Source: Escherichia coli (GTDB taxonomy: Bacteria > Pseudomonadota > Gammaproteobacteria > Enterobacterales > Enterobacteriaceae). From it: a stretch of DNA of 64,000 nucleotides. The translations under genes were made by a program, and so were the position numbers. Below are positions 1 to 64,000 of the stretch, piece after piece. The notes beneath the pieces were generated by a model. It saw only the letters and a program-made list of their open reading frames with translations. It did no database searches and was not told the origin of the DNA. Every line of letters starts with the position of its first letter. Positions within the stretch are counted from its first letter, which is position 1. Location: the NCBI RefSeq assembly GCF_009931435.1, contig NZ_CP043414.1; one strand, given 5' to 3'.

Positions 1-2604
1 GTTTTTTTTCTACATCGTCACGCACTAGAATTGCTCATTAATCGAAAACTGGATGATTGCGAATGCATAGTTCATTCAGTGGCTAGTTTATTGCCAAAGA
101 AAGAAAAATATACAGATGATGATCCGTTTTCCGGACTTATCGGATACGACCGTAGTCTCCGTGATGCGGTAGAAAAAGGCCGCGCAGCGGTGCTCTATCC
201 CCACGGACTGCATGTGCTGTTAACCGGGGCATCTGGTGTTGGCAAAACATTCTTTGCTGAGTTAATGCATTGCTTCGCTTGTAAGCACACCATAGGTTCG
301 CCACCTCCGTTGGTTTACTTTAACTGTGCCGAATATGCTCATAATCCGGAGTTGCTTTCCTCTCATCTGTTTGGTCACCATAAGGGGGCATTTACCGGGG
401 CAAGCGAGAATAAAACGGGGCTGGTGGAGCAAGCTGACGGAGGTTATTTACTTCTGGATGAAGTGCATCGCCTCCCGTATGAAGGACAAGAGAAGCTCTT
501 TTCTATTCTCGATAAAGGTGAATACCGCCCGCTTGGTTCAAGTGGGCCAACATATTCAATTTCGGTGCGCCTTATTTGCGCCACCACAGAGTTGGTCAAC
601 TCCTCACTATTGCGTACCTTCCAGCGGCGTATCCAGGTGTATATCGACTTACCGGGTATTCGCCAGCGTTCGGTCGAGGAGCAACTCGAATTGATTGTCA
701 GCTTCTTCCAGCGCGAAAGTCGTAAAATTGAACGTACCATAAGCCTTGATAAAACCCTTTTGCACTGGTTGTTAAGTAAACCCCTGGAAGGCAATATCGG
801 CCAGCTTAAAAGCGATATTCAGTTCTTGTGCGCGCAGGCGTGGGCGTCGGGAATGACCGAGCGCAATGATACACTAGAGTTAGATAAACGACTGGCGGAG
901 ATGCCGTTTAATACCACGCCGGAGCAGCGCCTGCTGGTCGATGCGTTGTTTGGCGGTAAAGATCGTTTGAACGTGGATGCGCGTACGTTGCCCGCGTTAA
1001 AAAATTCGTTGGCGACCAGCGCGGAAATAGAAGAGAGCGATCTGTTTTACAGTTTCCTGACTCGTGAATATGTCAATCTGCGCAACAGTAACGTGCCGCC
1101 CGCAGAAACGCTGGCTATCCTGAAAAACAAACTCAGTTCGATTTTTGAATACGGTCTCTATAGCCGCCATAGTACGGCGCATCCACCGCGCTATGGCGAT
1201 CAAATTGAGGAGCGGGTGACGTTGCTGATCGGTTACGTGGAGCAGGTATTAGGATTTACGTTGCCAGAAAACCTGGCGAACCCGTTACGTAAACACTTTC
1301 TTGCGCTGATTGGCTATGTGCGGCGAGGGCTTATACCTCAACTCTATTCCTCCAGCTTGATTCTGGATCGCTGTAAAGATGAGTATGACAATGCCACGCT
1401 TCTGTGCCGCAAAATCAATGAGCTGCTGCATATTCAGTGCCCGGCGATGGAGGTGGTCTGGCTGTGCCTGTTCCTGAAAGAGTGTCGCCACTACCGCCAG
1501 CGCATCGACACCAGCCCGGATTGCGGCGTGATTCTAATCGCTCACGGTGCGACCACCGCAACGAGCCAGGCGCAATATGTGAATCGGGTGCTGGAGCGCG
1601 ATCTGTTCTACGCAATTGATATGCCATTTGAGCAGTCGGTGCATGACACCCTGGAAACCCTGACCCGGATGATTCAGGACCGGTGCTGGCAGCGGCTGAT
1701 ACTGATGGTGGATATCGGATCGCTGGTTCATTTTGGCAGCACCATCAGCAAGCTGTTCCAGATTGACGTTCTGTTGTTGCCAAATATCACTCTGACCAGC
1801 CTGCTGGAGGTGGGGCTGGATTTAAGCTACGAAACTGGGGATCTATCGCAATTGGCTGTGCTTATGCAGAGTAAAAATATCCCTTGTCGGCTCTGCACGC
1901 CGCAGCAAGAGAGCGGTGGCAAAGTGCTGGTTATCTCATGTATAACCGGAATGGGGACGGCAGAAAAGATCAAAAAAGTGCTGGAGGAGAGCTTTGGCGA
2001 GCTGATGTCGCAGGACACGCGTATGGTGATTCTCGACTATAACGAGGTGCGCAGCCTGGAGCGTATTCAGCAGGCGCTTAATGCCAGTGAACGGCTGGCA
2101 GGGATCGTCGGCACCTTCCAGCCGGGACTGCCGGATATTCCGTTTATCTCGCTGGAGGAACTGTTTTCCGAGCAAGGGCCGGAGCTGGTGCTTAGCCTGC
2201 TGACTCCGGATCTCTCAAGCAGCGAGCGCCGACTGGAGATGGAGCGCAGCGCCATGCGCTTTATCAGCGCGCTGACCATGGAGAGCATCATCAACCATAT
2301 TTCGGTGCTCAACCCGCAGCGAATTCTGAAAGAGATCGAGGACGTTCTGAACCACTTAACCAACACGCTCTCCCTGAAACCGAGCCGCCAGGTGACACTA
2401 CGTTTTCTGATCCATTGCTGCTGCATGGTCGAGCGTATCGTGATTAACCGCAAACCGTTACAGATGGCGCTGGAAAACCGGCTTGATCTGGACGCTCGTG
2501 CCTTTAGCGTCATCAAATCCTCCTTTTTGCCGATTGAAGAGGCTTACGCTATCCGTTTATCGGACGCAGAATATTTTTATATCTACGAACTGCTCTACAG
2601 CTGA
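1..2604 (+). CDS. dgaR: sigma54-dependent LevR-family transcriptional activator (DgaR-like); 5' end outside window
   Basis: Frame is open from nt 1 (ORF track begins at TTG 31). Walker A GASGVGKT and the GAFTGA sigma54-contact motif are present in the N-terminal AAA+ domain; long C-terminal regulatory region; sits directly upstream of a sigma54 promoter and mannose-family PTS genes. Confidence 0.75.
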   Translation, partial: VFFLHRHALELLINRKLDDCECIVHSVASLLPKKEKYTDDDPFSGLIGYDRSLRDAVEKGRAAVLYPHGLHVLLTGASGVGKTFFAELMHCFACKHTIGSPPPLVYFNCAEYAHNPELLSSHLFGHHKGAFTGASENKTGLVEQADGGYLLLDEVHRLPYEGQEKLFSILDKGEYRPLGSSGPTYSISVRLICATTELVNSSLLRTFQRRIQVYIDLPGIRQRSVEEQLELIVSFFQRESRKIERTISLDKTLLHWLLSKPLEGNIGQLKSDIQFLCAQAWASGMTERNDTLELDKRLAEMPFNTTPEQRLLVDALFGGKDRLNVDARTLPALKNSLATSAEIEESDLFYSFLTREYVNLRNSNVPPAETLAILKNKLSSIFEYGLYSRHSTAHPPRYGDQIEERVTLLIGYVEQVLGFTLPENLANPLRKHFLALIGYVRRGLIPQLYSSSLILDRCKDEYDNATLLCRKINELLHIQCPAMEVVWLCLFLKECRHYRQRIDTSPDCGVILIAHGATTATSQAQYVNRVLERDLFYAIDMPFEQSVHDTLETLTRMIQDRCWQRLILMVDIGSLVHFGSTISKLFQIDVLLLPNITLTSLLEVGLDLSYETGDLSQLAVLMQSKNIPCRLCTPQQESGGKVLVISCITGMGTAEKIKKVLEESFGELMSQDTRMVILDYNEVRSLERIQQALNASERLAGIVGTFQPGLPDIPFISLEELFSEQGPELVLSLLTPDLSSSERRLEMERSAMRFISALTMESIINHISVLNPQRILKEIEDVLNHLTNTLSLKPSRQVTLRFLIHCCCMVERIVINRKPLQMALENRLDLDARAFSVIKSSFLPIEEAYAIRLSDAEYFYIYELLYS

Positions 2605-2668
2605 TCCCCTGATTTACGGGGCTTAAGGCCTCATCCAATCTCTTTTCCTCTGAGCGTGACACAAATTC

Positions 2669-2684
2669 TGGCACGTCCTTTGCT
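2669..2684 (+). promoter_or_regulatory. sigma54 (-24/-12) promoter TGGCAC-N5-TTGCT for the PTS operon
   Basis: ctGGcacgtcctttGCt with exactly 10 nt between GG and GC, about 40 nt upstream of the EIIA start. Confidence 0.75.
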
Positions 2685-2722
2685 CCTGACGAAATGTAAA
2701 CACTGGAGCAAAGGAGGCTATT

Positions 2723-3151
2723 TTGACCACAACTGTATCTATTCATCCGTTACCTGAAATTTTGCTGCTAACTCACGGCGGCTGGGGGCTGCAGCTCTGC
2801 AACAGTCTGCGCATGGTGATGGGCGAAATCGAAGGCGTGACGGAAATCGCGCTGATGCCTGTCGATACGCTGGGCGAGTTTTACCAGCGCGTCGAAGCCG
2901 TGGTGAAAACCATGCCAGAAGGTTCGCTTATCGTGACCGATTTTATCGGCGGCACCACCTCTAACGTGGCGGCGCGGCTGAGCGCCGATTATCCGGTGGC
3001 GGTGATCTCCGGGCTTAATGCCTCGCTGCTGCTGGAGGCGCTGGACAAGCGCGAACATGGCCCACTGACCGCCTGCGTGGCCGATCTGGTGGAAGCTGGG
3101 CGCAACAGTTGCCTGGACGTCGTCTCCCATATTCGTCAATTACAACAGTAA
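2723..3151 (+). CDS. dgaA: PTS mannose-family EIIA component
   Basis: 142 aa; LLLTHGG N-terminal His motif typical of EIIA-Man; TTG start 5 nt after AAGGAGG; the first ATG would delete the His motif. Confidence 0.8.
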   Translation: MTTTVSIHPLPEILLLTHGGWGLQLCNSLRMVMGEIEGVTEIALMPVDTLGEFYQRVEAVVKTMPEGSLIVTDFIGGTTSNVAARLSADYPVAVISGLNASLLLEALDKREHGPLTACVADLVEAGRNSCLDVVSHIRQLQQ

Positions 3152-3161
3152 GGAAAATCGT

Positions 3162-3647
3162 ATGGCAAACATCGTGTTATGTCGCATTGACAGCCGTCTT
3201 ATCCACGGACAGGTGGTGACGAAGTGGGTGGGGCAATCCCAGGCCAACCGTATTGCGGTGGTCAGCGACGAGCTGGATGCCGATCCGTTTATGAAAAATA
3301 TCTACCTGATGGCCGCGCCGCCGAATATCAAAGTGGACTGCTTCAGCAACCAGAGCTTCGCGGCCGCGTGGAAAGACAACCAGCTGGGCGACGGCAACGT
3401 GCTGGTGCTGTTCCCGTCGCTGGCGGCGATTCAGGAAGCGGTGCAGCAGGGCTTTGACGTGGCTGATATTCAGGTTGGCGGCTTAGGCGGCGGGCCAAAC
3501 CGTAAAGCGGTGTTCCAGAACATAACTCTGGATGAAAAAGACGTTGGCATTCTTAACGATTTGAAAAGTCGCGGCATTAAGGCTGTTTTCCAGACCATCC
3601 CGGAAGATAAGCCGCAGTCGCTGGACGATATCCTGAAAAAATTCTGA
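3162..3647 (+). CDS. dgaB: PTS mannose/sorbose-family EIIB component
   Basis: 161 aa; N-terminal CRIDSRLIHGQV phospho-His motif of EIIB-Man. Confidence 0.85.
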   Translation: MANIVLCRIDSRLIHGQVVTKWVGQSQANRIAVVSDELDADPFMKNIYLMAAPPNIKVDCFSNQSFAAAWKDNQLGDGNVLVLFPSLAAIQEAVQQGFDVADIQVGGLGGGPNRKAVFQNITLDEKDVGILNDLKSRGIKAVFQTIPEDKPQSLDDILKKF

Positions 3648-3672
3648 CCCTCTGAACATGGGATAACAAATT

Positions 3673-4422
3673 ATGGATACCTTACTTTTTGCAAGCCTGA
3701 TGGGGCTGTATTACTGGTTTGCCCGGTTGCGCCTTGGCTATACCTTCTCCGCCATGCTGTTACAGCCAGTGGTGGTGGCGGTCTTTGTCGGCCTGCTGCT
3801 CGGCAACATGCCTGCGGCGATGATTATCGGCGCGGGGATGCAGTTGGTATATCTGGGTGTGACCTCAACGCCAGGCGGCAATGTGCCGTCAGACCCGGCG
3901 CTGGCGGCCTGTATCGCCATTCCTATCGCCGTTAAGGCCAATATGGACCCGAACCTGGCGATTGCACTGGCGATTCCATTTGGCGTTATCGGCGTATTCC
4001 TCGACCAGTTGCGTCGCACGCTAAATGCGGCCTGGGTGCATATGGCCGATAAACACGCGGAAACGGCCAATATGTCAGCCATTATGCGCTGCGCCTTTCT
4101 CTACCCGGCGCTGCTGGGGCTGGTGCTACGTTTCCCAGTGGTGTTCGCCGCCAACTACTTCGGCCAGAACGTAGTGGAAAGTTTCCTCAAGCTGATGCCG
4201 CACTGGCTGACCCACTCGTTTGAAATCATGGGCGGGATTCTCCCGGCGCTGGGCTTCGCCATCACCATTATGGTGATTGGTAAAAAGAGCCTACTGCCGT
4301 GGTTTATCGGCGGATTCTTCGCGGTGCTGTACCTCAAGGTGGACATCATGGCGATGGCGATTTTCGGCACCTGCGTGGCCTTCCTGATTAAAGGCCTGGC
4401 GAAAAATGAAGGAGCGGCATAA
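3673..4422 (+). CDS. dgaC: PTS mannose-family EIIC membrane component
   Basis: 249 aa hydrophobic protein in EIIC position of the operon. Confidence 0.8.
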   Translation: MDTLLFASLMGLYYWFARLRLGYTFSAMLLQPVVVAVFVGLLLGNMPAAMIIGAGMQLVYLGVTSTPGGNVPSDPALAACIAIPIAVKANMDPNLAIALAIPFGVIGVFLDQLRRTLNAAWVHMADKHAETANMSAIMRCAFLYPALLGLVLRFPVVFAANYFGQNVVESFLKLMPHWLTHSFEIMGGILPALGFAITIMVIGKKSLLPWFIGGFFAVLYLKVDIMAMAIFGTCVAFLIKGLAKNEGAA

Positions 4423-5279
4423 TGAGCGGCGGCGTAATGCAGCATGAACTGGTGGAGCGCGCGCGGGAGTCCGGGGCGCTGACCAAAGCGGATATCACCA
4501 AAGCGTGGTTTATCTACTGGCTTGGCGCGGAAGTTTCCAGCTCCTATGAGCGTTTACAGAGCCTGATTTTCTGCGCCTCGATGACGCCGATTATTAAAAA
4601 GCTCTATCCGCAAAAGGAGGAGCAGGTGGAGGCGTTAAAACGCCATCTGAACTTCTTCAACTCAGAGCAGACGTTTGGCGCGGTGATCCAGGGGATCTCC
4701 ATCGCCATGGAAGAGCAAAAGACCCGCGGCGAGGCGATTAACGATGCCTCTATCACCGGGATTAAAACCGGCCTGATGGGGCCGCTGGCCGGAATGGGCG
4801 ACTCCATCATCTGGGCGGCCGTGATGCCGCTGTTGATTGCTATTTTTATCCCGTTCGCCGCCAATGGCAGCGCAATGGGCGGTATTTTGCCGCTGATTCT
4901 CTACCCGGCGATTACGCTGGCAATCAGCTACGGCATGGTGCACAAGGGCTATACGCTAGGGCGCGATTCGATTATCAGCCTGCTGCAGGGGGGGCGCATC
5001 AAGGAGCTTATCTACGGCGCTAACGTACTGGGGCTTATCATGATGGGTGCGCTATCCGCGAGCTTTGTCAAGATAACCTCACCTTTAAAAATTAGCGCAC
5101 TGAAAGGCTCTGAAGTGGTGGTACAGCAGATTCTTGACTCCATCGCGCCCGGCCTACTGCCGCTGGCGGCAGTGTTCGCGATCTACTTCTATCAGGTGAA
5201 AAAGGGACCGCGTTACACCACGATTTTGCTGTCAATTGTGGCGTTGAGCGTGGTCTGCTCGCTGCTGGGAGTGCTGTAA
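4422..5279 (+). CDS. dgaD: PTS mannose-family EIID membrane component
   Basis: 285 aa; ATG overlaps the dgaC stop (ATAATG); EIID-like membrane protein. Confidence 0.8.
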   Translation: MSGGVMQHELVERARESGALTKADITKAWFIYWLGAEVSSSYERLQSLIFCASMTPIIKKLYPQKEEQVEALKRHLNFFNSEQTFGAVIQGISIAMEEQKTRGEAINDASITGIKTGLMGPLAGMGDSIIWAAVMPLLIAIFIPFAANGSAMGGILPLILYPAITLAISYGMVHKGYTLGRDSIISLLQGGRIKELIYGANVLGLIMMGALSASFVKITSPLKISALKGSEVVVQQILDSIAPGLLPLAAVFAIYFYQVKKGPRYTTILLSIVALSVVCSLLGVL

Positions 5280-5282
5280 GCC

Positions 5283-6392
5283 ATGACGCAGAATATCTAT
5301 CAACAACTGGGGCTGAAACAAGTGATTAACGCTTGCGGTAAGATGACGATTCTCGGCGTCTCCAGTGTCGCGCCGGAGGTGATGCAGGCCACCGCGCGTG
5401 CGGCATCCTCTTTCGTGGAGATTGATCAGCTGGTGGACAAAACCGGCGAGCTGGTCTCTCGCTTTACCGGGGCGGAGGATAGCTACGTTACCTCCTGCGC
5501 CTCGGCAGGGATCGCCATCGCTATCGCCGCCGCCATTACCCGCGGCGACAAGGCCCGGGTGGCGCTCATGCCGGATAGCTCCGGCATGGCCAATGAAGTG
5601 GTGATGCTGCGCGGCCATAACGTCGATTACGGCGCATCGATCCTCAGCGCGATCCGCTTAGGCGGCGGGCGCGTGGTGGAGGTGGGGTCAAGTAACCTGG
5701 CGGCTCTCTGGCAGCTGGAGAGTGCCATTACCGACGCGACCGCCGCGCTGCTGTATGTGAAGTCGCATCACTGCGTGCAGAAGGGGATGTTGAACATCGA
5801 GGACTTCGCCCAAGTCGCGCAGATGCACAACCTGCCGTTGATTGTCGATGCCGCCGCCGAAGAGGATTTACGTGCCTGGGTGGTGAGCGGAGCGGATATG
5901 GTGGTCTACAGCGGCGCAAAAGCCTTTAACGCGCCTACCTCCGGGTTTATCACTGGTAAAAAAATCTGGATTGCAGCCTGTAAAGCGCAGCATTACGGCA
6001 TTGCCAGGGCGATGAAAATCGGCAAGGAGAACATGGTTGGGCTGGTTTACGCGCTGGAGAATTATCACCAGGGGCAGGCAATCATCACCGCGGAACAGCT
6101 CCAGCCAGTGGTTGAAGCGATTTCTGCGATTCACGGGTTAACGGCTGATATTGAGCAGGATGAAGCCGGGCGTGCAATCTGGCGTATTCGTATTCGGGTA
6201 AATGCGCAAGAATTTGGAGTTGCCGCTCGCGTCGTCGAAGCGCAACTGCGTGGTGGCGATATCGCGATTTATACACGGCGGTATAACCTCCACCAGGGCG
6301 TTTTTAGCCTTGATCCGCGTACGGTGGCGGATGGGGAGATGGCGCTTATCGTGGCGCGACTGAAGGAGATTGCAGATCATGCAAAAGATTAA
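5283..6392 (+). CDS. dgaE: SelA-like PLP-dependent enzyme (D-glucosaminate-6-phosphate ammonia-lyase-like)
   Basis: 369 aa; SGAKAF-type PLP-lysine region; position after EIID matches the Salmonella dga operon order. Confidence 0.7.
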   Translation: MTQNIYQQLGLKQVINACGKMTILGVSSVAPEVMQATARAASSFVEIDQLVDKTGELVSRFTGAEDSYVTSCASAGIAIAIAAAITRGDKARVALMPDSSGMANEVVMLRGHNVDYGASILSAIRLGGGRVVEVGSSNLAALWQLESAITDATAALLYVKSHHCVQKGMLNIEDFAQVAQMHNLPLIVDAAAEEDLRAWVVSGADMVVYSGAKAFNAPTSGFITGKKIWIAACKAQHYGIARAMKIGKENMVGLVYALENYHQGQAIITAEQLQPVVEAISAIHGLTADIEQDEAGRAIWRIRIRVNAQEFGVAARVVEAQLRGGDIAIYTRRYNLHQGVFSLDPRTVADGEMALIVARLKEIADHAKD

Positions 6393-7122
6393 TTTCTATC
6401 ATAATCGTGTGGCAATTAATGTGCTGGCGAAAGATATCGCCAATGCCCGTGAAATCTATGACGCCGCCGAAGGCCACGCGGTGATTGGCGTGCTTTCCGC
6501 GCAGTTCTCCTCGGTGGATGAGGGGATCCAGGAAGTTAAACGTTGGATGGCGGAAATACCGTCCATTTCAGTAGGTCTGGGGGCGGGTGACCCGGCGCAG
6601 TATTACAAAGCTGCGATGATTGCGGCGCAGATTCATCCAGCACACGTTAACCAGACCTTTACCGGTTGTGGTTTCGCGGCAGGCGCGCTTGCGACGACGG
6701 GCGGTGAGCAGACCCATGTCAACGCGCTGGTTAGCCCGACGGGAACGCCGGGCGAAGTGCTGATTTCCACTGGCGTTAGCAGCAGCCAGGGTACGCCTGC
6801 CCGCGTATCCTGCGATACGGCAGTGCGAATGATGCTAGATATGGGCGCACACGCGGCGAAGTTCTTTCCGATGGGCGGCGAGAAGTCGCTTCCGGAGCTA
6901 TACGCGCTGGCGACCACGGCGGCGCGCAATGGTATGACGCTGATTGAGCCAACCGGCGGGATTGATTTGGATAACTTCAGTGTGATTCTAAAAACTTGTC
7001 TGGAGGCGGGTGTGCCGCGCATTATGCCGCATGTTTACAGCTCGATTATAGACCCTGATACGGGATATACCCGACCGGATGATGTAGCCGTTTTGCTGAA
7101 TAAAGTGAAATCACTACTCTGA
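6379..7122 (+). CDS. dgaF: KDPG-aldolase-family protein
   Basis: AKFFPMGG and EPTGGI motifs resemble Eda FKFFPA and CPTGGI; ATG 6379 preceded by GAAGGAG (ORF track starts at TTG 6370). Confidence 0.7.
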   Translation: MQKINFYHNRVAINVLAKDIANAREIYDAAEGHAVIGVLSAQFSSVDEGIQEVKRWMAEIPSISVGLGAGDPAQYYKAAMIAAQIHPAHVNQTFTGCGFAAGALATTGGEQTHVNALVSPTGTPGEVLISTGVSSSQGTPARVSCDTAVRMMLDMGAHAAKFFPMGGEKSLPELYALATTAARNGMTLIEPTGGIDLDNFSVILKTCLEAGVPRIMPHVYSSIIDPDTGYTRPDDVAVLLNKVKSLL

Positions 7123-7138
7123 TCGGGGATTCAGGCGT

Positions 7139-7169
7139 TACCGACCTACAATTATGTTGTAGATCGGTA
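7139..7169. terminator. 13-bp stem hairpin between convergent dgaF and loiP (candidate bidirectional terminator)
   Basis: taccgacctacaa / ttgtagatcggta inverted repeat with one mismatch (G-U on the minus strand), followed by a T-rich stretch on the plus strand. Confidence 0.5.
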
Positions 7170-7177
7170 TGTCTGAC

Positions 7178-7936
7178 TTATTTTATCCCATCCGCGCTCA
7201 TACGATCGCGAATATGCTGGGCGCGTTCGGCGGATGCCGGATGGTCGTCAAACATTGAGCTTTGGCGGCCTTCTTCCAGTTTCGCCAGTTTTTCAAAGCT
7301 GGTGGCAAGACCAGCCGGGCTGATGCCGCGTTGGCGCAGAAGATCGTAAGAATAATCATCGGCTTCTGCTTCCTGGCGCTGGGAGAATTGCGAATTGACT
7401 AATTTCTCGCCCAGATCACCAAGTTGCGATTGCGATAAACTGCCGACAATCCCGCCCGCAGAGGCTGCCGCGACTCTCACGGCGTTGGTACCTAATGCAA
7501 CTTGCATCCCTTTCTTCACATGGCCTAACGCGACGTGCCCCATTTCGTGACCGATCACCGCTTCGACTTCGTTATCCGTCATCATATCCATTAGCCCGCT
7601 ATAGACGCGGATACAGCCGTTAGCCATTGCAAAGGCGTTCACATCCTTCGCCATATACACTTTGTAATTCACCGGCTGACCGTTGATATTGTTGCCTAGC
7701 GCATTGGCAATAGTTGTCAGACGTTTAGCGTATTCGCTATTGGCTGGCGCAATCGTCGCCTTGCTGTCCATCTCCTGACATGCCTGATCGCTCAGGGCTT
7801 TCACCTGCGCATCACTCAAACTGTAAGCCTGAAAAGCTTCCGCTCCTGATGAGAGCAGTCCGTTGGAGTCCATATTCTGGCAACCGGTCAGTACCGTTGC
7901 CACGCTCATTGCTACCAATAAGGCGCGAATTTTCAT
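7178..7936 (-). CDS. loiP: periplasmic M48 metalloprotease LoiP (YggG), lipoprotein
   Basis: 252 aa from MKIRALLVAMSVATVLTGC lipobox; HEMGH zinc motif; the 325-aa ORF-track version is an upstream over-extension. Confidence 0.9.
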   Translation of the reverse strand: MKIRALLVAMSVATVLTGCQNMDSNGLLSSGAEAFQAYSLSDAQVKALSDQACQEMDSKATIAPANSEYAKRLTTIANALGNNINGQPVNYKVYMAKDVNAFAMANGCIRVYSGLMDMMTDNEVEAVIGHEMGHVALGHVKKGMQVALGTNAVRVAAASAGGIVGSLSQSQLGDLGEKLVNSQFSQRQEAEADDYSYDLLRQRGISPAGLATSFEKLAKLEEGRQSSMFDDHPASAERAQHIRDRMSADGIK

Positions 7937-8213
7937 GTTTTCTCTTCCGCACAAGGTCAGGATTATTCTAAAAATGCGCCGTTTGCAGGTGAATCGACGC
8001 TCAGTCTCAGTATAAGGAAAAGCGCAGCGGACGGGCGAGCAGATTGCGCAACATGCGAGCATGATCCAGAGATTTCTGAAGCGGCAAAAGGATGTTCCAT
8101 GTACATGACGCGCGGCTTGCGGTAAATTGTTGGCAAATTTTCCGGCGTAGCCCAAAACGCGCTGTCGTCAAGTCGTTAAGGGCGTGCCCTTCATCATCCG
8201 ATCTGGAGTCAAA

Positions 8214-10205
8214 ATGTCCTCACGTAAAGAGCTTGCCAATGCTATTCGTGCGCTGAGCATGGACGCAGTACAGAAAGCCAAATCCGGTCACCCGGGTGCC
8301 CCTATGGGTATGGCTGACATTGCCGAAGTCCTGTGGCGTGATTTCCTGAAACACAACCCGCAGAATCCGTCCTGGGCTGACCGTGACCGCTTCGTGCTGT
8401 CCAACGGCCACGGCTCCATGCTGATCTACAGCCTGCTGCACCTCACCGGTTACGATCTGCCGATGGAAGAACTGAAAAACTTCCGTCAACTGCATTCCAA
8501 AACTCCGGGCCACCCGGAAGTGGGTTACACCGCTGGTGTGGAAACCACTACAGGTCCGCTGGGTCAGGGTATTGCCAATGCAGTCGGTATGGCGATTGCA
8601 GAAAAAACGCTGGCGGCACAGTTTAACCGTCCGGGCCACGACATCGTCGACCACTACACCTACGCCTTCATGGGCGACGGCTGCATGATGGAAGGCATCT
8701 CCCATGAAGTTTGCTCTCTGGCGGGTACGCTGAAGCTGGGTAAACTGATTGCGTTCTACGATGACAACGGTATCTCTATCGATGGTCACGTTGAAGGCTG
8801 GTTCACCGACGACACCGCAATGCGTTTCGAAGCTTACGGCTGGCACGTTATTCGCGGCATCGACGGTCATGACGCGGCATCCATCAAACGCGCAGTAGAA
8901 GAAGCGCGCGCAGTGACTGACAAACCGTCCCTGCTGATGTGCAAAACCATCATCGGTTTCGGTTCACCGAACAAAGCCGGTACGCACGACTCCCACGGTG
9001 CGCCGCTGGGCGACGCTGAAATTGCCCTGACCCGCGAACAGCTGGGCTGGAAATATGCACCGTTCGAAATCCCGTCTGAAATCTATGCTCAGTGGGATGC
9101 GAAAGAAGCAGGCCAGGCGAAAGAATCCGCATGGAACGAGAAATTCGCTGCTTACGCCAAAGCTTATCCGCAGGAAGCCGCTGAATTTACCCGCCGTATG
9201 AAAGGCGAAATGCCGTCTGACTTCGATGCCAAAGCGAAAGAATTCATCGCTAAACTGCAGGCTAATCCGGCGAAAATCGCCAGCCGTAAAGCGTCTCAGA
9301 ATGCGATTGAAGCGTTCGGCCCGCTGTTGCCGGAATTCCTCGGCGGCTCTGCTGACCTGGCACCGTCTAACCTGACCCTGTGGTCTGGTTCTAAAGCAAT
9401 CAACGAAGATGCTGCGGGTAACTACATCCACTATGGTGTTCGCGAGTTCGGTATGACCGCGATTGCTAACGGTATCTCCCTGCACGGTGGCTTCCTGCCG
9501 TACACCTCCACCTTCCTGATGTTCGTGGAATACGCACGTAACGCCGTACGTATGGCTGCGCTGATGAAACAGCGTCAGGTGATGGTTTACACCCACGACT
9601 CCATCGGTCTGGGCGAAGATGGCCCGACTCACCAGCCGGTAGAGCAGGTCGCTTCTCTGCGCGTGACCCCGAACATGTCCACATGGCGTCCGTGTGACCA
9701 GGTTGAATCCGCGGTCGCGTGGAAATACGGCGTTGAGCGTCAGGACGGCCCGACTGCGCTTATCCTCTCCCGTCAGAACCTGGCGCAGCAGGAACGCACT
9801 GAAGAGCAGCTGGCAAACATCGCGCGCGGTGGTTATGTGCTGAAAGACTGTGCCGGTCAGCCGGAACTGATCTTCATCGCTACCGGTTCTGAAGTTGAAC
9901 TGGCGGTTGCTGCCTACGAAAAACTGACTGCTGAAGGCGTGAAAGCGCGCGTGGTTTCCATGCCGTCTACCGACGCATTCGACAAGCAGGATGCGGCTTA
10001 CCGTGAGTCTGTACTGCCGAAAGCGGTTACTGCACGCGTTGCGGTGGAAGCTGGCATTGCTGACTACTGGTACAAGTATGTTGGCCTGAACGGTGCTATC
10101 GTCGGCATGACCACCTTCGGTGAATCTGCTCCGGCAGAGCTGCTGTTTGAAGAGTTCGGCTTCACCGTTGACAATGTTGTTGCGAAAGCAAAAGAACTGC
10201 TGTAA
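8214..10205 (+). CDS. tktA: transketolase 1
   Basis: 663 aa starting [12 protein letters not shown]; ATG 8214 with GGAG upstream; the ORF-track start at 8184 is an over-extension. Confidence 0.97.
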
Positions 10206-10227
10206 TCGGTAAGATGCTTTGTGAGAA

Positions 10228-10423
<196 letters not shown>

Positions 10424-10425
<2 letters not shown>

Positions 10426-11332
10426 ACTTAGTAGAGATAAACGGAACTGTACTGCCGGGGATCATGGTATCGGGTAGCTTACCGTCCCAACGCTCAGCAG
10501 TGGTGAGGGCAACAAGTCCGGGATTATCCCGCAGAGCTTCACCGCGCAGGCGGATCGCTTCTGCTTCAGCCGCACTTTTTAAACGAATAGTTTCAGCCTC
10601 TGCCGCGCCTCTTACGCGAATAGTCTCAGCTTCTGCTTTGGCTGCCGCCAGTTTACTGTCTGCTTCTGCCTGGGCCTGAGTTACCGCTATTTGCGCCTGG
10701 ATTTTCTCTGTTTCCAGATTTTGCTTACGTGTGGCAATGGCGACTTCTGCTTTCATTCGATCTTCAATCGATTTTTCATAAGCGTCAGAAAAATCAATAT
10801 TTTCAATCTGGACACCATCAATCACCACCGGGCCAACAACGGCTTTACGCATTGCATTTTGCAGATCCTGAACCAGTTTTGTACGATCCTGTACCGCGCT
10901 GATGGCGGTATATTGGCCGAAAACGTTCTCCAGTTGGGTTGGCAGCTGGCGGACGATCAGACGCTCTTTTAAAGATTCAATGGTGTTGTAGGTTGTATAA
11001 ACTGCGCCAGCTTCTGAAGGCTTAATATGAAAACTAACCGACACGGTCATTTGTGCCGGTTGCTGGTCGCGGCTGTAGGCCTGTAATCCCTGATAAACCA
11101 CAGCCTGATTACGCGTGGAAATTTTCTCTACGCTTTCCATAAAAGGGATCTTAAAACCCAGACCCGGCTCGGCAACTTTTACGATTTTTCCGTAGCGCAG
11201 CAAAATGCCGCGTTCACCTTCATTAACGGTGTAATACGAGAGAAATGGCAGCACAACCACGGTAAGCACGCCAATGGCGATAGCAATAGATTTTTGTGGG
11301 CGAAATGAGGTTATTGAAACAGGCGCTTTCAT
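10424..11332 (-). CDS. SPFH/band-7 (prohibitin/stomatin-like) membrane protein
   Basis: 302 aa; N-terminal TM segment, SPFH-like core, C-terminal Ala/Glu-rich repeats (AEAETIRVRGAAEAETIRLKSAAEAEAIRLRGEA); not in the K-12 tktA-cmtB gap as I recall it. Confidence 0.8.
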
Positions 11333-11707
11333 GAGAATCTTCCTTGAGTAAAGTGTGGGAATATGTCACATGAGGTGAGGAGAAAACAGCCAACAGGTGA
11401 GAATTCAGAATCTATAAAGGGGGAGAGCGAAAAACATCGGCTAAAAAAGTATGTTTTCGAACATTCAATAGATAAATAGAGATATGCATCACAAATACAT
11501 AGGCAGATAAAACATTGGTTTTGTGATAAACATAACAAACACAAACTTGACTTTATAAGTATAAATTTCATGTTGTTGTTATTTAACATTTTATTATTTT
11601 GGTTCATGTTTTTTTTCTTCTCGCGTGCCCAATTGCTTTCATTAAATCGCACGAGTATTTTATTTTTACCGCCGGACGGTACCCTAAAAATAAAATAAGG
11701 ATAATTT

Positions 11708-12151
11708 ATGCGGCTTATTGATTATTTTCCAGAATCATCAATCTCAGTTATACATTCAGCAAAAGATTGGCAGGAAGCTATCAATTTCTCGATGGCATCA
11801 TTGCTGGATAAAAACTATATCAGCGAGAATTACATTCAGGCTATTAAAGATTCCACCATTAACAATGGCCCTTATTATATTCTCGCACCAGGCGTGGCAA
11901 TGCCTCATGCGCGACCGGAATGTGGGGCGCTTAAAACCGGGATGTCTTTGACGTTACTTAAACAAGGCGTTTATTTTCCGGGGAATGACGAACCGATTAA
12001 ATTACTTATCGGTCTTTCTGCTGCCGATGCCGATTCGCACATTGGCGCTATTCAGGCGTTAAGTGAATTGCTGTGCGAAGAAGAAATACTTGAACAACTC
12101 TTAACTGCAACATCAGAAAAACAATTAGCGGACATTATCAGCCGCGAATAA
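11708..12151 (+). CDS. cmtB: cryptic mannitol-family PTS EIIA
   Basis: 147 aa; synteny with cmtA. Confidence 0.9.
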   Translation: MRLIDYFPESSISVIHSAKDWQEAINFSMASLLDKNYISENYIQAIKDSTINNGPYYILAPGVAMPHARPECGALKTGMSLTLLKQGVYFPGNDEPIKLLIGLSAADADSHIGAIQALSELLCEEEILEQLLTATSEKQLADIISRE

Positions 12152-12178
12152 TGACTCTCTCCTCTACAGGATAATATT

Positions 12179-13567
12179 ATGGAAAACAAGTCTGCTCGTG
12201 CAAAGGTCCAGGCTTTTGGGGGCTTTTTGACGGCAATGGTCATCCCCAATATTGGTGCTTTTATTGCCTGGGGTTTTATTACTGCATTATTTATTCCTAC
12301 TGGTTGGCTGCCTAACGAACATTTCGCCAAAATTGTCGGCCCGATGATTACCTATTTATTGCCCGTAATGATTGGTTCTACCGGTGGCCATTTAGTCGGC
12401 GGTAAACGCGGCGCAGTCATGGGCGGAATAGGGACAATTGGTGTAATCGTCGGCGCAGAAATCCCGATGTTCCTTGGTTCAATGATCATGGGACCGTTAG
12501 GTGGGCTGGTCATAAAATATGTCGATAAGGCACTGGAAAAACGCATACCTGCTGGTTTTGAGATGGTTATCAATAACTTCTCATTAGGTATCACCGGGAT
12601 GCTCCTTTGTCTGCTGGGTTTTGAAGTTATCGGCCCGGCGGTGTTAATTGCCAATACTTTCGTCAAAGAGTGTATTGAGGCGCTGGTACATGCGGGCTAT
12701 CTGCCTTTGCTGTCAGTCATCAATGAACCGGCGAAAGTGCTTTTCCTCAATAACGCGATAGATCAGGGCGTCTATTACCCGTTGGGGATGCAACAGGCTT
12801 CAGTTAACGGTAAATCCATCTTCTTTATGGTGGCGTCCAACCCTGGGCCTGGCTTAGGACTGCTGCTGGCGTTTACTTTGTTTGGTAAAGGGATGAGTAA
12901 ACGTTCTGCGCCCGGGGCGATGATTATTCACTTCCTCGGTGGGATCCACGAACTGTATTTCCCGTATGTGCTGATGAAGCCGCTGACCATTATTGCCATG
13001 ATTGCCGGCGGTATGTCTGGCACCTGGATGTTTAACTTACTGGACGGTGGTCTGGTGGCTGGTCCAAGTCCGGGGTCTATCTTTGCTTACCTTGCACTGA
13101 CGCCGAAAGGCTCGTTCCTGGCGACAATTGCCGGTGTTACGGTAGGTACCCTGGTGTCCTTTGCTATCACTTCCGTAATACTGAAGATGGAAAAAACGGT
13201 GGAAACGGAGAGCGAAGATGAGTTTGTGCAGTCCGCCAATGCGGTTAAGGCGATGAAACAAGAAGGTACATTCTCGTTAAGCCGGGTTAAGCGTATCGCC
13301 TTTGTTTGCGATGCGGGAATGGGCTCTAGCGCGATGGGCGCAACCACCTTCCGTAAGCGCCTGGAAAAAGCGGGGCTGGCAATAGAAGTAAAACATTACG
13401 CGATAGAAAACGTGCCTGCAGATGTGGATATCGTCGTTACTCACGCTAGTCTGGAAGGGCGCGTGAAACGTGTGACGGATAAACCGCTGATATTGATTAA
13501 TAACTATATTGGCGATCCCAAACTCGACACTTTATTTAATCAATTAACCGCTGAACATAAAAACTGA
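12179..13567 (+). CDS. cmtA: cryptic mannitol-family PTS EIICB
   Basis: 462 aa membrane protein with C-terminal EIIB domain. Confidence 0.9.
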   Translation: MENKSARAKVQAFGGFLTAMVIPNIGAFIAWGFITALFIPTGWLPNEHFAKIVGPMITYLLPVMIGSTGGHLVGGKRGAVMGGIGTIGVIVGAEIPMFLGSMIMGPLGGLVIKYVDKALEKRIPAGFEMVINNFSLGITGMLLCLLGFEVIGPAVLIANTFVKECIEALVHAGYLPLLSVINEPAKVLFLNNAIDQGVYYPLGMQQASVNGKSIFFMVASNPGPGLGLLLAFTLFGKGMSKRSAPGAMIIHFLGGIHELYFPYVLMKPLTIIAMIAGGMSGTWMFNLLDGGLVAGPSPGSIFAYLALTPKGSFLATIAGVTVGTLVSFAITSVILKMEKTVETESEDEFVQSANAVKAMKQEGTFSLSRVKRIAFVCDAGMGSSAMGATTFRKRLEKAGLAIEVKHYAIENVPADVDIVVTHASLEGRVKRVTDKPLILINNYIGDPKLDTLFNQLTAEHKN

Positions 13568-13581
13568 TTGCCGAGGTAAAA

Positions 13582-14859
13582 ATGAAAACCAAAGTTGTTG
13601 CTATTTATGGCAAGCGGGATGTCCGTCTGCGCGAATTTGAACTGCCCAAAATTACCGATAATGAACTGCTGGTGAGTGTAATTTCTGACAGTGTGTGTTT
13701 ATCGACCTGGAAAGCGGCGTTACTCGGTAGCGAACATAAACGCGTGCCCGACGATTTAGAAAATCATCCGGTCATTACCGGGCATGAATGTGCCGGGATT
13801 ATTGTTGAAGTGGGGAAAAATCTTACCGACAAATATAAAAAAGGCCAACGTTTTGTATTGCAACCGGCGATGGGGCTACCAAGCGGGTATTCTGCGGGAT
13901 ACAGCTACGAATATTTTGGCGGTAACGCCACCTATATGATTATTCCAGAGGTAGCCATTAATTTGGGCTGCGTATTACCGTATCACGGATCTTATTTTGC
14001 TGCGGCGTCGCTGGCAGAGCCGATGTGCTGCATTATTGGCGCTTATCATGCCAATTATCACACCACGCAATATGTTTATGAGCATCGCATGGGCGTCAAA
14101 CCTGGCGGCAATATTGCGCTGCTGGCGTGTGCGGGCCCGATGGGGATAGGCGCTATCGATTACGCTATTCACGGCGGCATACAACCGTCGCGGGTAGTGG
14201 TGGTCGATATCGACGACAAACGCCTGGCACAGGTGCAGAAGCTGCTGCCGGTGGAGCTGGCGGCCAGCAAAGGCATTGAGCTGATATATGTGAATACCAA
14301 AGGAATGGCCGATCCGGTACAGAAGCTGCGGGCGCTGACAGGAGATGCTGGGTTCGATGACATTTTTGTTTATGCGGCGGTGCCTGCTGTCGTTGAGATG
14401 GCTGACGAATTACTGGCGGAAGATGGCTGCCTGAACTTCTTTGCCGGGCCGACGGATAAAAACTTCAAAGTGCCGTTTAATTTCTACAACGTCCATTACA
14501 ACAGCACGCACGTCGTCGGTACATCGGGTGGTTCAACGGACGATATGAAAGAGGCGATTGCCCTGAGCGCCACGGGGCAGTTGCAACCGTCGTTTATGGT
14601 GACGCATATCGGTGGCCTGGATGCAGTGCCAGAAACCGTTCTCAATTTACCGGATATCCCCGGTGGTAAAAAACTCATTTACAACGGCGTTACCATGCCG
14701 CTCACCGCCATTGCCGATTTTGCCGAAAAAGGCAAAACCGATCCGCTGTTTAAAGAGCTGGCGCGGTTAGTTGAGGAAACGCACGGCATCTGGAATGAAC
14801 AGGCCGAGAAATATCTGCTGGCACAATTTGGCGTTGATATCGGGGAGGCCGCGCAATGA
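13582..14859 (+). CDS. yggP: zinc-type alcohol/polyol dehydrogenase family protein
   Basis: 425 aa; MDR-family features; synteny. Confidence 0.85.
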   Translation: MKTKVVAIYGKRDVRLREFELPKITDNELLVSVISDSVCLSTWKAALLGSEHKRVPDDLENHPVITGHECAGIIVEVGKNLTDKYKKGQRFVLQPAMGLPSGYSAGYSYEYFGGNATYMIIPEVAINLGCVLPYHGSYFAAASLAEPMCCIIGAYHANYHTTQYVYEHRMGVKPGGNIALLACAGPMGIGAIDYAIHGGIQPSRVVVVDIDDKRLAQVQKLLPVELAASKGIELIYVNTKGMADPVQKLRALTGDAGFDDIFVYAAVPAVVEMADELLAEDGCLNFFAGPTDKNFKVPFNFYNVHYNSTHVVGTSGGSTDDMKEAIALSATGQLQPSFMVTHIGGLDAVPETVLNLPDIPGGKKLIYNGVTMPLTAIADFAEKGKTDPLFKELARLVEETHGIWNEQAEKYLLAQFGVDIGEAAQ

Positions 14860-15821
14860 TGTCCCTGGCGTGGCCATTATTTCGCGTTACGGAGCAGGCA
14901 GCGTTGGCTGCCTGGCCGCAAACCGGATGTGGCAACAAAAATAAAATTGATGGCCTGGCGGTCACCGCGATGCGCCAGGCATTAAACGATGTCGCTTTTC
15001 GTGGGCGAGTGGTTATCGGCGAGGGAGAAATTGACCATGCGCCGATGCTGTGGATTGGCGAAGAGGTGGGCAAAGGCGATGGGCCAGAAGTCGATATCGC
15101 GGTTGATCCCATTGAAGGTACGCGGATGGTGGCGATGGGGCAGAGCAATGCGCTGGCGGTCATGGCTTTCGCCCCTCGAGATAGCCTGTTACACGCGCCC
15201 GATATGTATATGAAAAAACTGGTTGTTAATCGGCTGGCGGCGGGCGCGATTGATCTGTCTTTGCCTCTGGCGGACAACTTGCGCAACGTGGCGAAAGCGT
15301 TGGGCAAACCGCTGGACCAGCTACGTATGGTTACGCTAGATAAACCGCGCCTGAGAGCCGCAATTGAGGAAGCGACACAACTGGGCGTGAAGGTTTTTGC
15401 CCTGCCGGATGGCGATGTCGCCGCCAGCGTGCTGACCTGCTGGCAAGATAATCCTTACGACGTGATGTACACCATCGGTGGCGCGCCGGAAGGTGTTATT
15501 TCTGCCTGTGCTGTTAAAGCATTGGGTGGGGATATGCAGGCCGAGCTGATTGATTTTTGTCAGGCAAAAGGGGATTACACGGAAAATCGGCAGATTGCAG
15601 AGCAGGAGCGCAAGCGTTGCAAGGAAATGGGCGTTGACGTTAACCGTGTGTACTCGCTCGATGAACTGGTGAGGGGGAACGATATCCTCTTTAGCGCTAC
15701 GGGCGTGACGGGCGGTGAGTTGGTGAACGGTATCCAACAGACGGCGAATGGGGTGCGGACGCAGACATTACTGATCGGCGGCGCGGACCAAACGTGTAAT
15801 ATAATAGACTCCCTGCATTGA
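14856..15821 (+). CDS. yggF: class II fructose-1,6-bisphosphatase (GlpX paralog)
   Basis: 321 aa; start overlaps yggP stop (ATGATG); GlpX-like. Confidence 0.85.
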   Translation: MMSLAWPLFRVTEQAALAAWPQTGCGNKNKIDGLAVTAMRQALNDVAFRGRVVIGEGEIDHAPMLWIGEEVGKGDGPEVDIAVDPIEGTRMVAMGQSNALAVMAFAPRDSLLHAPDMYMKKLVVNRLAAGAIDLSLPLADNLRNVAKALGKPLDQLRMVTLDKPRLRAAIEEATQLGVKVFALPDGDVAASVLTCWQDNPYDVMYTIGGAPEGVISACAVKALGGDMQAELIDFCQAKGDYTENRQIAEQERKRCKEMGVDVNRVYSLDELVRGNDILFSATGVTGGELVNGIQQTANGVRTQTLLIGGADQTCNIIDSLH

Positions 15822-15842
15822 TGGTGATCTATCGGAAGACCA

Positions 15843-16352
15843 ATGGCGACGCTGACAGAAGATGATGTGCTTGAGCAACTGGACGCACAGGACAATTTAT
15901 TGTCATTTATGAGAACTACACATGTCATTTTGCTCCAGGGGATACGCCAGTTTCTGCCGTCGCTGTTTGTCGATAATGATGAAGAGATCGTGGAATATGC
16001 AGTGAAGCCGTTACTCGCTCAAAGCGGCCCGCTTGACGATATTGATGTTGCGCTACGTTTGATTTTTGCGCTGGGGAAAATGGACAAATGGCTGTATGCC
16101 GATATCACGCACTTTTCCCAGTTCTGGCATTACCTGAATGAACAGGATGAAACGCCCGGATTTGCCGATGACATTACCTGGGATTTTATCAGCAACGTCA
16201 ATAGCATAACCCGCAATGCGACGCTCTATGACGCGTTAAAAGCGATGAAGTTCGCTGATTTCGCCGTCTGGTCAGAGGTGCGTTTTAGTGGGATGGTCAA
16301 AACGGCGCTGACGCTGGCAGTAACGACCACCTTAAAGGAATTAACGCCGTGA
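15843..16352 (+). CDS. yggD: MtlR-like transcriptional regulator
   Basis: 169 aa; synteny. Confidence 0.8.
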   Translation: MATLTEDDVLEQLDAQDNLLSFMRTTHVILLQGIRQFLPSLFVDNDEEIVEYAVKPLLAQSGPLDDIDVALRLIFALGKMDKWLYADITHFSQFWHYLNEQDETPGFADDITWDFISNVNSITRNATLYDALKAMKFADFAVWSEVRFSGMVKTALTLAVTTTLKELTP

Positions 16353-17062
16353 AAATCGAACTGACGGTGAATGGATTGAAGGTACAGGCGCAGTACCCGA
16401 ACGAAGAGATTGAAAATGTGCATAAACCGTTGCTGCGTATGCTGGCAGCCTTACAGACGGTAAATCCGCAGCGGCGTACCGTGGTTTTTCTTTGCGCTCC
16501 GCCGGGGACGGGTAAATCTACCCTAACCACTTTCTGGGAATATCTCGCGCAACAAGACCCGGAACTACCCGCTATTCAGACGCTGCCGATGGATGGTTTT
16601 CACCATTACAATAGCTGGCTGGATGCGCATCAATTGCGCCCCTTTAAAGGCGCACCAGAGACATTCGATGTGGCAAAACTGGCGGAAAATCTGCGCCAGG
16701 TAATGGAAGGGGATTGTACGTGGCCGCAGTACGATCGACAAAAGCATGATCCTGTTGAAGATGCGTTGCACGTTACCGCACCACTCGTCATCGTCGAAGG
16801 AAACTGGTTGTTGCTGGATGACGAGAAGTGGCGCCAGCTTGCGCAATTTTGTGATTTCTCGATCTTTATCAACGCGCCAGCTACTGCGTTGCGGGAACGA
16901 CTGGTGGGGCGCAAGCTGGCGGGAGGGTTATCGCTGGCAGACGCAGAAGCCTTTTATGACCGTACCGATGGGCCGAATGTTCGCCGGGTGCTGGAAGAGA
17001 GTCTGCCTGCAAATTTGACCTTAATGATGACCGCTACGGGTGAATATCGTCTGGTGGATTAA
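16349..17062 (+). CDS. yggC: P-loop nucleoside/sugar kinase-family protein
   Basis: 237 aa; GTG start; Walker A PPGTGKST. Confidence 0.85.
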   Translation: MKIELTVNGLKVQAQYPNEEIENVHKPLLRMLAALQTVNPQRRTVVFLCAPPGTGKSTLTTFWEYLAQQDPELPAIQTLPMDGFHHYNSWLDAHQLRPFKGAPETFDVAKLAENLRQVMEGDCTWPQYDRQKHDPVEDALHVTAPLVIVEGNWLLLDDEKWRQLAQFCDFSIFINAPATALRERLVGRKLAGGLSLADAEAFYDRTDGPNVRRVLEESLPANLTLMMTATGEYRLVD

Positions 17063-17711
17063 CGTTCCTGATTACACCATCTTCCAGTCGCACCACACGA
17101 GAGAAATGACGCCGGGTAAATGCGGCGTCATGACTGATTGCTACGACGCTCGTGCCTCGCTGGCGGCACTTTTCCAGCCAGCTTTCAAACACGCTCATCC
17201 AATTTTCGTCAAAATCCCGACTCGGCTCGTCCAGCAGCAATAGCGGCGGAGAGAGTGCTTCCAGGCAGGCGACGGCGACCATCCGTCGCTGCGCACTATG
17301 CAGATCTAACGGATGCGCGCTGGCAGTGTCTGCTAACTGACAGCATTGCAGGGCAGCATTGGTACGTTGAGTGATTTCATCCGCCAGGCATTTTTGCAGT
17401 TTCAAACCAAATGCGATCTCGTCAGCGACGGTGCTGTGAAAAAGCTGGTTTTCCGCTTCCTGAAACAGTACGCCAATCTTTGCTGCACGTTGGCGGTTTT
17501 TCAGGTTTTTCATCGCCTGTTGTTGCAGCATAACCGTACCGGCTGTGGGCGTAAGAAGACCTGCCATTACTCGTAACAGCGTCGATTTTCCCGCGCCATT
17601 GTCGCCGGTCAGCGCCAACCATTCACCTTGTTTGAGTTGCAGAGAAATGTCGCAAAGACAATCCGTTGCCGCGCCAGGCCAGCGATAAGACATCTGATTT
17701 AACGTTAACAT
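17034..17711 (-). CDS. ABC/ECF transporter ATPase subunit with degenerate signature motif
   Basis: Walker A GDNGAGKST; signature position reads LHSAQ instead of LSGGQ; Walker B LLLLDEPS; ATG 17711 (ORF track starts at GTG 17744); 3' end overlaps yggC by 29 bp. Confidence 0.8.
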   Translation of the reverse strand: MLTLNQMSYRWPGAATDCLCDISLQLKQGEWLALTGDNGAGKSTLLRVMAGLLTPTAGTVMLQQQAMKNLKNRQRAAKIGVLFQEAENQLFHSTVADEIAFGLKLQKCLADEITQRTNAALQCCQLADTASAHPLDLHSAQRRMVAVACLEALSPPLLLLDEPSRDFDENWMSVFESWLEKCRQRGTSVVAISHDAAFTRRHFSRVVRLEDGVIRNVNPPDDIHP

Positions 17712-18382
17712 AGTGGCTGGAGCGCTCCGTTTTGCAATTGCCACGCTTGCTGGCAGTAGTTCAGGAAAGGTGTGCGATGACGTTCAAAAAGAATAATCAG
17801 CGAACCACGTTCAAACGCCCAGTGTTGTAAGCGCTGCAACAGCATTTCGCTGGCCTGCGGCGTCAGGCGACTAAAGGCTTCATCAAGAATTAATAGTTTT
17901 GGCTGCATCGCGATGGCGCAGGCGATGACCACGCGCTGTGTCTCTCCACCGGAGAGTGTTGCCGGGTGACGATGGCGCAACGGCTGGCACTCGGTCAGAG
18001 TCAGGGCAGCATCAATCCGCGCCATAATCTCCTCTTCAGCAAGACACAGATTTTCTGGCCCAAAGGCAACTTCTTCTTCCACGCTAAAGGTACAGCCGGA
18101 GAGCTGCAAATAGGGCGATTGCTGAACGAGCTGGATGGTGGCGGATTGTTCATTAAGCGGGAGATACCCAATGGGCGTACCGAGAAGCGTCCCCGTGCCG
18201 GTTATCTCTCCTGGCAGAAAGTCCGGATACCAGCCCGCCATCAGTTGCGCCAGCGTACTTTTGCCACTGCCGTTGTCACCAAAGATGGCGACTATCCCCG
18301 GTTTGACATAGTGAAAGTCATAACAGAACGGAGGGTGCGTTGAGTGTGTCGGGCAATAGCGAAACTGTTCTAACGTAACCAT
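17705..18382 (-). CDS. ABC/ECF transporter ATPase subunit (near-canonical)
   Basis: Walker A GDNGSGKST, signature LSGGETQR, Walker B LLILDEAF; start either ATG 18382 or GTG 18388, both overlapping the upstream T gene. Confidence 0.8.
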   Translation of the reverse strand: MVTLEQFRYCPTHSTHPPFCYDFHYVKPGIVAIFGDNGSGKSTLAQLMAGWYPDFLPGEITGTGTLLGTPIGYLPLNEQSATIQLVQQSPYLQLSGCTFSVEEEVAFGPENLCLAEEEIMARIDAALTLTECQPLRHRHPATLSGGETQRVVIACAIAMQPKLLILDEAFSRLTPQASEMLLQRLQHWAFERGSLIILFERHRTPFLNYCQQAWQLQNGALQPLC

Positions 18383-19077
18383 ATCCACGCTCCGAATTCT
18401 GCCAGCATCAGCAAGATCATGGCGTAACGTGCCACTTTTTCCAGGTTACTGTCAGGCGGTGCCCATAACGTAGTGCGCCGGTTGTGGATCCGAAATGCCC
18501 GCATATCCAGCGCCGCACCACGGATAGCCAGATCGTTTAGCGCATTGTGTGTTAGCGGAATAATTAGCGCGGGTATAGCACGTAAACGCTGATACCAGCC
18601 CTCATCCAGCGGCACCCCACGGGCGCGCTGCGCTTCATGAATAATCGCTAATTGCCGTTTTAACTGCTCAACGACCAACAAAGGCCCAGCGAACAGATAA
18701 GCGACGCCCGGCGGCAGGCGAGAAGCAAACAAAGCGCGGATAAAACGTTGCACTGGGACGAATTGCATCCACAACTGCGAGGTTGAAACAATCGCCAGAA
18801 TCCGCAACCAGAGCGTAATAGCATGCGTCCACCGTTCTGGCGAGCGTGGCGTGCCGCTTAGCCATTCTGTCAGCCAGCCACCGTGTACCAGCCACAGTCC
18901 AGCCCCCAGCGAGAACATCAGCCAGACAACATATTTTACCCGCCGCCGCGTGGCCTTTAGCGCAATAAGGCAGAAAAAGGTCGCCGCGCTATAGAATGGC
19001 AGTATTGTCTGTGTGGGCAGGATAAGCGTGGTGCAGGCCGCCAGCGCCCACAGCGTTAGGGATGTAAACGGATGCAT
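18370..19077 (-). CDS. ECF transporter transmembrane (T/CbiQ-family) component
   Basis: 235 aa polytopic membrane protein with Ala-Arg-Gly-type coupling motifs (QRARGVP, AIRGAALD); ATG directly follows the upstream TAA. Confidence 0.75.
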   Translation of the reverse strand: MHPFTSLTLWALAACTTLILPTQTILPFYSAATFFCLIALKATRRRVKYVVWLMFSLGAGLWLVHGGWLTEWLSGTPRSPERWTHAITLWLRILAIVSTSQLWMQFVPVQRFIRALFASRLPPGVAYLFAGPLLVVEQLKRQLAIIHEAQRARGVPLDEGWYQRLRAIPALIIPLTHNALNDLAIRGAALDMRAFRIHNRRTTLWAPPDSNLEKVARYAMILLMLAEFGAWIWLR

Positions 19078-19656
19078 TTAGCGCACGGCAGCCATTGCCG
19101 GAAAATGGCGCGTGGTGCGAATCGGCAGCTGACGCAGTAAAAGCCAGACAATCACCGCTGTAAGAATTTTATCGACCAGGTTTGCGCCTATCACCGTAAT
19201 CGCCACCGACTCCACCAGGTTTTGCCCCATAGAGTGCATCCAGGCAACGAACAAATCGGCTCCGCTACCGGTGACACCGCCGAACAGCGCAGTACGCAGC
19301 GGTACAGCGACGACCGTTACTGCAAGCGTAATAATCACGCCGCTGACAACGACTTTTGGCAGGGTGCGAAACCAACCCGCTCGCGCCAGCCAACCGGCGA
19401 CCAGGCCAATAACCATCGCCACGGGGGCAAAGGCGGCGGCGATCGGGTCGGTGAGCAATCCCCAGAGTAAATTGGTCAGTAAGCCGGTCAGCATCCCGAT
19501 CACCGGACCAAGCAGTACCGCGCTAATAAGTGTGCCGATGGAGTCGAGAAATATAGGTAATTTGACCATGCTGGCCAGTTGCCCGCCAATCATATTGATG
19601 GCGATAGAGATAACAATCAACACCAGTGCTTGACTGGAAAAGTGGCGACGCGCCAT
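19078..19656 (-). CDS. ECF transporter substrate-capture (S) component, substrate unknown
   Basis: 192 aa from MARRHFSS (ATG 19656, GAGAGG upstream); about 6 predicted TM segments; AVLLGPVIG motif as in S components; the ORF-track N-terminal extension would overlap the upstream gene. Confidence 0.7.
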   Translation of the reverse strand: MARRHFSSQALVLIVISIAINMIGGQLASMVKLPIFLDSIGTLISAVLLGPVIGMLTGLLTNLLWGLLTDPIAAAFAPVAMVIGLVAGWLARAGWFRTLPKVVVSGVIITLAVTVVAVPLRTALFGGVTGSGADLFVAWMHSMGQNLVESVAITVIGANLVDKILTAVIVWLLLRQLPIRTTRHFPAMAAVR

Positions 19657-19678
19657 AAGAAAACCTCTCTGAAAGTAG

Positions 19679-20110
19679 TTATTTAACGGGGGAAATATGC
19701 AATTCGTCGTAACCAGAAAGCGCGCAAGGTTGGCGGCTAAACGCCAGCTCCTCAAGGCAGCCGATCACCAGTTCAAGCGTGGTCCGCACGGTACAGCCGG
19801 GCATCATATGACCGCCAAGCATCGTGCCGTGTGGATCGGAAACGCAGAGATGAAGATGTTCACCACTCTGTTCCAGTGTGCCGTTCAATGCGATGACTTC
19901 GAACTTACCGCTTAGTAGGGCCGTGTTTTCTTGCCCGGCATAGCGTAAGGCGACGTCAGTCAGACTGCCGGTACAACCTGCAATCCACGCGGCGTGGAGT
20001 TGTTGTTGCTGCGCGAAGGCGCGTAATTGGGAGAGAACTTCCTGCCCTGGGAGCAGGCGCAGCGCGTAAAAGCGTGCGGAGGAAGAATATGGGTAGGGCA
20101 ATGTCATCAT
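19679..20110 (-). CDS. PPC/DUF296-domain protein (predicted DNA-binding)
   Basis: 143 aa; first gene of the operon, GGAG upstream of ATGATG; my recollection is that this resembles bacterial PCC-domain proteins. Confidence 0.6.
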   Translation of the reverse strand: MMTLPYPYSSSARFYALRLLPGQEVLSQLRAFAQQQQLHAAWIAGCTGSLTDVALRYAGQENTALLSGKFEVIALNGTLEQSGEHLHLCVSDPHGTMLGGHMMPGCTVRTTLELVIGCLEELAFSRQPCALSGYDELHISPVK

Positions 20111-20238
20111 TGGAGTACTCCGAAACTCGGACGTATTGCGGATAATATCGACGCTGCATCAGTCATATTCTGATATAAGTCAGGGTTTGTGACGGCACAA
20201 CGAAAAGATTTTGCTACGCTTATTCGTGATTCTGCAAA

Positions 20239-20254
20239 GTGGAATAAATTCCAC
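20239..20254. promoter_or_regulatory. candidate operator: perfect palindrome GTGGAAT-AA-ATTCCAC
   Basis: 7-bp perfect inverted arms in the divergent region; an extra ATTCCAC half-site at 20323-20329; second palindrome TTGTG-N4-CACAA at 20187-20200. Confidence 0.4.
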
Positions 20255-20481
20255 AGGGGCGGGGATGAAAACGTGACGTAAGTCAGATAATTGTCTTCTT
20301 TGACTGGACAATCATTCCTTTTATTCCACGTTTCGCTTATCCTAGCTGAAGCGTTTCAGTCGATTAAATGTTCGACAATTAACCAATCAGTCGCAGTTTG
20401 CGACAGGTAAGGTTTCCCCGGACGATTTGCTGGATTACTCTGTCTGGCAAATTTGCTCAGGGAAAACCTTGCAGGAGATCT

Positions 20482-21501
20482 ATGACCGTACGCGTAGCGA
20501 TAAATGGCTTCGGTCGCATCGGGCGTAATGTGGTTCGTGCTTTGTATGAATCCGGACGCCGGGCGGAAATTACCGTGGTGGCAATCAACGAACTGGCGGA
20601 TGCTGCGGGCATGGCGCATTTGTTGAAATATGACACCAGTCATGGCCGTTTTGCATGGGAAGTACGACAGGAACGCGATCAACTTTTTGTTGGTGATGAC
20701 GCCATCCGCGTATTGCATGAACGTTCACTGCAATCGCTCCCATGGCGTGAACTGGGCGTCGATGTGGTTCTCGACTGCACCGGCGTATATGGCTCCCGCG
20801 AGCATGGCGAAGCACATATTGCCGCCGGGGCCAAAAAAGTGCTCTTTTCACATCCTGGCAGTAACGATCTCGATGCGACCGTTGTTTACGGCGTCAATCA
20901 GGATCAACTTCGTGCGGAACACCGCATCGTTTCTAACGCTTCCTGTACCACGAATTGCATAATTCCCGTCATCAAATTGTTAGATGATGCGTACGGTATT
21001 GAGTCCGGCACTGTGACCACAATTCACTCCGCCATGCACGATCAACAGGTTATTGATGCATACCATCCTGACCTGCGTCGCACCCGGGCAGCCAGCCAGT
21101 CGATCATTCCGGTCGATACTAAACTGGCCGCCGGTATCACACGATTTTTTCCGCAATTTAACGATCGCTTTGAAGCGATTGCGGTACGTGTGCCAACCAT
21201 AAATGTGACGGCAATCGATTTAAGCGTGACGGTGAAGAAACCTGTAAAAGCCAATGAAGTCAACCTGTTGCTGCAAAAAGCAGCACAAGGTGCATTTCAT
21301 GGTATAGTTGACTATACGGAATTGCCGTTGGTCTCTGTAGATTTTAACCACGATCCGCACAGTGCCATTGTCGATGGCACCCAAACCCGGGTCAGTGGCG
21401 CACACCTGATCAAAACGTTGGTCTGGTGCGATAACGAATGGGGCTTTGCTAACCGAATGCTCGACACGACGTTAGCTATGGCTACTGTTGCTTTCAGGTA
21501 A
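20482..21501 (+). CDS. epd: D-erythrose-4-phosphate dehydrogenase
   Basis: 339 aa starting [15 protein letters not shown]; AGGAG upstream; ORF-track start at TTG 20398 is over-extended. Confidence 0.95.
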
Positions 21502-21550
21502 GACGCAAGCAGCGTCTGCAAAACTTTTAGAATCAACGAGAGGATTCACC

Positions 21551-22714
21551 ATGTCTGTAATTAAGATGACCGATCTGGATCTTGCTGGGAAACGTGTATT
21601 TATCCGTGCGGATCTGAACGTACCAGTAAAAGACGGGAAAGTAACCAGCGACGCGCGTATCCGTGCTTCTCTGCCGACCATCGAACTGGCCCTGAAACAA
21701 GGCGCGAAAGTGATGGTAACTTCCCACCTGGGTCGTCCTACCGAAGGCGAGTACAACGAAGAATTCTCTCTGCTGCCGGTTGTTAACTACCTGAAAGACA
21801 AACTGTCTAACCCGGTTCGTCTGGTTAAAGATTACCTCGACGGCGTTGACGTTGCTGAAGGTGAACTGGTTGTTCTGGAAAACGTTCGCTTCAACAAAGG
21901 CGAGAAGAAAGACGACGAAACTCTGTCCAAAAAATATGCTGCACTGTGTGACGTGTTCGTAATGGACGCATTCGGTACTGCTCACCGCGCGCAGGCTTCT
22001 ACTCACGGTATCGGTAAATTCGCTGATGTTGCGTGCGCAGGCCCGCTGCTGGCAGCTGAACTGGACGCGCTGGGTAAAGCACTGAAAGAACCTGCTCGCC
22101 CGATGGTGGCTATCGTTGGTGGTTCTAAAGTATCTACCAAACTGACCGTTCTGGATTCCCTGTCCAAAATCGCTGACCAGCTGATCGTGGGTGGTGGTAT
22201 CGCTAACACCTTTATCGCGGCACAAGGCCACGATGTGGGTAAATCCCTGTACGAAGCTGACCTGGTTGACGAAGCAAAACGTCTGCTGACCACCTGCAAC
22301 ATTCCGGTTCCGTCTGACGTTCGCGTAGCAACTGAGTTCTCTGAAACTGCACCGGCTACCCTGAAATCTGTTAACGATGTGAAAGCTGACGAGCAGATCC
22401 TGGATATCGGCGATGCTTCTGCGCAGGAACTGGCTGAAATCCTGAAGAATGCGAAAACCATTCTGTGGAACGGCCCGGTTGGCGTGTTCGAATTCCCGAA
22501 CTTCCGCAAAGGTACTGAAATCGTGGCTAACGCTATCGCAGACAGCGAAGCGTTCTCCATCGCTGGTGGCGGTGACACTCTGGCAGCAATCGACCTGTTC
22601 GGCATTGCTGACAAAATCTCCTACATCTCCACTGGCGGCGGCGCATTCCTCGAATTCGTGGAAGGTAAAGTACTGCCTGCAGTAGCGATGCTCGAAGAGC
22701 GCGCTAAGAAGTAA
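21551..22714 (+). CDS. pgk: phosphoglycerate kinase
   Basis: 387 aa starting [25 protein letters not shown]. Confidence 0.97.
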
Positions 22715-22723
22715 AAAATCACA

Positions 22724-22747
22724 GGGCAGGGAAACCTGCCCTTGTTG
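22724..22747 (+). terminator. hairpin after pgk (partial terminator/attenuator before fbaA)
   Basis: gggcagg-gaaa-cctgccc followed by ttgttg. Confidence 0.5.
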
Positions 22748-22776
22748 CAGCGCGCTTTTAGAGCACGCATTTTTTC

Positions 22777-22902
22777 ATACTCTAAATAATTCGAGTTGCA
22801 GGAAGGCGACAAGAGAGTGAATCCTCAGGAGCTTACATAAGTAAGTGACTGGGGGGAGCGAACGCAGACGCAGCACATGCAACTTGAAGTATGACGAGTA
22901 TA
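22777..22902. repeat. ERIC (enterobacterial repetitive intergenic consensus) element in the fbaA leader
   Basis: Contains GTGAATCC-CAGGAGCTTACA and AAGTAAGTGACTGGGG-GAGCG cores (the ERIC1R/ERIC2 primer sites); about 126 bp imperfect palindrome; about 97 percent identical to the reverse complement of 34763-34889. Confidence 0.9.
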
Positions 22903-22928
22903 AGGCCCGACGATACAGGACAAGAGAC

Positions 22929-24008
22929 ATGTCTAAGATTTTTGATTTCGTAAAACCTGGCGTAATCACTGGTGATGACGTACAGAAAGTTTTCCAGGTA
23001 GCAAAAGAAAACAACTTCGCACTGCCAGCAGTAAACTGCGTCGGTACTGACTCCATCAACGCCGTACTGGAAACCGCGGCTAAAGTTAAAGCGCCGGTTA
23101 TCGTTCAGTTCTCCAACGGTGGTGCTTCCTTTATCGCTGGTAAAGGCGTGAAATCTGACGTTCCGCAGGGTGCTGCTATCCTGGGTGCGATCTCTGGTGC
23201 GCATCACGTTCACCAGATGGCTGAACACTATGGTGTTCCGGTTATCCTGCACACCGACCACTGCGCGAAAAAACTGCTGCCGTGGATCGACGGTCTGCTG
23301 GACGCGGGTGAAAAACACTTCGCAGCTACCGGTAAGCCGCTGTTCTCTTCTCACATGATCGACCTGTCTGAAGAATCTCTGCAAGAGAACATCGAAATCT
23401 GCTCTAAATACCTGGAGCGTATGTCCAAAATCGGCATGACTCTGGAAATCGAACTGGGTTGCACCGGTGGTGAAGAAGACGGCGTGGACAACAGCCACAT
23501 GGACGCTTCTGCACTGTACACCCAGCCGGAAGACGTTGATTACGCATACACTGAGCTGAGCAAAATCAGCCCGCGCTTCACCATCGCAGCGTCCTTCGGT
23601 AACGTACACGGCGTATACAAGCCGGGTAACGTTGTTCTGACTCCGACCATCCTGCGTGACTCTCAGGAATATGTTTCCAAGAAACACAACCTGCCGCACA
23701 ACAGCCTGAACTTCGTATTCCACGGCGGTTCCGGTTCTACTGCTCAGGAAATCAAAGACTCCGTAAGCTACGGCGTAGTGAAAATGAACATCGATACCGA
23801 TACCCAATGGGCAACCTGGGAAGGTGTTCTGAACTATTACAAAGCGAACGAAGCTTATCTGCAGGGTCAGCTGGGTAACCCGAAAGGCGAAGATCAGCCG
23901 AACAAGAAATACTACGATCCGCGCGTATGGCTGCGTGCCGGTCAGACTTCGATGATCGCTCGTCTGGAAAAAGCATTCCAGGAACTGAACGCGATCGACG
24001 TTCTGTAA
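22929..24008 (+). CDS. fbaA: fructose-bisphosphate aldolase class II
   Basis: 359 aa starting MSKIFDFVKPGVITGDD. Confidence 0.97.
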   Translation: MSKIFDFVKPGVITGDDVQKVFQVAKENNFALPAVNCVGTDSINAVLETAAKVKAPVIVQFSNGGASFIAGKGVKSDVPQGAAILGAISGAHHVHQMAEHYGVPVILHTDHCAKKLLPWIDGLLDAGEKHFAATGKPLFSSHMIDLSEESLQENIEICSKYLERMSKIGMTLEIELGCTGGEEDGVDNSHMDASALYTQPEDVDYAYTELSKISPRFTIAASFGNVHGVYKPGNVVLTPTILRDSQEYVSKKHNLPHNSLNFVFHGGSGSTAQEIKDSVSYGVVKMNIDTDTQWATWEGVLNYYKANEAYLQGQLGNPKGEDQPNKKYYDPRVWLRAGQTSMIARLEKAFQELNAIDVL

Positions 24009-24034
24009 GATATTCCTTTCTGCTTACCTCAAGG

Positions 24035-24223
24035 CCCGCTCTGCGGGTCTTTTTTTCGCCAAAAGCAAAATTGCCTGATGCGCTACGCTTATCAGGCCTA
24101 CATGTATCCTGCAATATACTGAATTTACAGGCTTTTGTAGGCTGGATAAGGCGTTCACGCCGCATCCGGCATGACAAAGTGCACATTGATATCTGTCTGA
24201 GCCCCGCTCTGCGGATCTTTTTT
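24035..24223. repeat. BIME (two inverted REPs) between two copies of the fbaA terminator hairpin
   Basis: cccgctctgcgg hairpin plus T-run at 24035-24056 and again at 24203-24223; REP palindromes at about 24073-24103 and 24137-24173. Confidence 0.8.
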
Positions 24224-24365
24224 CACCATAAGCAAGGTGATGCAGATGAGAAATCTGTGATCTATTTGGCAAAATTATGCTTTATTGTTTACCCTTGTCA
24301 GACTGCCCGTCATAAGGCGGCGGAGTGTATTTCTCCATTTTGAGTCAGTTGAAAAGGAATATTGA

Positions 24366-25226
<861 letters not shown>

Positions 25227-25234
25227 TCAACGCT

Positions 25235-25276
25235 GAGGCCAGATAATACTCTCTGGCCTCTCTCTTATTAGTTTTT
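25235..25276 (+). terminator. rho-independent terminator after mscS
   Basis: gaggccagataatactctctggcctc followed by a T-rich tail. Confidence 0.5.
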
Positions 25277-25364
25277 CTGATTGCCAATTAATATTATCAA
25301 TTTCCGCTAATAACAATCCCGCGATATAGTCTCTGCATCAGATACTTAATTCGGAATATCCAAC

Positions 25365-26000
25365 GTGTTTTCTTATTATTTTCAAGGTCTTGCACTTGGG
25401 GCGGCTATGATCCTACCGCTCGGTCCACAAAATGCTTTTGTGATGAATCAGGGCATACGTCGTCAGTACCACATTATGATTGCCTTACTTTGTGCTATCA
25501 GCGATTTGGTCCTGATTTGCGCCGGGATTTTTGGTGGCAGTGCGTTATTGATGCAGTCGCCGTGGTTGCTTGCGCTGGTCACCTGGGGCGGCGTAGCCTT
25601 CTTGCTGTGGTATGGTTTTGGCGCTTTTAAAACAGCAATGAGCAGTAATATTGAGTTAGCCAGTGCCGAAGTCCTGAAGCAAGGCAGATGGAAAATTATC
25701 GCCACCATGTTGGCAGTGACCTGGCTGAATCCGCATGTTTACCTGGATACTTTTGTTGTACTGGGCAGCCTTGGTGGGCAGCTTGACGTCGAACCAAAAC
25801 GTTGGTTTGCGCTCGGGACAATTAGCGCCTCTTTCCTGTGGTTCTTTGGTCTGGCTCTTCTCGCAGCCTGGCTGGCACCGCGCCTGCGCACGGCAAAATC
25901 ACAGCGCATTATCAATCTGGTAGTGGGATGTGTTATGTGGTTTATTGCCTTGCAGCTGGCGAGAGACGGTATTGCGCATGCACAAGCCTTGTTCAGTTAG
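25365..26000 (+). CDS. argO: arginine exporter
   Basis: 211 aa LysE-family membrane protein; GTG start. Confidence 0.93.
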
Positions 26001-26092
26001 GCGCTATCTGATGGAAAAATAAAACAGAGGCGCTAAGCTTGCCTCCAGAGGTCCTGAATTTTGGGCAAGTCAATTAACACGGAGAGACTAAC

Positions 26093-26833
26093 GTGAAGTT
26101 CAAAGTTATCGCCCTGGCGGCATTAATGGGTATTAGCGGGATGGCAGCGCAGGCTAACGAATTGCCGGATGGACCGCATATTGTCACCTCCGGTACGGCA
26201 AGCGTGGATGCGGTGCCAGACATTGCCACTCTTGCGATTGAAGTCAACGTGGCCGCGAAGGATGCCGCTACTGCCAAGAAACAGGCGGATGAGCGCGTCG
26301 CACAATACATTTCCTTCCTTGAACTCAATCAGATCGCGAAAAAAGATATCAGCTCAGCGAACTTACGCACCCAGCCAGATTATGATTATCAGGATGGTAA
26401 AAGTATCCTGAAAGGCTACCGTGCTGTGAGAACGGTGGAAGTCACGCTCCGTCAGTTAGACAAACTGAATTCCTTGCTGGATGGTGCGCTGAAGGCGGGT
26501 CTTAACGAAATTCGTTCTGTATCGCTGGGCGTGGCGCAGCCGGATGCCTATAAAGACAAAGCGCGTAAGGCAGCGATTGATAACGCGATTCATCAGGCGC
26601 AGGAACTGGCGAACGGCTTTCATCGTAAACTAGGGCCGGTATATAGCGTGCGCTACCATGTTTCCAACTATCAGCCCAGCCCAATGGTGCGGATGATGAA
26701 AGCCGATGCCGCGCCGGTCTCAGCCCAGGAAACTTACGAGCAGGCTGCTATTCAGTTTGATGATCAGGTCGATGTGGTCTTCCAGTTAGAACCTGTGGAT
26801 CAACAACCCGCTAAAACACCTGCCGCACAATAA
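26093..26833 (+). CDS. yggE: DUF541/SIMPL-family periplasmic protein
   Basis: 246 aa with signal peptide; GTG start. Confidence 0.9.
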   Translation: MKFKVIALAALMGISGMAAQANELPDGPHIVTSGTASVDAVPDIATLAIEVNVAAKDAATAKKQADERVAQYISFLELNQIAKKDISSANLRTQPDYDYQDGKSILKGYRAVRTVEVTLRQLDKLNSLLDGALKAGLNEIRSVSLGVAQPDAYKDKARKAAIDNAIHQAQELANGFHRKLGPVYSVRYHVSNYQPSPMVRMMKADAAPVSAQETYEQAAIQFDDQVDVVFQLEPVDQQPAKTPAAQ

Positions 26834-27000
26834 TACTTGTAGCCCGACGTATTGGTCGGGCTAATGCCTTTACCCGATATTGCCTCCTTTTTCTGTAATT
26901 TTCTGTAAAACCATGACGTAATCACCTATCTTTGCTCGCGGTTTCATCAAGGATAGGCTAACTGAAACGGTTAAGCGGACAAGGATGCGGGGGAGCTGGG

Positions 27001-27897
27001 ATGGACATTTTTATTTCGAAAAAGATGCGCAATTTCATTTTATTAGCGCAAACTAATAATATTGCCCGGGCGGCAGAAAAAATCCATATGACGGCTTCGC
27101 CATTTGGCAAAAGCATTGCCGCGCTGGAAGAACAAATTGGCTATACGCTATTTACCCGCAAAGATAATAATATCAGCCTCAATAAAGCCGGGCAGGAACT
27201 GTATCAAAAACTGTTCCCGGTTTATCAACGGCTTTCTGCGATTGATAATGAAATCCATAACTCAGGACGTCGTTCACGAGAAATTGTGATAGGCATAGAT
27301 AATACTTATCCGACCATTATTTTTGATCAGTTGATTAGTCTCGGAGATAAGTACGAAGGCGTGACCGCCCAGCCAGTTGAGTTCAGCGAAAACGGCGTTA
27401 TCGATAATCTTTTTGACCGTCAGTTAGATTTTATAATCTCCCCACAGCATGTATCTGCACGAGTTCAGGAACTGGAAAATCTGACTATCAGTGAACTACC
27501 ACCGCTGCGATTGGGCTTTCTCGTTTCTCGCCGTTATGAAGAGCGACAAGAGCAAGAGTTGCTTCAGGAGCTACCCTGGCTACAAATGCGCTTTCAGAAC
27601 CGGGCCAACTTCGAAGCAATGATTGATGCGAATATGCGTCCTTGTGGGATCAATCCCACCATTATTTATCGACCTTACAGTTTTATGGCCAAAATCAGCG
27701 CCGTGGAGCGCGGACATTTTCTGACGGTGATCCCGCATTTTGCCTGGCGACTGGTGAATCCGGCAACGCTGAAATATTTTGATGCGCCGCACAGGCCGAT
27801 GTATATGCAGGAATATCTTTATTCAATCAGAAATCATCGTTATACCGCCACGATGCTTCAGCATATTGCTGAAGATCGTGACGGGACGAGTCATTAA
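27001..27897 (+). CDS. ygfI: LysR-family transcriptional regulator
   Basis: 298 aa; N-terminal LysR HTH. Confidence 0.85.
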   Translation: MDIFISKKMRNFILLAQTNNIARAAEKIHMTASPFGKSIAALEEQIGYTLFTRKDNNISLNKAGQELYQKLFPVYQRLSAIDNEIHNSGRRSREIVIGIDNTYPTIIFDQLISLGDKYEGVTAQPVEFSENGVIDNLFDRQLDFIISPQHVSARVQELENLTISELPPLRLGFLVSRRYEERQEQELLQELPWLQMRFQNRANFEAMIDANMRPCGINPTIIYRPYSFMAKISAVERGHFLTVIPHFAWRLVNPATLKYFDAPHRPMYMQEYLYSIRNHRYTATMLQHIAEDRDGTSH

Positions 27898-29372
27898 CCC
27901 AGCATCGAGCCGGTTGCAATTAAATTACGGTGTAAATCGAAGACGTGGCTAAGATCGTGGTGAATATGTCCGCCGGGCGCATTTTCCAGATAGCGATGCA
28001 GATAATCCCGATACATAGGATGTGCACAATTATCAATGATGGTGCGGGCGCGTTGAAGCGGGGAAAGACCACGCAGATCGGCGATCCCTTGTTCGGTGAT
28101 GATCACTTTGACGCTGTGTTCGCTGTGATCAACATGGCTGCACATTGGCACGACGGTTGAGATCTTGCCTTCTTTAGCAATCGACGGGGCCATAAAGATC
28201 GACAGATACGCGTTGCGTTCAAAATCACCGCTGCCACCGATGCCGTTCATCAGATCGACCCCGGCTACGTGCGTTGAGTTGGCATGCCCGTAAATATCAA
28301 ACTCCAGGCCGACGTTCAGAGCGATGACGCCCAGACGACGGATGATTTCCGGGTTATTGGAAATCTCCTGCGGACGCAACACAATGCGGCTGGCAAAGTA
28401 ATCCATATTGTCGTAAATCTTGCGCAGGGAATCGGCCGAGATAGTCAGGCTGGAGGCGCTGGCCCCGCTGATTTTGCCCGTTTCCAGTAAATGCACCACC
28501 GATTCCTGTAGCACTTCCGAATACATCATGAACGGAGGAATTTCCGGGTTTTCCCCTAGTCGCGCCATGACTGCATTATTGATATTGCCCACGCCACTTT
28601 GCAGCGGCAGAAATTCCGGCGGAATACGCCCATGCGCCATTTCCTGCAACAAGAACGTGACCACGTTATCGGCAATCTGCTGGCACATGGGATTTTGCTT
28701 ATCCAGCATATTACCGGCGTCGGGCAAGTTGGTTTCCACGACGGCGACAATCTTTTTCGGATCGATTTGCACATAGCGGGTACCGACGCGATCCATTGCA
28801 TGGAAGATCGACACGCTATTGCGCCGCGGTGGCGCGCCAGGAATCACAATATCCGCCAGTTCTGCAACGCGCGGATCGTGATAGTGATTGAGTTCAATGA
28901 TCACTTTCTTCGCCCGCAGCAGCCAGGTCGGCGCATTACCGATCCCGCTGGTTAACCAGACTCGACCATCCGGTGCCAGTGCCGATGCTTCAATGACGGC
29001 AACATCAATTTCGCCGAAGAAACCGTAATTGACCATTTGCGCCACTTCGCTCAAATGCAGGTCAACGAAACTCACCGCGCCCTGATTGATCTTTTTACGT
29101 AAACCGGACGATGTTTGATATGGCGCACGCCAGGAAACAGCATCGGCGTCAGAAAGTACATCGTCAGCGGCGGCGCTGATTGACGCCCCCGTCAGTAGGC
29201 GGATTTGATACGGCTTTTTGGCCTCATGCTGTTCGTTAGCTCTGCGGGCAATGGCGGTGGGAAGGGCTTTCGGCGAACCCGCCGGGGTAAAGCCGCTAAA
29301 TGCCACCATGTCGTTATGCTGGATAATTTCTGCCGCTTCATCGGCGGTCATCCTTGTCCACTGAGTTTCCAT
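27894..29372 (-). CDS. scpC: propionyl-CoA:succinate CoA transferase
   Basis: 492 aa; synteny with scpA-argK-scpB. Confidence 0.93.
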   Translation of the reverse strand: METQWTRMTADEAAEIIQHNDMVAFSGFTPAGSPKALPTAIARRANEQHEAKKPYQIRLLTGASISAAADDVLSDADAVSWRAPYQTSSGLRKKINQGAVSFVDLHLSEVAQMVNYGFFGEIDVAVIEASALAPDGRVWLTSGIGNAPTWLLRAKKVIIELNHYHDPRVAELADIVIPGAPPRRNSVSIFHAMDRVGTRYVQIDPKKIVAVVETNLPDAGNMLDKQNPMCQQIADNVVTFLLQEMAHGRIPPEFLPLQSGVGNINNAVMARLGENPEIPPFMMYSEVLQESVVHLLETGKISGASASSLTISADSLRKIYDNMDYFASRIVLRPQEISNNPEIIRRLGVIALNVGLEFDIYGHANSTHVAGVDLMNGIGGSGDFERNAYLSIFMAPSIAKEGKISTVVPMCSHVDHSEHSVKVIITEQGIADLRGLSPLQRARTIIDNCAHPMYRDYLHRYLENAPGGHIHHDLSHVFDLHRNLIATGSMLG

Positions 29373-29395
29373 TTTTACTCCTTCGTTCGCAGGGA

Positions 29396-30181
29396 TTAAT
29401 GACCAACGAAATTAGGTTTACGTTTTTCGAGGAAAGCGTTCATCCCTTCCTGGTAATCTTCGCTGTCATAAACCGCGCGGCGCATCCCCTGAATACGTTC
29501 AAATTCATCGGAGTTCATGGTGTGCGCTTCGCCCAGTACACGCAGTTCTTCTTTGATAACGGCAATGGCTAACGGCGCTTTCTCAGAGATGTGGTGCGCC
29601 ATTTGTAAGGTGAAATCTTCCAGTTCTTCCACTTCCACAACATGGTTGAGGATGCCGACAGCCAGCGCGCGCTGGGCTGTGATTGGCGAAGCGGTAAAAA
29701 TCAGCTCTTTGACAATGTGGAAGCCCGCGTCGCGGGTCAGGTTGTGAATGCCGACCAGGTTATACGGGACGCCGAGGTTTACAGGCGTCATTGAGAAGGT
29801 TGAGGTACTGGCGGCGATGATCAGATCGGAACTCATGATCATTTCAAATGCGCCCCCCCAAACACTACCTTCCACCATCGAAATGATCGGTTTCGGGAAT
29901 TTTTGGATCATGCGGGTGATTTGACGCAACGGATCATCATAGGAGAGCGGATCGCGACCGCCAGACGGCAGTTCGTGAATATCGTGACCTGCGGAGAAGA
30001 CTTTGGATCCACTCGGCGCGCGCAAAATGATACAGCGAATTTCCGGCCGGTTGAGATCGCTTAATGCCTGCATAAGATCATCAATAAAGACTTTACTTAA
30101 GGCATTAAGTTTTCGGCCATAGTTAAACTCAATGACCGCCACTTTGTTGATAGTGACAACGTTCACATACTGATAAGACAT
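29396..30181 (-). CDS. scpB: methylmalonyl-CoA decarboxylase (crotonase family)
   Basis: 261 aa from MSYQYVNVV; ORF-track start is over-extended. Confidence 0.93.
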   Translation of the reverse strand: MSYQYVNVVTINKVAVIEFNYGRKLNALSKVFIDDLMQALSDLNRPEIRCIILRAPSGSKVFSAGHDIHELPSGGRDPLSYDDPLRQITRMIQKFPKPIISMVEGSVWGGAFEMIMSSDLIIAASTSTFSMTPVNLGVPYNLVGIHNLTRDAGFHIVKELIFTASPITAQRALAVGILNHVVEVEELEDFTLQMAHHISEKAPLAIAVIKEELRVLGEAHTMNSDEFERIQGMRRAVYDSEDYQEGMNAFLEKRKPNFVGH

Positions 30182-30191
30182 AAAAATTCCT

Positions 30192-31187
30192 TTAATCAAA
30201 ATATTGCGTCTGGATAAATTCACTGAGCTGTCGCAGGCCGGTGCGCGGTGAGAGCGTATTGTTTTTGACCGCTAAAAGCGTCTGGCGGTAATAGCGATCG
30301 AAATCTTCATTCGCGAACAGGTGATTCAGTACTTCTTCTTCGGTTTGTTTACGCAGCCATTCCACCGATTGTTGTTGCCGCACTTGCTGTAAACGACCAC
30401 TGGCAGTTAGCGCGGTTTTGAAGTCGATGATGGCGTGCCAGATCTCATCGATTCCACGTTTTTCCAGTGCGCTACAAGTCAGAACTCGTGGCTGCCATTC
30501 GTCGTATTTACGTCGCAGAATATGCAGGGCACTCTCGTACATATGCCGGGCAATGGCGACATTGGTATGGTTATCGCCATCGTCTTTGTTGATAACGATC
30601 AGATCTGCCACTTCCATCAGCCCCTTTTTAATCCCCTGCAGATCATCGCCGCCACCGGCAATTTGCAACGAGATAAAACAGTCCACCATGCGGGCGACTT
30701 CCGTTTCCGACTGTCCGACGCCAACCGTTTCGACAATCACTACGTCATAACCCGCCGCTTCGCATAACAGCATTAATTCCCGCGCTCGCTGACTGGCACC
30801 GCCCAGATGGCCGGAGGATGGTACCGGGCGAATAAACGCCGCCTCGGCACGCGCCAGGTCATTCATGCGGGTTTTATCTCCGAGAATGCTACCGCCAGTG
30901 ACCGGGCTGCTGGGATCGACCGCAATAACTGCAACCTTTAATCCCTCACGAATCAACAACATGCCAAAGGCTTCAAGAAAGGTGCTTTTCCCCGCACCGG
31001 GTGTGCCAGTAACGCCCAGTCGCAGGGCGTTACCGCAGTACGGCATAATGGCATCAAGTAGTTGCGTACTTAGCGCCTGATGACGCGGGTGACGGCTTTC
31101 CACCAGCGTCATGGCCTGGGCGAGCGTGGCACGCTCACCCTGACGTAAGCGGCGAATACTTTCTGCCAGCGTGGCTTCATTAATCAT
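30192..31187 (-). CDS. argK: GTPase (MeaB/ArgK family) of the methylmalonyl-CoA mutase operon
   Basis: 331 aa; P-loop GTPGAGKST; start overlaps scpA stop. Confidence 0.93.
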
Positions 31188-43191: not shown

Positions 43192-43219
43192 TCTCCCGGT
43201 TTTTTCGCCGGGAGATTTT
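43192..43219 (+). terminator. rho-independent terminator after ubiI
   Basis: tctcccgg-ttttttcg-ccgggaga followed by tttt. Confidence 0.6.
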
Positions 43220-43594
43220 CCTCATTTGAAATAAACTAATTTCACCTCCGTTTTCGCATTATATTTTCTAATGTCACGAATTTTTGATTTAGTGTTTTTT
43301 GACATTTTTTCAGTTCTTAATGTTGTCTTATTCAAATTAACTTTCTCATCTAATTATCTTTGTATAGAGAATGGTCGTTTTTTGGTTTTTTATTCTGTTG
43401 CAATTTTGACGTTTTTTAACCATAAGCTAATGTGATGTTTAATTTTACCTTATGGTTAACAGTCTGTTTCGGTGGTAAGTTCAGGGAAAAGAGAACGATT
43501 GCGTTGGGGACCGGGAGTGGCTCCGATGCTGGGTTTCGTGGTGATAATTTCACCATGAAAAAGTTGTCAGCCCCGCTTATTCAATGAGGACAAG
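43220..43594 (+). promoter_or_regulatory. long AT-rich gcvTHP control region
   Basis: 375-bp AT-rich leader upstream of gcvT; the gcv promoter is known to carry multiple regulator sites, but individual sites were not mapped here. Confidence 0.4.
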
Positions 43595-44689
43595 ATGGCA
43601 CAACAGACTCCTTTGTACGAACAACACACGCTTTGCGGCGCTCGCATGGTGGATTTCCACGGCTGGATGATGCCGCTGCATTACGGTTCGCAAATCGACG
43701 AACATCATGCGGTACGTACCGATGCCGGAATGTTTGATGTGTCACATATGACCATCGTCGATCTTCGCGGCAGTCGCACCCGGGAGTTTCTGCGTTATCT
43801 GCTGGCTAACGATGTGGCGAAGCTCACCAAAAGCGGCAAAGCCCTTTACTCGGGGATGTTGAATGCCTCTGGCGGTGTGATAGATGACCTTATCGTCTAC
43901 TACTTTACTGAAGATTTCTTCCGCCTCGTTGTTAACTCCGCCACCCGCGAAAAAGACCTCTCCTGGATTACCCAACACGCTGAACCTTTCGGCATCGAAA
44001 TTACCGTTCGTGATGACCTCTCCATGATTGCCGTACAAGGGCCGAATGCGCAGGCAAAAGCTGCCACACTGTTTAATGATGCTCAGCGTCAGGCGGTGGA
44101 AGGGATGAAACCCTTCTTTGGCGTGCAGGCGGGCGATCTGTTTATTGCCACCACCGGTTATACCGGTGAAGTGGGCTACGAAATTGCGCTGCCCAATGAA
44201 AAAGCGGCGGATTTCTGGCGTGCGCTGGTGGAAGCGGGCGTTAAGCCCTGCGGTCTGGGCGCTCGTGACACACTGCGTCTGGAAGCGGGTATGAATCTGT
44301 ATAGCCAGGAGATGGACGAAACTATTTCTCCTTTAGCCGCCAACATGGGCTGGACCATCGCCTGGGAACCGACTGATCGTGACTTTATCGGTCGTGAAGC
44401 TCTGGAAGCGCAGCGTGAACATGGCACAGAAAAACTGGTTGGTCTGGTGATGACCGAAAAAGGCGTGCTGCGTAATGAACTGCCGGTACGTTTTACCGAT
44501 GCGCAGGGCAATCAGCATGAAGGCATTATCACCAGCGGTACTTTCTCCCCGACGTTGGGTTACAGCATTGCGCTGGCACGCGTGCCGGAAGGTATTGGCG
44601 AAACGGCGATTGTGCAAATTCGCAACCGTGAAATGCCGGTAAAAGTGACGAAACCTGTTTTTGTGCGTAACGGCAAAGCCGTCGCGTGA
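43595..44689 (+). CDS. gcvT: glycine cleavage system T protein (aminomethyltransferase)
   Basis: 364 aa. Confidence 0.97.
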
Positions 44690-44711
44690 TTTACTTTTTG
44701 GAGATTAATTG

Positions 44712-45101
44712 ATGAGCAACGTACCAGCAGAACTGAAATACAGCAAAGAACACGAATGGCTGCGTAAAGAAGCCGACGGCACTTACACTGTTGGCATCAC
44801 TGAGCACGCTCAGGAGCTGTTAGGCGATATGGTGTTTGTTGACCTGCCGGAAGTGGGCGCAACAGTTAGCGCGGGCGATGACTGCGCGGTTGCCGAATCG
44901 GTAAAAGCGGCGTCAGACATTTATGCGCCAGTAAGCGGTGAAATCGTGGCGGTAAACGACGCACTCAGCGATTCCCCGGAACTGGTGAACAGCGAACCGT
45001 ATGCAGGCGGCTGGATCTTTAAAATCAAAGCCAGCGATGAAAGCGAACTGGAATCACTGCTGGATGCGACCGCATACGAAGCATTGTTAGAAGACGAGTA
45101 A
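44712..45101 (+). CDS. gcvH: glycine cleavage system H protein
   Basis: 129 aa from [16 protein letters not shown]. Confidence 0.97.
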
Positions 45102-45218
45102 CGGCTTTATTCCTCTTCTGCGGGAGAGGATCGGGGTGAGGATATTTACGCCTCACCCTCACTCTCTTCGCAAGGAGAGAGGTTCACAATTCACTGCACG
45201 TTTCAGGAACCATCGCTC

Positions 45219-48092
45219 ATGACACAGACGTTAAGCCAGCTTGAAAACAGCGGCGCTTTTATTGAACGCCATATCGGACCGGACGCCGCGCAACAGCAAG
45301 AAATGCTGAATGCCGTTGGCGCACAATCGTTAAACGCGCTGACCGGCCAGATTGTGCCGAAAGATATTCAGCTTGCGACCCCGCCGCAGGTTGGCGCACC
45401 GGCGACCGAATACGCCGCGCTGGCGGAACTCAAGGCTATTGCCAGTCGCAATAAACGCTTCACGTCTTACATCGGCATGGGTTACACCGCCGTGCAGTTA
45501 CCGCCGGTTATCCTGCGTAACATGCTGGAAAATCCGGGCTGGTATACCGCGTATACTCCGTATCAACCTGAAGTCTCCCAGGGCCGCCTTGAAGCACTGC
45601 TCAACTTCCAGCAGGTAACGCTGGATTTGACTGGCCTGGATATGGCTTCGGCTTCTCTTCTTGACGAAGCCACCGCTGCCGCCGAAGCAATGGCGATGGC
45701 GAAACGCGTCAGCAAACTGAAAAATGCCAACCGCTTCTTTGTTGCTTCTGACGTGCATCCGCAAACGCTGGATGTGGTACGTACTCGTGCCGAAACCTTT
45801 GGTTTTGAAGTGATTGTCGATGACGCGCAAAAAGTGCTGGATCACCAGGACGTCTTCGGCGTGCTGTTACAGCAGGTCGGCACTACCGGTGAAATTCACG
45901 ACTACACCGCGCTTATCAGCGAACTGAAATCACGCAAAATTGTGGTCAGCGTTGCCGCCGATATTATGGCGCTGGTGCTGTTAACTGCGCCGGGTAAACA
46001 GGGCGCGGATATTGTCTTTGGTTCGGCGCAACGCTTTGGCGTACCGATGGGCTACGGTGGCCCGCACGCGGCATTCTTTGCGGCGAAAGATGAATACAAA
46101 CGCTCAATGCCGGGCCGTATTATTGGTGTATCGAAAGATGCTGCGGGCAATACCGCGCTGCGCATGGCGATGCAGACTCGCGAGCAACATATTCGCCGTG
46201 AGAAAGCGAACTCCAACATTTGTACTTCCCAGGTACTGCTGGCAAACATCGCCAGCCTGTATGCCGTTTATCACGGTCCGGTTGGCCTGAAACGTATCGC
46301 TAACCGCATCCACCGTCTTACTGATATCCTGGCTGCAGGTCTGCAACAAAAAGGTCAGAAGCTGCGCCATGCGCACTATTTCGATACTTTGTGTTTGGAA
46401 GTGGCCGACAAAGCGGGCGTGCTGGCGCGTGCCGAAGCGGCTGAAATCAACCTGCGTAGCGATATTCTGAATGCGGTGGGGATCACCCTTGATGAAACCA
46501 CCACGCGCGAAAACGTGATGCAGCTTTTCAGCGTACTGCTGGGCGATAATCACGGACTGGACATCGACACGCTGGACAAAGACGTGGCTCACGACAGCCG
46601 TTCTATTCAGCCTGCAATGCTGCGCGATGACGAAATGCTCACCCATCCGGTGTTTAATCGCTACCACAGCGAAACCGAAATGATGCGCTATATGCACTCG
46701 CTGGAGCGTAAAGATCTGGCGCTGAATCAGGCGATGATCCCGCTGGGTTCCTGCACCATGAAACTGAACGCCGCCGCCGAGATGATCCCAATCACCTGGC
46801 CGGAATTTGCCGAACTGCACCCGTTCTGCCCGCCGGAACAGGCCGAAGGTTATCAGCAGATGATCGCGCAACTGGCTGACTGGCTGGTGAAACTGACCGG
46901 TTACGACGCCGTCTGTATGCAGCCGAACTCTGGCGCTCAGGGCGAATACGCGGGGCTGCTGGCGATTCGTCATTATCATGAAAGCCGCAACGAAGGACAT
47001 CGCGATATCTGCCTGATCCCGGCTTCTGCGCATGGCACTAACCCGGCTTCCGCGCATATGGCAGGAATGCAGGTGGTGGTTGTGGCGTGTGATAAAAACG
47101 GCAACATCGATCTGACTGACCTGCGCGCGAAAGCGGAGCAGGCGGGCGATAATCTCTCCTGCATTATGGTGACCTATCCTTCCACCCACGGCGTGTACGA
47201 AGAAACGATCCGTGAAGTGTGTGAAATCGTGCATCAGTTCGGCGGTCAGGTTTACCTTGATGGCGCGAACATGAACGCCCAGGTTGGCATCACTTCGCCG
47301 GGCTTTATTGGCGCGGACGTTTCGCACCTTAACCTGCATAAAACTTTCTGCATTCCGCACGGCGGTGGTGGTCCGGGTATGGGACCGATCGGCGTGAAAG
47401 CGCATTTGGCACCGTTTGTTCCGGGTCATAGCGTGGTGCAAATCGAAGGCATGTTAACCCGTCAGGGCGCGGTTTCTGCGGCACCGTTCGGTAGCGCTTC
47501 TATTCTGCCAATTAGCTGGATGTACATCCGCATGATGGGCGCAGAAGGGCTGAAAAAAGCAAGCCAGGTGGCAATCCTCAACGCCAACTATATTGCCAGC
47601 CGCCTGCAGGATGCCTTCCCGGTGCTGTATACCGGTCGCGATGGTCGCGTGGCGCACGAATGTATTCTCGATATTCGCCCGTTGAAAGAAGAAACCGGCA
47701 TCAGCGAGCTGGATATTGCCAAGCGTCTGATCGACTATGGTTTCCACGCGCCGACCATGTCGTTCCCGGTGGCGGGGACGCTGATGGTAGAACCGACTGA
47801 ATCTGAAAGCAAAGTGGAACTGGATCGCTTTATCGACGCGATGCTGGCTATCCGCGCAGAAATTGACCAGGTGAAAGCCGGTGTCTGGCCGCTGGAAGAT
47901 AACCCGCTGGTGAATGCTCCGCACATTCAGAGCGAACTGGTCGCCGAGTGGGCGCATCCGTACAGCCGTGAAGTTGCAGTATTCCCGGCAGGCGTGGCAG
48001 ATAAATACTGGCCGACAGTGAAACGTCTGGATGATGTTTACGGGGACCGTAACCTGTTCTGCTCCTGCGTACCGATTAGCGAATACCAGTAA
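45219..48092 (+). CDS. gcvP: glycine dehydrogenase (decarboxylating), P protein
   Basis: 957 aa. Confidence 0.97.
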
Positions 48093-48114
48093 TTTACTGA
48101 TTCGACTATCTTCT

Positions 48115-48316
48115 AAAGGCGCTTCGGCGCCTTTGACACTGATGTCAAACTCAACATTGCCTGATGCACCTCGTTTATCAGGCCTACATAGTCTGTGCAA
48201 TGTATTGAATTTGCACGATCTTGTAGGCTGGATAAGGCGTTCACGCCGCATCCGGCATAATAAAAGCACTTTGTCATCAATAATTTGAAAGGCGCTTCGG
48301 CGCCTTTATTTTTTTA
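48115..48316. repeat. BIME (two inverted REPs) between two copies of the gcvP terminator hairpin
   Basis: aaaggcgcttcggcgccttt at 48115-48134 and 48288-48307 (second followed by atttttttt); REPs at about 48159-48187 and 48223-48258. Confidence 0.8.
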
Positions 48317-48325
48317 GGAAAACAA

Positions 48326-49069
48326 ATGACTATAGCACTTGTGACCGGTGGCAGTCGCGGCATCGGGCGGGCAACTGCATTACTGTTGGCGCAAGAAGGG
48401 TATACGGTGGCGGTTAATTATCAGCAAAACCTCCACGCGGCGCAGGAAGTGGTGAAGTTAATCACGCAAGCCGGTGGCAAGGCATTCGTGCTTCAGGCGG
48501 ATATCAGCGACGAAAATCAGGTCATCGCAATGTTTACAGCAATCGATCAGCACGATGAACCGCTAGCCGCGCTGGTCAATAACGCCGGGATCTTGTTTAC
48601 CCAGTGCACCGTAGAAAACCTTACCGCAGAGCGAATCAACCGGGTACTTTCCACCAATGTGACGGGATATTTTCTCTGCTGCCGCGAGGCGGTAAAGCGC
48701 ATGGCGCTTAAGAACGGCGGTAATGGCGGTGCTATCGTCAATGTCTCGTCAGTGGCTTCACGGCTGGGATCGCCGGGAGAATACGTTGACTATGCGGCAT
48801 CGAAAGGGGCGATTGATACGTTAACCACAGGGCTGTCACTGGAAGTCGCCGCGCAGGGGATCCGCGTTAACGGCGTGCGGCCAGGGTTTATTTATACCGA
48901 AATGCACGCCAGCGGTGGCGAACCTGGACGCGTTGATCGCGTTAAGTCGAACATCCCCATGCAGCGTGGCGGACAGGCGGAAGAGGTCGCGCAGGCCATC
49001 GTCTGGCTGTTAAGTGATAAAGCCTCTTATGTCACGGGAAGTTTTATCGATTTGGCGGGTGGAAAATAA
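48326..49069 (+). CDS. ygfF: short-chain dehydrogenase/reductase
   Basis: 247 aa; TGGSRGIG cofactor motif. Confidence 0.9.
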   Translation: MTIALVTGGSRGIGRATALLLAQEGYTVAVNYQQNLHAAQEVVKLITQAGGKAFVLQADISDENQVIAMFTAIDQHDEPLAALVNNAGILFTQCTVENLTAERINRVLSTNVTGYFLCCREAVKRMALKNGGNGGAIVNVSSVASRLGSPGEYVDYAASKGAIDTLTTGLSLEVAAQGIRVNGVRPGFIYTEMHASGGEPGRVDRVKSNIPMQRGGQAEEVAQAIVWLLSDKASYVTGSFIDLAGGK

Positions 49070-49125
49070 AACAGGAAAGTTATCTGACCGGATGCAACGA
49101 GTATTGCATCCGGTACTTCATCGAC

Positions 49126-50586
<1,461 letters not shown>

Positions 50587-50603
50587 TTACAGGAAATAGT
50601 ACC

Positions 50604-50915
50604 ATGCAGCCAAACGACATCACTTTTTTTCAACGTTTCCAGGATGACATTCTGGCTGGTCGTAAAACCATCACCATCCGCGACGAGTCTGAATCGCACT
50701 TCAAAACGGGTGATGTGCTTCGTGTCGGGCGTTTTGAAGATGACGGTTATTTTTGCACGATTGAAGTCACCGCAACCTCAACCGTAACGCTGGATACACT
50801 GACGGAAAAACATGCAGAGCAGGAAAATATGACCCTGACTGATCTGAAAAAGGTCATTGCCGATATCTATCCCGGCCAGACACAGTTTTATGTGATTGAA
50901 TTTAAATGCCTTTAA
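50604..50915 (+). CDS. yqfB: ASCH-domain protein
   Basis: 103 aa. Confidence 0.9.
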
Positions 50916-51075
50916 ATTGAACTCACGCCTGTTAGTTGAAATTTCGCATTTAATTTCATGATTTTTCGGAGATTAGTCTCAAATCAGAATTTATTTTAGC
51001 TAACAGGTGTTCACTGGAACTATTCTCAGTTACGCTGGAGAGGTATACATGTGCGTGTACGTTTCTCCGGAGTAA

Positions 51076-51738
<663 letters not shown>

Positions 51739-51750
51739 TGGGTGTGCCTT

Positions 51751-51908
51751 TGTAGGCCTGATAAGACGCGTCAGCGTCGCATCAGGCATCGGATCGCAAC
51801 TGCCGGATGCGGCGTGAACGCCTTATCCGGCCTACGGGCCGCGTCCTTGGTGTGATAAAGGCACCAAATCCCAGGCATGATAAGACGCGTCAGCGTCGCA
51901 TCAGGCAA
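51751..51908. repeat. BIME: three REP elements between convergent yqfA and ygfZ
   Basis: gcctgataagacgcgtcagcgtcgcatcaggc occurs twice (direct) flanking an inverted gccggatgcggcgtgaacgccttatccggcctac. Confidence 0.8.
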
Positions 51909-51932
51909 TAGTCGCCGGAGCGATACAGAGAT

Positions 51933-52913
51933 TTACTCTTCGAGCGAATACGGCAGCGGCTCGATATGCAATGTATTCGCATCGTCACGTACGCGGAAGA
52001 TGCTGTCCGGTTCCATATCGTTATTCATGACGACCTGTACCACGACCTGACCATCTTCCAGTTTTACCGCAGCCAGCACCGTACCGGTACGACGCCAGTT
52101 CTCGCCCATTTTCAGCTCTAAATCTTCACCCGCTTCCGGCAGTCGGCTGGCGCTACCTGCCAGCAGCCAGAGGGCACGTTTGTTGGCACCGCGGAATTTA
52201 GCTCGTGCCACCATCTCTTGTCCGGTATAACAGCCTTTTTTAAAGCTGATGCCGCCCAGCGCCTGGAGGTTGGTCGCCTGTGGGATAAACTGCCCGCTGT
52301 TGGCGGCATCAATCACCGGAAAACCCGCTTCAATGTTTAATGCCAGCCACTGTTGGCTATTGTTCAGTTCTGCTTCACCGCGCAGTTTATCGGTCAGCGT
52401 ATTGGCGGTAGCTTCATCGGTTACGATCAGGAAACGTTCTGCTGGGTGTTCAAACCATAGCAGGGTAGTCGCACCTTCTCTGATAACCTGCTTTTCCTTC
52501 GAAGGTAATTCACTAAAGAGGTTAGCCAGCGCAGCGCGTGCCTGAAAACCGGCAACACCAAGCAGCACACGTTCATCGTCTGGCGCGATGGTCACTTTAG
52601 AGAACACCGCATATTTTTTCAGTTCAGTCAGTTGTGACTCGCGCACGCTGCGCCGTTCAATCCACGCAAAGCCATCGCCGTCGCGGAACAGACGTAAATT
52701 GCTCCACATTTTGCCTTTGGCGTCGCAATGGGCGGCGAGCAGGTGCTGATCTTCTGTCATCTGGCTGACATCTGCTGTCACCTGACCCTGCATATATTTT
52801 TCGCTGTCCGCGCCAGTAATGGTGGCAAGCGCCCAGTCATCAAGCGTCATCAGCGTCAGCGGTAAACGGGCAGAAGCCGTAGGCTGACGGGGAGGAAAAG
52901 GTGTAAAAGCCAT
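51933..52913 (-). CDS. ygfZ: folate-binding tRNA-modification/Fe-S cluster repair protein
   Basis: 326 aa from [11 protein letters not shown]; ORF-track start is over-extended. Confidence 0.93.
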
Positions 52914-53152
52914 AATGGAGTCCTGTTTTACAAACGGCGTATTTATGACTAATGGTAAAAGAGCTATGAGGCAATGCAAGTGCTTTCACTACGCGATCTG
53001 TGCCTTCTGATATGCTTTGCGAGGCGACTACCAAAAAAATGAAGCCCTTGAAATATTGTGGGTTAATTTCGCGATCGCGATTGTGTTTACTGATATTCCC
53101 GCAAAAGAAGTCGAAAAACACGTTACAATAGCCTGGTACTGGATTTTCGTGA

Positions 53153-53819
<667 letters not shown>

Positions 53820-53858
53820 AGATGACGGCAAAGGCTGTGTGCTAAGCCGTCAGTGACA

Positions 53859-54380
53859 TCAGGCGTAATGCTCTGCCATTTCGTTGAGGATTTGCTCGCA
53901 CCAGCTCTGAATACGCTCGTCGCTAAGGTCATACTGGTTAGTTTCGTCCAGTGCCAGACCCACGAACAGTTGCCCGTCAGCAATCACCGGTTTCGGGCTG
54001 GTAAACTCATATCCTTCCGTTGGCCAGTAGCCGACGAACTTCACGCCTTTGGTCGAGAGTTTGTCATGCAGCATGCCGAGCGCATCGAGGAACCACTCGC
54101 CGTACCCCAGTTGATCGCCAAGCCCATACAGCGCAACAATTTTACCTTCGAGATTCAGGTCGTCGAGCTGATCCCAGATGGCTTCCCAGTCTTCCTGGAT
54201 TTCGCCAAAATCCCAGGTCGGGATACCCAGAATGAGCACATCGTACTGCTCCATTAATTTCGGGGAGTCGTCCTTGAGGTTATGTAAGGTCACCAGTTCT
54301 GGGCCGATAATATCGCGGATTTTTTCTGCCGCCATTTCGGTGTAACAGGTGCTGGAACCGTAAAAAAGACCCATATTCAT
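53859..54380 (-). CDS. fldB: flavodoxin 2
   Basis: 173 aa. Confidence 0.95.
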
Positions 54381-54491
54381 AACGTAAGCTTCTCGATTCT
54401 GCTGTGGCTTTTGCGGCTAGTGTATCAGAATCGCTTTAGTCACGGCACAATAAGGCATAATGGATCAAATGAGTGACCATAAGGGGCGCAA

Positions 54492-55388
54492 GTGAAACAG
54501 GATCTGGCACGCATCGAGCAGTTTCTTGATGCTCTGTGGCTGGAAAAAAATCTGGCTGAAAATACGTTGAACGCATACCGTCGCGATCTGTCAATGATGG
54601 TGGAGTGGTTGCATCACCGCGGGTTGACGCTGGCGACGGCGCAAAGTGACGATTTGCAGGCATTACTGGCAGAACGGCTGGAGGGTGGGTATAAAGCCAC
54701 CAGCTCAGCGCGTTTGCTGAGTGCAGTGCGCCGATTGTTCCAGTATCTTTATCGCGAAAAGTTTCGTGAAGACGATCCCAGCGCGCATCTCGCTTCGCCG
54801 AAATTGCCCCAGCGTTTGCCAAAAGATTTAAGCGAAGCGCAGGTCGAACGATTATTACAGGCACCATTAATTGATCAGCCACTGGAGCTGCGCGATAAAG
54901 CCATGCTTGAAGTGTTGTATGCTACCGGGCTGCGAGTCTCTGAACTGGTCGGGCTGACAATGAGTGATATCAGCCTGCGTCAGGGCGTAGTGCGGGTCAT
55001 TGGTAAAGGCAACAAAGAACGCCTTGTGCCGTTAGGTGAAGAGGCGGTTTACTGGCTGGAAACTTATCTGGAACACGGGCGACCGTGGTTGCTAAACGGT
55101 GTGTCAATTGACGTGTTGTTTCCCAGTCAGCGCGCGCAGCAGATGACGAGACAAACCTTCTGGCACCGCATTAAACATTATGCTGTGCTGGCGGGTATCG
55201 ACAGCGAAAAGCTGTCACCGCATGTGTTGCGTCACGCTTTTGCCACTCATTTATTAAATCATGGTGCGGATTTACGCGTGGTGCAGATGCTACTGGGCCA
55301 CAGCGATCTCTCCACCACGCAAATTTATACGCATGTCGCTACCGAGCGACTGCGGCAACTTCATCAACAGCATCACCCGCGGGCGTGA
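54492..55388 (+). CDS. xerD: site-specific tyrosine recombinase XerD
   Basis: 298 aa; GTG start; C-terminal catalytic HxxR...Y region. Confidence 0.97.
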   Translation: MKQDLARIEQFLDALWLEKNLAENTLNAYRRDLSMMVEWLHHRGLTLATAQSDDLQALLAERLEGGYKATSSARLLSAVRRLFQYLYREKFREDDPSAHLASPKLPQRLPKDLSEAQVERLLQAPLIDQPLELRDKAMLEVLYATGLRVSELVGLTMSDISLRQGVVRVIGKGNKERLVPLGEEAVYWLETYLEHGRPWLLNGVSIDVLFPSQRAQQMTRQTFWHRIKHYAVLAGIDSEKLSPHVLRHAFATHLLNHGADLRVVQMLLGHSDLSTTQIYTHVATERLRQLHQQHHPRA

Positions 55389-55412
55389 TGTCTGAAAAGA
55401 ACGGGAAGATTT

Positions 55413-56123
55413 ATGAAGAAAGGTTTTATGTTATTTACGTTGTTGGCGGCGTTTTCAGGCTTTGCTCAGGCGGATGACGCGGTAATTCAACAGACGTTAG
55501 CCAAAATGGGCATCAAAAGCAGCGATATTCAGCCTGCACCCGTGGCTGGCATGAAGACAGTTCTGACTAACAGCGGTGTGTTGTACATCACCGATGACGG
55601 TAAACATATCATTCAGGGGCCAATGTATGACGTTAGCGGAACGGCTCCGGTCAATGTCACCAATAAGATGCTGTTAAAGCAACTGAACGCGCTTGAAAAC
55701 GAGATGATCGTTTATAAAGCGCCGCAGGAAAAACACGTCATTACCGTGTTTACTGATATTACCTGTGGTTACTGCCACAAACTGCATGAGCAAATGGCAG
55801 ACTACAACGCGCTGGGGATCACCGTGCGTTATCTTGCTTTCCCTCGCCAGGGGCTGGAGAGCCAGGCTGAGCAACAAATGAAAGCCATCTGGTGTGCGAA
55901 AGATAAAAAGAAAGCGTTTGATGATGTGATGGCGGGTAAAGCTGCCACTCCGGCAAGTTGCGATATCGATATTGCCGATCATTACGCACTTGGCGTCCAG
56001 CTTGGCGTTAGTGGCACTCCGGCAATTGTGCTGAGCAATGGCACACTTGTTCCGGGTTACCAGCCGCCGAAAGAGATGAAAGAATTCCTCGACGAACACC
56101 AAAAAATGACCAGCGGTAAATAA
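55413..56123 (+). CDS. dsbC: periplasmic disulfide isomerase DsbC
   Basis: 236 aa; CGYC active site; signal peptide. Confidence 0.97.
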   Translation: MKKGFMLFTLLAAFSGFAQADDAVIQQTLAKMGIKSSDIQPAPVAGMKTVLTNSGVLYITDDGKHIIQGPMYDVSGTAPVNVTNKMLLKQLNALENEMIVYKAPQEKHVITVFTDITCGYCHKLHEQMADYNALGITVRYLAFPRQGLESQAEQQMKAIWCAKDKKKAFDDVMAGKAATPASCDIDIADHYALGVQLGVSGTPAIVLSNGTLVPGYQPPKEMKEFLDEHQKMTSGK

Positions 56124-56128
56124 TTCGC

Positions 56129-57862
56129 GTGAAACAACAGATACAACTTCGTCGCCGTGAAGTCGATGAAACGGCAGACTTGCCCGCTGAATTGCCTCCC
56201 TTGCTGCGCCGTTTATATGCCAGCCGGGGAGTACGCAGTGCGCAAGAACTGGAACGCAGTGTTAAAGGTATGCTGCCCTGGCAGCAACTGAGCGGCGTCG
56301 AAAAGGCCGTTGAGATCCTTTACAACGCTTTTCGCGAAGGAACGCGGATTATGGTGGTCGGTGACTTCGACGCCGACGGTGCCACCAGCACGGCTCTAAG
56401 CGTGCTGGCGATGCGCTCGCTTGGTTGCAGCAATATCGACTACCTGGTACCAAACCGTTTCGAAGACGGTTACGGCTTAAGCCCGGAAGTGGTCGATCAG
56501 GCCCATGCCCGTGGCGCGCAGTTAATTGTCACGGTGGATAACGGCATTTCCTCCCATACGGGGGTTGAACATGCTCGATCGTTGGGCATTCCGGTTATTG
56601 TTACCGATCACCATTTGCCGGGCGAAACATTACCCGCGGCGAAAGCGATCATTAACCCTAACTTGCGCGACTGCAATTTCCCGTCGAAATCACTGGCAGG
56701 CGTGGGGGTGGCGTTTTATCTGATGCTGGCGCTGCGCACCTTTTTGCGCGATCAGGGCTGGTTTGATGAGCGCGGCATCGCAATTCCTAACCTGGCAGAA
56801 CTGCTGGATCTGGTCGCGTTGGGGACAGTGGCGGACGTCGTGCCGCTGGATGCTAATAATCGCATTCTGACCTGGCAGGGGATGAGTCGCATCCGTGCCG
56901 GAAAGTGCCGTCCAGGGATTAAAGCGTTGCTGGAAGTGGCCAACCGCGATGCGCAAAAACTCGCCGCCAGCGATTTAGGTTTTGCGCTGGGGCCACGTCT
57001 CAATGCAGCCGGGAGACTGGATGATATGTCCGTTGGTGTGGCGCTGTTGCTGTGCGACAATATCGGCGAAGCGCGAGTACTGGCAAATGAACTCGATGCG
57101 CTAAACCAGACGCGAAAAGAGATCGAACAGGGAATGCAGGTTGAAGCCCTGACCCTGTGCGAGAAACTGGAGCGCAGCCGCGACACGCTACCCGGCGGGC
57201 TGGCAATGTATCACCCGGAATGGCATCAGGGCGTTGTCGGTATTCTGGCTTCGCGTATTAAAGAGCGTTTTCACCGTCCGGTTATCGCTTTTGCGCCTGC
57301 GGGTGACGGTACGCTGAAAGGTTCCGGTCGCTCCATTCAGGGGCTGCATATGCGTGATGCGCTGGAGCGGCTAGACACACTCTACCCCGGCATGATGCTG
57401 AAGTTTGGCGGTCATGCGATGGCGGCAGGCCTGTCGCTGGAAGAGGATAAATTCGAACTCTTTCAGCAACGGTTTGGCGAACTGGTTACTGAGTGGCTGG
57501 ACCCTTCGCTATTGCAAGGCGAAGTGGTGTCAGACGGTCCGCTAAGCCCAGCCGAAATGACCATGGAAGTGGCGCAGCTGCTGCGCGATGCTGGCCCGTG
57601 GGGGCAGATGTTCCCGGAGCCGCTGTTTGACGGTCATTTCCGTCTGCTGCAACAGCGGCTGGTGGGCGAGCGTCATTTGAAAGTCATGGTCGAACCGGTC
57701 GGCGGCGGTCCGCTGCTGGACGGTATTGCTTTTAATGTCGATACCGCCCTCTGGCCGGATAACGGCGTGCGCGAAGTGCAACTGGCTTACAAGCTGGATA
57801 TCAACGAGTTTCGCGGCAACCGCAGCCTGCAAATTATCATCGACAATATCTGGCCAATTTAG
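56129..57862 (+). CDS. recJ: ssDNA-specific 5'-3' exonuclease RecJ
   Basis: 577 aa; GTG start; DHH motif (VTDHH). Confidence 0.97.
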   Translation: MKQQIQLRRREVDETADLPAELPPLLRRLYASRGVRSAQELERSVKGMLPWQQLSGVEKAVEILYNAFREGTRIMVVGDFDADGATSTALSVLAMRSLGCSNIDYLVPNRFEDGYGLSPEVVDQAHARGAQLIVTVDNGISSHTGVEHARSLGIPVIVTDHHLPGETLPAAKAIINPNLRDCNFPSKSLAGVGVAFYLMLALRTFLRDQGWFDERGIAIPNLAELLDLVALGTVADVVPLDANNRILTWQGMSRIRAGKCRPGIKALLEVANRDAQKLAASDLGFALGPRLNAAGRLDDMSVGVALLLCDNIGEARVLANELDALNQTRKEIEQGMQVEALTLCEKLERSRDTLPGGLAMYHPEWHQGVVGILASRIKERFHRPVIAFAPAGDGTLKGSGRSIQGLHMRDALERLDTLYPGMMLKFGGHAMAAGLSLEEDKFELFQQRFGELVTEWLDPSLLQGEVVSDGPLSPAEMTMEVAQLLRDAGPWGQMFPEPLFDGHFRLLQQRLVGERHLKVMVEPVGGGPLLDGIAFNVDTALWPDNGVREVQLAYKLDINEFRGNRSLQIIIDNIWPI

Positions 57863-57952
57863 CGTCATATTATCTATAAAAAAGAGCGTGGATTGGGTAC
57901 AATCCCGCTCTTATCACCGCATTTTGACTAGCTCAATAAAAGAAATCAGACC

Positions 57953-59051
57953 ATGTTTGAAATTAATCCGGTAAATAATCGCATTCAGGACCTCACGGAA
58001 CGCTCCGACGTTCTTAGGGGGTATCTTTGACTATGACGCCAAGAAAGAGCGTCTGGAAGAAGTAAACGCCGAGCTGGAACAGCCGGATGTCTGGAACGAA
58101 CCCGAACGCGCACAGGCGCTGGGTAAAGAGCGTTCCTCCCTCGAAGCCGTTGTCGACACCCTCGACCAAATGAAACAGGGGCTGGAAGATGTTTCTGGTC
58201 TGCTGGAGCTGGCTGTAGAAGCTGACGACGAAGAAACCTTTAACGAAGCCGTTGCTGAACTCGACGCCCTGGAAGAAAAACTGGCGCAGCTTGAGTTCCG
58301 TCGTATGTTCTCTGGCGAATATGATAGCGCCGACTGCTACCTCGATATTCAGGCAGGTTCTGGCGGTACGGAAGCACAGGACTGGGCGAGCATGCTTGAG
58401 CGTATGTATCTGCGCTGGGCTGAATCGCGTGGTTTCAAAACTGAAATTATCGAAGAGTCGGAAGGTGAAGTGGCGGGTATTAAATCCGTGACTATCAAAA
58501 TCTCCGGCGATTACGCTTACGGCTGGCTGCGTACAGAAACTGGCGTTCACCGCCTGGTGCGTAAGAGCCCGTTTGACTCCGGCGGTCGTCGCCACACGTC
58601 GTTCAGCTCCGCGTTTGTTTACCCGGAAGTCGATGATGATATCGATATCGAAATCAATCCGGCGGATCTGCGCATCGACGTTTATCGCGCATCCGGCGCG
58701 GGTGGTCAGCACGTTAACCGTACCGAATCTGCGGTGCGTATTACTCACATCCCAACCGGGATCGTGACCCAGTGCCAGAACGACCGTTCCCAGCACAAGA
58801 ATAAAGACCAGGCCATGAAGCAGATGAAAGCGAAGCTTTATGAACTGGAGATGCAGAAGAAAAATGCCGAGAAACAGGCGATGGAAGATAACAAATCCGA
58901 CATCGGCTGGGGCAGCCAGATTCGTTCTTATGTCCTTGATGACTCCCGCATTAAAGATCTGCGCACCGGGGTAGAAACCCGCAACACGCAGGCCGTGCTG
59001 GACGGCAGCCTGGATCAATTTATCGAAGCAAGTTTGAAAGCAGGGTTATGA
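57953..59051 (+). CDS. prfB: peptide chain release factor 2 (requires +1 frameshift at 58025-58029)
   Basis: Frame 0 runs 57953-58027 (25 codons) into in-frame TGA; the +1 frame continues 58029-59051; together 365 aa; GGQ motif ([11 protein letters not shown]). Confidence 0.95.
58016..58031 (+). other. prfB programmed +1 frameshift site with internal Shine-Dalgarno
   Basis: AGGGGG TAT CTT TGA C: SD-like AGGGGG 3 nt upstream of the CUU-UGA slippery site. Confidence 0.9.
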
Positions 59052-59060
59052 GGAACCAAC

Positions 59061-60578
59061 ATGTCTGAACAACACGCACAGGGCGCTGACGCGGTAGTCG
59101 ATCTTAACAATGAACTGAAAACGCGTCGTGAGAAGCTGGCGAACCTGCGCGAGCAGGGGATTGCCTTCCCGAACGATTTCCGTCGCGATCATACCTCTGA
59201 CCAATTGCACGCAGAATTCGACGGTAAAGAGAACGAAGAACTGGAAGCGCTGAACATCGAAGTTGCCGTTGCTGGCCGCATGATGACCCGTCGTATTATG
59301 GGTAAAGCCTCCTTCGTTACTCTGCAGGACGTTGGCGGCCGCATTCAGCTGTACGTTGCCCGTGACGATTTACCGGAAGGCGTTTACAACGATCAATTCA
59401 AAAAATGGGATCTCGGCGATATCCTCGGCGCGAAAGGTAAACTGTTCAAAACCAAAACGGGTGAACTGTCTATCCACTGTACCGAGCTGCGTCTGCTGAC
59501 CAAAGCACTGCGTCCGCTGCCGGACAAATTCCACGGTTTGCAGGATCAGGAAGCGCGCTATCGTCAGCGTTATCTGGATCTCATTTCTAACGATGAATCC
59601 CGCAACACCTTTAAAGTGCGTTCGCAGATCCTCTCTGGCATTCGCCAGTTCATGGTGAATCGTGGCTTTATGGAAGTTGAAACGCCGATGATGCAGGTGA
59701 TCCCAGGCGGCGCGGCGGCGCGTCCGTTTATCACCCATCACAATGCGCTGGATCTCGACATGTACCTGCGTATCGCGCCGGAACTGTACCTCAAGCGTCT
59801 GGTGGTTGGTGGCTTCGAGCGTGTATTCGAAATCAACCGTAACTTCCGTAACGAAGGTATTTCCGTACGTCATAACCCAGAGTTCACCATGATGGAACTC
59901 TATATGGCTTACGCGGATTACAAAGATCTGATCGAGCTGACCGAATCGCTGTTCCGTACTCTGGCACAGGATATTCTCGGTAAGACGGAAGTGACCTACG
60001 GCGACGTGACGCTGGACTTCGGTAAACCGTTCGAAAAACTGACCATGCGTGAAGCGATCAAGAAATATCGCCCGGAAACCGACATGGCGGATCTGGACAA
60101 CTTCGACTCTGCGAAAGCGATTGCTGAATCTATCGGCATCCACGTTGAGAAGAGCTGGGGTCTGGGCCGTATCGTTACCGAGATCTTCGAAGAAGTGGCA
60201 GAAGCACATCTGATTCAGCCGACCTTCATTACTGAATATCCGGCAGAAGTTTCTCCGCTGGCGCGTCGTAATGACGTTAACCCGGAAATCACTGACCGCT
60301 TTGAGTTCTTCATTGGTGGTCGTGAAATCGGTAACGGTTTTAGCGAGCTGAATGACGCGGAAGATCAGGCGCAGCGCTTCCTGGATCAGGTTGCCGCGAA
60401 AGACGCAGGCGACGACGAAGCGATGTTCTACGACGAAGATTATGTCACCGCACTGGAACACGGCTTACCGCCGACAGCAGGTCTGGGAATTGGTATCGAC
60501 CGTATGGTAATGCTGTTCACCAACAGCCATACCATCCGCGACGTTATTCTGTTCCCGGCGATGCGTCCGGTGAAATAA
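59061..60578 (+). CDS. lysS: lysyl-tRNA synthetase (constitutive)
   Basis: 505 aa. Confidence 0.97.
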
Positions 60579-60596
60579 GCATTACGTTATGCTCAC

Positions 60597-60624
60597 AACC
60601 CCGGCAAATGTCGGGGTTTTTTAT
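60597..60624 (+). terminator. rho-independent terminator of lysS (overlaps idi stop)
   Basis: aaccccgg-caaatgt-cggggtt followed by ttttt. Confidence 0.8.
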
Positions 60625-61169
60625 TTAAGCTGGGTAAATGCAGATAATCGTTTTCTGGCTTCGCGATTTGTCGCCTGCATCACCATCCACGGACTGAACG
60701 CCCACGGCGTGGCATCAATACCGCGTAAAACCGCTGCTAAATCACACCATTGATAATCCATCACTTCATCATCGTTGATCTGTAACGCACTGGTCGTGCG
60801 TGCGGCAAATACCGGACATACTTCATTTTCTACAATGCCATTCGGATCGGTGGCGCGGTAGCGAAAGTCAGGATAGACCGGTTCTGGTGCTGTTATTTCC
60901 ACACCCAGTTCAAAGCGGCAACGGCGGATCACCGCGTATTCGTTGCTTTCGCCCAGTTGTGGGTGCCCACAAACCGAGTTAGTCCACACGCCCGGCCATG
61001 CTTTTTTGCTAAGGGCGCGGCGGGTAACTAATAATTGCCCTTTGGCATTAAACAGCCAGCAGGAGAACGCGAGATGTAAGAGAGTGTCTGCCGTGTGTGC
61101 GGCATACTTTTCCAGCGTACCCGTGGGAACTCCCTGTGCATTCAATAAAATGACGTGTTCCGTTTGCAT
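60621..61169 (-). CDS. idi: isopentenyl-diphosphate delta-isomerase
   Basis: 182 aa; Nudix-like fold. Confidence 0.95.
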
Positions 61170-61417
61170 AATTTCTCACATGTAATTCTAATCACTCATC
61201 ATTATAGATAATTGAAGAGTGAAATGATTAACCAAGTGAGCGTTTATCGACAACCGCCCGTTTTGAGCGGATGTCGACAGGTAAAACCATTTAAAAAAGC
61301 AGCATCATATATTTGAAGCGACTTTCAATGGCCATTGCAACACAGTCAGAAATGACAGGAATAGAGAGAGTAAAAAGCAACAACAGACTGAATATAGCGC
61401 GCATTAAAAGATTCATA

Positions 61418-62866
61418 TTATTCTCCATGCTCATTTTTCTTCAGCTTGCGCATCAGAAGCCACATACGTACTGTCCTGACTTTTAAATCTTTATCAGAGA
61501 CGGATTCCTTCACCAGATCAGCATGATGCTGATAGCCATTAAAGAAGACGTTCAGCACAACGGCGCTAAGGGTTGCGAGCATAATGCCGCTATGCAGCAA
61601 CGGTTGCAGTACGGCCGGTAACTTAGAAAAGAAATCGTGTGAGAGCGTCGGAGTCATGCCAACGCCGAGACTGATCGCCACAATATAGAGGTTGTAACGG
61701 TTAGTGGTGTAGTTACAGCGCGACAGAATTCGAATCCCCGTCGCCAGTACCATGCCGAACATCACCAGCCCTGCGCCGCCAAGCACAAATTGCGGAATCG
61801 AGGCTACCAGCACCGCCATTTTGGGCACCATGCCAAACATGATTAATATGATCCCCGAAGAAATACACACCCAGCGACTATGAACGCGAGTCACGCTAAC
61901 CAGGCCAACGTTTTGAGAAAATGACGTGTGGGGGAAGCTGTTAAACGTTCCGCCTATCATTGTCCCTACACCATCGACACGCAGCCCGCGAATAATATCG
62001 TGCGAAGAGAGTTTACGACCGACTATTTCACCCAGTGCCAGGAACATCCCCATCGACTCGATAAACACGATGATTAACACAGCGGTCATGGTTAGAATAG
62101 AAACGGGGTCAAATACCGGCATACCAAACGACATTGGGGTGACAATCGCAAACCACGAAGCATCATGTAGCCCGGACAAATTGACTTCATTCATCATCCA
62201 CGAAAGTAAAAAGCCAAATACAATCCCCAGTAATACGGCGACGTTGGACATAAATCCTTTCGCATAGCGAGTAATGAGCAAGATAAAAATTAAGACGGCA
62301 AAGGAGATACCTAAATAAACGGGATTACCATATTGCGGATTCCCTTTACCTCCAGCGGCCCAGTCAATACCGACCTGAATAATGCTAAGCCCGATAGAAG
62401 TAATAACCACACCGGTAACCAGTGGCGGGAATAAAGGCATTAAGCGACCGATAAGTGGTGCTAATAATGTGGTGATAAATCCCGCGGCGATAGTGGCACC
62501 AAATATCCCCAGCAGGCCGATATCCGGGTTCATGCCAATGGCTATCATTGGTGTTACAGCAGCAAAGGTTACCGACATAATCACCGGCAGACGGATCCCC
62601 ATAAAGCGGCCGATACCGATACATTGTAATAATGTGACGATCCCGCAGCAAAAGAGATCCGAGCTAATGAGCATCGCAATAGCTTCTTTTGAGAGGCCCA
62701 GTCGGTCACCAATCATAAGAGGAACAGCGACTGCACCTGCGTACATTACAAGGACGTGTTGCAGACCGAGTATGATCAGCTTTCCTGGTGATAATATGCG
62801 GTCAACCTCATCAGTTGGGCGGTCTTGCCCTGAAGATGAGGGAAGTTGGGAATCTATGGCGCTCAT
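61418..62866 (-). CDS. uacT: nucleobase:cation symporter-2 family transporter (uric acid permease)
   Basis: 482 aa from MSAIDSQLPSSSG; AAGGAG upstream; the ORF-track version has a 43-codon upstream extension. Confidence 0.9.
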   Translation of the reverse strand: MSAIDSQLPSSSGQDRPTDEVDRILSPGKLIILGLQHVLVMYAGAVAVPLMIGDRLGLSKEAIAMLISSDLFCCGIVTLLQCIGIGRFMGIRLPVIMSVTFAAVTPMIAIGMNPDIGLLGIFGATIAAGFITTLLAPLIGRLMPLFPPLVTGVVITSIGLSIIQVGIDWAAGGKGNPQYGNPVYLGISFAVLIFILLITRYAKGFMSNVAVLLGIVFGFLLSWMMNEVNLSGLHDASWFAIVTPMSFGMPVFDPVSILTMTAVLIIVFIESMGMFLALGEIVGRKLSSHDIIRGLRVDGVGTMIGGTFNSFPHTSFSQNVGLVSVTRVHSRWVCISSGIILIMFGMVPKMAVLVASIPQFVLGGAGLVMFGMVLATGIRILSRCNYTTNRYNLYIVAISLGVGMTPTLSHDFFSKLPAVLQPLLHSGIMLATLSAVVLNVFFNGYQHHADLVKESVSDKDLKVRTVRMWLLMRKLKKNEHGE

Positions 62867-63300
62867 CAGTGTTTCTCCTTTCGCCCGCCAGAGTAAAAAG
62901 CAACCGTTTACGTTCATGAAACTGTTTAAACACATGCTCGTGGAGTGCCAGTTTTTGCAAGGAAGGGGAGTTAGAGACAGGAATTGCGGAGGCAATCACA
63001 TAATCGTGATTAAACTACGAAAATGAGAAGAGAACCAGACAGTGGAATTATCTGCAATTTTCTCATATTGATATTTTATTAATCATTCTGGCATGTAGCT
63101 CTCTCGCATTTAATCAAGTTTATCTGGATAGCTCTCTTTTGGACCTTGATGTTGAAATAATGAAAGCGGCACAGATTGAGGGGTAATAATTTGAACTTAG
63201 TCACAAACTTATAATTAAAAAGTCATTCTACCTAATATATGCCCGTTTATTGCATCGCGAACTTTGAGAAGACATAACTCATTAAATGAAAGGGATGCAA

Positions 63301-64000
63301 ATGAATAAGTTTATCGCTGCTGAAGCTGCGGAATGTATAGGCTGTCATGCTTGTGAAATTGCCTGTGCGGTGGCACACAATCAAGAAAACTGGCCGCTGA
63401 GTCACAGTGACTTTCGACCGCGTATCCACGTTGTAGGGAAAGGCCAGGCTGCGAATCCGGTGGCCTGTCATCACTGCAACAATGCTCCTTGCGTTACGGC
63501 TTGTCCGGTTAATGCTCTGACTTTCCAGCCCGATAGCGTACAACTGGACGAGCAAAAATGTATTGGTTGTAAAAGATGCGCAATCGCTTGCCCCTTTGGC
63601 GTCGTTGAGATGGTCGATACGATTGCGCAGAAATGCGACCTTTGTAACCAGCGCAGTTCCGGCACGCAAGCCTGTATTGACGTATGCCCAACACAGGCGT
63701 TACGGCTGATGGACGATAAAGGGTTGCAGCAGATAAAGGTGGCCCGCCAGCGCAAAACGGCAGCAGGAAAAGCGTCATCAGACGCTCAGCCATCTCGCAG
63801 TGCAGCGTTGCTCCCCGTTAACTCGCGTAAAGGCGCAGATAAAATTTCAGCGAGTGAACGGAAAACCCACTTTGGCGAAATTTATTGCGGGCTGGATCCA
63901 CAACAAGCGACTTATGAGAGTGACCGCTGTGTTTATTGCGCCGAAAAAGCTAACTGCAACTGGCATTGCCCGCTGCATAACGCTATTCCGGATTACATCC
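63301..64000 (+). CDS. ygfT: fused ferredoxin-like / pyridine-nucleotide oxidoreductase (AegA paralog); 3' end outside window
   Basis: ATG 63301 with AAGGGA upstream; CIGCHACEIAC and CIGCKRCAIACP 4Fe-4S cluster motifs; open to the window end. Confidence 0.8.
   Translation, partial: MNKFIAAEAAECIGCHACEIACAVAHNQENWPLSHSDFRPRIHVVGKGQAANPVACHHCNNAPCVTACPVNALTFQPDSVQLDEQKCIGCKRCAIACPFGVVEMVDTIAQKCDLCNQRSSGTQACIDVCPTQALRLMDDKGLQQIKVARQRKTAAGKASSDAQPSRSAALLPVNSRKGADKISASERKTHFGEIYCGLDPQQATYESDRCVYCAEKANCNWHCPLHNAIPDYI

Follow-up and report, generated by a model that had tools for sequence, protein, structure and literature searches.

The first 7,122 nucleotides of the Escherichia coli DNA analyzed here (a stretch of 64,000 nucleotides, hereafter the window) are very probably orthologous to dgaR-dgaABCDEF, the Salmonella locus for D-glucosaminate utilization. 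Miller et al. are said to have described the Salmonella dga locus in 2013. In Salmonella enterica serovar Typhimurium the locus corresponds to STM3773-STM3766 (PMC4987338; PMC3844500). No report of the dga locus, or of experiments on it, in any E. coli strain was found in the literature searched.

Gene layout and family membership

Positions 1-7122 are filled by seven co-directional open reading frames on the plus strand, dgaR and dgaA to dgaF, all of them intact apart from the 5' end of dgaR, which is cut by the window edge. The features of the region are as follows.

1-2604, plus: dgaR (dagR), LevR-type sigma-54 enhancer-binding protein, 3' 867 codons of 932 (NF047795)
385-402, plus: DgaR residues 194-199, the GAFTGA loop that contacts sigma-54 (regular expression on the translated gene)
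2389-2589, plus: frozen nucleotide blocks CAGGTGACACT, AAACCGTTACAGAT and GAATATTTTTATATCTACGAA in the dgaR 3' end (codon entropy across genera)
2656-2665, plus: GTGACACAAA block beside the -24 element (alignment of upstream regions)
2669-2684, plus: sigma-54 (-24/-12) promoter of dgaABCDEF, TGGCACGTCCTTTGCT (consensus scan)
2723-3151, plus: dgaA, mannose-family PTS EIIA, 142 aa (Pfam EIIA-man, 2e-12; RefSeq CDS in 2020CK-00188)
3162-3647, plus: dgaB, mannose-family PTS EIIB, 161 aa (Pfam PTSIIB_sorb, 4e-44)
3673-4422, plus: dgaC, mannose-family PTS EIIC, 249 aa (Pfam EII-Sor, 2e-74)
4422-5279, plus: dgaD, mannose-family PTS EIID, 285 aa (Pfam EIID-AGA, 8e-90; open reading frame list)
5283-6392, plus: dgaE, SelA-like PLP enzyme (NF047797; PDB 7LC0/7LCE)
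6379-7122, plus: dgaF (dagF), KDGP-type 2-dehydro-3-deoxy-6-phosphogluconate aldolase, 247 aa (NF047796; Pfam KDGP_aldolase)
7145-7162, no strand: right end of the accessory segment (breakpoint 7145/7146, occupied versus empty site), then hairpin CTACAATTATGTTGTAG
7178-7936, minus: loiP, core neighbor convergent with dgaF and outside the system (NF052399 LoiP, 440.9 bits against 365; RefSeq)
8214-10205: tktA, the neighbor past loiP

The dgaA gene has a TTG start with AGGAGG 5 nt before it, the dgaC stop and dgaD start overlap by one base, and dgaE and dgaF overlap by 14 nt. RefSeq starts dgaF at the ATG at 6379; a TTG at 6370 was implied by an earlier interpretation of this DNA made from the sequence alone (the sequence-only reading). 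Over positions 1-8300, Rfam matched no RNA family, and in simple scans the cluster was not enriched in sigma-70 promoters or terminators.

The domain and family matches of the cluster proteins are far above chance in both Pfam and NCBIfam. The DagR equivalog model NF047795 is passed despite the truncation of DgaR (1401.8 bits, cut-off 1400, over profile positions 77-938), as are the models for DgaE (NF047797, 687.7 bits against 600) and DagF (NF047796, 352 bits against 300; PF07071 KDGP_aldolase, 3e-94). The closest solved structure to DgaF is 3NZR. DgaA carries the phospho-histidine motif THG (His at residue 18) and DgaB the motif RLIHGQV (His at residue 15). None of the four permease subunits reaches the curated cut-off of a generic TIGRFAM mannose/sorbose subfamily model. 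A D-glucosaminate-specific model does not exist for these PTS subunits, and the assignment of a substrate to DgaABCD therefore relies on gene linkage and on the orthology that the context suggests. The direct protein comparison with Salmonella covered DgaE. Over 369 colinear residues, E. coli DgaE is identical to Salmonella DGL (PDB 7LC0) at 317 positions (85.9%), and it keeps H162, H163, K213 and the phosphate cluster R301/R332/R346. At position 226 it has Lys instead of Arg; a docking model (PMC9529869) puts R226 close to the carboxylate of the substrate.

These results bear out most of the sequence-only reading, which had proposed a dga-type operon adjoining loiP with the Salmonella gene order. 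The order is the same, the four subunit domains of a mannose-family PTS are present, the LevR-like activator has its GAFTGA motif, and the SelA-like PLP enzyme and the KDPG aldolase belong to the expected families, DgaE being close to its Salmonella counterpart. It had also named best matches to gfr or another mannose-family system as evidence against itself, and the DagR, DgaE and DagF models favor dga. A gfr-type (fructoselysine/glucoselysine) or other mannose-family PTS locus, dga-like in layout only, would share a LevR-type sigma-54 activator, four mannose-family PTS genes and two enzymes (PMC4987338), and the generic, below-cut-off matches of the PTS subunits would suit it. However, the two enzymes match only the SelA-like and KDGP-aldolase families, with nothing typical of deglycases in Pfam or NCBIfam, and each exceeds the cut-off of its equivalog model (DgaE, DagF), as the regulator does for DagR. 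Moreover, the HPr-target histidine, a Tyr in GfrR, is kept as His580 in DgaR, an equivalence inferred from the domain match. The enzyme families and the regulator histidine rule such a locus out, and we regard it as wholly improbable.

Regulator, promoter region and predicted pathway

The first 65 codons of dgaR lie off the window; E. coli 2020CK-00188, which is 99.6-99.8% identical, has the full 932-aa gene. The domain order of DgaR is a weak N-terminal HTH (off the window), an AAA+ sigma-54 domain, PRD1, an EIIA-Man-like domain and PRD2, with Pfam matches to Sigma54_activat and PRD. Residue 141 is the first of the Walker A motif GASGVGKT. The EIIA-Man-like region matches PDB 3GX1/3GDW and contains His580 in an IAHG motif; His870 lies in PRD2. 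An activator ortholog was stated to be missing from E. coli (PMC3844500), a remark that is true for K-12 and false for the species.

TGGCACGTCCTTTGCT is the sole zero-mismatch match to TGGCAC-N5-TTGCW in the 64-kb window, and lies 54 nt 5' of dgaA. It agrees at 15 of 18 positions with the Salmonella dgaA promoter TGGCACAACCTTTGCTCT, which is bound by the sigma-54 holoenzyme (PMC3844500), and 34 out of 35 related loci in Enterobacterales keep a sigma-54 promoter.

Next to the -24 element, GTGACACAAA is almost invariant in 36 aligned upstream regions. Upstream of it, the windows of lowest codon entropy in the whole dgaR gene are aa 862-888 and 921-928, and 12 of its 23 frozen codons fall within the last 71 (Mann-Whitney p about 2e-4). 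The frozen synonymous sites of the last ~70 dgaR codons, together with invariant GTGACACAAA, can tentatively be taken as a candidate DgaR enhancer, a reading to which we give slightly less than even weight. PMC4987338 gives the DgaR binding site as "not known". If the reading is right, DgaR would bind within the gene that encodes it, 90-280 bp 5' of the dgaA promoter. The conserved blocks (GAATATTTTTATATC together with CAGGTGACACT, AAACCGTTACAGAT and GTGACACAAA) offer a concrete, testable candidate binding site. A second copy of GTGACAC is found at 2392-2398. GTGACAC is not enriched in the 64 kb (7 copies against 5.9 expected); its count alone is meaningless, and it is notable solely for its invariance across genera. 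A repeat search of 2330-2700 found no convincing inverted repeat.

The pathway and regulation of the Salmonella dga system have been described (PMC4987338; PMC9529869), and from orthology to that system we infer the substrate, phosphorylation logic and rpoN dependence of the E. coli cluster. D-Glucosaminate would be taken up and phosphorylated by DgaABCD, a four-subunit mannose-family PTS permease, giving D-glucosaminate-6-phosphate; the PLP enzyme DgaE would then remove water and ammonia to give 2-keto-3-deoxy-6-phosphogluconate, which DgaF would split into pyruvate and glyceraldehyde-3-phosphate. Transcription of dgaABCDEF is predicted to start from the sigma-54 promoter and to require DgaR. 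The regulator may be turned on by the general PTS protein HPr, with His580 as the candidate site, and turned off by the permease when no substrate is transported, with His870 in PRD2 as the candidate site.

The same genes might be dga orthologs whose E. coli substrate is another 2-amino-2-deoxy-aldonate or acid sugar, or they might form a normally silent locus. Permease specificity is not readable from sequence, and the Lys at DgaE residue 226 would fit such a change. Furthermore, a positive Biolog result for D-glucosaminic acid is reported for DSM 30083T, the type strain of E. coli, and another route for this compound may exist should that strain prove island-free. On the other hand, island-free K-12 is Biolog-negative, the proteins are 83-100% identical to those of the cassette in neighboring genera, the other checked DgaE residues are kept, the promoter is conserved and the seven genes are intact. 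This alternative is judged quite improbable, and D-glucosaminate remains the favored substrate.

Genomic site and distribution

The accessory segment measures 7.58 kb and lies between the convergent genes speB and loiP. The cluster is thus at the 3' end of loiP, downstream of it, and not upstream of loiP-tktA as the sequence-only reading had placed it. That reading was right about its absence from K-12, since speB and loiP are adjacent in MG1655, separated only by a 205-bp REP spacer. The accessory island that it had envisaged is accessory indeed, with 562 out of 5426 complete E. coli genomes (about one in ten) carrying the cluster. Carriers include O26 and O111 Shiga-toxin strains, 2020CK-00188 and O26 strain 97-3250. 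Insertion of the cluster is not established, given a divergence no greater than that of the flanks and a site shared with other taxa.

Several signs of acquisition were considered and set aside. Integrase, transposase, tRNA and target-site duplication were all undetected at the junctions, which speaks against a mobile-element insertion, and the 7.58-kb segment holds no mobility genes. The breakpoint shows a single ambiguous C only, and alignment with the empty site of strain WB61 places the hairpin CTACAATTATGTTGTAG past the right end as a feature common to island-free strains. GC content (0.47-0.61) is not distinct from that of flanking tktA. Identity to the copies in other E. coli is 97.7-98.1% for the island, 95-98% for the flanking loiP-tktA and 95% for cmtB-yggP; being no more diverged than these core genes, the island gives no support for a recent horizontal gain. 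The cluster occupies the same site in Escherichia sp. MOD1-EC7003 and Cedecea neteri. Because divergence is no greater than that of the flanks and the site is shared with another Escherichia species and Cedecea, old presence with repeated loss would be as likely as gain of the island.

More widely, the seven-gene cassette occurs in more than 30 Enterobacterales species. Salmonella enterica was not among the 80 loci listed by the genome scan, probably because its peptide seed words differ. The dga cluster is already known: it has been characterized in Salmonella, the structure of its key enzyme is solved, and the regulator and two enzymes have RefSeq names (dagR, dgaE and dagF in the 562 E. coli carriers). 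With a Salmonella-type cluster characterized, such names in place and about one complete E. coli genome in ten carrying it, the locus is ordinary. The cluster may give carriers a nutritional niche advantage, and the speB-loiP spacer, a three-state polymorphic site, could serve as a strain marker.

Comparison with known systems

Salmonella gfrR-gfrABCDEF likewise brings together, in a single operon, a LevR-type sigma-54 activator, a mannose-family EIIABCD and a pair of catabolic enzymes. Its enzymes GfrE and GfrF are deglycases, whereas a SelA-like lyase and a KDGP aldolase are found here, and GfrR has Tyr in place of the HPr-target histidine (PMC4987338), unlike DgaR with His580.

In the Bacillus subtilis LevR/lev system, the prototype of LevR-type regulation, the regulator is built in the same way, with PRD and EIIA-like domains after the AAA+ sigma-54 domain, and its dual control by HPr and by the EII of its own system is predicted for DgaR too. 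The lev operon differs in its substrate, fructose/levan, and in its Gram-positive host. With E. coli DgaR as the query, no relative was detectable beside the dga cassettes of Firmicutes and Actinobacteria.

The closest counterpart is Salmonella dga, which differs in its chromosomal site, presumably far from speB/tktA on the LT2 map, the E. coli copy lying between speB and loiP. In LT2, where the locus tags are STM3766-3773, the dgaA promoter maps to 3.97 Mb (PMC3844500). The E. coli copy is also variably present and has the R226K change in DgaE. The two loci nevertheless have seven genes in identical order, a LevR-type sigma-54 activator, a dgaA sigma-54 promoter alike at 15 of 18 positions, and DgaE proteins that are 85.9% identical and share the checked active-site residues except R226.

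Gene content and the speB-loiP site

Window positions 1-7122 are filled by seven co-directional reading frames (ORF list), which correspond to dgaR-dgaABCDEF, a D-glucosaminate PTS operon, and are followed by two core genes:

7178-7936, minus strand: LoiP gene, convergent with and 3' of the dga frames (NCBIfam)
8214-10205, plus strand: transketolase gene, tktA (ORF list, NCBIfam)

The first frame is a DagR equivalog (the NCBIfam name of DgaR; 1401.8 bits, cut-off 1400), with profile positions 77-938 covered and the N-terminus therefore missing. Frames two to five match the mannose-type PTS subunits EIIA-man, PTSIIB_sorb, EII-Sor and EIID-AGA (Pfam), and the seventh is the aldolase DagF (DgaF; 352 against a cut-off of 300, NCBIfam). 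The sequence-only reading had named a LevR-like activator with GAFTGA, a mannose-family EIIA/B/C/D, a SelA-like enzyme and a KDPG aldolase; the activator passes the DagR model and carries GAFTGA at residue 194, the four subunit families agree, and both enzymes exceed their equivalog cut-offs. The observation is thus real and the assignment as a dga locus holds, with minor corrections. The closest public genome, E. coli 2020CK-00188, is 99.8% identical across the cluster; from its copy, full dgaR has 932 codons and the window starts at codon 66. All seven genes are intact, with lengths equal to those of annotated copies. The dga system is already known and public E. coli genomes are annotated accordingly.

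The speB-loiP spacer occurs in three states among E. coli strains: 46 bp with a short hairpin in strain WB61, a 205 bp REP/BIME sequence in K-12 MG1655 (order tktA, loiP, speB, speA, with loiP and speB convergent), and a 7.58 kb dga segment in the window's lineage.

~7146-7177 of the window: speB-loiP spacer
3987-4032 of the WB61 locus (L002): the same spacer
6673-6877 of the K-12 locus (L082): the same spacer

The right junction lies at 7145/7146, immediately ahead of the shared hairpin CTACAATTATGTTGTAG, and the left junction ~440 bp before the window start. The cluster had been placed upstream of loiP; it actually lies downstream, in the convergent spacer. The sequence-only reading was right that K-12 lacks it, as the MG1655 spacer consists only of REP sequence. 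The segment comes with no integrase, transposase or tRNA gene and no target duplication, and its GC content is unremarkable compared with its surroundings.

Several other features were observed nearby. Between tktA and cmtB, in a low-GC stretch (~10500-12000; 36-49% GC), there is an SPFH/Band-7 ("prohibitin family") gene (10424-11332, minus strand). Strains 2020CK-00188 and WB61 have this gene, whereas K-12 and O26 strain 97-3250 lack it, which makes it a second small accessory insertion close to the dga segment. An adjoining 107-aa ORF (11329-11652) has no Pfam match. Directly downstream of tktA, REP-like sequence contains an ES036 (CssrF) sRNA family match (10312-10354, plus strand; Rfam, 48.9 bits, gathering score 37.6) between two GGGCCGCGAAAGCGGCCC hairpin copies. 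Off the window, a 732-nt gene (hypothetical or membrane protein; 5760-6491 in the 2020CK-00188 locus, L001) separates speA and speB in 2020CK-00188, WB61, 97-3250 and Escherichia sp. MOD1-EC7003; in K-12 these genes are 137 bp apart with no CDS annotated between them.

Distribution and residence of the segment

Of 5426 complete E. coli genomes, 562 carry one full-length chromosomal copy of the segment, and in these RefSeq already has the labels dagR, dgaE and dagF. The window copy is 97.7-98.1% identical to the 561 others, and the flanks are 95-98% (loiP-tktA, to nearly all E. coli) and ~95% (cmtB-yggP) identical; the divergence of the island therefore does not exceed that of the surrounding core. 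The island is absent from the closest flank relatives, 2020CK-00188 excepted. Across 7150-20389, the core genes share only 95-98% identity with nearly all complete E. coli genomes, and loiP-tktA reaches at least 99% in 5 of 5426, so the window comes from an uncommon lineage near 2020CK-00188.

When one genome per species was scanned and the loci were analysed by tblastn, the seven-gene cassette was found in more than 30 Enterobacterales species (64-97% protein identity), in genera including Citrobacter, Klebsiella, Cedecea, Erwinia, Pantoea, Hafnia, Serratia and Rahnella. The identical speB-loiP site is occupied in Escherichia sp. MOD1-EC7003 and Cedecea neteri, and other sites in Citrobacter and others. 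The term accessory, used in the sequence-only reading, is thus appropriate; insertion is unproven, since the distribution fits repeated loss after long residence equally well.

Gut Actinobacteria and Firmicutes also carry the dgaABCDEF or dgaEF part (40-65% protein identity, tblastn). The dgaE-dgaF pairs (loci L038-L081) are widespread in gut Clostridia, Erysipelotrichaceae, Collinsella and Olsenella, often with dgaABCD. A search with E. coli DgaR detected no relative beside these Actinobacteria and Firmicutes parts, which suggests different regulation there.

The sigma-54 promoter and a candidate DgaR enhancer

The 64 kb window contains one perfect match to TGGCAC-N5-TTGCW, at 2669-2684, within the 118-bp dgaR-dgaA spacer and 54 nt ahead of the dgaA start. 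This promoter, TGGCACGTCCTTTGCTCC, equals the Salmonella dgaA promoter TGGCACAACCTTTGCTCT at 15 of 18 positions; the latter is among the sites bound by sigma-54 holoenzyme (PMC3844500). Of 35 related Enterobacterales loci, 34 have an equivalent site ahead of dgaA.

In a codon alignment of 33 distinct Enterobacterales dgaR genes, the three windows with the lowest codon entropy in the entire gene are all located in its last 71 codons. Frozen codons (a single codon used by at least 94% of sequences, at a conserved degenerate amino acid) occupy 23 of 571 such columns, and 12 of them lie in the last 71 codons, which contribute 49 columns (Mann-Whitney p ~2e-4 against the rest of dgaR, ~1e-4 against the AAA+ domain). 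Relatedness is controlled, because the comparison stays within one gene and the same taxa.

Within 2389-2589, plus strand: frozen dgaR blocks CAGGTGACACT; CTGATCCAYTGCTG...GAGCGTATCGT; AAACCGTTACAGAT, containing an invariant rare TTA leucine codon; GAATATTTTTATATCTACGAA
2656-2665, plus strand: nearly invariant block GTGACACAAA, adjoining the -24 element

These blocks sit 0-280 bp upstream of the promoter, a range in which enhancer sites of sigma-54 activators are usually found. Since the DgaR binding site is also given as not known (PMC4987338), they are a reasonable candidate for the DgaR enhancer. The heptamer GTGACAC is not enriched across the whole window, and the searched candidate region contains no clear inverted repeat.

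Proposed function and comparison with gfr

DgaA and DgaB keep the phospho-histidine motifs THG and RLIHG. The alignment of DgaE with the solved Salmonella DgaE (7LC0/7LCE) is gapless, and 317 of 369 residues are identical; His162, His163, Lys213, Arg301, Arg332 and Arg346 are retained, and Lys replaces Arg at position 226. The best solved relatives of DgaF are KDGP-family aldolases. DgaR has a weak N-terminal HTH, an AAA+ sigma-54 domain (Walker A at residue 141; GAFTGA at nt 385-402), a first PRD (~475-558), an EIIA-Man-like domain (~574-651), with further matches to 3GX1 and 3GDW, solved EIIA-like domains from LevR-type proteins, and a second PRD (846-930). By analogy with LevR-type activators (PMC4987338), the activating HPr site would be expected at His580, within the IAHG motif of this EIIA-like domain, and the inhibitory EII site at His870, in the second PRD.

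On the basis of orthology with the Salmonella system (PMC4987338, PMC9529869), we infer the substrate and regulation in E. coli of the cluster whose gene content, residues and promoter are documented here. DgaABCD would import and phosphorylate D-glucosaminate, DgaE would convert D-glucosaminate 6-phosphate to 2-keto-3-deoxy-6-phosphogluconate and ammonia, and DgaF would cleave the former to pyruvate and glyceraldehyde-3-phosphate. DgaR would activate the sigma-54 promoter when HPr has phosphorylated it and the idle permease has not, a logic that would also place the operon under glucose repression. In Biolog assays of D-glucosaminic acid, which give indirect phenotype data, K-12, a strain lacking the island, is negative and the E. 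coli type strain positive (PMC4334874).

The main alternative, named in the sequence-only reading, is the Salmonella fructoselysine/glucoselysine locus gfr, which shares its regulator type and permease type with the dga cluster. However, the gfr enzymes are deglycases and its regulator GfrR has a tyrosine at the HPr-target position (PMC4987338), whereas the cluster here encodes a SelA-like lyase and a KDGP aldolase, each scoring above its equivalog cut-off, and DgaR has the histidine. Enzyme families and regulator histidine both contradict gfr, which is rejected in favor of dga, as originally proposed.

Follow-up and report, generated by a model that had tools for sequence, protein, structure and literature searches.

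A predicted sigma54-dependent promoter and a conserved UUG start codon at the D-glucosaminate PTS operon dgaABCDEF of Escherichia coli

The window is a 64,000-nucleotide stretch of Escherichia coli DNA (assembly GCF_009931435.1, contig NZ_CP043414.1), and all features described below lie on its plus strand unless called antisense. It opens within dgaR (also named dagR), of which the 3' 2.6 kb occupy positions 1-2604 and the start lies about 194 nt before the window. The product is a predicted LevR-type sigma54 enhancer-binding protein. It matched the DagR equivalog model NF047795 with 1401.8 bits against a cutoff of 1400, although its first ~75 residues fall outside the window, and it also matched Sigma54_activat models. 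The translation contains GAFTGA, the motif of the loop that contacts sigma54. In RefSeq the gene is annotated as a 932-aa dagR at L001 3507-6305.

Downstream of dgaR lie the six genes dgaABCDEF, which are tightly packed, with neighbors either overlapping or no more than 25 nt apart. The first, dgaA (2723-3151), encodes a 142-aa PTS EIIA of the mannose family matched by both TIGR00824 and PF03610, with the codon of the phospho-acceptor His18 at 2774-2776. It is followed by the EIIB gene dgaB (3162-3647, TIGR00854 match and RefSeq), the EIIC gene dgaC (3673-4422, subfamily model and RefSeq) and the EIID gene dgaD (4422-5279), whose ATG overlaps the dgaC stop codon (ATAATG); each of these four PTS products matched a mannose-family subunit model. 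The ammonia-lyase gene dgaE (5283-6392) matched the equivalog NF047797 with 687.7 bits against a cutoff of 600. The last gene, dgaF or dagF (6379-7122, taking the RefSeq start), encodes a KDPG aldolase, matched the equivalog NF047796 with 352 bits against a cutoff of 300 and overlaps the end of dgaE. No terminator was found in a scan at the operon end. Judged by the DgaR, DgaE and DagF equivalogs surrounding EIIABCD, the locus is the accessory dgaR(dagR)-dgaABCDEF D-glucosaminate PTS operon.

The RefSeq gene order is speA, a hypothetical gene, speB, dagR, EIIA, EIIB, EIIC, EIID, dgaE, dagF, loiP (on the opposite strand) and tkt, so that the D-glucosaminate PTS locus is inserted between speB and loiP. 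It is present in 562 of 5426 complete E. coli genomes (~10%), always as a single copy and always on the chromosome. The region queried was 100% identical to E. coli strain 2020CK-00188.

The dgaR stop (2604) and the TTG codon at which dgaA is annotated to start are separated by a gap of 118 nt. Directly 3' of the stop, the sequence can be read as a short hairpin, CCCC...GGGG (2606-2621), possibly a weak dgaR terminator. A scan of 2300-3300 called no intrinsic terminator, the hairpin having gone uncalled because it lacks a T-run. A GC-rich hairpin is found at this position in all related loci described below, with a T-run added in the low-GC relatives.

A putative sigma54 promoter lies within the gap, beginning 65 nt past the dgaR stop and ending 39 nt short of the dgaA start. 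The -24 element TGGCAC is at 2669-2674 (GG at 2670-2671) and the -12 element TTGCT at 2680-2684 (GC at 2682-2683), with the 5-nt spacer GTCCT between them at 2675-2679. The initial annotation had described a textbook promoter of the form TGGCAC-N5-TTGCT with -24/-12 spacing. The sequence at 2669-2684 is indeed an exact match to this form. The epithet "textbook" fits the 16-nt core but not the flank at -10/-9, which reads CC.

The statistical support for the motif was assessed across the 64-kb window. On both strands together, the exact consensus TGGCACN5TTGCW occurs once, against 0.09 matches expected, and 9 of 100 shuffled windows contained at least one such match. Allowing a single mismatch makes the search uninformative, with four matches against 3.5 expected. 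A position-specific scoring matrix (PSSM) was trained on 28 other intergenic, experimentally supported sigma54 sites of Salmonella LT2, with the dgaA site excluded (Table 3, PMC3844500). In its 16-nt form the matrix ranked 2669-2684 first in the window, with a score of 18.1-19.1 bits (median of the training sites, 17.1-17.9); 5 of 100 shuffles scored at least as high. Under the 18-nt form the site fell to rank 2-4 and scored lower than every training site, a drop traced to CC at -10/-9, which the small training set hardly contains. The motif by itself is thus marginal and only suggestive, with p about 0.05-0.09 per window. It is the combination of its position and its conservation, rather than the motif alone, that makes the match more than chance.

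Conservation was assessed in 36 related loci. A genome scan gave 26 orthologous loci from Escherichia, Citrobacter, Cedecea, Pantoea, Erwinia, Klebsiella, Enterobacter, Superficieibacter, Yokenella and Trabulsiella. Protein look-ups gave ten more: a Salmonella-type variant, Hafnia, Limnobaculum, Serratia, five low-GC metagenomic contigs and one without DNA. A TGGCA(C/T)-N5-T(T/C)GC box aimed at the EIIA gene was present in 37/37 sequences, that is, in the window and in each of the related loci, those of low-GC bacteria included; the -24 element was conserved in all 37, and TTGC was kept in all sequences compared. The first base of the box lies 43-59 nt before the start codon in 26 of the 36 loci and 70-74 nt before it in Hafnia, Limnobaculum and Serratia. 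In six loci the distance is 147-154 nt, owing to the insertion of a REP/BIME-like element (~93 nt) in the leader. Among five E. coli/Escherichia sequences the box is invariant, and the spacer just upstream carries substitutions.

These data bear on the possibility that the -24/-12 match has no function in E. coli, where the operon might be expressed by read-through from dgaR or from an unrecognized sigma70 promoter, or might be a silent accessory island. Such a reading would accommodate the motif being reached by 5-9% of shuffled windows, the atypical CC at -10/-9, and the weakness of the post-dgaR hairpin, which, having no T-run, could permit read-through. In addition, dgaA is frameshifted in at least one strain (GB089). 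Nevertheless, the box is kept in 36/36 related loci from several bacterial families amid a variable spacer, the sampled E. coli strains all carry it unchanged, and a scan of 2300-3300 detected no sigma70-like promoter. The Salmonella orthologue is, moreover, bound by sigma54 and dependent on both sigma54 and DgaR, as set out below. We therefore regard a non-functional match as very unlikely and consider the site probably a working promoter.

In Salmonella Typhimurium LT2, microarrays of strains supplied with a promiscuous activator showed a 39-fold drop in STM3772-3766 (dgaABCDEF) expression on deletion of rpoN, and ChIP-chip showed 3.6x enrichment of sigma54 holoenzyme at TGGCACAACCTTTGCTCT upstream of dgaA (PMC3844500). 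The activator of the Salmonella operon is DgaR (STM3773), and D-glucosaminate is both substrate and inducer (PMC4987338). In Salmonella, HPr~P is reported to activate DgaR, and phosphorylation by the EII components reportedly inhibits it in the absence of substrate (PMC4987338, with reference to Miller et al. 2013). The E. coli locus has the same gene order as its Salmonella counterpart, dgaR-EIIA-B-C-D-dgaE-dgaF. The 18-mer of the window, TGGCACGTCCTTTGCTCC, is equal to that of LT2 at 15/18 positions, and the LT2 18-mer occurs exactly in the Citrobacter orthologue L007, whose EIIA is 89% identical to that of the window. The two loci differ in that the E. coli copy is accessory, lies elsewhere on the chromosome (speB/loiP) and has CC rather than CT at -10/-9. 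One further locus, L029, was considered as the LT2 dga operon and rejected: it has the same regulator and EIIABCD, but it lacks dgaEF and its box differs (TGGCATGCCTCTTGCG).

The promoter elements, their conservation and the orthology of the locus are directly observed in the sequences compared. On this comparison the box in the window is the orthologue of Salmonella PdgaA, which has been characterized, and the dgaA start is one that RefSeq already annotates. By analogy with Salmonella, binding of and dependence on sigma54, dependence on DgaR and the identity of the substrate would carry over to the E. coli locus, and we infer that the promoter functions in E. coli. A literature search found no paper on the dga operon or its promoter in E. 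coli, nor a mapped start site. Samuels et al. stated that the activators in question have no E. coli orthologues (PMC3844500). This statement no longer holds across sequenced E. coli and presumably referred to the reference genomes of that time.

Many sigma54 sites in Salmonella are not promoters (PMC3844500). It is therefore conceivable that sigma54 holoenzyme bound at the site acts mainly as a roadblock to, or repressor of, transcription reading through from dgaR, a role suggested for some sites within Salmonella genes. The PSSM also picked out a second sigma54-like site, antisense within dgaR at 1611-1626, which could be cited in favor of this role. However, the antisense site shows no conservation outside Escherichia and is probably a chance match or lineage-specific; we have rejected it as a conserved element. 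The site at 2669-2684, for its part, is intergenic, oriented toward the operon and at a typical leader distance from it, and sigma54 strongly raises expression of the orthologous operon. A roadblock function is accordingly extremely improbable, and the site is better read as a promoter directed at dgaA.

If position -12 is assigned to the C of the GC dinucleotide and standard sigma54 geometry applies, the promoter would start transcription near 2694-2696. The predicted 5' leader, at 2695-2722, is ~28 nt long and appears to be unstructured. Over the leader and initiation region, shuffled counterparts tend to be more strongly folded (z = +1.58 for the native sequence; 194/200 shuffles fold at least as well). 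An Rfam scan of 2400-3000 gave no match in the leader, the sole match being a sub-threshold gntR-DTE within the coding region.

At the end of the leader, a Shine-Dalgarno sequence AAGGAGG (2711-2717) is followed after 5 nt (CTATT) by the TTG codon at 2723-2725, just as the initial annotation had placed them. The nearest upstream in-frame stop is the TGA at 2687, and there is no ATG, GTG or TTG between this stop and 2723, making this TTG the first available start. RefSeq places the start of the coding sequence at the same TTG in two independent genomes. The further claim that the first in-frame ATG lies beyond the phospho-His motif also proved correct, since this ATG is codon 31 (2813) and His18 is encoded by the CAC at 2774-2776. 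The start at TTG 2723 had, however, been called obligatory, and in this respect the claim was slightly too strong. The RefSeq annotation, the conservation and the Shine-Dalgarno sequence all support the start itself, but codon 14 (2762) is likewise an in-frame TTG located before the His codon; it has no Shine-Dalgarno sequence. This inner TTG is lineage-specific, most genera and the other E. coli strains having CTG there; it is comparative data, and not logic, that rule it out.

TTG is found at the annotated start position in 31/31 Enterobacterales sequences, with AGGAGG 5 nt upstream (6 nt in Hafnia). In the five low-GC homologues the EIIA start is ATG in four and GTG in one. The distance from the TTG to the His codon is 33, 36, 42, 51 or 57 nt. 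All these distances are multiples of 3 and the intervening sequences are stop-free, indicating that the stretch is translated in the dgaA frame. In seven loci the stretch up to the His codon offers no alternative ATG, GTG or TTG. Full-length homologues down to 45% identity share a Met, 4-13 variable residues and the motif (E/Q)I(L/I)LLTHGGWG, of which THGGWG is invariant in all homologues inspected. TTG 2723 thus has the sequence marks of a genuine UUG start, namely Shine-Dalgarno spacing, the lack of an upstream in-frame start, conservation, and coding-type constraint that begins at the TTG.

Public databases nevertheless hold three versions of DgaA, of 142, 135 and about 112 aa (111-116). 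The 111-116-aa versions begin MV(M/T)GEI, and the 135-aa IMG versions start at an inner TTG; the shortest versions lack the catalytic His. These gene calls, together with the presence of TTG 2762 in the window, could be taken to mean that dgaA translation begins downstream, at TTG 2762 or ATG 2813. A protein initiated at ATG 2813 would lack His18 as well as strand beta-1 of the EIIA-Man fold. Initiation at TTG 2762 would leave only 3 residues before THGG and would use a codon that has no Shine-Dalgarno sequence and is CTG elsewhere; the inner TTG of Citrobacter corresponds to TTA in E. coli. Both downstream starts are also at odds with the length changes separating the first TTG from the His codon, which always come in multiples of 3 and bring in no stop, and with a region from -14 to +4 around that TTG that is almost invariant despite saturation of neutral sites. 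A downstream start is very unlikely, and UUG 2723 is retained as the start of dgaA.

The degree of saturation was determined in 30 Enterobacterales sequences (the count of 31 given above includes Serratia). Among codons for invariant residues, none of 30 fourfold-degenerate sites was invariant, and only 5 of 100 third positions were. In the same 30 sequences, the first T of the TTG and almost all of -14 to +4 were invariant. An A or G at the first base of the TTG would still allow initiation, so this invariance suggests selection for UUG itself or for its surrounding context. A weak UUG codon combined with a near-perfect Shine-Dalgarno sequence may therefore be actively maintained across the Enterobacterales. 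One possible reason would be to set the dosage of EIIA relative to DgaR, given the reported inhibition of DgaR by EII.

Immediately upstream of the -24 element is a block, GCGTGACACAAATTC, at 2654-2668 (about -41 to -27). It is the sole conserved non-coding element besides the -24/-12 box. The GCGTGACACAAAYTC block is near-invariant in the aligned Enterobacterales loci, while the remainder of the spacer is variable. It partly mirrors the -24 box, giving GTGCCA-N6-TGGCAC in Serratia and Limnobaculum. A related (A/G/T)T(G/T)ACACAAA block, in the form of TTGTGACACAA, GTTACACAAA or ATGACACAAA, is present in 3/5 low-GC loci, and one low-GC locus has a TTGTG-A-CACAA mirror.

The binding site (UAS) of DgaR is given as "NK" in the literature (PMC4987338), and the 65-nt spacer between dgaR and the promoter leaves little room for a UAS at the usual distance. 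From its conservation, the GCGTGACACAAAYTC block is a candidate DgaR site, though it lies nearer to the promoter than a typical UAS or classical enhancer site. More generally, it may be an undescribed promoter-proximal cis element of DgaR-type sigma54 promoters, acting either as a close activator site or as an extended contact for the holoenzyme. That the conserved UUG and this block together amount to more than a plain promoter and start codon is a tentative reading, and we think it rather improbable. Two other candidates were discarded. Half-site matches to CRP or IHF within the block, judged by eye, were poor. An apparent inverted second copy of the block in the 3' end of dgaR (about 2504-2514) shares a core of only 6 nt, is not kept in E. 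coli and is inseparable from coding constraint.

The TGGCAC-N5-TTGC geometry at 2669-2684 is the same as that of the glnAp2, pspA, gltI and glnK promoters, all of which need an AAA+ activator with GAFTGA. The core of the window site is nearly identical to those of gltI (TGGCACGTCTATTGCT) and glnK (TGGCACATCCTTTGCA). In contrast to these four promoters, the activator at the dga locus is of LevR type with PTS regulation domains and is not a two-component response regulator, the sequence adjoining the -24 element is unusually conserved, and the distance from the upstream gene to the promoter is only 65 nt.

The overall layout, with a LevR-like activator, a -24/-12 promoter and mannose-family EIIA/B/C/D, is shared with the LevR levanase operon of Bacillus subtilis and its kin in the Firmicutes. 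The low-GC homologues of the dga locus share this arrangement as well, but their EIIA starts are ATG or GTG and not TTG. The LevR binding site is reported to lie about 125 bp upstream of its promoter. The window has no defined counterpart to this site.

DgaA belongs to the same fold family as the IIA domain of E. coli ManX (PDB 1PDO and 1VSQ), in which the phospho-His is located in a T-H-G loop following strand beta-1. The sequence ILLLTHGG of DgaA aligns with IVIGTHG of ManX IIA, and also with PDB 3LFH, and His18 falls at the position of the ManX phospho-His, which is His10. The two proteins are distant relatives (E about 1e-8). Unlike ManX IIA, DgaA is a stand-alone EIIA, and it has ~8 extra residues at its N terminus.

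We are highly confident that 2669-2684 is PdgaA, the RpoN-dependent promoter of dgaABCDEF, and that dgaA starts at UUG 2723. If the Salmonella orthologue is a reliable guide, sigma54 holoenzyme would bind the GG and GC elements as a closed complex, which DgaR would remodel to an open complex using ATP, and DgaR activity would be set by PTS phosphorylation, as reported in Salmonella. Transcription starting near 2694-2696 would then yield the ~28-nt unstructured leader, in which the strong AAGGAGG would be presented to UUG 2723. Translation from this codon would give the 142-aa EIIA, consisting at its N terminus of a short variable tail, strand beta-1 (EILLL) and the phospho-acceptor His18. In this protein family EIIA takes its phosphate from HPr~P. 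His18 of DgaA would accept it in this way and hand it to EIIB, from which it would pass to the sugar.

The value of these results is mainly confirmatory. The inconsistency in annotation among 142-, 135- and about 112-aa versions of DgaA is settled. The conserved UUG bears on the tuning of expression of a PTS component that in turn acts back on its activator, and the block adjoining the -24 box bears on where activators of LevR type bind in Gram-negative bacteria. In E. coli strains that carry the island, D-glucosaminate uptake is very likely controlled in the same way as in Salmonella, by sigma54 together with a PTS-sensing activator of LevR type.

The translation initiation region of the EIIA gene dgaA, from positions -14 to +4 (window 2709-2727; GCCAGGAGGCCATTTTGAC-like), is, together with the T of the TTG codon, essentially invariant in 30 Enterobacterales loci, whereas 0 of 30 fourfold-degenerate sites of the same gene are invariant. 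In the low-GC homologues the EIIA start is ATG or GTG. This comparison of sequences suggests that the UUG start of dgaA is kept by selection. Public gene callers disagree about this start. The NCBI version of EIIA has 141-142 amino acids and uses the first TTG, and the IMG version often has 135 amino acids and uses an inner TTG (protein clusters P0126, P0129, and P0137). Versions begun at an internal ATG have about 112 amino acids and lack the phospho-His residue (111-116 amino acids; P0058, P0070, P0146, P0168, and P0173). Over-extended calls of 167-181 amino acids are also found (P0024 and P0040). Further along the operon, the EIID coding sequence is annotated in RefSeq with an ATA start at window position 4419, one codon 5' of ATG 4422 (8120-8125 in locus L001). 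ATG 4422 overlaps the EIIC stop codon (ATAATG; window 4419-4424) and seems the more natural start, with the ATA call seemingly an annotation quirk.

Upstream of dgaA, a block with the sequence GCGTGACACAAAYTC (window 2654-2668, plus strand) directly abuts the -24 element of the sigma54 promoter. The block is near-invariant across the Enterobacterales, and the remainder of the dgaR-dgaA spacer is variable. It occupies the same position as in the window in loci L003-L031 and L039, and a related block is present in the low-GC loci L033, L036, and L038. In Serratia and Limnobaculum the sequence is GTGCCA-N6-TGGCAC, so that the -24 hexamer is repeated exactly in inverted orientation, and in L033 the block is the palindrome TTGTG-A-CACAA. 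The block is a candidate DgaR site, or it could be an extended holoenzyme contact.

A second sigma54-like site, TGGCATATCAATTGCG, lies antisense inside dgaR (window 1611-1626, minus strand) and ranks second among the matches in the window to a matrix built from experimentally supported Salmonella sites, with 14.3-15.9 bits. Its only occurrences in the enterobacterial loci are those in Escherichia (the window and L003), and a similar match occurs in one low-GC locus, L033. The antisense site is probably due to chance or specific to a lineage.

The entire dga island lies between speB and loiP (window 1-7122; L001), and only about 10% of the complete E. coli genomes carry it. The version of the island in the window shares 97-99% identity with the other E. 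coli copies and is matched at 99% or above by a single genome, so a divergent Escherichia lineage may be the source of the window. In E. coli GB089 (L034) dgaA is a pseudogene that has lost one G from the GGGGG run directly after the His codon (equivalent to window 2783-2787), which suggests that decay of the accessory operon is under way in certain lineages. A metagenomic contig (L029), with a protein named as Salmonella enterica Choleraesuis, encodes a LevR-type regulator and EIIABCD as in the dga locus. It has the TTG start, the conserved upstream block, and the box TGGCATGCCTCTTGCG, and lacks dgaE and dgaF downstream. This variant locus is possibly a PTS paralogue specific for another substrate.

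In six loci (L005, L008, L010, L015, L020, and L025) the predicted 5' leader contains an element of ∼93 nucleotides composed of two inverted REP-like units in a BIME-like arrangement, GCCGGATGGCGGC...CCTTATCCGGCCTAC and GTAGGCCTGATAAGCG...CATCAGGC. The element lies about 35-130 nucleotides upstream of the TTG, with the -12 box on its 5' side and the Shine-Dalgarno sequence on its 3' side, and its insertion site is identical in Citrobacter, Enterobacter, and Superficieibacter. The predicted leader is an unusual location for a REP element, and the insertion could affect leader stability or translation.

Follow-up and report, generated by a model that had tools for sequence, protein, structure and literature searches.

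A stem-loop between the convergent genes dagF and loiP at the edge of the Escherichia dga segment

Genes and structure at the dagF-loiP junction

The stretch of Escherichia coli DNA analyzed here (the window; 64,000 nucleotides of contig NZ_CP043414.1) carries near its start the dagR-dgaABCDEF cluster, whose last gene, dagF (also named dgaF), converges on the metalloprotease gene loiP, with a gap of 55 bp (7123-7177) between the two stop codons (Table 1). Both products are recognized by their NCBIfam models, DagF at 352 bits (cutoff 300) and LoiP at 440.9 bits (cutoff 365). The ORFs upstream of dagF receive the NCBIfam names DagR, PTS EIIA-D (four mannose-family PTS subunits), and DgaE, with dagR truncated by the window start, and a transketolase is likewise named beyond loiP. 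The mechanically called loiP ORF (7178-8155, minus strand, 325 aa, TTG start) is over-extended at its 5' end, the NCBIfam match covering residues 79-322. The RefSeq annotation of E. coli 2020CK-00188 (L002; 99.3% identical) gives the order speB, dagR, PTS IIA-D, dgaE, dagF, loiP (minus strand), and tkt, and includes the same 55-bp gap. On the plus strand, the sequence across the gap reads CTC TGA (ending in the dagF stop), TCGGGGATTCAGGCGT, the left arm TACCGACCTACAA, the loop ttatg, the right arm TTGTAGATCGGTA, TGTCTGAC, TTA (the loiP stop), and TTTTATCCC.

Table 1. Features at the dagF-loiP junction, in window coordinates
Feature	Position	Strand	Remarks
dagF/dgaF, 2-dehydro-3-deoxy-phosphogluconate aldolase	6379..7122	+	last gene of the dagR-dgaABCDEF cluster
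dagF (dgaF) stop codon, TGA	7120..7122	+	precedes the 13-bp stem by 16 nt and the extended stem by 8 nt
Extended stem on the dga transcript	7131..7176	+	minimum free energy (MFE) fold; O111 strain L005 folds alike
Core palindrome, 13-bp arms TACCGACCTACAA / TTGTAGATCGGTA, 5-nt loop TTATG	7139..7169	both	arms 7139-7151 and 7157-7169
Deletion junction of E. coli WB61	7146..7147	both	1-nt microhomology, C
T-rich run TTATTTTAT, candidate U-tract of the dga transcript	7178..7186	+	reverse complement of the last two loiP codons and the stop
loiP stop codon (TAA on the minus strand; TTA on the plus strand)	7178..7180	-	precedes the 13-bp stem of the loiP transcript by 8 nt
loiP metalloprotease	7178..7936	-	252 aa in the annotation of RefSeq relatives

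The preliminary description of this DNA had placed in the gap a 13-bp stem that is perfect, with a G-U wobble, on the loiP strand, and our folding agrees with it on both counts. The arms are 92% complementary, with a single non-complementary position; on the minus strand, i.e., in loiP sense, RNAfold joins them by 13 uninterrupted pairs, one of which is U·G, whereas the plus-strand RNA has a C·A mismatch in place of this wobble. The core stem has a G+C content of 6/13 and is AU-rich beside the loop. On the plus strand, the structure is extended outward by eight pairs between 7131-7138 and 7169-7176, including two G·U pairs, for a total of ~20 pairs with two internal unpaired positions and an MFE of -24.3 kcal/mol for the 55-nt gap. 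Both strands fold better than any of their dinucleotide shuffles (z = -4.9 for plus and -5.6 for minus; 0/200 shuffles fold as well), and the z-scores of the hairpin across all tests range from -4.1 to -5.6, i.e., about -5. The entire 64 kb holds five hairpins whose stem measures 12 bp or more with no more than one mismatch and whose loop has 3-9 nt, of which the dgaF-loiP hairpin is the longest, as against 0-2 in shuffled windows; the other four, all with 12-bp stems, are located at 31080-31112, 33490-33518, 37093-37119, and 49087-49114. A scan of positions 6500-8500 against Rfam with E-values of up to 1 recovered no family, its sole match, to a miRNA model, being a chance one (E = 0.22; 23 bits, with the gathering score at 61).

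The stem had also been described as T-tailed on the dga strand. A T-rich run (TTATTTTAT) is indeed present, but it begins 9 nt past the 13-bp stem, lies inside the codons of loiP, and abuts the structure only by way of the extended plus-strand stem, from which it is separated by one unpaired C; moreover, it is interrupted by A's. Its sequence changes with the lineage, being TTATTTTAT in the window and Escherichia sp. MOD1-EC7003 (L009), TTACTTTAT in E. coli WB61, and TTACTTAAC in three typical dga+ E. coli (L005-L007), and the complete sequence 3' of the extended stem is, correspondingly, CUUAUUUUAU, UUACUUUAU, and UUACUUAAC. The U content of this tail is 7/9 in the window, 6/9 in WB61, which has lost the dga segment, and 4/9 in the three typical dga+ strains. 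A tail score in the manner of d'Aubenton-Carafa/TransTermHP, calculated by hand, is marginal for the plus strand when the count starts at the first unpaired base. The plus strand lacks an A-tract ahead of the stem, the stem is followed on the loiP strand by ACGCCUGAAUCCCCGAUCAG with no U-tract, and a consensus terminator scan called a site on neither strand. Given that the loiP strand lacks a U-tract, the hairpin is not a canonical loiP terminator and, by extension, not a canonical bidirectional one, so that the bidirectional termination suggested for it at the outset is not supported in its intrinsic form; on the dga strand, it would be at best a marginal and lineage-dependent intrinsic terminator.

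The edge of the dga segment and its alleles

Of 5426 complete E. coli genomes, 5425 match a 1-kb query that spans the junction, but dagF is placed next to loiP in only 562 (~10%). Among the matches listed, the alignment of the dga-less E. coli to the window starts right at the loiP stop (7178) or, in more divergent alleles, ~10 bases inward (7182-7188), and a base-level comparison with K-12 and strain C9 puts the same edge at the loiP stop. The stop-to-stop gap between speB and loiP consists of 205 bp of REP/BIME repeats in K-12 and 429 bp of such repeats in C9, and the path from speB to loiP in dga+ genomes comprises 258 bp, then seven genes, and then the 55-bp gap. The BIME and dga alleles share no sequence from the first base past either stop codon; between K-12 (BIME allele) and O111 strain 12A (dga allele), loiP itself differs at just 4/759 positions (0.53%; 99.5% identical). 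On the evidence of these alignments, the breakpoint is sharp and falls at 7177/7178, 8 bp from the stem. With the breakpoint at the loiP stop, the hairpin is wholly on the dga-specific side, whose final element it forms.

The hairpin had been proposed to mark the likely boundary of an island. The boundary itself is borne out by the comparison with dga-less genomes, as homology begins at the loiP stop, beside the hairpin; the term 'island', however, is a loose one for this segment. It comprises only dagR and the six dga genes, with no integrase, transposase, or tRNA in or beside it and no direct or inverted repeats of at least 8 nt between its ends. Compared to O111-type E. coli, the dga genes of the window are 2.2-3.0% divergent and the flanking loiP and tkt 2.9-3.4% divergent, and the divergence from Escherichia sp. 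MOD1-EC7003 is ~3% overall. Since the dga genes have diverged to about the same degree as the core, they represent an old allele and not a recent insertion, with the segment having been long inherited along with its flanks or moving together with them by homologous recombination. The BIME allele is likewise old, as it is also present in E. albertii, E. whittamii, and Escherichia sp. E1V33. Judging from this pattern of divergence, 'old presence/absence allele' fits the dga segment better than 'island'.

At the opposite end of the segment, outside the window and just past speB (1849-1900 in L002 and L005), there is a further hairpin, TTTCCCGGTGTG...CATGCCGGGAAA, with a ~12-bp stem located 11 nt after the speB stop. 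Hairpins thus occur at both ends of the segment, which means that each of the flanking core genes has its own stop-proximal hairpin in the dga allele.

A third, rare allele is seen in E. coli WB61 (1/5426 genomes), where the whole dga segment is deleted and the speB-loiP gap measures 46 bp (L004, 3987-4032). This gap is made up of the 15 nt following the speB stop (TTTACTAAATATTTC, identical to the left junction of the dga+ strain L005) joined to window positions 7146/7147-7177. Each endpoint falls within the left arm of one of the two hairpins flanking the dga segment, the one on the dgaF side at C/TAC. WB61 retains the loop, the right arm, and the inner 6-7 nt of the left arm, and this remnant can form a 7-bp stem of about -7.5 to -11.7 kcal/mol (z = -1.6 to -2.2). 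Its rarity and its exact match to both dga+ junctions indicate that it is a deletion derivative and not the ancestral empty site; the latter is improbable because the insert would have needed to bring along 6-7 outer left-arm nucleotides already complementary to the right arm. As WB61 gets by with a 7-bp stem, at least one strain can do without the full hairpin.

The genes around the junction show polymorphism of their own. Among E. coli-labelled genomes (L001, L003, L008), loiP is unusually polymorphic, with K-12 differing from C9 by 6.9% and from the GTDB representative by 8.2%, and the neighboring tkt differs by ~3%; the high polymorphism of loiP suggests imported or mosaic alleles around the speB-loiP gap. 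Between tkt and cmtB, the window has an ORF for a 302-aa prohibitin-family protein (10424-11332, minus strand), which is annotated in L002, L003, and L004 and is missing from the annotated tkt-cmtB interval of K-12 and O111 (L001, L005); it is a second presence/absence polymorphism beside the same core genes as dga. A REP-like match, GTCGGATGCGGCGT, is found just past tkt (10278-10291).

Distribution of the hairpin and of its counterparts

Of the E. coli genomes, 564 have the hairpin, each at a single place, and the others lack it. All 562 dga+ complete E. coli genomes carry the 55-bp gap at an identity of at least 99%, and Escherichia sp. MOD1-EC7003 carries it at 100%; it is the same in the window, O111-type E. 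coli, and MOD1-EC7003, lineages that are 2.3-3.0% apart elsewhere. Yet 14.8% of the 55-bp windows in the same six-sequence 10-kb alignment are equally invariant, so the invariance of the gap is no sign of special constraint, and as it extends to every available lineage, it offers no covariation support for the stem. A search for further copies in the 64-kb window, allowing up to three mismatches, found none; plasmids yielded a chance 25-nt match only, and 87 Enterobacteriaceae loci (1.4 Mb of other loci) only chance 11-12-mers. Hence, a repeat family is ruled out, the hairpin being single-copy in each genome and absent from the other loci and plasmids.

A LoiP-based scan with one genome per species provided 80 Enterobacteriaceae loci for comparison, of which only that of MOD1-EC7003 has dga next to loiP. 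In 58/80 loci, speB was detected within ~10 kb downstream of loiP and is invariably convergent to it, with a gap of less than 480 bp in 52 of the 58 (41-323 bp in size). Nearly all of these 52 short gaps hold some palindromic element, as judged by eye, and the fillers, which are unrelated to one another and reach from stop to stop, comprise REP/BIMEs (in Escherichia, Citrobacter, and Salmonella), ERIC-like elements of ~127 bp, boxC-like repeats, and simple GC hairpins with or without T-runs, certain of which (L077, L078, L081) have A/T-runs on both sides. The hairpin of the window has no look-alike among them. No intergenic base of the speB-loiP gap (L008-L087; ~10757-11100 in most loci) is conserved between genera. 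The recurrence of palindromes of any sequence at this position is an argument that the gap needs or tolerates a structured element. We also considered the hairpin as the ancestral terminator of loiP, and this was ruled out since 0/79 species representatives without dga at the site have it downstream of loiP; among the dga-less alleles at the site, WB61 alone keeps half of it.

The DgaF homologs of Citrobacter and Salmonella are 85-87% identical and are encoded in other genomic contexts, with rpn-like (Transposase_31), lipoprotein, and EamA genes downstream of dgaF in all three clusters and mgtC in Salmonella. The Rpn-family (Transposase_31) gene follows these dga clusters (L088-L091, 3955-4909) at a chromosomal site other than that of the Escherichia dga genes. 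Each of these dgaF genes is directly followed by a hairpin of its own, namely two classic terminators with a GC stem and a T-run and, in Salmonella, a tail-to-tail REP pair. These have the same place in the operon, after the dgaF stop, and the same likely role as the hairpin of the window, but differ from it in their unrelated sequence and in their genomic context; an element travelling with dgaF is, accordingly, ruled out. Taken across these loci, a hairpin after dgaF or between speB and loiP is the rule, with no conservation of its sequence, and the version in the window is specific to the Escherichia dga allele at speB/loiP.

Proposed role and alternative explanations

The stem-loop is non-randomly stable and lies between convergent genes beside the breakpoint, with no U-tract on the loiP strand; from these features, we infer that the palindrome is probably an ordinary 3'-end hairpin, a stable terminal stem-loop that both convergent transcripts would share. 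Under this proposal, the dga operon (sigma-54/DagR-controlled; plus strand) and loiP (minus strand) would both end in the hairpin. The dga transcript would form the ~20-bp extended stem followed by UUAUUUUAU, which might act as a marginal intrinsic terminator in the lineage of the window, with termination expected to be weaker where the tail reads UUACUUAAC. The loiP transcript would form the 13-bp stem, which, as it lacks a U-tract, most likely does not terminate on its own. Rho-dependent termination followed by 3'-end trimming is an established process, and on this basis the hairpin could block 3'-to-5' exonucleases on a loiP transcript terminated by Rho in the untranslated antisense of dagF. 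With both units active, the hairpin may additionally position the polymerases for a collision-assisted bidirectional termination. The hairpin would, in effect, do the job performed at the same position by REP/BIMEs in dga-less Escherichia, or by other hairpins, REPs, and ERIC-like elements elsewhere. With the stop codons only 8-16 nt from the structure, terminating ribosomes must partly unwind it; stop-proximal REP hairpins are said to lower the expression of the upstream gene, reportedly a finding of Liang, Rudd and Deutscher from 2015. Our literature search for transcript ends at loiP/speB, or for dga in E. coli, found nothing specific.

Elements of this kind have parallels in other convergent gaps. 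The Wang/Liu preprint (10.1101/2022.10.23.513370), in a passage drawing on Ju et al., 2019, states that bidirectional terminators between convergent E. coli genes need stem-loops and 'do not resemble intrinsic terminators'; a stem-loop without a U-tract located between convergent genes can still join in bidirectional termination of the collision type. The overlapping bidirectional terminators of Ju et al., 2019, like the junction in the window, combine a stem-loop in a short convergent gap with at least one strand devoid of an intrinsic signature. The stem-loop of those terminators is said to be needed to fix the point of collision; the junction in the window shares with them the stem-loop and the convergent layout. 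Unlike the pairs of Ju et al., the dga operon is inducible and probably usually silent, such that head-on collisions with loiP transcription would be rare. A second parallel is furnished by REPs, which are described as combined partial terminators and mRNA stabilizers and occur in ~30% of convergent gaps (Harris et al., 2026, preprint 10.64898/2026.03.23.713779). Akin to the hairpin, REP/BIME 3' UTR elements sit directly past the loiP stop between convergent genes in dga-less Escherichia. The hairpin is ordinary and previously undescribed, and its kind is well known: some palindrome occupies the speB-loiP gap of almost every Enterobacteriaceae species examined, its sequence being freely replaced. 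What the locus offers is a base-level right-hand boundary (7177/7178) for the optional D-glucosaminate operon of Escherichia and a candidate 3'-end element for dga and loiP, which matters little beyond annotation.

The principal alternative on the functional side is that of a canonical bidirectional intrinsic (Rho-independent) terminator that releases the dga and loiP transcripts by itself. The stable and symmetric stem between convergent genes would suit such a terminator, as would the T-rich run that follows it on the plus strand in the lineage of the window, where the dga strand shares with canonical Rho-independent terminators a stable stem with UUAUUUUAU within 1-2 nt. It departs from them in that the ~20-bp stem is interrupted and longer than is typical, and in that the tail is interrupted, coding, and variable between lineages, down to 4/9 U in the three typical dga+ E. 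coli. Along with the AU-rich pairs by the loop (6/13 G+C), the missing upstream A-tract on the plus strand, the tail-less loiP strand with its ACGCCUGAAUCCCCGAUCAG, and the negative scan of both strands, this makes such a terminator improbable. It is still harder to view the hairpin as a chance palindrome without a role: the absence of covariation and a conservation no higher than the background are compatible with it, but a stem of this kind is expected ~0.8 times per 64 kb and ~7 × 10–4 times in a given 55-bp gap, folding is about 5 standard units (z) below that of shuffles, and hairpins are the rule in the speB-loiP gap and after dgaF in other taxa, all of which renders pure chance very improbable. 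We assign similarly slight odds to a recombination or attachment site, i.e., a substrate or scar of the insertion or excision of dga by a site-specific recombinase, an IS200/IS605-like element, or a REP-associated Y1 transposase. The hairpin does lie at the very edge of the variable segment, and the only known dga deletion, that of WB61, ends inside its left arm (C/TAC) and inside the left arm of the speB-side hairpin. Against this, the WB61 junction has a mere 1-nt microhomology and is a singleton among 5426 genomes, the segment has neither an integrase, a transposase, or a tRNA nor end repeats of at least 8 nt, and the match between dga and core divergence speaks for stable inheritance.

The remaining alternative concerns the origin of the hairpin and is compatible with the 3'-end hairpin that we prefer. 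It holds that the arms are the tails (...TTAYCNGRYCTAC / GTAGRYCNGRTAA...) of two inverted REPs whose stems have decayed, be their function kept or not. Both arms contain exact 9-mers of REP tails, CCGACCTAC as in K-12 and C9 and GTAGATCGG, the reverse complement of the CCGATCTAC tail in L008. GCGTTA-CCGACCTACA agrees with a REP of strain C9 at 15/17 positions, and a 34-nt alignment over a whole REP reaches 71% identity (E = 0.044 in a 634-nt target set). The facing CTAC/GTAG boxes, in a CTAC-9 nt-GTAG layout, mirror REP junctions of the tail-to-tail type in K-12 (11 nt) and Citrobacter (14 nt), and the REP pair after the Salmonella dgaF points in the same direction. However, the resemblance is weak in shuffle tests (left arm, p = 0.014-0.066; right arm, p = 0.32; entire gap, p = 0.29) and cannot be called significant, and a REP's own stem is not recognizable at the hairpin. 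Further, the would-be right REP falls inside the loiP coding sequence and the would-be left one overlaps the dagF stop, and the element is single-copy in E. coli genomes, while neither plasmids nor 1.4 Mb of other Enterobacteriaceae loci contain it. The hairpin is not a member of the REP/BIME family, as it is single-copy and without the REP stem consensus, and we consider descent from REPs rather unlikely. A bolder version, for which we see only a quite slim chance, has the hairpin as the minimal survivor of a REP doublet with facing GTAG/CTAC tails, such tail junctions serving as the joints at which speB-loiP cassettes are swapped from stop to stop. If so, the exchanged cassettes would be the BIME array, the 7.6-kb dga operon, or the 46-bp stub, and a REP-associated Y1 transposase might take part.

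REP sequences are also seen elsewhere in the window: matches to the REP consensus in alternating orientation at 51756-51906 look like a BIME array, and isolated exact REP matches occur at other positions, including ~24157 and ~48243.

Follow-up and report, generated by a model that had tools for sequence, protein, structure and literature searches.

What does the strikingly AT-rich DNA between a prohibitin-like gene and cmtB do in Escherichia coli, and does its base composition betray foreign, silenced DNA? We addressed this question within a contiguous stretch of 64 kb of E. coli DNA (hereafter, the window), in which the genes of interest follow one another in the order tkt, prohibitin, cmtB, cmtA, yggP, and glpX-like. 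The gap itself (positions 11333-11707) corresponds exactly to the interval between the minus-strand prohibitin open reading frame (10424-11332) and plus-strand cmtB (beginning at 11708); the two genes thus form a divergent pair separated by 375 bp, as the original prediction had it. Our analysis indicates that the gap is a composite of two parts with different origins, and that its AT-richness is an ordinary and largely already known feature, namely that of a control region whose operon is known to be regulated by CRP. The allele of this control region found here is already annotated in RefSeq.

With regard to composition, the expectation of strong AT-richness was confirmed. The gap has a GC content of 32.5% against 52.0% for the whole window, merely 0.36% of all 375-bp segments in the 64 kb reach this value or lie below it, and the lowest segment of that size (30.1%) begins within the gap, at position 11442. 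One other spot in the window, the ubiI-gcvT intergenic region (∼43.0-43.6 kb), is nearly as AT-rich. The flanking genes had been described as GC-normal, which is appropriate for the prohibitin gene (48.6%) but not for cmtB, whose GC content amounts to just 41.9%. Inside the gap, the left part (11333-11445, 113 bp) contains 42.5% GC, whereas the right part (11446-11707) contains 28.2% over 262 bp, an AT content far above the genome average when set against the 52% of the window; in a core spanning 11441-11620, the GC content falls to 23.9%. There are six runs of at least 8 bp that consist of A and T only, e.g. eight consecutive Ts at 11609-11616, and the A/T-only run TAAAAATAAAATAA occupies 11685-11698.

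The left part belongs with the upstream gene. The latter encodes a 302-aa member of the prohibitin/SPFH (Band 7) family on the minus strand (10424-11332; Pfam PF01145, E = 3e-30) and is annotated in RefSeq as 'prohibitin family protein'. A 2-kb query across this gene was matched over at least 80% of its length in 1814 of 5426 complete E. coli genomes, and between tkt and cmtB the gene was found in Escherichia only, being missing from this place in all non-Escherichia loci. To judge from this distribution, the prohibitin gene is accessory; homologues with ∼70% amino-acid identity reside on Enterobacter and Kosakonia plasmids. The spacer that separates tkt from the prohibitin gene (10206-10423) contains REP/BIME-like sequence, on either side of which lies a copy of the hairpin GGGCCGCGAAAGCGGCCC (at 10228-10245 and at 10402-10419); the right-hand copy is followed by a run of six Ts and resembles a terminator (site at 10400-10421). 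An Rfam ES036 match at 10312-10354 exceeds the gathering threshold of that family (48.9 bits), while a naRNA4-like match at 10223-10308 stays under its threshold. This spacer constitutes the left end of a segment that is missing in K-12, where a simple tkt terminator is found instead. At the opposite end, 11333-11445 comprises the 5' leader and the presumed promoter of the prohibitin gene on the minus strand, including a Shine-Dalgarno sequence (AAGGAAG, 11339-11345). This stretch is kept among prohibitin-bearing alleles and is without counterpart in K-12 or the outgroups, in which the tkt terminator adjoins the cmt control region. A prohibitin cassette has thus probably entered the Escherichia lineage at the junction of the tkt terminator with the cmt control region, and it is this insertion that made a formerly one-way control region divergent.

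The original prediction took the AT-richness as the mark of xenogeneic DNA, and the accessory nature of the prohibitin neighbour, together with its plasmid-borne relatives, speaks in favour of that view. However, it is the other part of the gap that is AT-rich, and this part is ancestral. The segment 11446-11707 aligns collinearly with the DNA between tkt and cmtB in K-12 and in over 10 enterobacterial genera; syntenic counterparts occur in Citrobacter, Salmonella arizonae, Salmonella diarizonae, Raoultella, Lelliottia, Silvania, and others, and the GC fraction between -270 and -90 relative to the cmtB ATG was 0.21-0.33 in every genus compared. The order tkt-cmtB-cmtA-yggP was kept in 37 out of 38 full-length loci (seven from E. 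coli plus 31 found with CmtB); one locus had too short an upstream flank, and a Vibrio locus matched through cmtB alone. Among the E. coli genomes, 5422 of 5426 contained the AT-rich part at the same site, as either of two allele classes, and the patchy distribution expected upon horizontal acquisition was thus not observed for it, neither in this species nor across the >10 genera. In addition, the accessory cassette end is less AT-rich than the ancestral part, and the control region of core genes at ubiI-gcvT looks equally AT-rich. The right 262 bp are consequently ancestral: they hold the promoter and regulatory sequences of the enterobacterial cmtBA-yggPFDC operon, on the plus strand. More generally, AT-richness alone is a poor indicator of foreign origin: at this locus, the AT-rich DNA is ancient and the inserted part lies nearer to normal GC.

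What, then, does the ancestral part control, and how? Two CRP-like sites stand out in it, AGAGATATGCATCACA at 11478-11493 (site 1; 12.3 bits) and TGTGATAAACATAACA at 11522-11537 (site 2; 15.5 bits), whose centres precede the cmtB ATG by 222.5 and 178.5 bp, respectively, and which are hence 44 bp apart. Scores refer to a weight matrix built from 106 CRP sites defined by ChIP-seq, with the cmtB site excluded and a training median of 13.0 bits. Site 2 is the second-best match to this matrix in the 64-kb window, and site 1 has a weak left half (AGAGA). These similarities to the TGTGA-N6-TCACA consensus are above chance, given that among 5000 shuffles of the gap the top score was reached by three and the second-best score by one. 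Conservation of the two sites points in the same direction: the offsets of -222.5 and -178.5 are identical in K-12, Citrobacter, Salmonella, and Silvania, site 1 being kept at its position in most genera; 61 matches of at least 8 bits were counted over 33 loci, compared with 3.8 expected from shuffles; and a pair spaced by exactly 44 bp was present in 21 of these 33 loci. In an alignment of 24 sequences, the CRP half-sites emerged as conserved blocks within an otherwise scrambled core. B2-type alleles (E2348/69, E02) deviate in that their site 2 scores below 8 bits.

Published experiments attest to CRP action at this locus. The K-12 site CGTGTTGTAGATCACA upstream of cmtBA-yggPFDC, which has the same offset as site 1 here, was recovered by genomic SELEX with CRP, and the activity of a K-12 cmt promoter fusion was lower in a crp mutant (PMC3105977). 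In enterotoxigenic E. coli (ETEC) H10407, a CRP ChIP-seq peak was detected at cmtB in vivo (PMC4287617). CRP binding and crp dependence are known for the K-12-type allele only, whose core is 52% identical to that of the present allele, on which CRP presumably acts in the same manner. cAMP-CRP would bind both sites, 11478-11493 and 11522-11537, and, once bound, would raise transcription from a weak, non-consensus sigma70 promoter, which would make the region a catabolite-controlled promoter.

As to the position of this promoter, the best candidate for cmtB is TTGCTT-17-TATTTT, whose putative -35 hexamer (TTGCTT, 11633-11638; TTGATT in other genera) follows a TTG(C/A)TT pattern conserved in 24/24 aligned sequences, and whose putative -10 hexamer (TATTTT, 11656-11661) is embedded in a block, CACGAGTATTTTATTTTTACC (11650-11670), that is nearly invariant across genera. 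The spacer between the two hexamers varies in sequence but measures 17 bp in all of the 24 sequences except that of E. albertii, where it is 16 bp long. Further upstream, the same alignment revealed two footprints, CTTGACTT at 11546-11553, with a TTG invariant across genera, and TGTTGTTATT at 11574-11583, with a nearly invariant TTGTT. With the TTGCTT/TATTTT pair, transcription is predicted to start near 11668 and to yield a leader of ∼40 nt; this A-rich leader would be followed by the cmtB Shine-Dalgarno sequence (AAGGA, 11697-11701), which precedes the ATG at 11708 by 6 nt and is conserved across genera. The hexamer pair is weak (7/12 consensus matches) and a consensus promoter scan, at its threshold, picked up nothing promoter-like in the gap, which together fit an activator-dependent promoter. 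A relaxed scan yielded many weak candidates, as expected for AT-rich DNA, of which TTG(C/A)TT-17-TATTTT was the sole pair conserved in place. Measured from its predicted start, the CRP sites would be centred at about -139 and -183, which differs from the classical class I and class II geometries. Alternative upstream starts (∼11571-11592) would place CRP at -41.5 or -61.5, yet the corresponding -10 elements lack conservation among the genera. A search of one Cappable-seq supplement returned no coordinates matching the cmt region. Taken together, we regard it as likely that the gap combines an ancestral, CRP-controlled cmt promoter on the right with the end of an inserted prohibitin cassette on the left.

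The unusual distance of the CRP sites bears on the explanation originally put forward, according to which the DNA of the gap is xenogeneic and coated by H-NS/StpA, with silencing as its main role and as the reason for the cryptic status of cmt. Elsewhere, e.g. at papBA and bgl, CRP is known to counteract H-NS from distal sites, and a similar role here would be in keeping with the odd -139/-183 geometry. The composition, too, is suited to H-NS (28% GC over 262 bp, adjoining a cmtB gene with 42% GC), and the DNA is rich in weak promoter-like hexamers. H-NS may bind to this AT-rich DNA. Against silencing as the main role, CRP was found on the K-12-type region in H10407 in vivo, and in that same study H-NS filaments excluded CRP where they formed (PMC4287617). 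Besides, the sole match to the H-NS nucleation motif TCGATAAATT within the gap (11469-11478) has two mismatches and is at background level, in a scan that was itself non-discriminating (83 matches against 62 expected window-wide). Neither cmtB nor cmtA has an entry in the accessible H-NS datasets: a full-text literature search combining cmtB or cmtA with H-NS found no occupancy data, accessible ChIP tables for H-NS/StpA do not list the tkt-cmtB locus, the supplements of Srinivasan 2015 and of the IPOD-HR paper contain no cmt entry, Higashi 2016 lists neighbouring genes only and not cmt, and a chromatin paper from 2025 makes no mention of cmt. Together with the synteny and the equally low GC content in >10 genera described above, and with the inducibility and selection of the cmt genes described below, these observations leave the silencing explanation doubtful, although it deserves some residual weight. 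Repression that is specific to the operon, e.g. by its own MtlR-family protein YggD, may also operate.

The term 'cryptic' is itself overstated. The genes cmtB (11708-12151, plus strand; PTS EIIA, Pfam PF00359) and cmtA (12179-13567, plus strand; PTS EIICB, Pfam PF02378 and PF02302) are the first of the controlled operon (NCBIfam NF007358, equivalog level), and cmtBA-yggPFDC as a whole specifies a mannitol-family PTS transporter, a zinc dehydrogenase, a GlpX-type phosphatase, and an MtlR-family protein. With dN/dS ratios of 0.03-0.05 for cmtA and ∼0.16 for cmtB, both genes are, by this measure, under strong purifying selection. Furthermore, the K-12 promoter is activated by CRP (PMC3105977) and occupied by it in H10407 (PMC4287617), and cmtB was induced 4- to 8-fold in enterohaemorrhagic E. 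coli (EHEC) in bovine gut contents relative to M9-glucose (PMC6199705). The 'cryptic' cmt genes are thus better described as a conserved, selected, and catabolite-controlled operon.

The same observations bear on the possibility that AT-richness and hypervariability reflect decay, i.e. that the promoter of an unused operon is drifting towards AT and has no function. Variability is indeed considerable. The core (11446-11625) is just 52% identical to K-12 and likewise 52% identical to E. albertii, it shares 62-80% identity with other prohibitin-bearing E. coli and cryptic-clade alleles, and the other alleles of the E. coli collection are between 60% and 100% identical to it; besides, cmtA is frameshifted in one strain. 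Yet, the CRP half-sites, the -35/-10-like hexamers, the leader, and the Shine-Dalgarno sequence have all been retained in genera between which synonymous sites are saturated (dS above 1.5), the spacing of these elements is fixed, and the coding genes are under purifying selection. The footprints have largely refuted decay already, and we consider it very unlikely. There are two haplotypes with sharp boundaries (10206 and ∼11625), of which the K-12 type was present in 3594 and the prohibitin-linked type in 1828 of the 5426 E. coli genomes. A donor of the K-12-type core was not found among the sampled outgroups, none of which exceeded 54% identity to it. While a minor point, it is of some interest for population genomics that two E. 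coli control-region haplotypes, with and without the prohibitin cassette, have diverged by ∼48% and nevertheless precede cmtBA genes that are 91-99% identical, with the same CRP site architecture in each.

Could the gap instead encode a product of its own, be it a 107-aa protein, another small protein, a small RNA, or a leader or attenuator based on an inverted repeat? A 107-codon frame on the minus strand (11329-11652) is open in this strain, with its stop overlapping the prohibitin ATG (ATGA). The original prediction considered it spurious, and rightly so: this frame is interrupted by 2 to 13 stops in eight other, diverged alleles (L003-L006, L009-L011, and L023), is open elsewhere among prohibitin-bearing alleles in one near-identical strain only, lacks a Pfam match, and is not annotated in RefSeq. 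A shorter frame of 22-30 codons is open through 11607/11633-11696; however, it has no Shine-Dalgarno sequence, and the codons of its variable part change residues freely (PPDG, TLTR, TTGC) without amino-acid conservation, so we dismissed a leader peptide in this frame. A perfect 13-bp inverted repeat, TATTTTATTTTTA - 16 bp - TAAAAATAAAATA (11656-11697), immediately precedes the Shine-Dalgarno sequence and overlaps the candidate -10 hexamer and the leader, its arms being conserved around a variable 16-bp spacer in Escherichia, Citrobacter, Salmonella, and Silvania. At the RNA level, however, the fold (-10.1 kcal/mol, z = -0.2) was no better than that of shuffled sequences, covariation did not go beyond controls, with the inner hairpin pairing in just 53% of cells, and an Rfam search of the gap gave no family up to E = 1. 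A structured RNA leader, attenuator, or small RNA was rejected on these grounds, and we deem it exceedingly improbable that the gap encodes a product of its own.

The inverted repeat might alternatively act at the DNA level. Speculatively, it could serve as an operator for YggD, the MtlR-family protein of the operon itself (annotated as 'fumE'), with the distal tandem CRP sites counteracting repression or silencing in place of a classical class I/II contact, an arrangement to which we assign a low probability. To our knowledge, no DNA target has been defined for the MtlR regulator family. An operator common to cmt and mtlA was rejected, given that the K-12 region upstream of mtlA lacks a similar motif.

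Comparison with characterized systems places the region in context. The closest relative is the cmtB promoter region of K-12 and ETEC H10407, which represents the same locus upstream of the same operon (Shimada 2011, PMC3105977; Haycocks 2015, PMC4287617). The last 82 bp before the ATG differ between K-12 and the present allele by a single mismatch, and K-12 has two CRP-like sites at the same offsets (-222.5 and -178.5) as well as the same candidate -35/-10 hexamers, leader, and Shine-Dalgarno sequence. In contrast, the 180-bp core is only 52% identical, the CRP sites read AGAGATATGCATCACA and TGTGATAAACATAACA here and CGTGTTGTAGATCACA and TGTAATATGCATCACG in K-12, and the upstream neighbour is the divergent prohibitin cassette with its REP elements here, whereas in K-12 the region abuts the tkt terminator. 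The paralogous mannitol PTS operon mtlADR of E. coli, with its repressor MtlR, likewise has several CRP sites over a long upstream region (two CRP ChIP-seq peaks, at yibI and mtlA, and four predicted sites; PMC4287617), and an MtlR-family gene inside the operon is common to mtl and cmt. Unlike cmt, the mtl upstream region is not AT-rich by eye, and it has no sequence motif in common with cmt, TATTTTATTTTTA included. Moreover, in the cmt operon EIIA is split from EIICB and the downstream enzymes are different.

Resemblance to bgl is of another kind. This PTS operon, cryptic under laboratory conditions, has an AT-rich silencer upstream and a weak CRP-dependent promoter; it has been demonstrated that H-NS binds to it and silences it, and that an inserted IS element or a mutation in hns activates it. 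The cmt operon, too, is a PTS operon that has been called cryptic in the laboratory, and it combines AT-rich upstream DNA with a weak CRP-dependent promoter, yet it differs from bgl in that its control region is positionally conserved between genera and that CRP is bound in vivo on the K-12-type allele. Finally, the two haplotypes recall the intergenic 'regulatory switching' by recombination that Oren et al. reportedly described for E. coli in PNAS in 2014, inasmuch as two mutually exclusive upstream haplotypes precede near-identical coding genes. At cmt, however, the two CRP sites and the core promoter are found in both haplotypes and what changes is the upstream neighbour; the regulatory logic is thus kept in either case, and rewiring is therefore not evident.

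The gap at 11333-11707, between the prohibitin (SPFH) gene and cmtB, probably combines, on its left, one end of a prohibitin cassette that was inserted here with, on its right, an ancestral promoter region that would be under cAMP-CRP control. Its bounds on this stretch of E. coli chromosome are exact: the minus-strand neighbour is a 302-aa ORF (10424-11332; SPFH/Band 7, PF01145, "prohibitin family" in RefSeq), the plus-strand neighbour is cmtB (11708-12151), and the two are divergent and 375 bp apart, as the original prediction had it. The strong AT-richness claimed for the gap was likewise borne out: its GC content is 32.5% vs 52.0% for the window, a value as low or lower in only 0.36% of all 375-bp windows over the 64 kb, and the lowest-GC 375-bp stretch of all (30.1%) starts at 11442. 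GC falls to 23.9% across the core (11441-11620), and the gap holds six A/T-only runs of 8-14 bp. Calling the flanks GC-normal was only partly apt, as they are unequal (prohibitin gene 48.6%, cmtB 41.9%). The sole other spot of comparable AT-richness in the window, and its second most AT-rich, is the ubiI-gcvT intergenic control region (43025-43635; minimum 31.7% GC), where core genes are served, too.

The tkt-cmtB gap of K-12 is 313 bp long and gene-free, its AT-rich region adjoining the tkt terminator. Across the 32 loci of a CmtB scan with one genome per species, the order tkt-cmtB-cmtA-yggP is kept in Citrobacter, Salmonella enterica arizonae and diarizonae, Raoultella, Lelliottia, Silvania, Superficieibacter, Huaxiibacter, and Enterobacter (the upstream flank of the Phytobacter locus is too short to reveal tkt), while tkt-prohibitin-cmtB was seen only in Escherichia, being found in some E. 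coli, E. albertii, E. whittamii, and one cryptic-clade strain. When prohibitin-bearing alleles are aligned with outgroups, homology begins only at ∼11446; to the left lies the tkt terminator in outgroups and K-12, and the 5' region of the gene in prohibitin alleles. For this reason, 11333-11445 (42.5% GC) is the cassette end, and 11446-11707 (28.2% GC) is the ancestral control region of cmt. The cassette gene has relatives with ∼70% amino-acid identity on Enterobacter and Kosakonia plasmids. The AT-richness had been taken as a mark of xenogeneic DNA, a reading that fails for the AT-rich part, which is ancestral and on testing did not display this foreign-origin feature. Rather, since GC at positions -270 to -90 upstream of cmtB is 21-33% in every genus sampled, low GC is a long-standing, maintained trait of this control region, with no trace of recent import.

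Further observations concern the surroundings and the sampled loci. The spacer at 10206-10423, between the prohibitin gene and tkt, consists of REP/BIME-like DNA, with an Rfam match to ES036 (10312-10354) above and a naRNA4-like match (10223-10308) below the gathering score; the hairpin GGGCCGCGAAAGCGGCCC occurs twice, bracketing the spacer (10228-10245 and 10402-10419), and K-12 has a plain tkt terminator at this position instead. Enterobacterial tkt-cmtBA or cmtB sequence also occurs at L031 and L037, on contigs labelled Chryseobacterium sp. 18061 and Alkalicoccobacillus porphyridii, with CmtB identities of 74% and 96%, respectively; these assemblies are probably contaminated.

CRP-like sites were scored with a weight matrix built from 106 published ETEC H10407 ChIP-seq sites, the cmtB site excluded (training median 13.0 bits). 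Site 1 (11478-11493; 12.3 bits) is centred 222.5 bp and site 2 (11522-11537; 15.5 bits, the second best of the 64 kb) 178.5 bp before the cmtB ATG. Shuffling the gap 5000 times attained the top score in 3 cases and the second-best score in 1. K-12 has CRP-like sites of other sequence at identical offsets (14.0 and 13.2 bits), as do Citrobacter, Salmonella, and Silvania, with small leader indels displacing those of Raoultella and Lelliottia. Over 33 loci, 61 matches of at least 8 bits were counted vs 3.8 expected, and 21 of these loci have paired matches exactly 44 bp apart. In an alignment of 24 sequences, the half-sites stand out as conserved blocks, with freely variable N6 spacers and inter-site DNA. 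This pattern agrees with the literature on the K-12-type allele: CRP genomic SELEX recovered CGTGTTGTAGATCACA upstream of cmtBA-yggPFDC, a crp mutant showed reduced activity of a K-12 cmtB promoter fusion (PMC3105977), and a CRP ChIP-seq peak in ETEC H10407 maps to the SELEX-recovered site (PMC4287617). The top matrix match of the whole window, TTTGATACCCATCACA (43170-43185; 15.8 bits), falls in the ubiI-gcvT region; gcvT is itself a listed CRP SELEX target (Shimada 2011, PMC3105977).

Downstream of the CRP-like sites, the alignment footprints comprise CTTGACTT (11546-11553), TGTTGTTATT (11574-11583), CAATTGCTTTCATT (11630-11643), CACGAGTATTTTATTTTTACC (11650-11670), GTACCCTAAAAATAAAATA (11679-11697), and the cmtB Shine-Dalgarno sequence. 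A TTG(C/A)TT + TATTTT pair is kept in 24/24 aligned sequences around a spacer that varies in sequence and measures 17 bp in 23/24 (16 bp in E. albertii). Conserved hexamers with a variable spacer look like a classic sigma70 promoter signature, predicting a transcription start at ∼11668 and a leader of ∼40 nt. With 7/12 consensus matches the pair is weak, and a consensus promoter scan of the gap gave no match, both of which would agree with an activator-dependent promoter. However, this start would place the CRP-like sites at about -139 and -183, a geometry that does not fit the otherwise consistent picture. Candidate starts further upstream would restore class I or II CRP distances, yet the -10 elements of these candidates are not maintained from genus to genus.

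The 107-codon ORF (11329-11652, minus strand) is spurious, as had been suspected: eight other alleles interrupt its frame with 2 to 13 stop codons, it matches no Pfam family, and RefSeq does not annotate it. With E up to 1 allowed, no Rfam family matched the gap. A 13-bp inverted repeat (11656-11697) has a fold no more stable than those of shuffled sequences (z = -0.2), shows no covariation, and has an unconserved inner hairpin; the sequence of both arms is conserved, and the spacer between them varies.

Among 5426 complete E. coli genomes, the core falls into two mutually exclusive classes: a K-12-type (3594 genomes, nearly all at least 95% identical to each other) and a very heterogeneous prohibitin-linked one (1828 genomes). 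Prohibitin-linked cores match the window at 99% or more in 11 genomes, at 80-90% in 1346, and at 60-80% in 471; its exact allele is thus rare. The window and K-12 cores share 52% identity, a distance equal to that of either from Salmonella, while in 100-bp steps identity to K-12 is 94-100% in tkt and 88-99% in cmtBA (dS 0.1-0.2). The divergent block (10206-11625 vs 2770-3000 of the K-12 locus) has sharp edges at 10206 and ∼11625. This pattern requires either recombination with a distant lineage that replaced one allele, for which no donor was found among the sampled outgroups, or a very old polymorphism. The CRP architecture is the same in both classes.

The plus-strand operon runs from cmtB (PTS EIIA, NF007358 equivalog) through cmtA (PTS EIICB, 12179-13567), yggP (zinc dehydrogenase, 13582-14859), and a GlpX-type phosphatase (14856-15821) to an MtlR-family gene (15843-16352) and a kinase-like one (16349-17062). 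From E. coli to Lelliottia, cmtA (dN/dS 0.03-0.05) and cmtB (∼0.16) are under strong purifying selection, and EHEC growing in bovine gut contents shows a 4- to 8-fold rise of cmtB (PMC6199705); the operon is in use in nature. The annotated cmtA frameshift of the K-12-type strain 455 (L007 2054-3452) is isolated decay in an otherwise conserved operon. The fifth gene matches the MtlR family clearly (PF05068, E = 2e-51; NCBIfam product 'putative DNA-binding transcriptional regulator'), an uneasy pairing with its RefSeq name fumE, fumarase E. Inside yggP, the sigma54-type sequence CTGGCGGCAATATTGCG (14102-14118) is one base off an intragenic sigma54 site that ChIP mapped within K-12 yggP (PMC4591121). 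Nac ChIP-seq peaks are reported within K-12 cmtA and yggP, and after Nac induction cmtA rose 5.8-fold and yggP fell ∼28-fold (PMC5217608). Two ABC ATPases and ECF T and S components (17034-∼19700, minus strand) directly follow yggC in the near-identical strain R32_14_1F.

On composition, H-NS binding to the gap is plausible. The cmt locus is not listed in searchable published H-NS occupancy tables, and a nucleation motif scan did not distinguish the gap. In H10407, CRP is bound in vivo at cmtB, and H-NS filaments exclude CRP where formed (PMC4287617). This binding, cmtB inducibility in EHEC, and purifying selection on cmtA and cmtB argue indirectly against complete H-NS occlusion, at least of the K-12-type allele.

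The gap feature is real, correctly placed, ordinary, and largely known already. The bgl operon is H-NS-silenced and defined by H-NS occupancy and derepression in hns mutants; any likeness to it would be by analogy only. The paralogous mtl region resembles the cmt region in its several upstream CRP sites and MtlR-family gene, yet the two have no sequence motif in common. Nearest among known objects is this locus as it stands in K-12, where it is already listed as a target of CRP, and the region probably works as other catabolite-controlled sugar promoters do.

Follow-up and report, generated by a model that had tools for sequence, protein, structure and literature searches.

The cmtBA-yggPFDC cluster of Escherichia coli, a conserved PTS-linked operon and candidate route for a mannitol-like polyol

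The gene cluster cmtB-cmtA-yggP-yggF-yggD-yggC of Escherichia coli contig NZ_CP043414.1 (RefSeq assembly GCF_009931435.1) is an ordinary core-genome orthologue of the K-12 operon of the same composition, a gene set that has been known and named for decades. Here, we report its analysis within a 64,000-nucleotide stretch of that contig (the window) and propose, with about even confidence, that it is a CRP-dependent core-genome catabolic module for a mannitol-like polyol, in which a PTS, the dehydrogenase YggP, and the kinase YggC would act in turn to form a sugar bisphosphate that joins glycolysis. The interest is modest, that of an orphan pathway that can now be tested more sharply.

All six open reading frames lie on the plus strand at positions 11708-17062 and contain no internal stop, in keeping with the original prediction that they are intact. 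They are cmtB (11708-12151; PTS EIIA of the mannitol/fructose type, 147 amino acids [aa]), cmtA (12179-13567; EIICB of the mannitol family, 462 aa), yggP (13582-14859; zinc-type medium-chain dehydrogenase and SorE paralogue, 425 aa), yggF (14856-15821; class II [GlpX-type] fructose-1,6-bisphosphatase [FBPase], 321 aa), yggD or fumE (15843-16352; MtlR-family protein, 169 aa), and yggC (16349-17062; P-loop kinase with a GTG start, 237 aa). Every product is exactly as long as its K-12 orthologue, and the RefSeq annotation of the genes is identical to that of the K-12 operon. The yggF start overlaps the yggP stop by 4 nt (ATGA) and a second ATG follows, so the "ATGATG" given for this junction is literally correct (...CAATGATGTCC); likewise, the GTG start of yggC overlaps the yggD stop by 4 nt (GTGA). 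Translational coupling had been claimed for the whole cluster, but these two are the sole overlaps among its five junctions; at the other three, the genes lie 27, 14, and 21 nt apart, with Shine-Dalgarno-like motifs in the gaps. Terminator-like sites showed no excess within the cluster.

Compared with E. coli K-12 cmtBA-yggPFDC (b2934-b2928), the genes, their order, lengths, and junctions, and the placement between tktA and epd-pgk-fbaA are identical. Amino acid identity is 95 to 99% in five genes (CmtB, 96.0%; CmtA, 98.7%; YggP, 97.7%; YggF, 98.5%; YggD, 94.7%) and 85.7% in YggC, whose C-terminal third, beginning near 16808, is a diverged allele with 67% amino acid identity to K-12. The cluster as a whole is unusually diverged, at 94.3% nucleotide identity versus 97.2% and 98.6% for flanking core genes; synonymous codon differences greatly outnumber nonsynonymous ones (222 versus 70 over six genes; 170 versus 36 with yggC left out). 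Since the cluster was found in 5,425 of 5,426 complete E. coli genomes (5,388 of them with query coverage of at least 80%), its intactness is no finding by itself.

Accessory genes had been predicted on both sides, and both flanks indeed hold genes that are not in K-12 and whose presence varies across E. coli: a prohibitin/SPFH gene (10424-11332, minus strand) separates tktA from cmtB, and a four-gene ECF transporter with a PPC-domain gene (17034-20110, minus strand) separates yggC from epd. The promoter region upstream of cmtB (11333-11707, plus strand) is AT rich (GC content, 0.35); homology with K-12 begins at 11626, leaving the proximal 82 bp (11626-11707) conserved. Two CRP-like matches lie upstream of cmtB (11478-11493 and 11522-11537), and across the window such matches are not above chance (29 found, 25 expected). 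In K-12, CRP activates the cmtB promoter (PMC3105977, PMC12412646). An intragenic sigma-54 binding motif in yggP (CTGGCGGCAATATTGCG; 14102-14118, plus strand) is the window's only such match (0.03 expected); it is one base away from its K-12 counterpart, which was mapped by ChIP-seq (PMC4591121).

An argument for a common pathway comes from a census of 84 loci, each from a separate species. The six-gene order of E. coli recurs in 48 loci of other species, all Enterobacterales, so the arrangement is no chance one; the census also holds 6 loci from Rahnella/Budvicia, 19 from Vibrionaceae, and 10 from Clostridia. Wherever the contig allows, EIIA, EIICB, YggP, and YggC are adjacent, and they form an invariant core common to Enterobacterales, Vibrionaceae, and Clostridia, whose membership is kept while gene order is rearranged. 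This linkage across three distant lineages strengthens the earlier claim of one coherent pathway. The phosphatase is an accessory member: GlpX-type YggF serves most enteric loci, an unrelated PHP-domain protein replaces it in all 19 Vibrionaceae loci, and neither Rahnella nor Budvicia nor any of the ten Clostridial loci has one in the cluster. In Clostridia, an HTH-PRD-EIIA regulator stands in place of YggD. Phosphatase and regulator are thus displaced by nonhomologous proteins at the same positions.

Family models (NCBIfam and Pfam) bore out all the gene identities. CmtB matches NF007358 (323 bits; cutoff, 192) and PF00359 and carries the motif GVAMPHARP, which we take to be the place of the family's phosphorylatable histidine. 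CmtA matches NF011663 (593 bits; cutoff, 589), TIGR00851 (481 bits; cutoff, 468), PF02378, and PF02302; its IIB domain contains VCDAGMGSS, presumably the place of the phosphorylatable cysteine, as in MtlA. A Rahnella MtlA-like IICBA protein is 52% identical to CmtA.

No published substrate for the cluster was found in a literature search; the original prediction, too, named none. Part of the phenotype-array check proposed there has already been published at promoter level: in a PcmtA-gfp screen of 198 Biolog compounds, nucleosides were the top inducers, with uridine strongest, and no polyol was among the top inducers (PMC12412646). Deletion of cmtA in K-12, unlike that of mtlA, left a mannitol-dependent phenotype unaffected (PMC11656735). 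Both results make mannitol a doubtful candidate for the physiological substrate.

YggP matches PF08240 and PF00107, and its zinc-ligand and NAD-motif residues (C39, H68, E69, E146, and AGPMG...D209) are invariant in 10 diverse homologues. Its only close characterized relative is the L-sorbose-1-phosphate reductase SorE (46% identity to the Klebsiella protein over the full length; E = 2e-133), encoded within a canonical sor operon; the other dehydrogenases found are at most 29% identical. Many databases name YggP homologues "L-sorbose 1-phosphate reductase," and fructose-type PTS permeases, relatives of the mannitol family, make ketose-1-phosphates. One might therefore suppose that a ketose (such as L-sorbose, D-tagatose, or D-psicose) enters through the PTS as its 1-phosphate and is then reduced by YggP, in the manner of SorE, to a hexitol phosphate. 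We consider this improbable: CmtA scores above the MtlA family cutoffs, as a mannitol-type (polyol) EIICB, a SorD-equivalent second dehydrogenase (hexitol phosphate to fructose-6-phosphate) is linked in none of the 84 loci, and the always-linked kinase would be left without a role. Furthermore, an ST131 mutant lacking sorE fails to use L-sorbose (PMC12817954) although virtually all E. coli carry the cluster; YggP is therefore not simply a SorE isozyme.

YggC (NF006742, 520 bits; cutoff, 402) has the Walker A motif PPGTGKST and is related to pantothenate and uridine kinases. Among known structures it comes closest to 3c8u, deposited as "fructokinase" (E = 1e-23), with pantothenate kinases next; YggC has also been predicted independently to be a sugar/polyol kinase (PMC3223725). 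The NCBIfam name is "nucleoside/nucleotide kinase family," and uridine kinase models match weakly, which, with the nucleoside response of PcmtA-gfp, could suggest a nucleoside-linked operon with YggC as a nucleoside kinase. Such a function is very unlikely, as some dozen further sugar-transporter promoters are likewise induced by uridine and cmtAB is under CRP control (PMC12412646), YggC is nearer to pantothenate kinases and the "fructokinase" chain than to Udk, and a nucleoside-cleaving enzyme is linked in no lineage of the census.

YggF is a class II FBPase by family model (TIGR00330, 583 bits; cutoff, 259) and matches the GlpX structures 1ni9 and 3d1r (E, about 1e-110). According to PMC8719807, FBPase activity was reported for K-12 YggF (Brown 2009, as cited there), the enzyme is catalytically weaker than Fbp, and yggF deletion slightly lowers fermentative growth on glycerol. 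YggD belongs to the MtlR family (PF05068, 174 bits; NF007455, 328 bits) and matches PDB entry 3c8g (E = 1.7e-106; "putative transcriptional regulator" to its depositors) and the MtlR structures 6kcr and 3brj. It has been reported as fumarase E, which is now its RefSeq name, and ChIP-exo detected no DNA binding (PMC8464067), so a role as regulator is one that we infer. These reports, and the label "cryptic," which mirrors the absence of any phenotype, would also fit a cluster with no common pathway, in which cmtBA would be a mannitol permease, redundant and silent, and the other four genes independent housekeeping spares (a backup FBPase, a minor fumarase, and an unrelated kinase). We regard this as highly improbable, given the overlapping stop and start codons, the core linkage that E. 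coli shares with Vibrio and Clostridia, and the positional replacement of phosphatase and regulator.

In the proposed polyol pathway, CmtB and CmtA, whose domain architecture is evident from the family matches, would import a polyol and phosphorylate its terminal hydroxyl at the cost of PEP, giving a polyol-1-phosphate. YggP, as an NAD-type zinc dehydrogenase, would run the SorE reaction backward, oxidizing the carbon beside the phosphorylated one to give a ketose-1-phosphate; YggC, always linked to YggP, would phosphorylate this again, forming a ketose-1,6-bisphosphate. The regiochemistry is extrapolated from the SorE paralogue. From stereochemistry, D-glucitol-6-phosphate (the SorE product) and D-mannitol-1-phosphate differ in configuration at a single carbon, the one most distant from the phosphate, and a SorE-type oxidation of the latter would therefore give D-fructose-1-phosphate. 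Were the polyol D-mannitol, the intermediates would be fructose-1-phosphate and fructose-1,6-bisphosphate, the product being cleavable by housekeeping aldolase; fructose-1-phosphate could already be handled by FruK, however, so a dedicated kinase would be less obviously needed. YggF may be an accessory step that regenerates fructose-6-phosphate for biosynthesis when carbon enters below it, the part that glpX plays in glpFKX, and YggD may be the MtlR-type regulator of the pathway, probably acting by contacting other proteins and not by binding DNA directly.

D-Arabitol is mannitol minus one carbon and is on standard Biolog carbon plates. In a pentitol variant, which we think unlikely, the PTS would convert it to D-arabitol-5-phosphate, which has the configuration of mannitol-1-phosphate at the three carbons nearest the phosphate (derived from stereochemistry); YggP would form D-xylulose-1-phosphate, YggC would phosphorylate C5 to give xylulose-1,5-bisphosphate, and YggF or the PHP protein would remove the 1-phosphate, releasing xylulose-5-phosphate to the pentose phosphate pathway. 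This scheme employs every enzyme of the cluster, where kinase and bisphosphatase together otherwise look futile, and the Vibrio YggC homologue is assigned in Pfam to PRK (phosphoribulokinase/uridine kinase). It makes the phosphatase essential, yet Rahnella, Budvicia, and the Clostridial loci do without one; GlpX-type enzymes are not known to act on xylulose-1,5-bisphosphate, and the PcmtA screen, with no polyol among its top inducers, speaks against D-arabitol.

The preferred polyol pathway resembles several known systems in part. With mtlADR (MtlA EIICBA, MtlD mannitol-1-phosphate 5-dehydrogenase, and MtlR), the cluster shares mannitol-family EIIC, EIIB, and EIIA domains and an MtlR-family protein, but its EIIA is a separate protein, its dehydrogenase is a SorE-related zinc-type medium-chain enzyme with MtlD-family models absent from its matches, and it has an extra kinase and phosphatase. 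SorE of the sor operon (L-sorbose PTS, SorE, and the glucitol-6-phosphate dehydrogenase SorD) is likewise encoded beside a PTS; that operon, however, has a mannose-family four-subunit PTS, a second dehydrogenase of the SDR type, and SorC as regulator, and lacks both a kinase and a phosphatase, whereas YggP is accompanied by a mannitol-family PTS and a kinase. The proposed logic is that of fruBKA and the tagatose/galactitol pathways (FruK, TagK, and the gat genes), where a PTS yields a ketose phosphate and an ATP-dependent kinase makes the ketose-1,6-bisphosphate cleaved by aldolase; FruK belongs to the PfkB/ribokinase family, unlike the P-loop enzyme YggC, and the cmt cluster has no linked aldolase. 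Finally, glpFKX (glycerol facilitator, kinase, and the FBPase GlpX) also cotranscribes a class II FBPase with genes for substrate uptake and phosphorylation, and there too the product joins glycolysis below fructose-6-phosphate, although the substrate and upstream enzymes of the cmt cluster differ.

Open reading frames (ORFs) were listed over 9000-20000 of the window, and families were assigned with NCBIfam and Pfam. Six consecutive plus-strand ORFs lay exactly where the original prediction had placed them, namely, cmtB (11708-12151), cmtA (12179-13567), yggP (13582-14859), yggF (14856-15821), yggD (15843-16352), and yggC (16349-17062), and RefSeq has this set of six annotated both in the best-matching genome and in the E. 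coli reference K-12, where yggD is named fumE. They had been read as a mannitol-type PTS, a polyol dehydrogenase, a class II FBPase, an MtlR-like regulator, and a P-loop kinase; the gene identities passed the family tests, and the reading is supported. CmtB was a PTS EIIA protein of the EIIA-2 type (NF007358, 323 bits, cut-off 192; PF00359) and CmtA a mannitol-family EIICB protein (PF02378 and PF02302) whose scores narrowly exceeded both cut-offs (NF011663, 593 bits, cut-off 589; TIGR00851, 481 bits, cut-off 468). An EIIC membrane domain and a IIB domain in CmtA, with a separate EIIA-2 domain in CmtB, agree with the curated family definitions, and the motifs VCDAGMGSS (CmtA IIB) and GVAMPHARP (CmtB IIA) were found, which we take from MtlA and EIIA-2 proteins to be the phosphorylatable Cys and His active-site motifs.

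YggP was a zinc-type medium-chain dehydrogenase of the polyol-dehydrogenase type (PF08240, GroES-like; PF00107, Rossmann). YggF was a class II FBPase of the GlpX family, with a full-length equivalog match (TIGR00330, 583 bits, cut-off 259; PF03320, 405 bits) and matches to the GlpX structures PDB 1ni9 and 3d1r at E ~1e-110. YggD belonged to the MtlR family (PF05068, 174 bits, residues 5-167 of 169) and matched PDB 3c8g at E 1.7e-106, as well as the MtlR structures 6kcr and 3brj. YggC was a P-loop kinase related to pantothenate/uridine kinases (NF006742, 520 bits, cut-off 402), carrying the Walker A motif PPGTGKST and matching the PanK and Udk models more weakly; structural matches were pantothenate kinases, PDB 2ga8, and PDB 3c8u, called a “fructokinase” by its depositors, and a Vibrio homologue is recorded with Pfam PRK.

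The predicted intactness of all six genes was borne out, each ORF matching its K-12 orthologue in length and being free of internal stops. Amino acid identities to K-12 were 96.0% (cmtB), 98.7% (cmtA), 97.7% (yggP), 98.5% (yggF), 94.7% (yggD), and 85.7% (yggC), and the codon differences comprised 222 synonymous and 70 nonsynonymous changes, an excess that indicates purifying selection on the cluster. A decaying pseudogene cluster was ruled out by the full-length ORFs, the large synonymous excess, and the universal presence of the genes. Translational coupling, originally proposed for the whole cluster, holds strictly at two junctions, yggP/yggF (4-nt ATGA overlap, with a second ATG directly after) and yggD/yggC (4-nt GTGA overlap); the other three are gaps of 27, 14, and 21 nt, each with Shine-Dalgarno-like motifs, where coupling is only plausible, so the strict claim is restricted to the two overlaps. 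Terminator-like sites were not enriched within the cluster (5 versus 7.6 expected), and a promoter and terminator scan returned nothing in excess of shuffled sequence. With one strand, overlaps or very short gaps, and no such enrichment, the six genes are predicted to form a single operon. An intragenic sigma-54 binding site in yggP (14102-14118), known from K-12 ChIP-seq (PMC4591121), was kept with one mismatch.

Occurrence of the cluster in E. coli is not unusual: its 5.4 kb matched 5,425 of 5,426 complete genomes and was at least 80% covered in one place in 5,388. Its allele is slightly unusual. Identity over the cluster was at least 99% in 1 E. coli record, 95 to 99% in 126, and 90 to 95% in 5,297, and nucleotide identity to K-12 was 94.3% for the cluster (11626-16993), 97.2% for loiP-tktA (7178-10206), and 98.6% for epd-pgk (20261-23128). 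Either this allele was acquired by recombination with a diverged Escherichia lineage, or evolution at the locus is unusually fast. yggC was a mosaic with a sharp break near 16808; codons 1 to 150 were 97% identical to K-12 in amino acids and the rest (16808-17062) 67%, and this 3' third shared 91 to 97% identity with E. albertii, E. whittamii, and two other Escherichia species. E. albertii and E. whittamii, both with this 3' end, were the two compared Escherichia loci that aligned continuously through the ECF island downstream; the same 3' end also occurred in two compared loci without the island, so the link between allele and island is not strict.

The ECF island (17034-20110, minus strand) encoded two ECF/ABC ATPases, a T component weakly matching CbiQ, an S component, and a DNA-binding protein with a PPC domain. 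Convergent with yggC, the island overlaps the final 29 nt of that gene and is followed by epd-pgk. Upstream, a prohibitin/SPFH (Band 7) gene (10424-11332, minus strand) separated cmtB from tktA, which ends at 10205. The cluster had been described as flanked on both sides by accessory genes, and this description was correct: both insertions were absent from K-12 and variably present in the sampled E. coli hits, and an evenly spaced sample of hits contained all four presence/absence combinations, which together mark both flanks as accessory. Coverage of 10200-19800 was at least 80% in 3,306 of the 5,426 complete E. coli genomes, the ECF island was carried by at least ~61% of complete genomes, and the prohibitin/SPFH gene was missing from roughly one-half to two-thirds of those sampled. 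The window departs from the species norm only in its diverged allele and accessory neighbors.

The prohibitin/SPFH gene also replaces the distal cmtB upstream region, K-12 homology restarting only 82 bp before cmtB. A CRP consensus search gave 29 matches versus 25 expected; two of these, not significant, lie upstream of cmtB in sequence that K-12 does not share. An Rfam scan of 10000-20500 detected no riboswitch or leader, its sole match being a REP-like element after tktA (ES036, 10312-10354, 48.9 bits). This element is bracketed by two copies of a perfect 22-nt GC-rich hairpin, AAGGGCCGCGAAAGCGGCCCTT, one just after tktA (10226-10247) and the other just after the end of the prohibitin/SPFH gene (10400-10421).

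The cluster is the familiar y-gene operon of K-12, intact as is normal for it; the observation is confirmed, and interest in the cluster rests on the substrate question. No substrate is assigned to the cmt-ygg operon in the papers found by full-text literature searches, so the original view of a pathway lacking a published substrate stands as far as could be searched. The cmtB promoter is bound and activated by cAMP-CRP (PMC3105977), and a PcmtAB-gfp fusion confirmed its activation by CRP (PMC12412646). On 198 Biolog compounds, this fusion was induced most strongly by uridine, bromosuccinate, and inosine, followed by other nucleosides; polyol inducers were not reported, and a dozen other transporter promoters were likewise induced by uridine (PMC12412646). 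Tobramycin MIC rose after cmtA deletion, and cmtAB overexpression increased aminoglycoside uptake (PMC12412646). cmtB was upregulated two- to threefold in bovine digestive contents (PMC6199705). The cluster itself belongs to the core genome and adjoins central glycolytic genes.

For a comparative census, a YggP alignment was scanned against one genome per species, yielding 80 loci, which with four fetched earlier made 84; ORFs were labeled by BLASTP against the window proteins. Six genes in identical order were found in 48 of the 84 loci, every one in Enterobacterales, including Escherichia, Citrobacter, Salmonella arizonae and diarizonae, Klebsiella, Raoultella, Enterobacter, Buttiauxella, Providencia, Yersinia, Serratia, and Hafnia. 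Five Rahnella species and Budvicia were missing yggF. Vibrionaceae (19 loci) had cmtB-cmtA-yggP-yggD-yggC followed by a PHP-domain protein in place of yggF, and Clostridia (10 loci) had EIIA-yggC-EIICB-yggP plus an HTH-Mga-PRD-EIIA regulator, with neither yggD nor a phosphatase. One further locus (L011) was a short truncated contig with just yggP and partial yggF. Across lineages, the PTS pair, YggP, and YggC thus form an invariant core, and the phosphatase and regulator are replaceable.

Several neighbors were inspected individually. A candidate substitute phosphatase in Rahnella (a 265-aa ORF after yggC) proved to be a DsbA/ScsC-type thioredoxin protein, and PFK was rejected as a module member in Clostridia, adjoining the cluster in only 3 of 10 loci, two of them with identical sequence. 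A 304-aa ORF in Lacrimispora, without a Pfam match, is probably a split regulator, since its position corresponds to that of the C-terminal half of a PRD regulator of 685 aa in other Clostridia. In the five Rahnella loci (L051 to L055, about 11900-15800), an MtlA-type IICBA gene lay ~1.4 to 3.4 kb downstream of the five-gene cluster lacking yggF, and in four of these loci an MtlR-like gene came after it (in L051, a 382-aa ORF lies between IICBA and the MtlR-like gene). From size and order, this neighbor looks like a canonical mtlADR operon, which would place two mannitol-type systems side by side. A record titled Chryseobacterium sp. 18061 (L038) carried an Enterobacteriaceae-type six-gene cluster with YggP 87 to 88% identical to that of the window; such a cluster is implausible in a Bacteroidota genome, and the assembly is probably contaminated or mislabeled.

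YggP was highly conserved, with 64 to 83% identity across E. coli, Vibrio, and Clostridia, and the zinc ligands C39, H68, E69, and E146 and the nucleotide motif AGPMG...D209 were invariant in all 10 homologues compared. When YggP was searched against plasmid records (tblastn), annotated sorE, encoding the L-sorbose-1-phosphate reductase of the sor operon, matched at 45 to 46% identity over 97% of the length, and all other matches were at or below 29%; a pairwise BLASTP comparison of YggP with SorE gave 46% identity (E 2e-133). The Klebsiella sorE match lay in a canonical sor operon (SorC-type regulator, SDR dehydrogenase, four-subunit mannose-family PTS, then sorE), and the 84 census loci instead placed YggP with a mannitol-family PTS and kinase, outside any sor-operon context. 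An ST131 sorE deletion mutant does not use L-sorbose (PMC12817954), although almost every E. coli carries the yggP cluster. At 46% identity YggP is a paralogue of SorE, and this phenotype indicates that it is not an isozyme. SorE reduces L-sorbose-1-phosphate to D-glucitol-6-phosphate (PMC12817954). It therefore works on the carbon adjoining the phosphorylated one, which sets it apart from MtlD, SrlD, and GatD.

If YggP keeps the regiochemistry of SorE, a polyol-1-phosphate made by CmtAB would be oxidized to a ketose-1-phosphate. A ketose-1-phosphate must be phosphorylated again before an aldolase can cleave it, just as fructose-1-phosphate requires FruK, and this need would explain why the kinase is the sole enzyme always linked to YggP. 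To our knowledge, the pantothenate/uridine-kinase-related fold is not known as a sugar-phosphate kinase in catabolism. A sugar/polyol kinase function has been predicted for YggC, and experiments were described as “in progress” in 2011 (PMC3223725). In Fischer projections, the sole difference between D-mannitol-1-phosphate and D-glucitol-6-phosphate is at the carbon most distant from the phosphate. D-Fructose-1-phosphate would thus be the product if D-mannitol-1-phosphate underwent SorE-type oxidation, and YggC would then convert it to fructose-1,6-bisphosphate (FBP). With entry at FBP, an FBPase would be needed to make fructose-6-phosphate for biosynthesis, which would explain an accessory YggF or Vibrio PHP protein that is dispensable where housekeeping enzymes suffice. 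According to Brown (2009), as cited in PMC8719807, K-12 YggF has FBPase activity; E. coli has several FBPases, among which YggF is weaker than Fbp, and deleting yggF causes a modest loss of fermentative growth on glycerol (PMC8719807).

The mannitol route has weak points. In K-12, mannitol does not seem to induce the system, nor does the system seem to be required for mannitol, since loss of cmtA, unlike loss of mtlA, left a mannitol-dependent phenotype unaffected (PMC11656735), and FruK could already handle fructose-1-phosphate. The leading alternative is a pentitol route, in which D-arabitol, as D-arabitol-5-phosphate, would pass through xylulose-1-phosphate and xylulose-1,5-bisphosphate to xylulose-5-phosphate; it puts kinase and phosphatase to use in series and hence predicts an indispensable phosphatase, a prediction contradicted by the census loci without one. 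Taking both as candidate routes, mannitol via fructose-1-phosphate to FBP or D-arabitol to xylulose-5-phosphate, we tentatively suggest, as a possibility that we would not yet call probable, that the EIIA-EIICB-YggP-YggC core constitutes an undescribed PTS-linked polyol catabolism with oxidation beside the phosphate and phosphorylation of the resulting ketose-1-phosphate by YggC, to which nonhomologous GlpX- or PHP-type phosphatases were added by lineage.

All 73 proteobacterial loci that were sufficiently complete had YggD, and a PRD regulator takes its slot in Clostridia, a pattern that favors a regulatory role tied to the operon for this putative regulator. YggD showed no DNA binding in ChIP-exo and is cited as a “verified fumarase E” (PMC8464067); the absent ChIP-exo peaks would fit a regulator acting through protein contacts.

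Identification of the substrate would fill in a missing part of E. coli metabolism, give a function to a kinase family extending to plants (At1g03030; PMC3223725), and settle whether YggD deserves the “fumarase E” label that RefSeq now propagates. The census and the SorE relationship make concrete, cheap enzyme assays possible, and these could settle the substrate. Among known systems, the sor operon surrounds sorE with a mannose-family PTS, SorD, and SorC, whereas yggP stands beside a mannitol-family PTS and a kinase; in the glpFKX operon, glpX parallels the accessory FBPase (YggF, or the Vibrio PHP protein) of the cluster.

Follow-up and report, generated by a model that had tools for sequence, protein, structure and literature searches.

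The window analysed here is a stretch of 64,000 nucleotides of Escherichia coli DNA, in which the interval between yggC and epd is occupied by genes on the minus strand. Positions 17034-20110 were confirmed to hold five intact, tightly packed genes, encoding a PPC-domain protein, the S and T components of an ECF-type transporter and two ABC ATPases (Table 1). All five open reading frames proposed by an earlier reading of the letters alone, without database searches (the sequence-only reading), were recovered with the same coordinates and sizes. The gene spacing is operon-like: 22 nt separate the PPC and S genes, S and T abut, and overlaps of 13 nt and 7 nt join T to A1 and A1 to A2, respectively. 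At its 3' end, A2 shares 29 nt with the convergent yggC.

Table 1. Features of the yggC-epd interval in the window; gene coordinates use PGAP-style starts.
Feature	Positions	Strand	Details
Left edge of strain-variable segment, last ~85 nt of yggC	16980-17062	+	Allele strongly diverged from K-12
ABC ATPase A2, 225 aa	17034-17711	-	
ABC ATPase A1, 225 aa	17705-18382	-	
ECF T (scaffold) component, 235 aa, divergent CbiQ/EcfT family	18370-19077	-	PF02361 and PGAP product name
ECF S (substrate-capture) component, 192 aa	19078-19656	-	
lmiA (z4267 orthologue), PPC/DUF296 protein, 143 aa, first operon gene	19679-20110	-	
lmiA 5' UTR, 90 nt	20111-20200	-	TSS as published for O157 (PMC7667037)
lmiA sigma-70 promoter	20208-20237	-	-35 TTGCAG 20232-20237; -10 TAGCAAAAT 20208-20216
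Right edge of strain-variable segment, about 20238-20241	20238-20254	.	
Upstream regulatory site	20264-20287	-	PhoP footprint and CRP-like element

Profile searches of the kind suggested by the sequence-only reading, run against Pfam and NCBIfam, agree with the PPC and ECF gene calls. The PPC protein matched the Pfam profile PF03479 (E 2.7e-27), and the S component matched both the Pfam profile PF12822 (E 1.8e-8) and the NCBIfam model NF045596 (E 8.8e-40, under the model's cutoff). The match of T to CbiQ PF02361 was weak (E 2.2e-4), and for both ATPases the best models were ECF_ATPase_1/2 (E 1e-35 to 1e-44, under the equivalog cutoffs).

In O157, lmiA is transcribed from 90 nt upstream by a sigma-70 promoter that is activated by PhoP at low Mg2+ (PMC7667037). 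Both published O157 promoter elements, the -35 and the -10, are identical in the window, and the published PhoP footprint CTTACGTCACGTTTTCAGC (20264-20282) matches at 18/19 nt; a conserved CRP-like element, TCTGA-N6-TCACG (20272-20287), overlaps this footprint, and this element is retained in K-12. Within the 5' UTR lie a palindrome, CTGACTTATATCAG (20170-20183), and, over the Shine-Dalgarno sequence (20118-20131), a hairpin; these leader features show conservation and compensatory changes within Enterobacteriaceae. A search of the leader for known riboswitches, also proposed earlier, returned no Rfam match, and neither the window nor 36 related loci yielded a preQ1 riboswitch or one of any other class.

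O-island 119 and the ancestry of the operon

The locus is already known as O-island 119 of EHEC O157:H7 (z4267-z4271): strain EDL933 carries the same five genes at the same yggC-epd locus, with proteins 94-99% identical to those of the window. Its PPC gene, lmiA, was described in papers of 2020 and 2024 as a regulator that is activated by PhoP and acts on LEE1/ler (PMC7667037, Liu et al. mBio 2020) and gadA/gadBC (PMC11657066, Gut Microbes 2024), so that the earlier description of the PPC family as having no established function is outdated. The transporter genes are uncharacterised, and for them the expectation of a cluster conserved but uncharacterised rather than new holds. In those papers z4268 and z4269 are named hypothetical. 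The papers also describe a horizontally acquired EHEC island with lmiA as a stand-alone regulator; here, in contrast, the unit looks ancestral, being found in Salmonella and many genera, and lmiA belongs to a PPC-ECF module conserved across phyla.

At least 80% of the segment is present in 3,319 of 5,426 complete E. coli genomes. The sequence-only reading proposed an indel relative to K-12, and this is real: in the K-12 derivative DH5alpha a spacer of 284 nt lies between yggC and epd. A short K-12-type segment has replaced the five-gene module in the approximately 39% of complete genomes that lack it, K-12 among them, and the right edge of the variable segment falls within a 16-bp palindrome, GTGGAATTTATTCCAC (20239-20254), of which K-12 retains a degraded copy.

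The presence of a similar cluster beside epd in Salmonella was also confirmed. In that genus epd and tktA flank the cluster, and cmt/ygg genes are missing from the site. The proteins of the window, all encoded by intact ORFs, are 75-92% identical to their Salmonella counterparts. Altogether, epd adjoins the cluster in 17 Enterobacteriaceae species, Salmonella included, and in Buttiauxella the five-gene unit occupies a different genomic site; the cmt-ygg sugar-phosphate neighbourhood, from which a functional hint had been taken, is therefore incidental. The epd-side position in Salmonella and relatives, the unremarkable G+C content of the segment and the intact ORFs suggest that the cluster is an ancestral enterobacterial operon of the order lmiA-ecfS-ecfT-ecfA1-ecfA2. 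An in-frame read-through between the PPC and S genes was observed in one Citrobacter genome.

Strand and order (PPC-S-T-A-A') are kept in every locus with an S identity of at least 49%, including those of Morganellaceae, Hafnia, Budvicia, Aeromonas, Wohlfahrtiimonas and Laribacter, as well as Kaistia/Mesorhizobium, Desulfobulbaceae, Synergistaceae and Anaerolineae. The same order is seen in alpha- and beta-proteobacteria and in Chloroflexi; at least five phyla share the conserved five-gene module, and the PPC-ECF link is deep. It is hardly credible that the operon is a decaying, non-functional remnant whose loss K-12 has completed: from E. coli to Chloroflexi its five ORFs remain intact and do not vary in length, the consensus ATP site has kept its catalytic motifs, and O157 has an active, regulated promoter (PMC7667037). 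Decay would nevertheless be in line with the share of complete E. coli genomes without the operon, with a deletion chimera, S(1-60)/A1(149-225), present in some assemblies, and with the O157 transporter deletions, which gave no adherence or LEE-expression phenotype, the only ones assayed.

A dedicated ECF importer

The Pfam and NCBIfam matches of S, T, A1 and A2, the x-Arg-Gly motifs of T, the occurrence of S-T fusions and the lack of a binding-protein gene show that the operon specifies a complete ECF-type ABC importer of the dedicated (group I) kind, without a periplasmic binding protein. The initial proposal of a PPC gene joined to a dedicated ECF-type importer is supported. The S component belongs to the FolT/QrtT-type Pfam family PF12822, is related to the 'CD3073 family', has at least five hydrophobic segments and counts S-T fusion proteins among its relatives. 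In T, two x-Arg-Gly motifs can be read from the sequence at residues 152-154 and 185-187, and neither the ORF list nor the annotation contains a periplasmic binding-protein gene in the five-gene cluster. By profile, the solved structures closest to S are the folate S components 5D0Y (E 1e-10) and 5D3M (E 9e-9), whose ligand is a pterin. The FolT folate transporter (PDB 5D0Y, 5D3M, 4HUQ) is alike in ECF architecture; however, it uses a shared module whereas the window's operon is of the dedicated group I, its model TIGR04518 matches S weakly (19 bits vs a cutoff of 60), and the operon's gene neighbours are unrelated to folate.

A1 has canonical Walker A, Walker B and LSGGE signature motifs, with an H-loop His that is not conserved (FERH in the window, FERN or AEHK in relatives), and A2 has canonical Walker A, Walker B and H-loop (SHD) motifs with a degenerate signature (LHSAQ). 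These motifs predict an A1-A2 dimer with one consensus and one degenerate ATP site, an asymmetry kept across 59 A1 and 78 A2 sequences. Hydrolysis at the site formed by the A2 Walker motifs and the A1 signature would drive import.

An importer of cobalt or nickel, following the old 'cobalt transport' annotation and with the PPC protein STM3071 as its regulator, is very improbable. This role of STM3071 is the premise of a 2018 thesis cited in PMC11481890; moreover, T and the ATPases match models named after CbiQ and CbiO, and the three-histidine (His3) site of the PPC protein could bind Co or Ni. Those names, however, apply to ECF T and A components in general, and S is not CbiM/NikM-like but a PF12822 protein nearest to folate-type S components. 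Neither a CbiN or NikN gene nor a B12 riboswitch occurs in the window locus, and its relatives have nucleoside and queuosine genes as neighbours instead of metal genes.

Substrate hints from related loci

The hint as to substrate was drawn from loci whose S is 39-47% identical to that of the window; these proteins are 45-58% identical to the S of PPC-first Chloroflexi, and all match the same NCBIfam model at 119-145 bits. An IUNH-type nucleoside hydrolase directly precedes S in 19 of these loci, a ribokinase is present in 7 (over the curated cutoff) and the queuosine-precursor transporter QPTR in 4 (over cutoff), the latter from two or three Anaerolineales lineages. Two related Ardenticatenia MAGs contribute 2 loci in which tgt directly precedes S (472-480 bits vs a cutoff of 307). 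Locus L069 has a uridine-phosphorylase-like gene and a CytR/RbsR-like (LacI-type) regulator, and lacks PPC. The gene order is QPTR followed by PPC-hydrolase-S-T-A-A' in L063 and PPC-hydrolase-S in L077. In nine Chloroflexi loci PPC lies downstream of A2 and is read from the other strand: in six of them the two genes converge directly, and in L071, L079 and L084 a single MFS-type gene stands between them. Neither the window nor any PPC-first locus showed a queuosine or nucleoside gene linked directly to the operon; the association comes from relatives at 39-47% S identity and from few independent lineages.

Because relatives of S adjoin genes for nucleoside hydrolase, ribokinase, QPTR and tgt, the evidence points to a ribonucleoside or 7-deazapurine as substrate, not to a sugar-phosphate cofactor or cobalt. 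In place of the hint taken from the sugar-phosphate cluster, the surroundings of the relatives suggest salvage of the nucleoside/queuosine type. Our best single guess is the queuosine family (queuosine, queuine or preQ1), with ordinary ribonucleosides as the fallback. A precedent is found in C. difficile, in the operon queK (nucleoside hydrolase)-qrtT (ECF S, PF12822)-queL (PMC11477304, PMC11130926). QrtT and the window's S are of the same family, a likeness at the Pfam-family level, and, as qrtT follows queK, relatives of the window's S directly follow a nucleoside hydrolase, some of them beside tgt or QPTR. The two systems differ in that QrtT shares the housekeeping EcfAA'T module whereas the window's S has its own T, A and A', and in that the preQ1 riboswitch and radical-SAM QueL of C. 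difficile are both missing from the window, which has a PPC protein instead. E. coli synthesizes queuosine de novo and has its own nucleoside transporters, and its need for the importer is therefore uncertain.

It is doubtful that the transporter is a general high-affinity ribonucleoside scavenger serving catabolism of base and ribose, with no special link to queuosine and with PPC as an accessory of nucleoside breakdown. The hydrolase, the ribokinase and the L069 genes are indeed far commoner than tgt and QPTR, and L044 has a second ABC gene set directly upstream (tandem ATPase, two permeases and a signal-peptide protein, with no profile annotation). On the other hand, ECF transporters typically scavenge micronutrients at low capacity, no hydrolase or kinase gene lies in the operon of the PPC-first clade, E. 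coli included, adjacency to tgt and QPTR is specific to queuosine, and E. coli already possesses NupC, NupG and XapB.

The role of LmiA

The searches show that a small cytoplasmic PPC-fold protein with an invariant His3 site always accompanies the importer. In the ECF-linked PPC family 21 positions are invariant, including R56, E71, T110, T111, E113, R126, Y134 and E136 and the histidines H85, H87 and H101; in LmiA, His85/His87/His101 and further polar residues are thus invariant. The family is acidic (pI 4.9-6.9, median 5.6, none over 6.9), and no AT-hook is present in the LmiA sequence. Beyond its own family, the fold of LmiA comes closest to that of Zn-dependent acetolactate decarboxylases; the significant structural matches are to PPC proteins and to Zn enzymes, not to DNA-binding proteins. 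A paralogue in V. cholerae, VCA0587, shares a transcript with a TetR regulator, an arrangement usual for enzyme genes. From the invariant polar and His set, the acidic pI, the lack of an AT-hook and the VCA0587-TetR pairing, we read LmiA as the probable ligand-binding or catalytic partner of the importer, a reading that the published DNA binding fits poorly.

LmiA may instead be a DNA-binding transcription factor of an unusual PPC type that ancestrally controlled the adjacent ECF operon, perhaps sensing the transported compound at the His3 pocket, with an E. coli regulon grown to LEE1 and gadA/gadBC and an unrelated micronutrient as substrate; we consider this possible, though rather unlikely. 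Specific DNA binding was documented in two papers by EMSA, DNase I footprinting of a 17-bp motif and motif mutants (PMC7667037, PMC11657066), together with ChIP-qPCR enrichment (9.9-fold at LEE1, 2.25- and 4.68-fold at the gad promoters), lux reporters and complementation. In O157, deletion of z4268-z4271 reproduced neither the adherence nor the LEE-expression phenotype of lmiA (PMC7667037), the only phenotypes assayed for the transporter genes; LmiA therefore has an activity that does not depend on the transporter, which favours a regulator. The separate opposite-strand PPC gene in nine Chloroflexi loci and the LacI-type regulator replacing PPC in L069 fit a regulator equally well, and the conserved palindromes in the lmiA leader and promoter could be operators. 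However, the binding data come from one laboratory, with footprinting at 2.5 and 5.0 uM and modest gad enrichment, and the published motif is absent from the window, the lmiA promoter included. The acidity of the whole family, the enzyme-like polar and metal set of invariant residues, the structural neighbours, the missing AT-hook and the Vibrio paralogue's own TetR regulator also argue against it. LmiA has in common with plant AHL (AT-hook motif nuclear-localized) proteins the PPC/DUF296 domain PF03479 and the core G-[RK]-F-E-[IV]-[IL], but the plant proteins have an AT-hook. It is this hook, not the PPC domain, that contacts DNA, and the 'DNA-binding' label of PF03479 is inherited from them.

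We favour, with a probability of roughly 0.4, the reading of O-island 119 as an ancestral ECF importer for a purine-like nucleoside or base micronutrient, with LmiA as its ligand-processing partner and regulation as secondary. S would capture the micronutrient, a purine-like ribonucleoside or base, outside the cell and then topple it across the membrane, and LmiA would bind and most likely chemically process the imported compound at a predicted Zn(His)3 pocket. In relatives, the LmiA-type function may work alongside the nucleoside hydrolase. The changes in LEE and gad transcription reported for LmiA in EHEC would be secondary, lineage-specific or moonlighting; BirA and NadR are precedents for such dual roles in other micronutrient salvage systems. 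We know of no PPC protein with known catalytic activity. Acetolactate decarboxylase is about twice the size of the PPC protein, a single domain of ~140 aa, and the equivalence of the metal ligands is putative; sequence identity between PPC and the Zn(His)3 enzymes alpha-acetolactate decarboxylase and PTD012 (PDB 4BT2, 1XV2, 6INB, 1XCR) is 13-18%.

Anatomy of the cluster and its identity with O-island 119

The cluster is filled by five minus-strand genes, which in the ORF listing encode a 143-aa protein (PPC), a 192-aa membrane protein (S), a 235-aa protein (T) and two ATPases of about 225 aa each (A1 and A2). With PGAP starts as in an O157 genome, 22 nt separate PPC and S, the S and T genes are directly adjacent, and there are overlaps of 13 nt (T/A1), 7 nt (A1/A2) and 29 nt (3' end of A2 with the convergent yggC); the G+C content of the cluster, 0.53-0.59, lies slightly above that of the flanks. 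The first protein matches the PPC profile PF03479 (E = 2.7e-27), fold and profile both being present. The S protein, with at least five hydrophobic segments, matches PF12822 (E = 1.8e-8) and NF045596, the "CD3073 family putative ECF S component" (8.8e-40; 136 bits, below the model cutoff of 180), while T matches the CbiQ family PF02361 weakly (E = 2.2e-4) and carries two x-Arg-Gly motifs (ARG at residues 152-154, IRG at 185-187), which we take to be the coupling signatures that define EcfT. The best NCBIfam matches of A1 and A2 are ECF_ATPase_1/2, below the equivalog cutoffs, with Walker A and B motifs in both. No solute-binding protein gene was found in or adjoining the cluster, either in the ORF listing or in the O157 annotation. 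With S, T and ATPase components present and a binding protein absent, the cluster is predicted to encode a dedicated (group I) ECF-type ABC importer. The sequence-only reading had thus described the five-gene anatomy correctly, and the profile searches that it proposed placed S, T and both ATPases in ECF families. Two variations on this anatomy were seen among S-family representatives (P0234 and P0153, P0170, P0171, P0137): one E. coli-like cluster is a chimera of S(1-60) and A1(149-225) that reflects an internal operon deletion, and in many distant relatives S is fused to T or repeated in tandem (S-S).

The two ATPases differ in a regular way across the family (window 17034-18382 and homologues in loci L003-L084). 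In A1 Walker A, Walker B and the LSGG[EQ] signature are kept and the H-loop histidine is replaced (FER[NHSR] or AEHK), while A2 keeps Walker A, Walker B and [ST]HD but has LH[ST]AQ, LHAGQ or LSPTW in place of LSGGQ. In a head-to-tail dimer, the site formed by the A1 Walker motifs and the A2 signature would be degenerate and the site formed by the A2 Walker motifs and the A1 signature would be consensus, predicting an ECF ATPase dimer with one non-catalytic and one catalytic ATP site.

The segment corresponds to O-island 119 of EHEC O157:H7 EDL933, z4267-z4271 (Liu et al. 2020, PMC7667037), whose first gene, lmiA, is transcribed from a start 90 nt upstream of its ATG, with a -35 element TTGCAG, a -10 element TAGCAAAAT and a PhoP footprint CTTACGTCACGTTTTCAGC (PMC7667037). 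The PPC protein of the window is 94% identical to O157 LmiA over 143 aa and its gene lies between yggC and epd, the -35 and -10 elements are identical to those of O157, and the PhoP footprint matches at 18 of 19 nt; identity, synteny and promoter architecture agree in identifying it as the lmiA orthologue. The PGAP product names are PPC domain-containing DNA-binding protein, ECF S component, T component and ABC ATP-binding protein (twice), and structural genomics has provided the structure of the Salmonella LmiA orthologue (2HX0/2NMU). The finding is therefore real but already named and annotated. What is new here is how deeply the PPC-ECF unit is conserved, that its relatives occur in nucleoside and queuosine contexts, that PPC resembles an enzyme in character and that the ATP sites are asymmetric; from sequence and context we infer, in addition, a substrate and a PPC chemistry.

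Features of the cluster and its flanks in the window (positions in nt)
Feature	Position	Location	Basis
Five-gene cluster, minus strand	17034-20110	between yggC and epd	ORF listing
ATG of S gene	19656	cluster	ORF listing
Left boundary of the indel	~16980	inside yggC	alignments with K-12 and O157
Right boundary of the indel	~20238-20241	within a 16-bp palindrome	alignments with K-12 and O157
Diverged end of yggC (last ~85 nt)	16980-17062	yggC	
CRP-like/PhoP region retained in K-12	20264-20287		
Cra/FruR-like box CTGAAACGCTTCAG (candidate)	20346-20359	upstream of epd	spacer alignment
CRP-like TCTGA-N6-TCAC(A/G)	20272-20287	coincides with published PhoP footprint	spacer alignment
Palindrome CTGATTTATATCAG	20170-20183	+18 to +31 of lmiA leader	spacer alignment
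Hairpin covering Shine-Dalgarno	20118-20131	lmiA 5' UTR	spacer alignment

Conservation of the PPC-transporter unit and the K-12 indel

In a megablast search the whole segment was found in 3,319 of 5,426 complete E. coli genomes (~61%), so that a full ECF importer is carried by most complete genomes of the species, as well as by Salmonella and many other enteric genera. It is present in O157:H7 and ATCC 25922 and absent from the K-12 derivative DH5alpha, confirming that the indel relative to K-12, proposed in the sequence-only reading, is real; ECF core components have also been stated to be absent from K-12 (PMC5372724). Experiments on transport and on queuosine salvage use K-12 as their reference strain, yet it lacks this importer. 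From the positions of the boundaries, K-12 keeps the PhoP-footprint region and lacks the lmiA core promoter and the five genes. The last part of yggC shows roughly 60% identity to K-12, against about 95% for the rest of the region, and because of this strong divergence the K-12 state looks like the substitution of a short diverged segment, not like a clean excision or simple deletion. The C-terminus of YggC accordingly differs in cluster-positive strains.

The five window proteins were compared with all loci by tblastn. In every locus whose S component is at least 49% identical to that of the window, the genes occur on one strand in the same order, PPC-S-T-A-A'. This set includes, within Enterobacteriaceae, Escherichia, Salmonella, Citrobacter, Kluyvera, Klebsiella, Atlantibacter and others; Proteus, Providencia, Morganella, Hafnia, Budvicia, Aeromonas and Wohlfahrtiimonas; Laribacter and another betaproteobacterium, Kaistia and Mesorhizobium; and Desulfobulbaceae, Synergistaceae and several Anaerolineae and Ardenticatenaceae. 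Genes outside the five are unrelated between the lineages of this PPC-first clade. The PPC gene is best regarded as belonging to the transporter, in a PPC-ECF unit that is deeply conserved.

The surroundings of the unit vary even among close relatives. In an S-component alignment scan with one genome per GTDB species, which yielded 80 loci, epd adjoins the module in 17 Enterobacteriaceae loci, and the other side of the enterobacterial module is occupied by the yggC-yggD-yggF-yggP-cmtA block in 7 loci and by tktA in 11. Synteny comparison located the Salmonella cluster that the sequence-only reading had placed beside epd: there the five genes are flanked by epd and tktA and the cmt/ygg genes are absent, while in Buttiauxella they adjoin an autotransporter. 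Since Salmonella and Buttiauxella lack that neighbourhood, the adjacency of the cmt-ygg genes is incidental, one of two arrangements, and we rejected it as a clue to function. The sequence-only reading was therefore right in part, in its anatomy, its K-12 indel and its Salmonella counterpart, and its hint from the sugar-phosphate neighbourhood did not hold. We read the five-gene unit as ancestral rather than as an acquisition of EHEC. This bears on published work, as EHEC virulence models include lmiA as a regulator gained by horizontal transfer; an ancient PPC-ECF unit whose relatives sit among nucleoside and queuosine salvage genes means that lmiA phenotypes need to be reread.

Fusions of PPC to S were considered as Rosetta-stone evidence and rejected, with none among 150 S cluster representatives, in which S-T fusions and S-S tandems are common. 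A single read-through was seen in Citrobacter sp. R56 (L057, 6551-7579), where no stop codon separates PPC from S and a single PPC-S frame of 342 codons runs from the PPC ATG; the ORF as called has 383 aa, with a start upstream at 6428. This frame may represent either a natural fusion or damage to the copy. The PPC of L057 has a histidine at the position of motif residue G133. In seven Chloroflexi loci, a protein of about 115 aa similar to the C-terminal half of the selenium-metabolism protein YedF (TIGR03527; 106 bits, cutoff 110) is encoded either upstream of PPC (L043, at 6211-6561, L053, L054, L055 and L058) or downstream of A2 (L051 and L059).

Substrate of the importer and role of LmiA

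Clues to the substrate come from S relatives 39-47% identical to that of the window, found in Chloroflexi, one Bacillota MAG and one Kaistia. At 19 of these loci an IUNH-type nucleoside hydrolase gene, sometimes in two copies, lies directly upstream of S, its products matching the RihA, UriH and RihC models at about 1e-60 to 1e-82; a ribokinase is encoded in 7 of them (TIGR02152, 357 bits, above cutoff), and L069 also has a CytR/RbsR-like regulator and a uridine-phosphorylase-like gene. Queuosine-related genes occur as well, with a queuosine-precursor transporter of the QPTR/YhhQ family in 4 loci (TIGR00697; 97-115 bits, cutoff 51) and a tRNA-guanine(34) transglycosylase gene (tgt) immediately before S in L064 and L067 (TIGR00430; 472-480 bits, cutoff 307). 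PPC also accompanies these relatives: it is part of the cluster in L063 (QPTR / PPC-hydrolase-S-T-A-A') and L077 (PPC-hydrolase-S), and at nine loci it is found downstream of the ATPases in the opposite orientation; in six it directly converges with them, and in L071, L079 and L084 a single MFS-type gene intervenes. The S components of PPC-first Chloroflexi are 45-58% identical to those linked to hydrolase, QPTR or tgt and 49-56% identical to that of the window. As PPC-first and hydrolase-, QPTR- or tgt-linked S components all match the same NCBIfam model (119-145 bits), we treat the window S and these relatives as one family.

In C. difficile, an operon joins the queuosine hydrolase gene queK, the ECF S-component gene qrtT (PF12822) and queL (PMC11477304, PMC11130926). 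The closest solved S components by profile are folate-binding FolT proteins, which bind a pterin. From the gene contexts of the relatives, the queK-qrtT-queL precedent and the likeness to FolT, we infer that the substrate is a purine-like ribonucleoside or base, the queuosine family being the best single guess. Against this, a queuosine-type substrate is linked to the window through homology of moderate identity in few independent lineages. What the window S has in common with QrtT (e.g. C. difficile CD1683) is the shared, non-specific PF12822 family alone; of the queuosine genes tgt, queK-type hydrolase, QPTR and queL, the first three cluster with S in its 39-47% relatives, and neither the window nor any PPC-first locus shows such clustering. 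Furthermore, many qrtT/queT genes have a preQ1 riboswitch upstream, whereas the window leader and the related loci scanned yielded none. The riboswitch search suggested in the sequence-only reading gave, with Rfam at E ≤ 1 over window 16500-21000, no match except a chance IRES, and 36 related loci (a set that leaves out L048-L059) contained no known leader riboswitch, preQ1 included, at the gathering threshold. An importer of cobalt or nickel (CbiMNQO/NikMNQO) was rejected on the S family (PF12822, not CbiM) and on gene context; no CbiN-like small ORF appears in the ORF listing, and window 16500-21000 holds no cobalamin riboswitch. In the tgt products of L064 (5116-6966) and L067 (5697-6956), GGSLGRT presumably stands where the Zymomonas TGT has GGLAVGE (alignment by eye), which would put a glycine at the position of Val233, the residue that limits the enzyme to preQ1.

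The PPC protein itself was examined in 59 ECF-linked sequences, with a curated alignment of 34. Twenty-one positions are invariant, including R18, G48, S49, R56, E71, H85, H87, H101, T110, T111, E113, R126, Y134 and E136. Acetolactate decarboxylase binds zinc through an H-x-H ... H triad. All ECF-linked PPC proteins are acidic (median pI 5.6, maximum 6.9), that of the window having a pI of 5.8 and a charge of -4, and the AlphaFold model is confident (pLDDT 95.7). In contrast to the plant AHL proteins, from which PF03479 takes its "DNA-binding" name, the 143-aa window protein has no AT-hook, with neither an RGR nor a GRP motif. In V. cholerae the paralogue VCA0587 has the invariant residues as well, and there is a 4-nt overlap between its gene and a TetR-family gene (L085, 6408-7393), an arrangement typical of an enzyme under the control of a regulator, not of a second regulator. 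VCA0587 is the closest PPC paralogue with a solved structure; it is divergent from two glutathione S-transferase genes and has no ECF genes nearby. Contexts of VCA0587-like paralogues are heterogeneous and lack ECF genes, the Vibrio TetR pairing being the only informative one.

Based on the invariant residues, the acidity, the lack of an AT-hook, the structure model and the TetR-paired paralogue, we favour for LmiA a role in ligand binding or catalysis that is linked to the compound taken up. [quoted passage not shown] The LEE lies outside the window, and the LEE1 motif does not occur in its 64 kb at up to 3 mismatches, the lmiA promoter included. Deletions of z4268-z4271 had no adherence phenotype (PMC7667037), and since loss of the transporter genes does not reproduce the effect of deleting lmiA, LmiA has some transporter-independent activity. 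In other micronutrient salvage systems, BirA and NadR are dual enzyme/regulators; a dual LmiA of this kind would reconcile both lines of evidence.

Taken one step further, O-island 119 would be a queuosine/queuine salvage module missing from K-12, composed of the ECF importer and a hitherto unrecognised Zn-dependent salvage enzyme, LmiA; we consider this unlikely as a whole, at a probability of roughly 15%. In the gut, compounds of the queuosine family would enter through the importer, and LmiA might, for instance, convert queuine or queuosine back to preQ1 by a non-radical-SAM route, in a role analogous to QueL or QueK. The published effects of lmiA on virulence, acid resistance and biofilm would then be consequences or moonlighting rather than dedicated virulence regulation. 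No link between DUF296 and queuosine was found in the searchable literature; if true, the salvage reading would give the bacterial PPC/DUF296 family its first biochemical function. Both the substrate of this orphan ECF family and the biochemical role of bacterial PPC/DUF296 proteins are now open to cheap testing.

Regulatory region between lmiA and epd

The epd-lmiA spacer of the window was aligned with those of 15 other Enterobacteriaceae genomes, and short palindromes were read by eye. A sigma-70 and terminator scan returned nothing above shuffled expectation, and it also missed the published lmiA promoter. In the leader, pairing of the hairpin over the Shine-Dalgarno sequence is kept through compensatory changes in Superficieibacter and Pseudescherichia; this hairpin and the palindrome CTGACTTATATCAG may be operator or translational-control elements. 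Both are confined to Enterobacteriaceae sensu stricto, so a deeply conserved leader RNA was rejected and no family-wide riboswitch is indicated. In Kaistia terrae (L046, 5225-5269), a guanidine-II riboswitch above the gathering threshold lies about 1.2 kb upstream of PPC and is probably unrelated to the module.

On the epd side, the Cra-like box hardly varies among Enterobacteriaceae; three genomes have a C/G variant at one position. The CRP-like element is conserved in the 15 other Enterobacteriaceae genomes, reading TCACG in the window and TCACA in most other genera. Together with the PhoP region it is retained in K-12, though K-12 lacks lmiA, and it may be part of the promoter region of the divergent epd.
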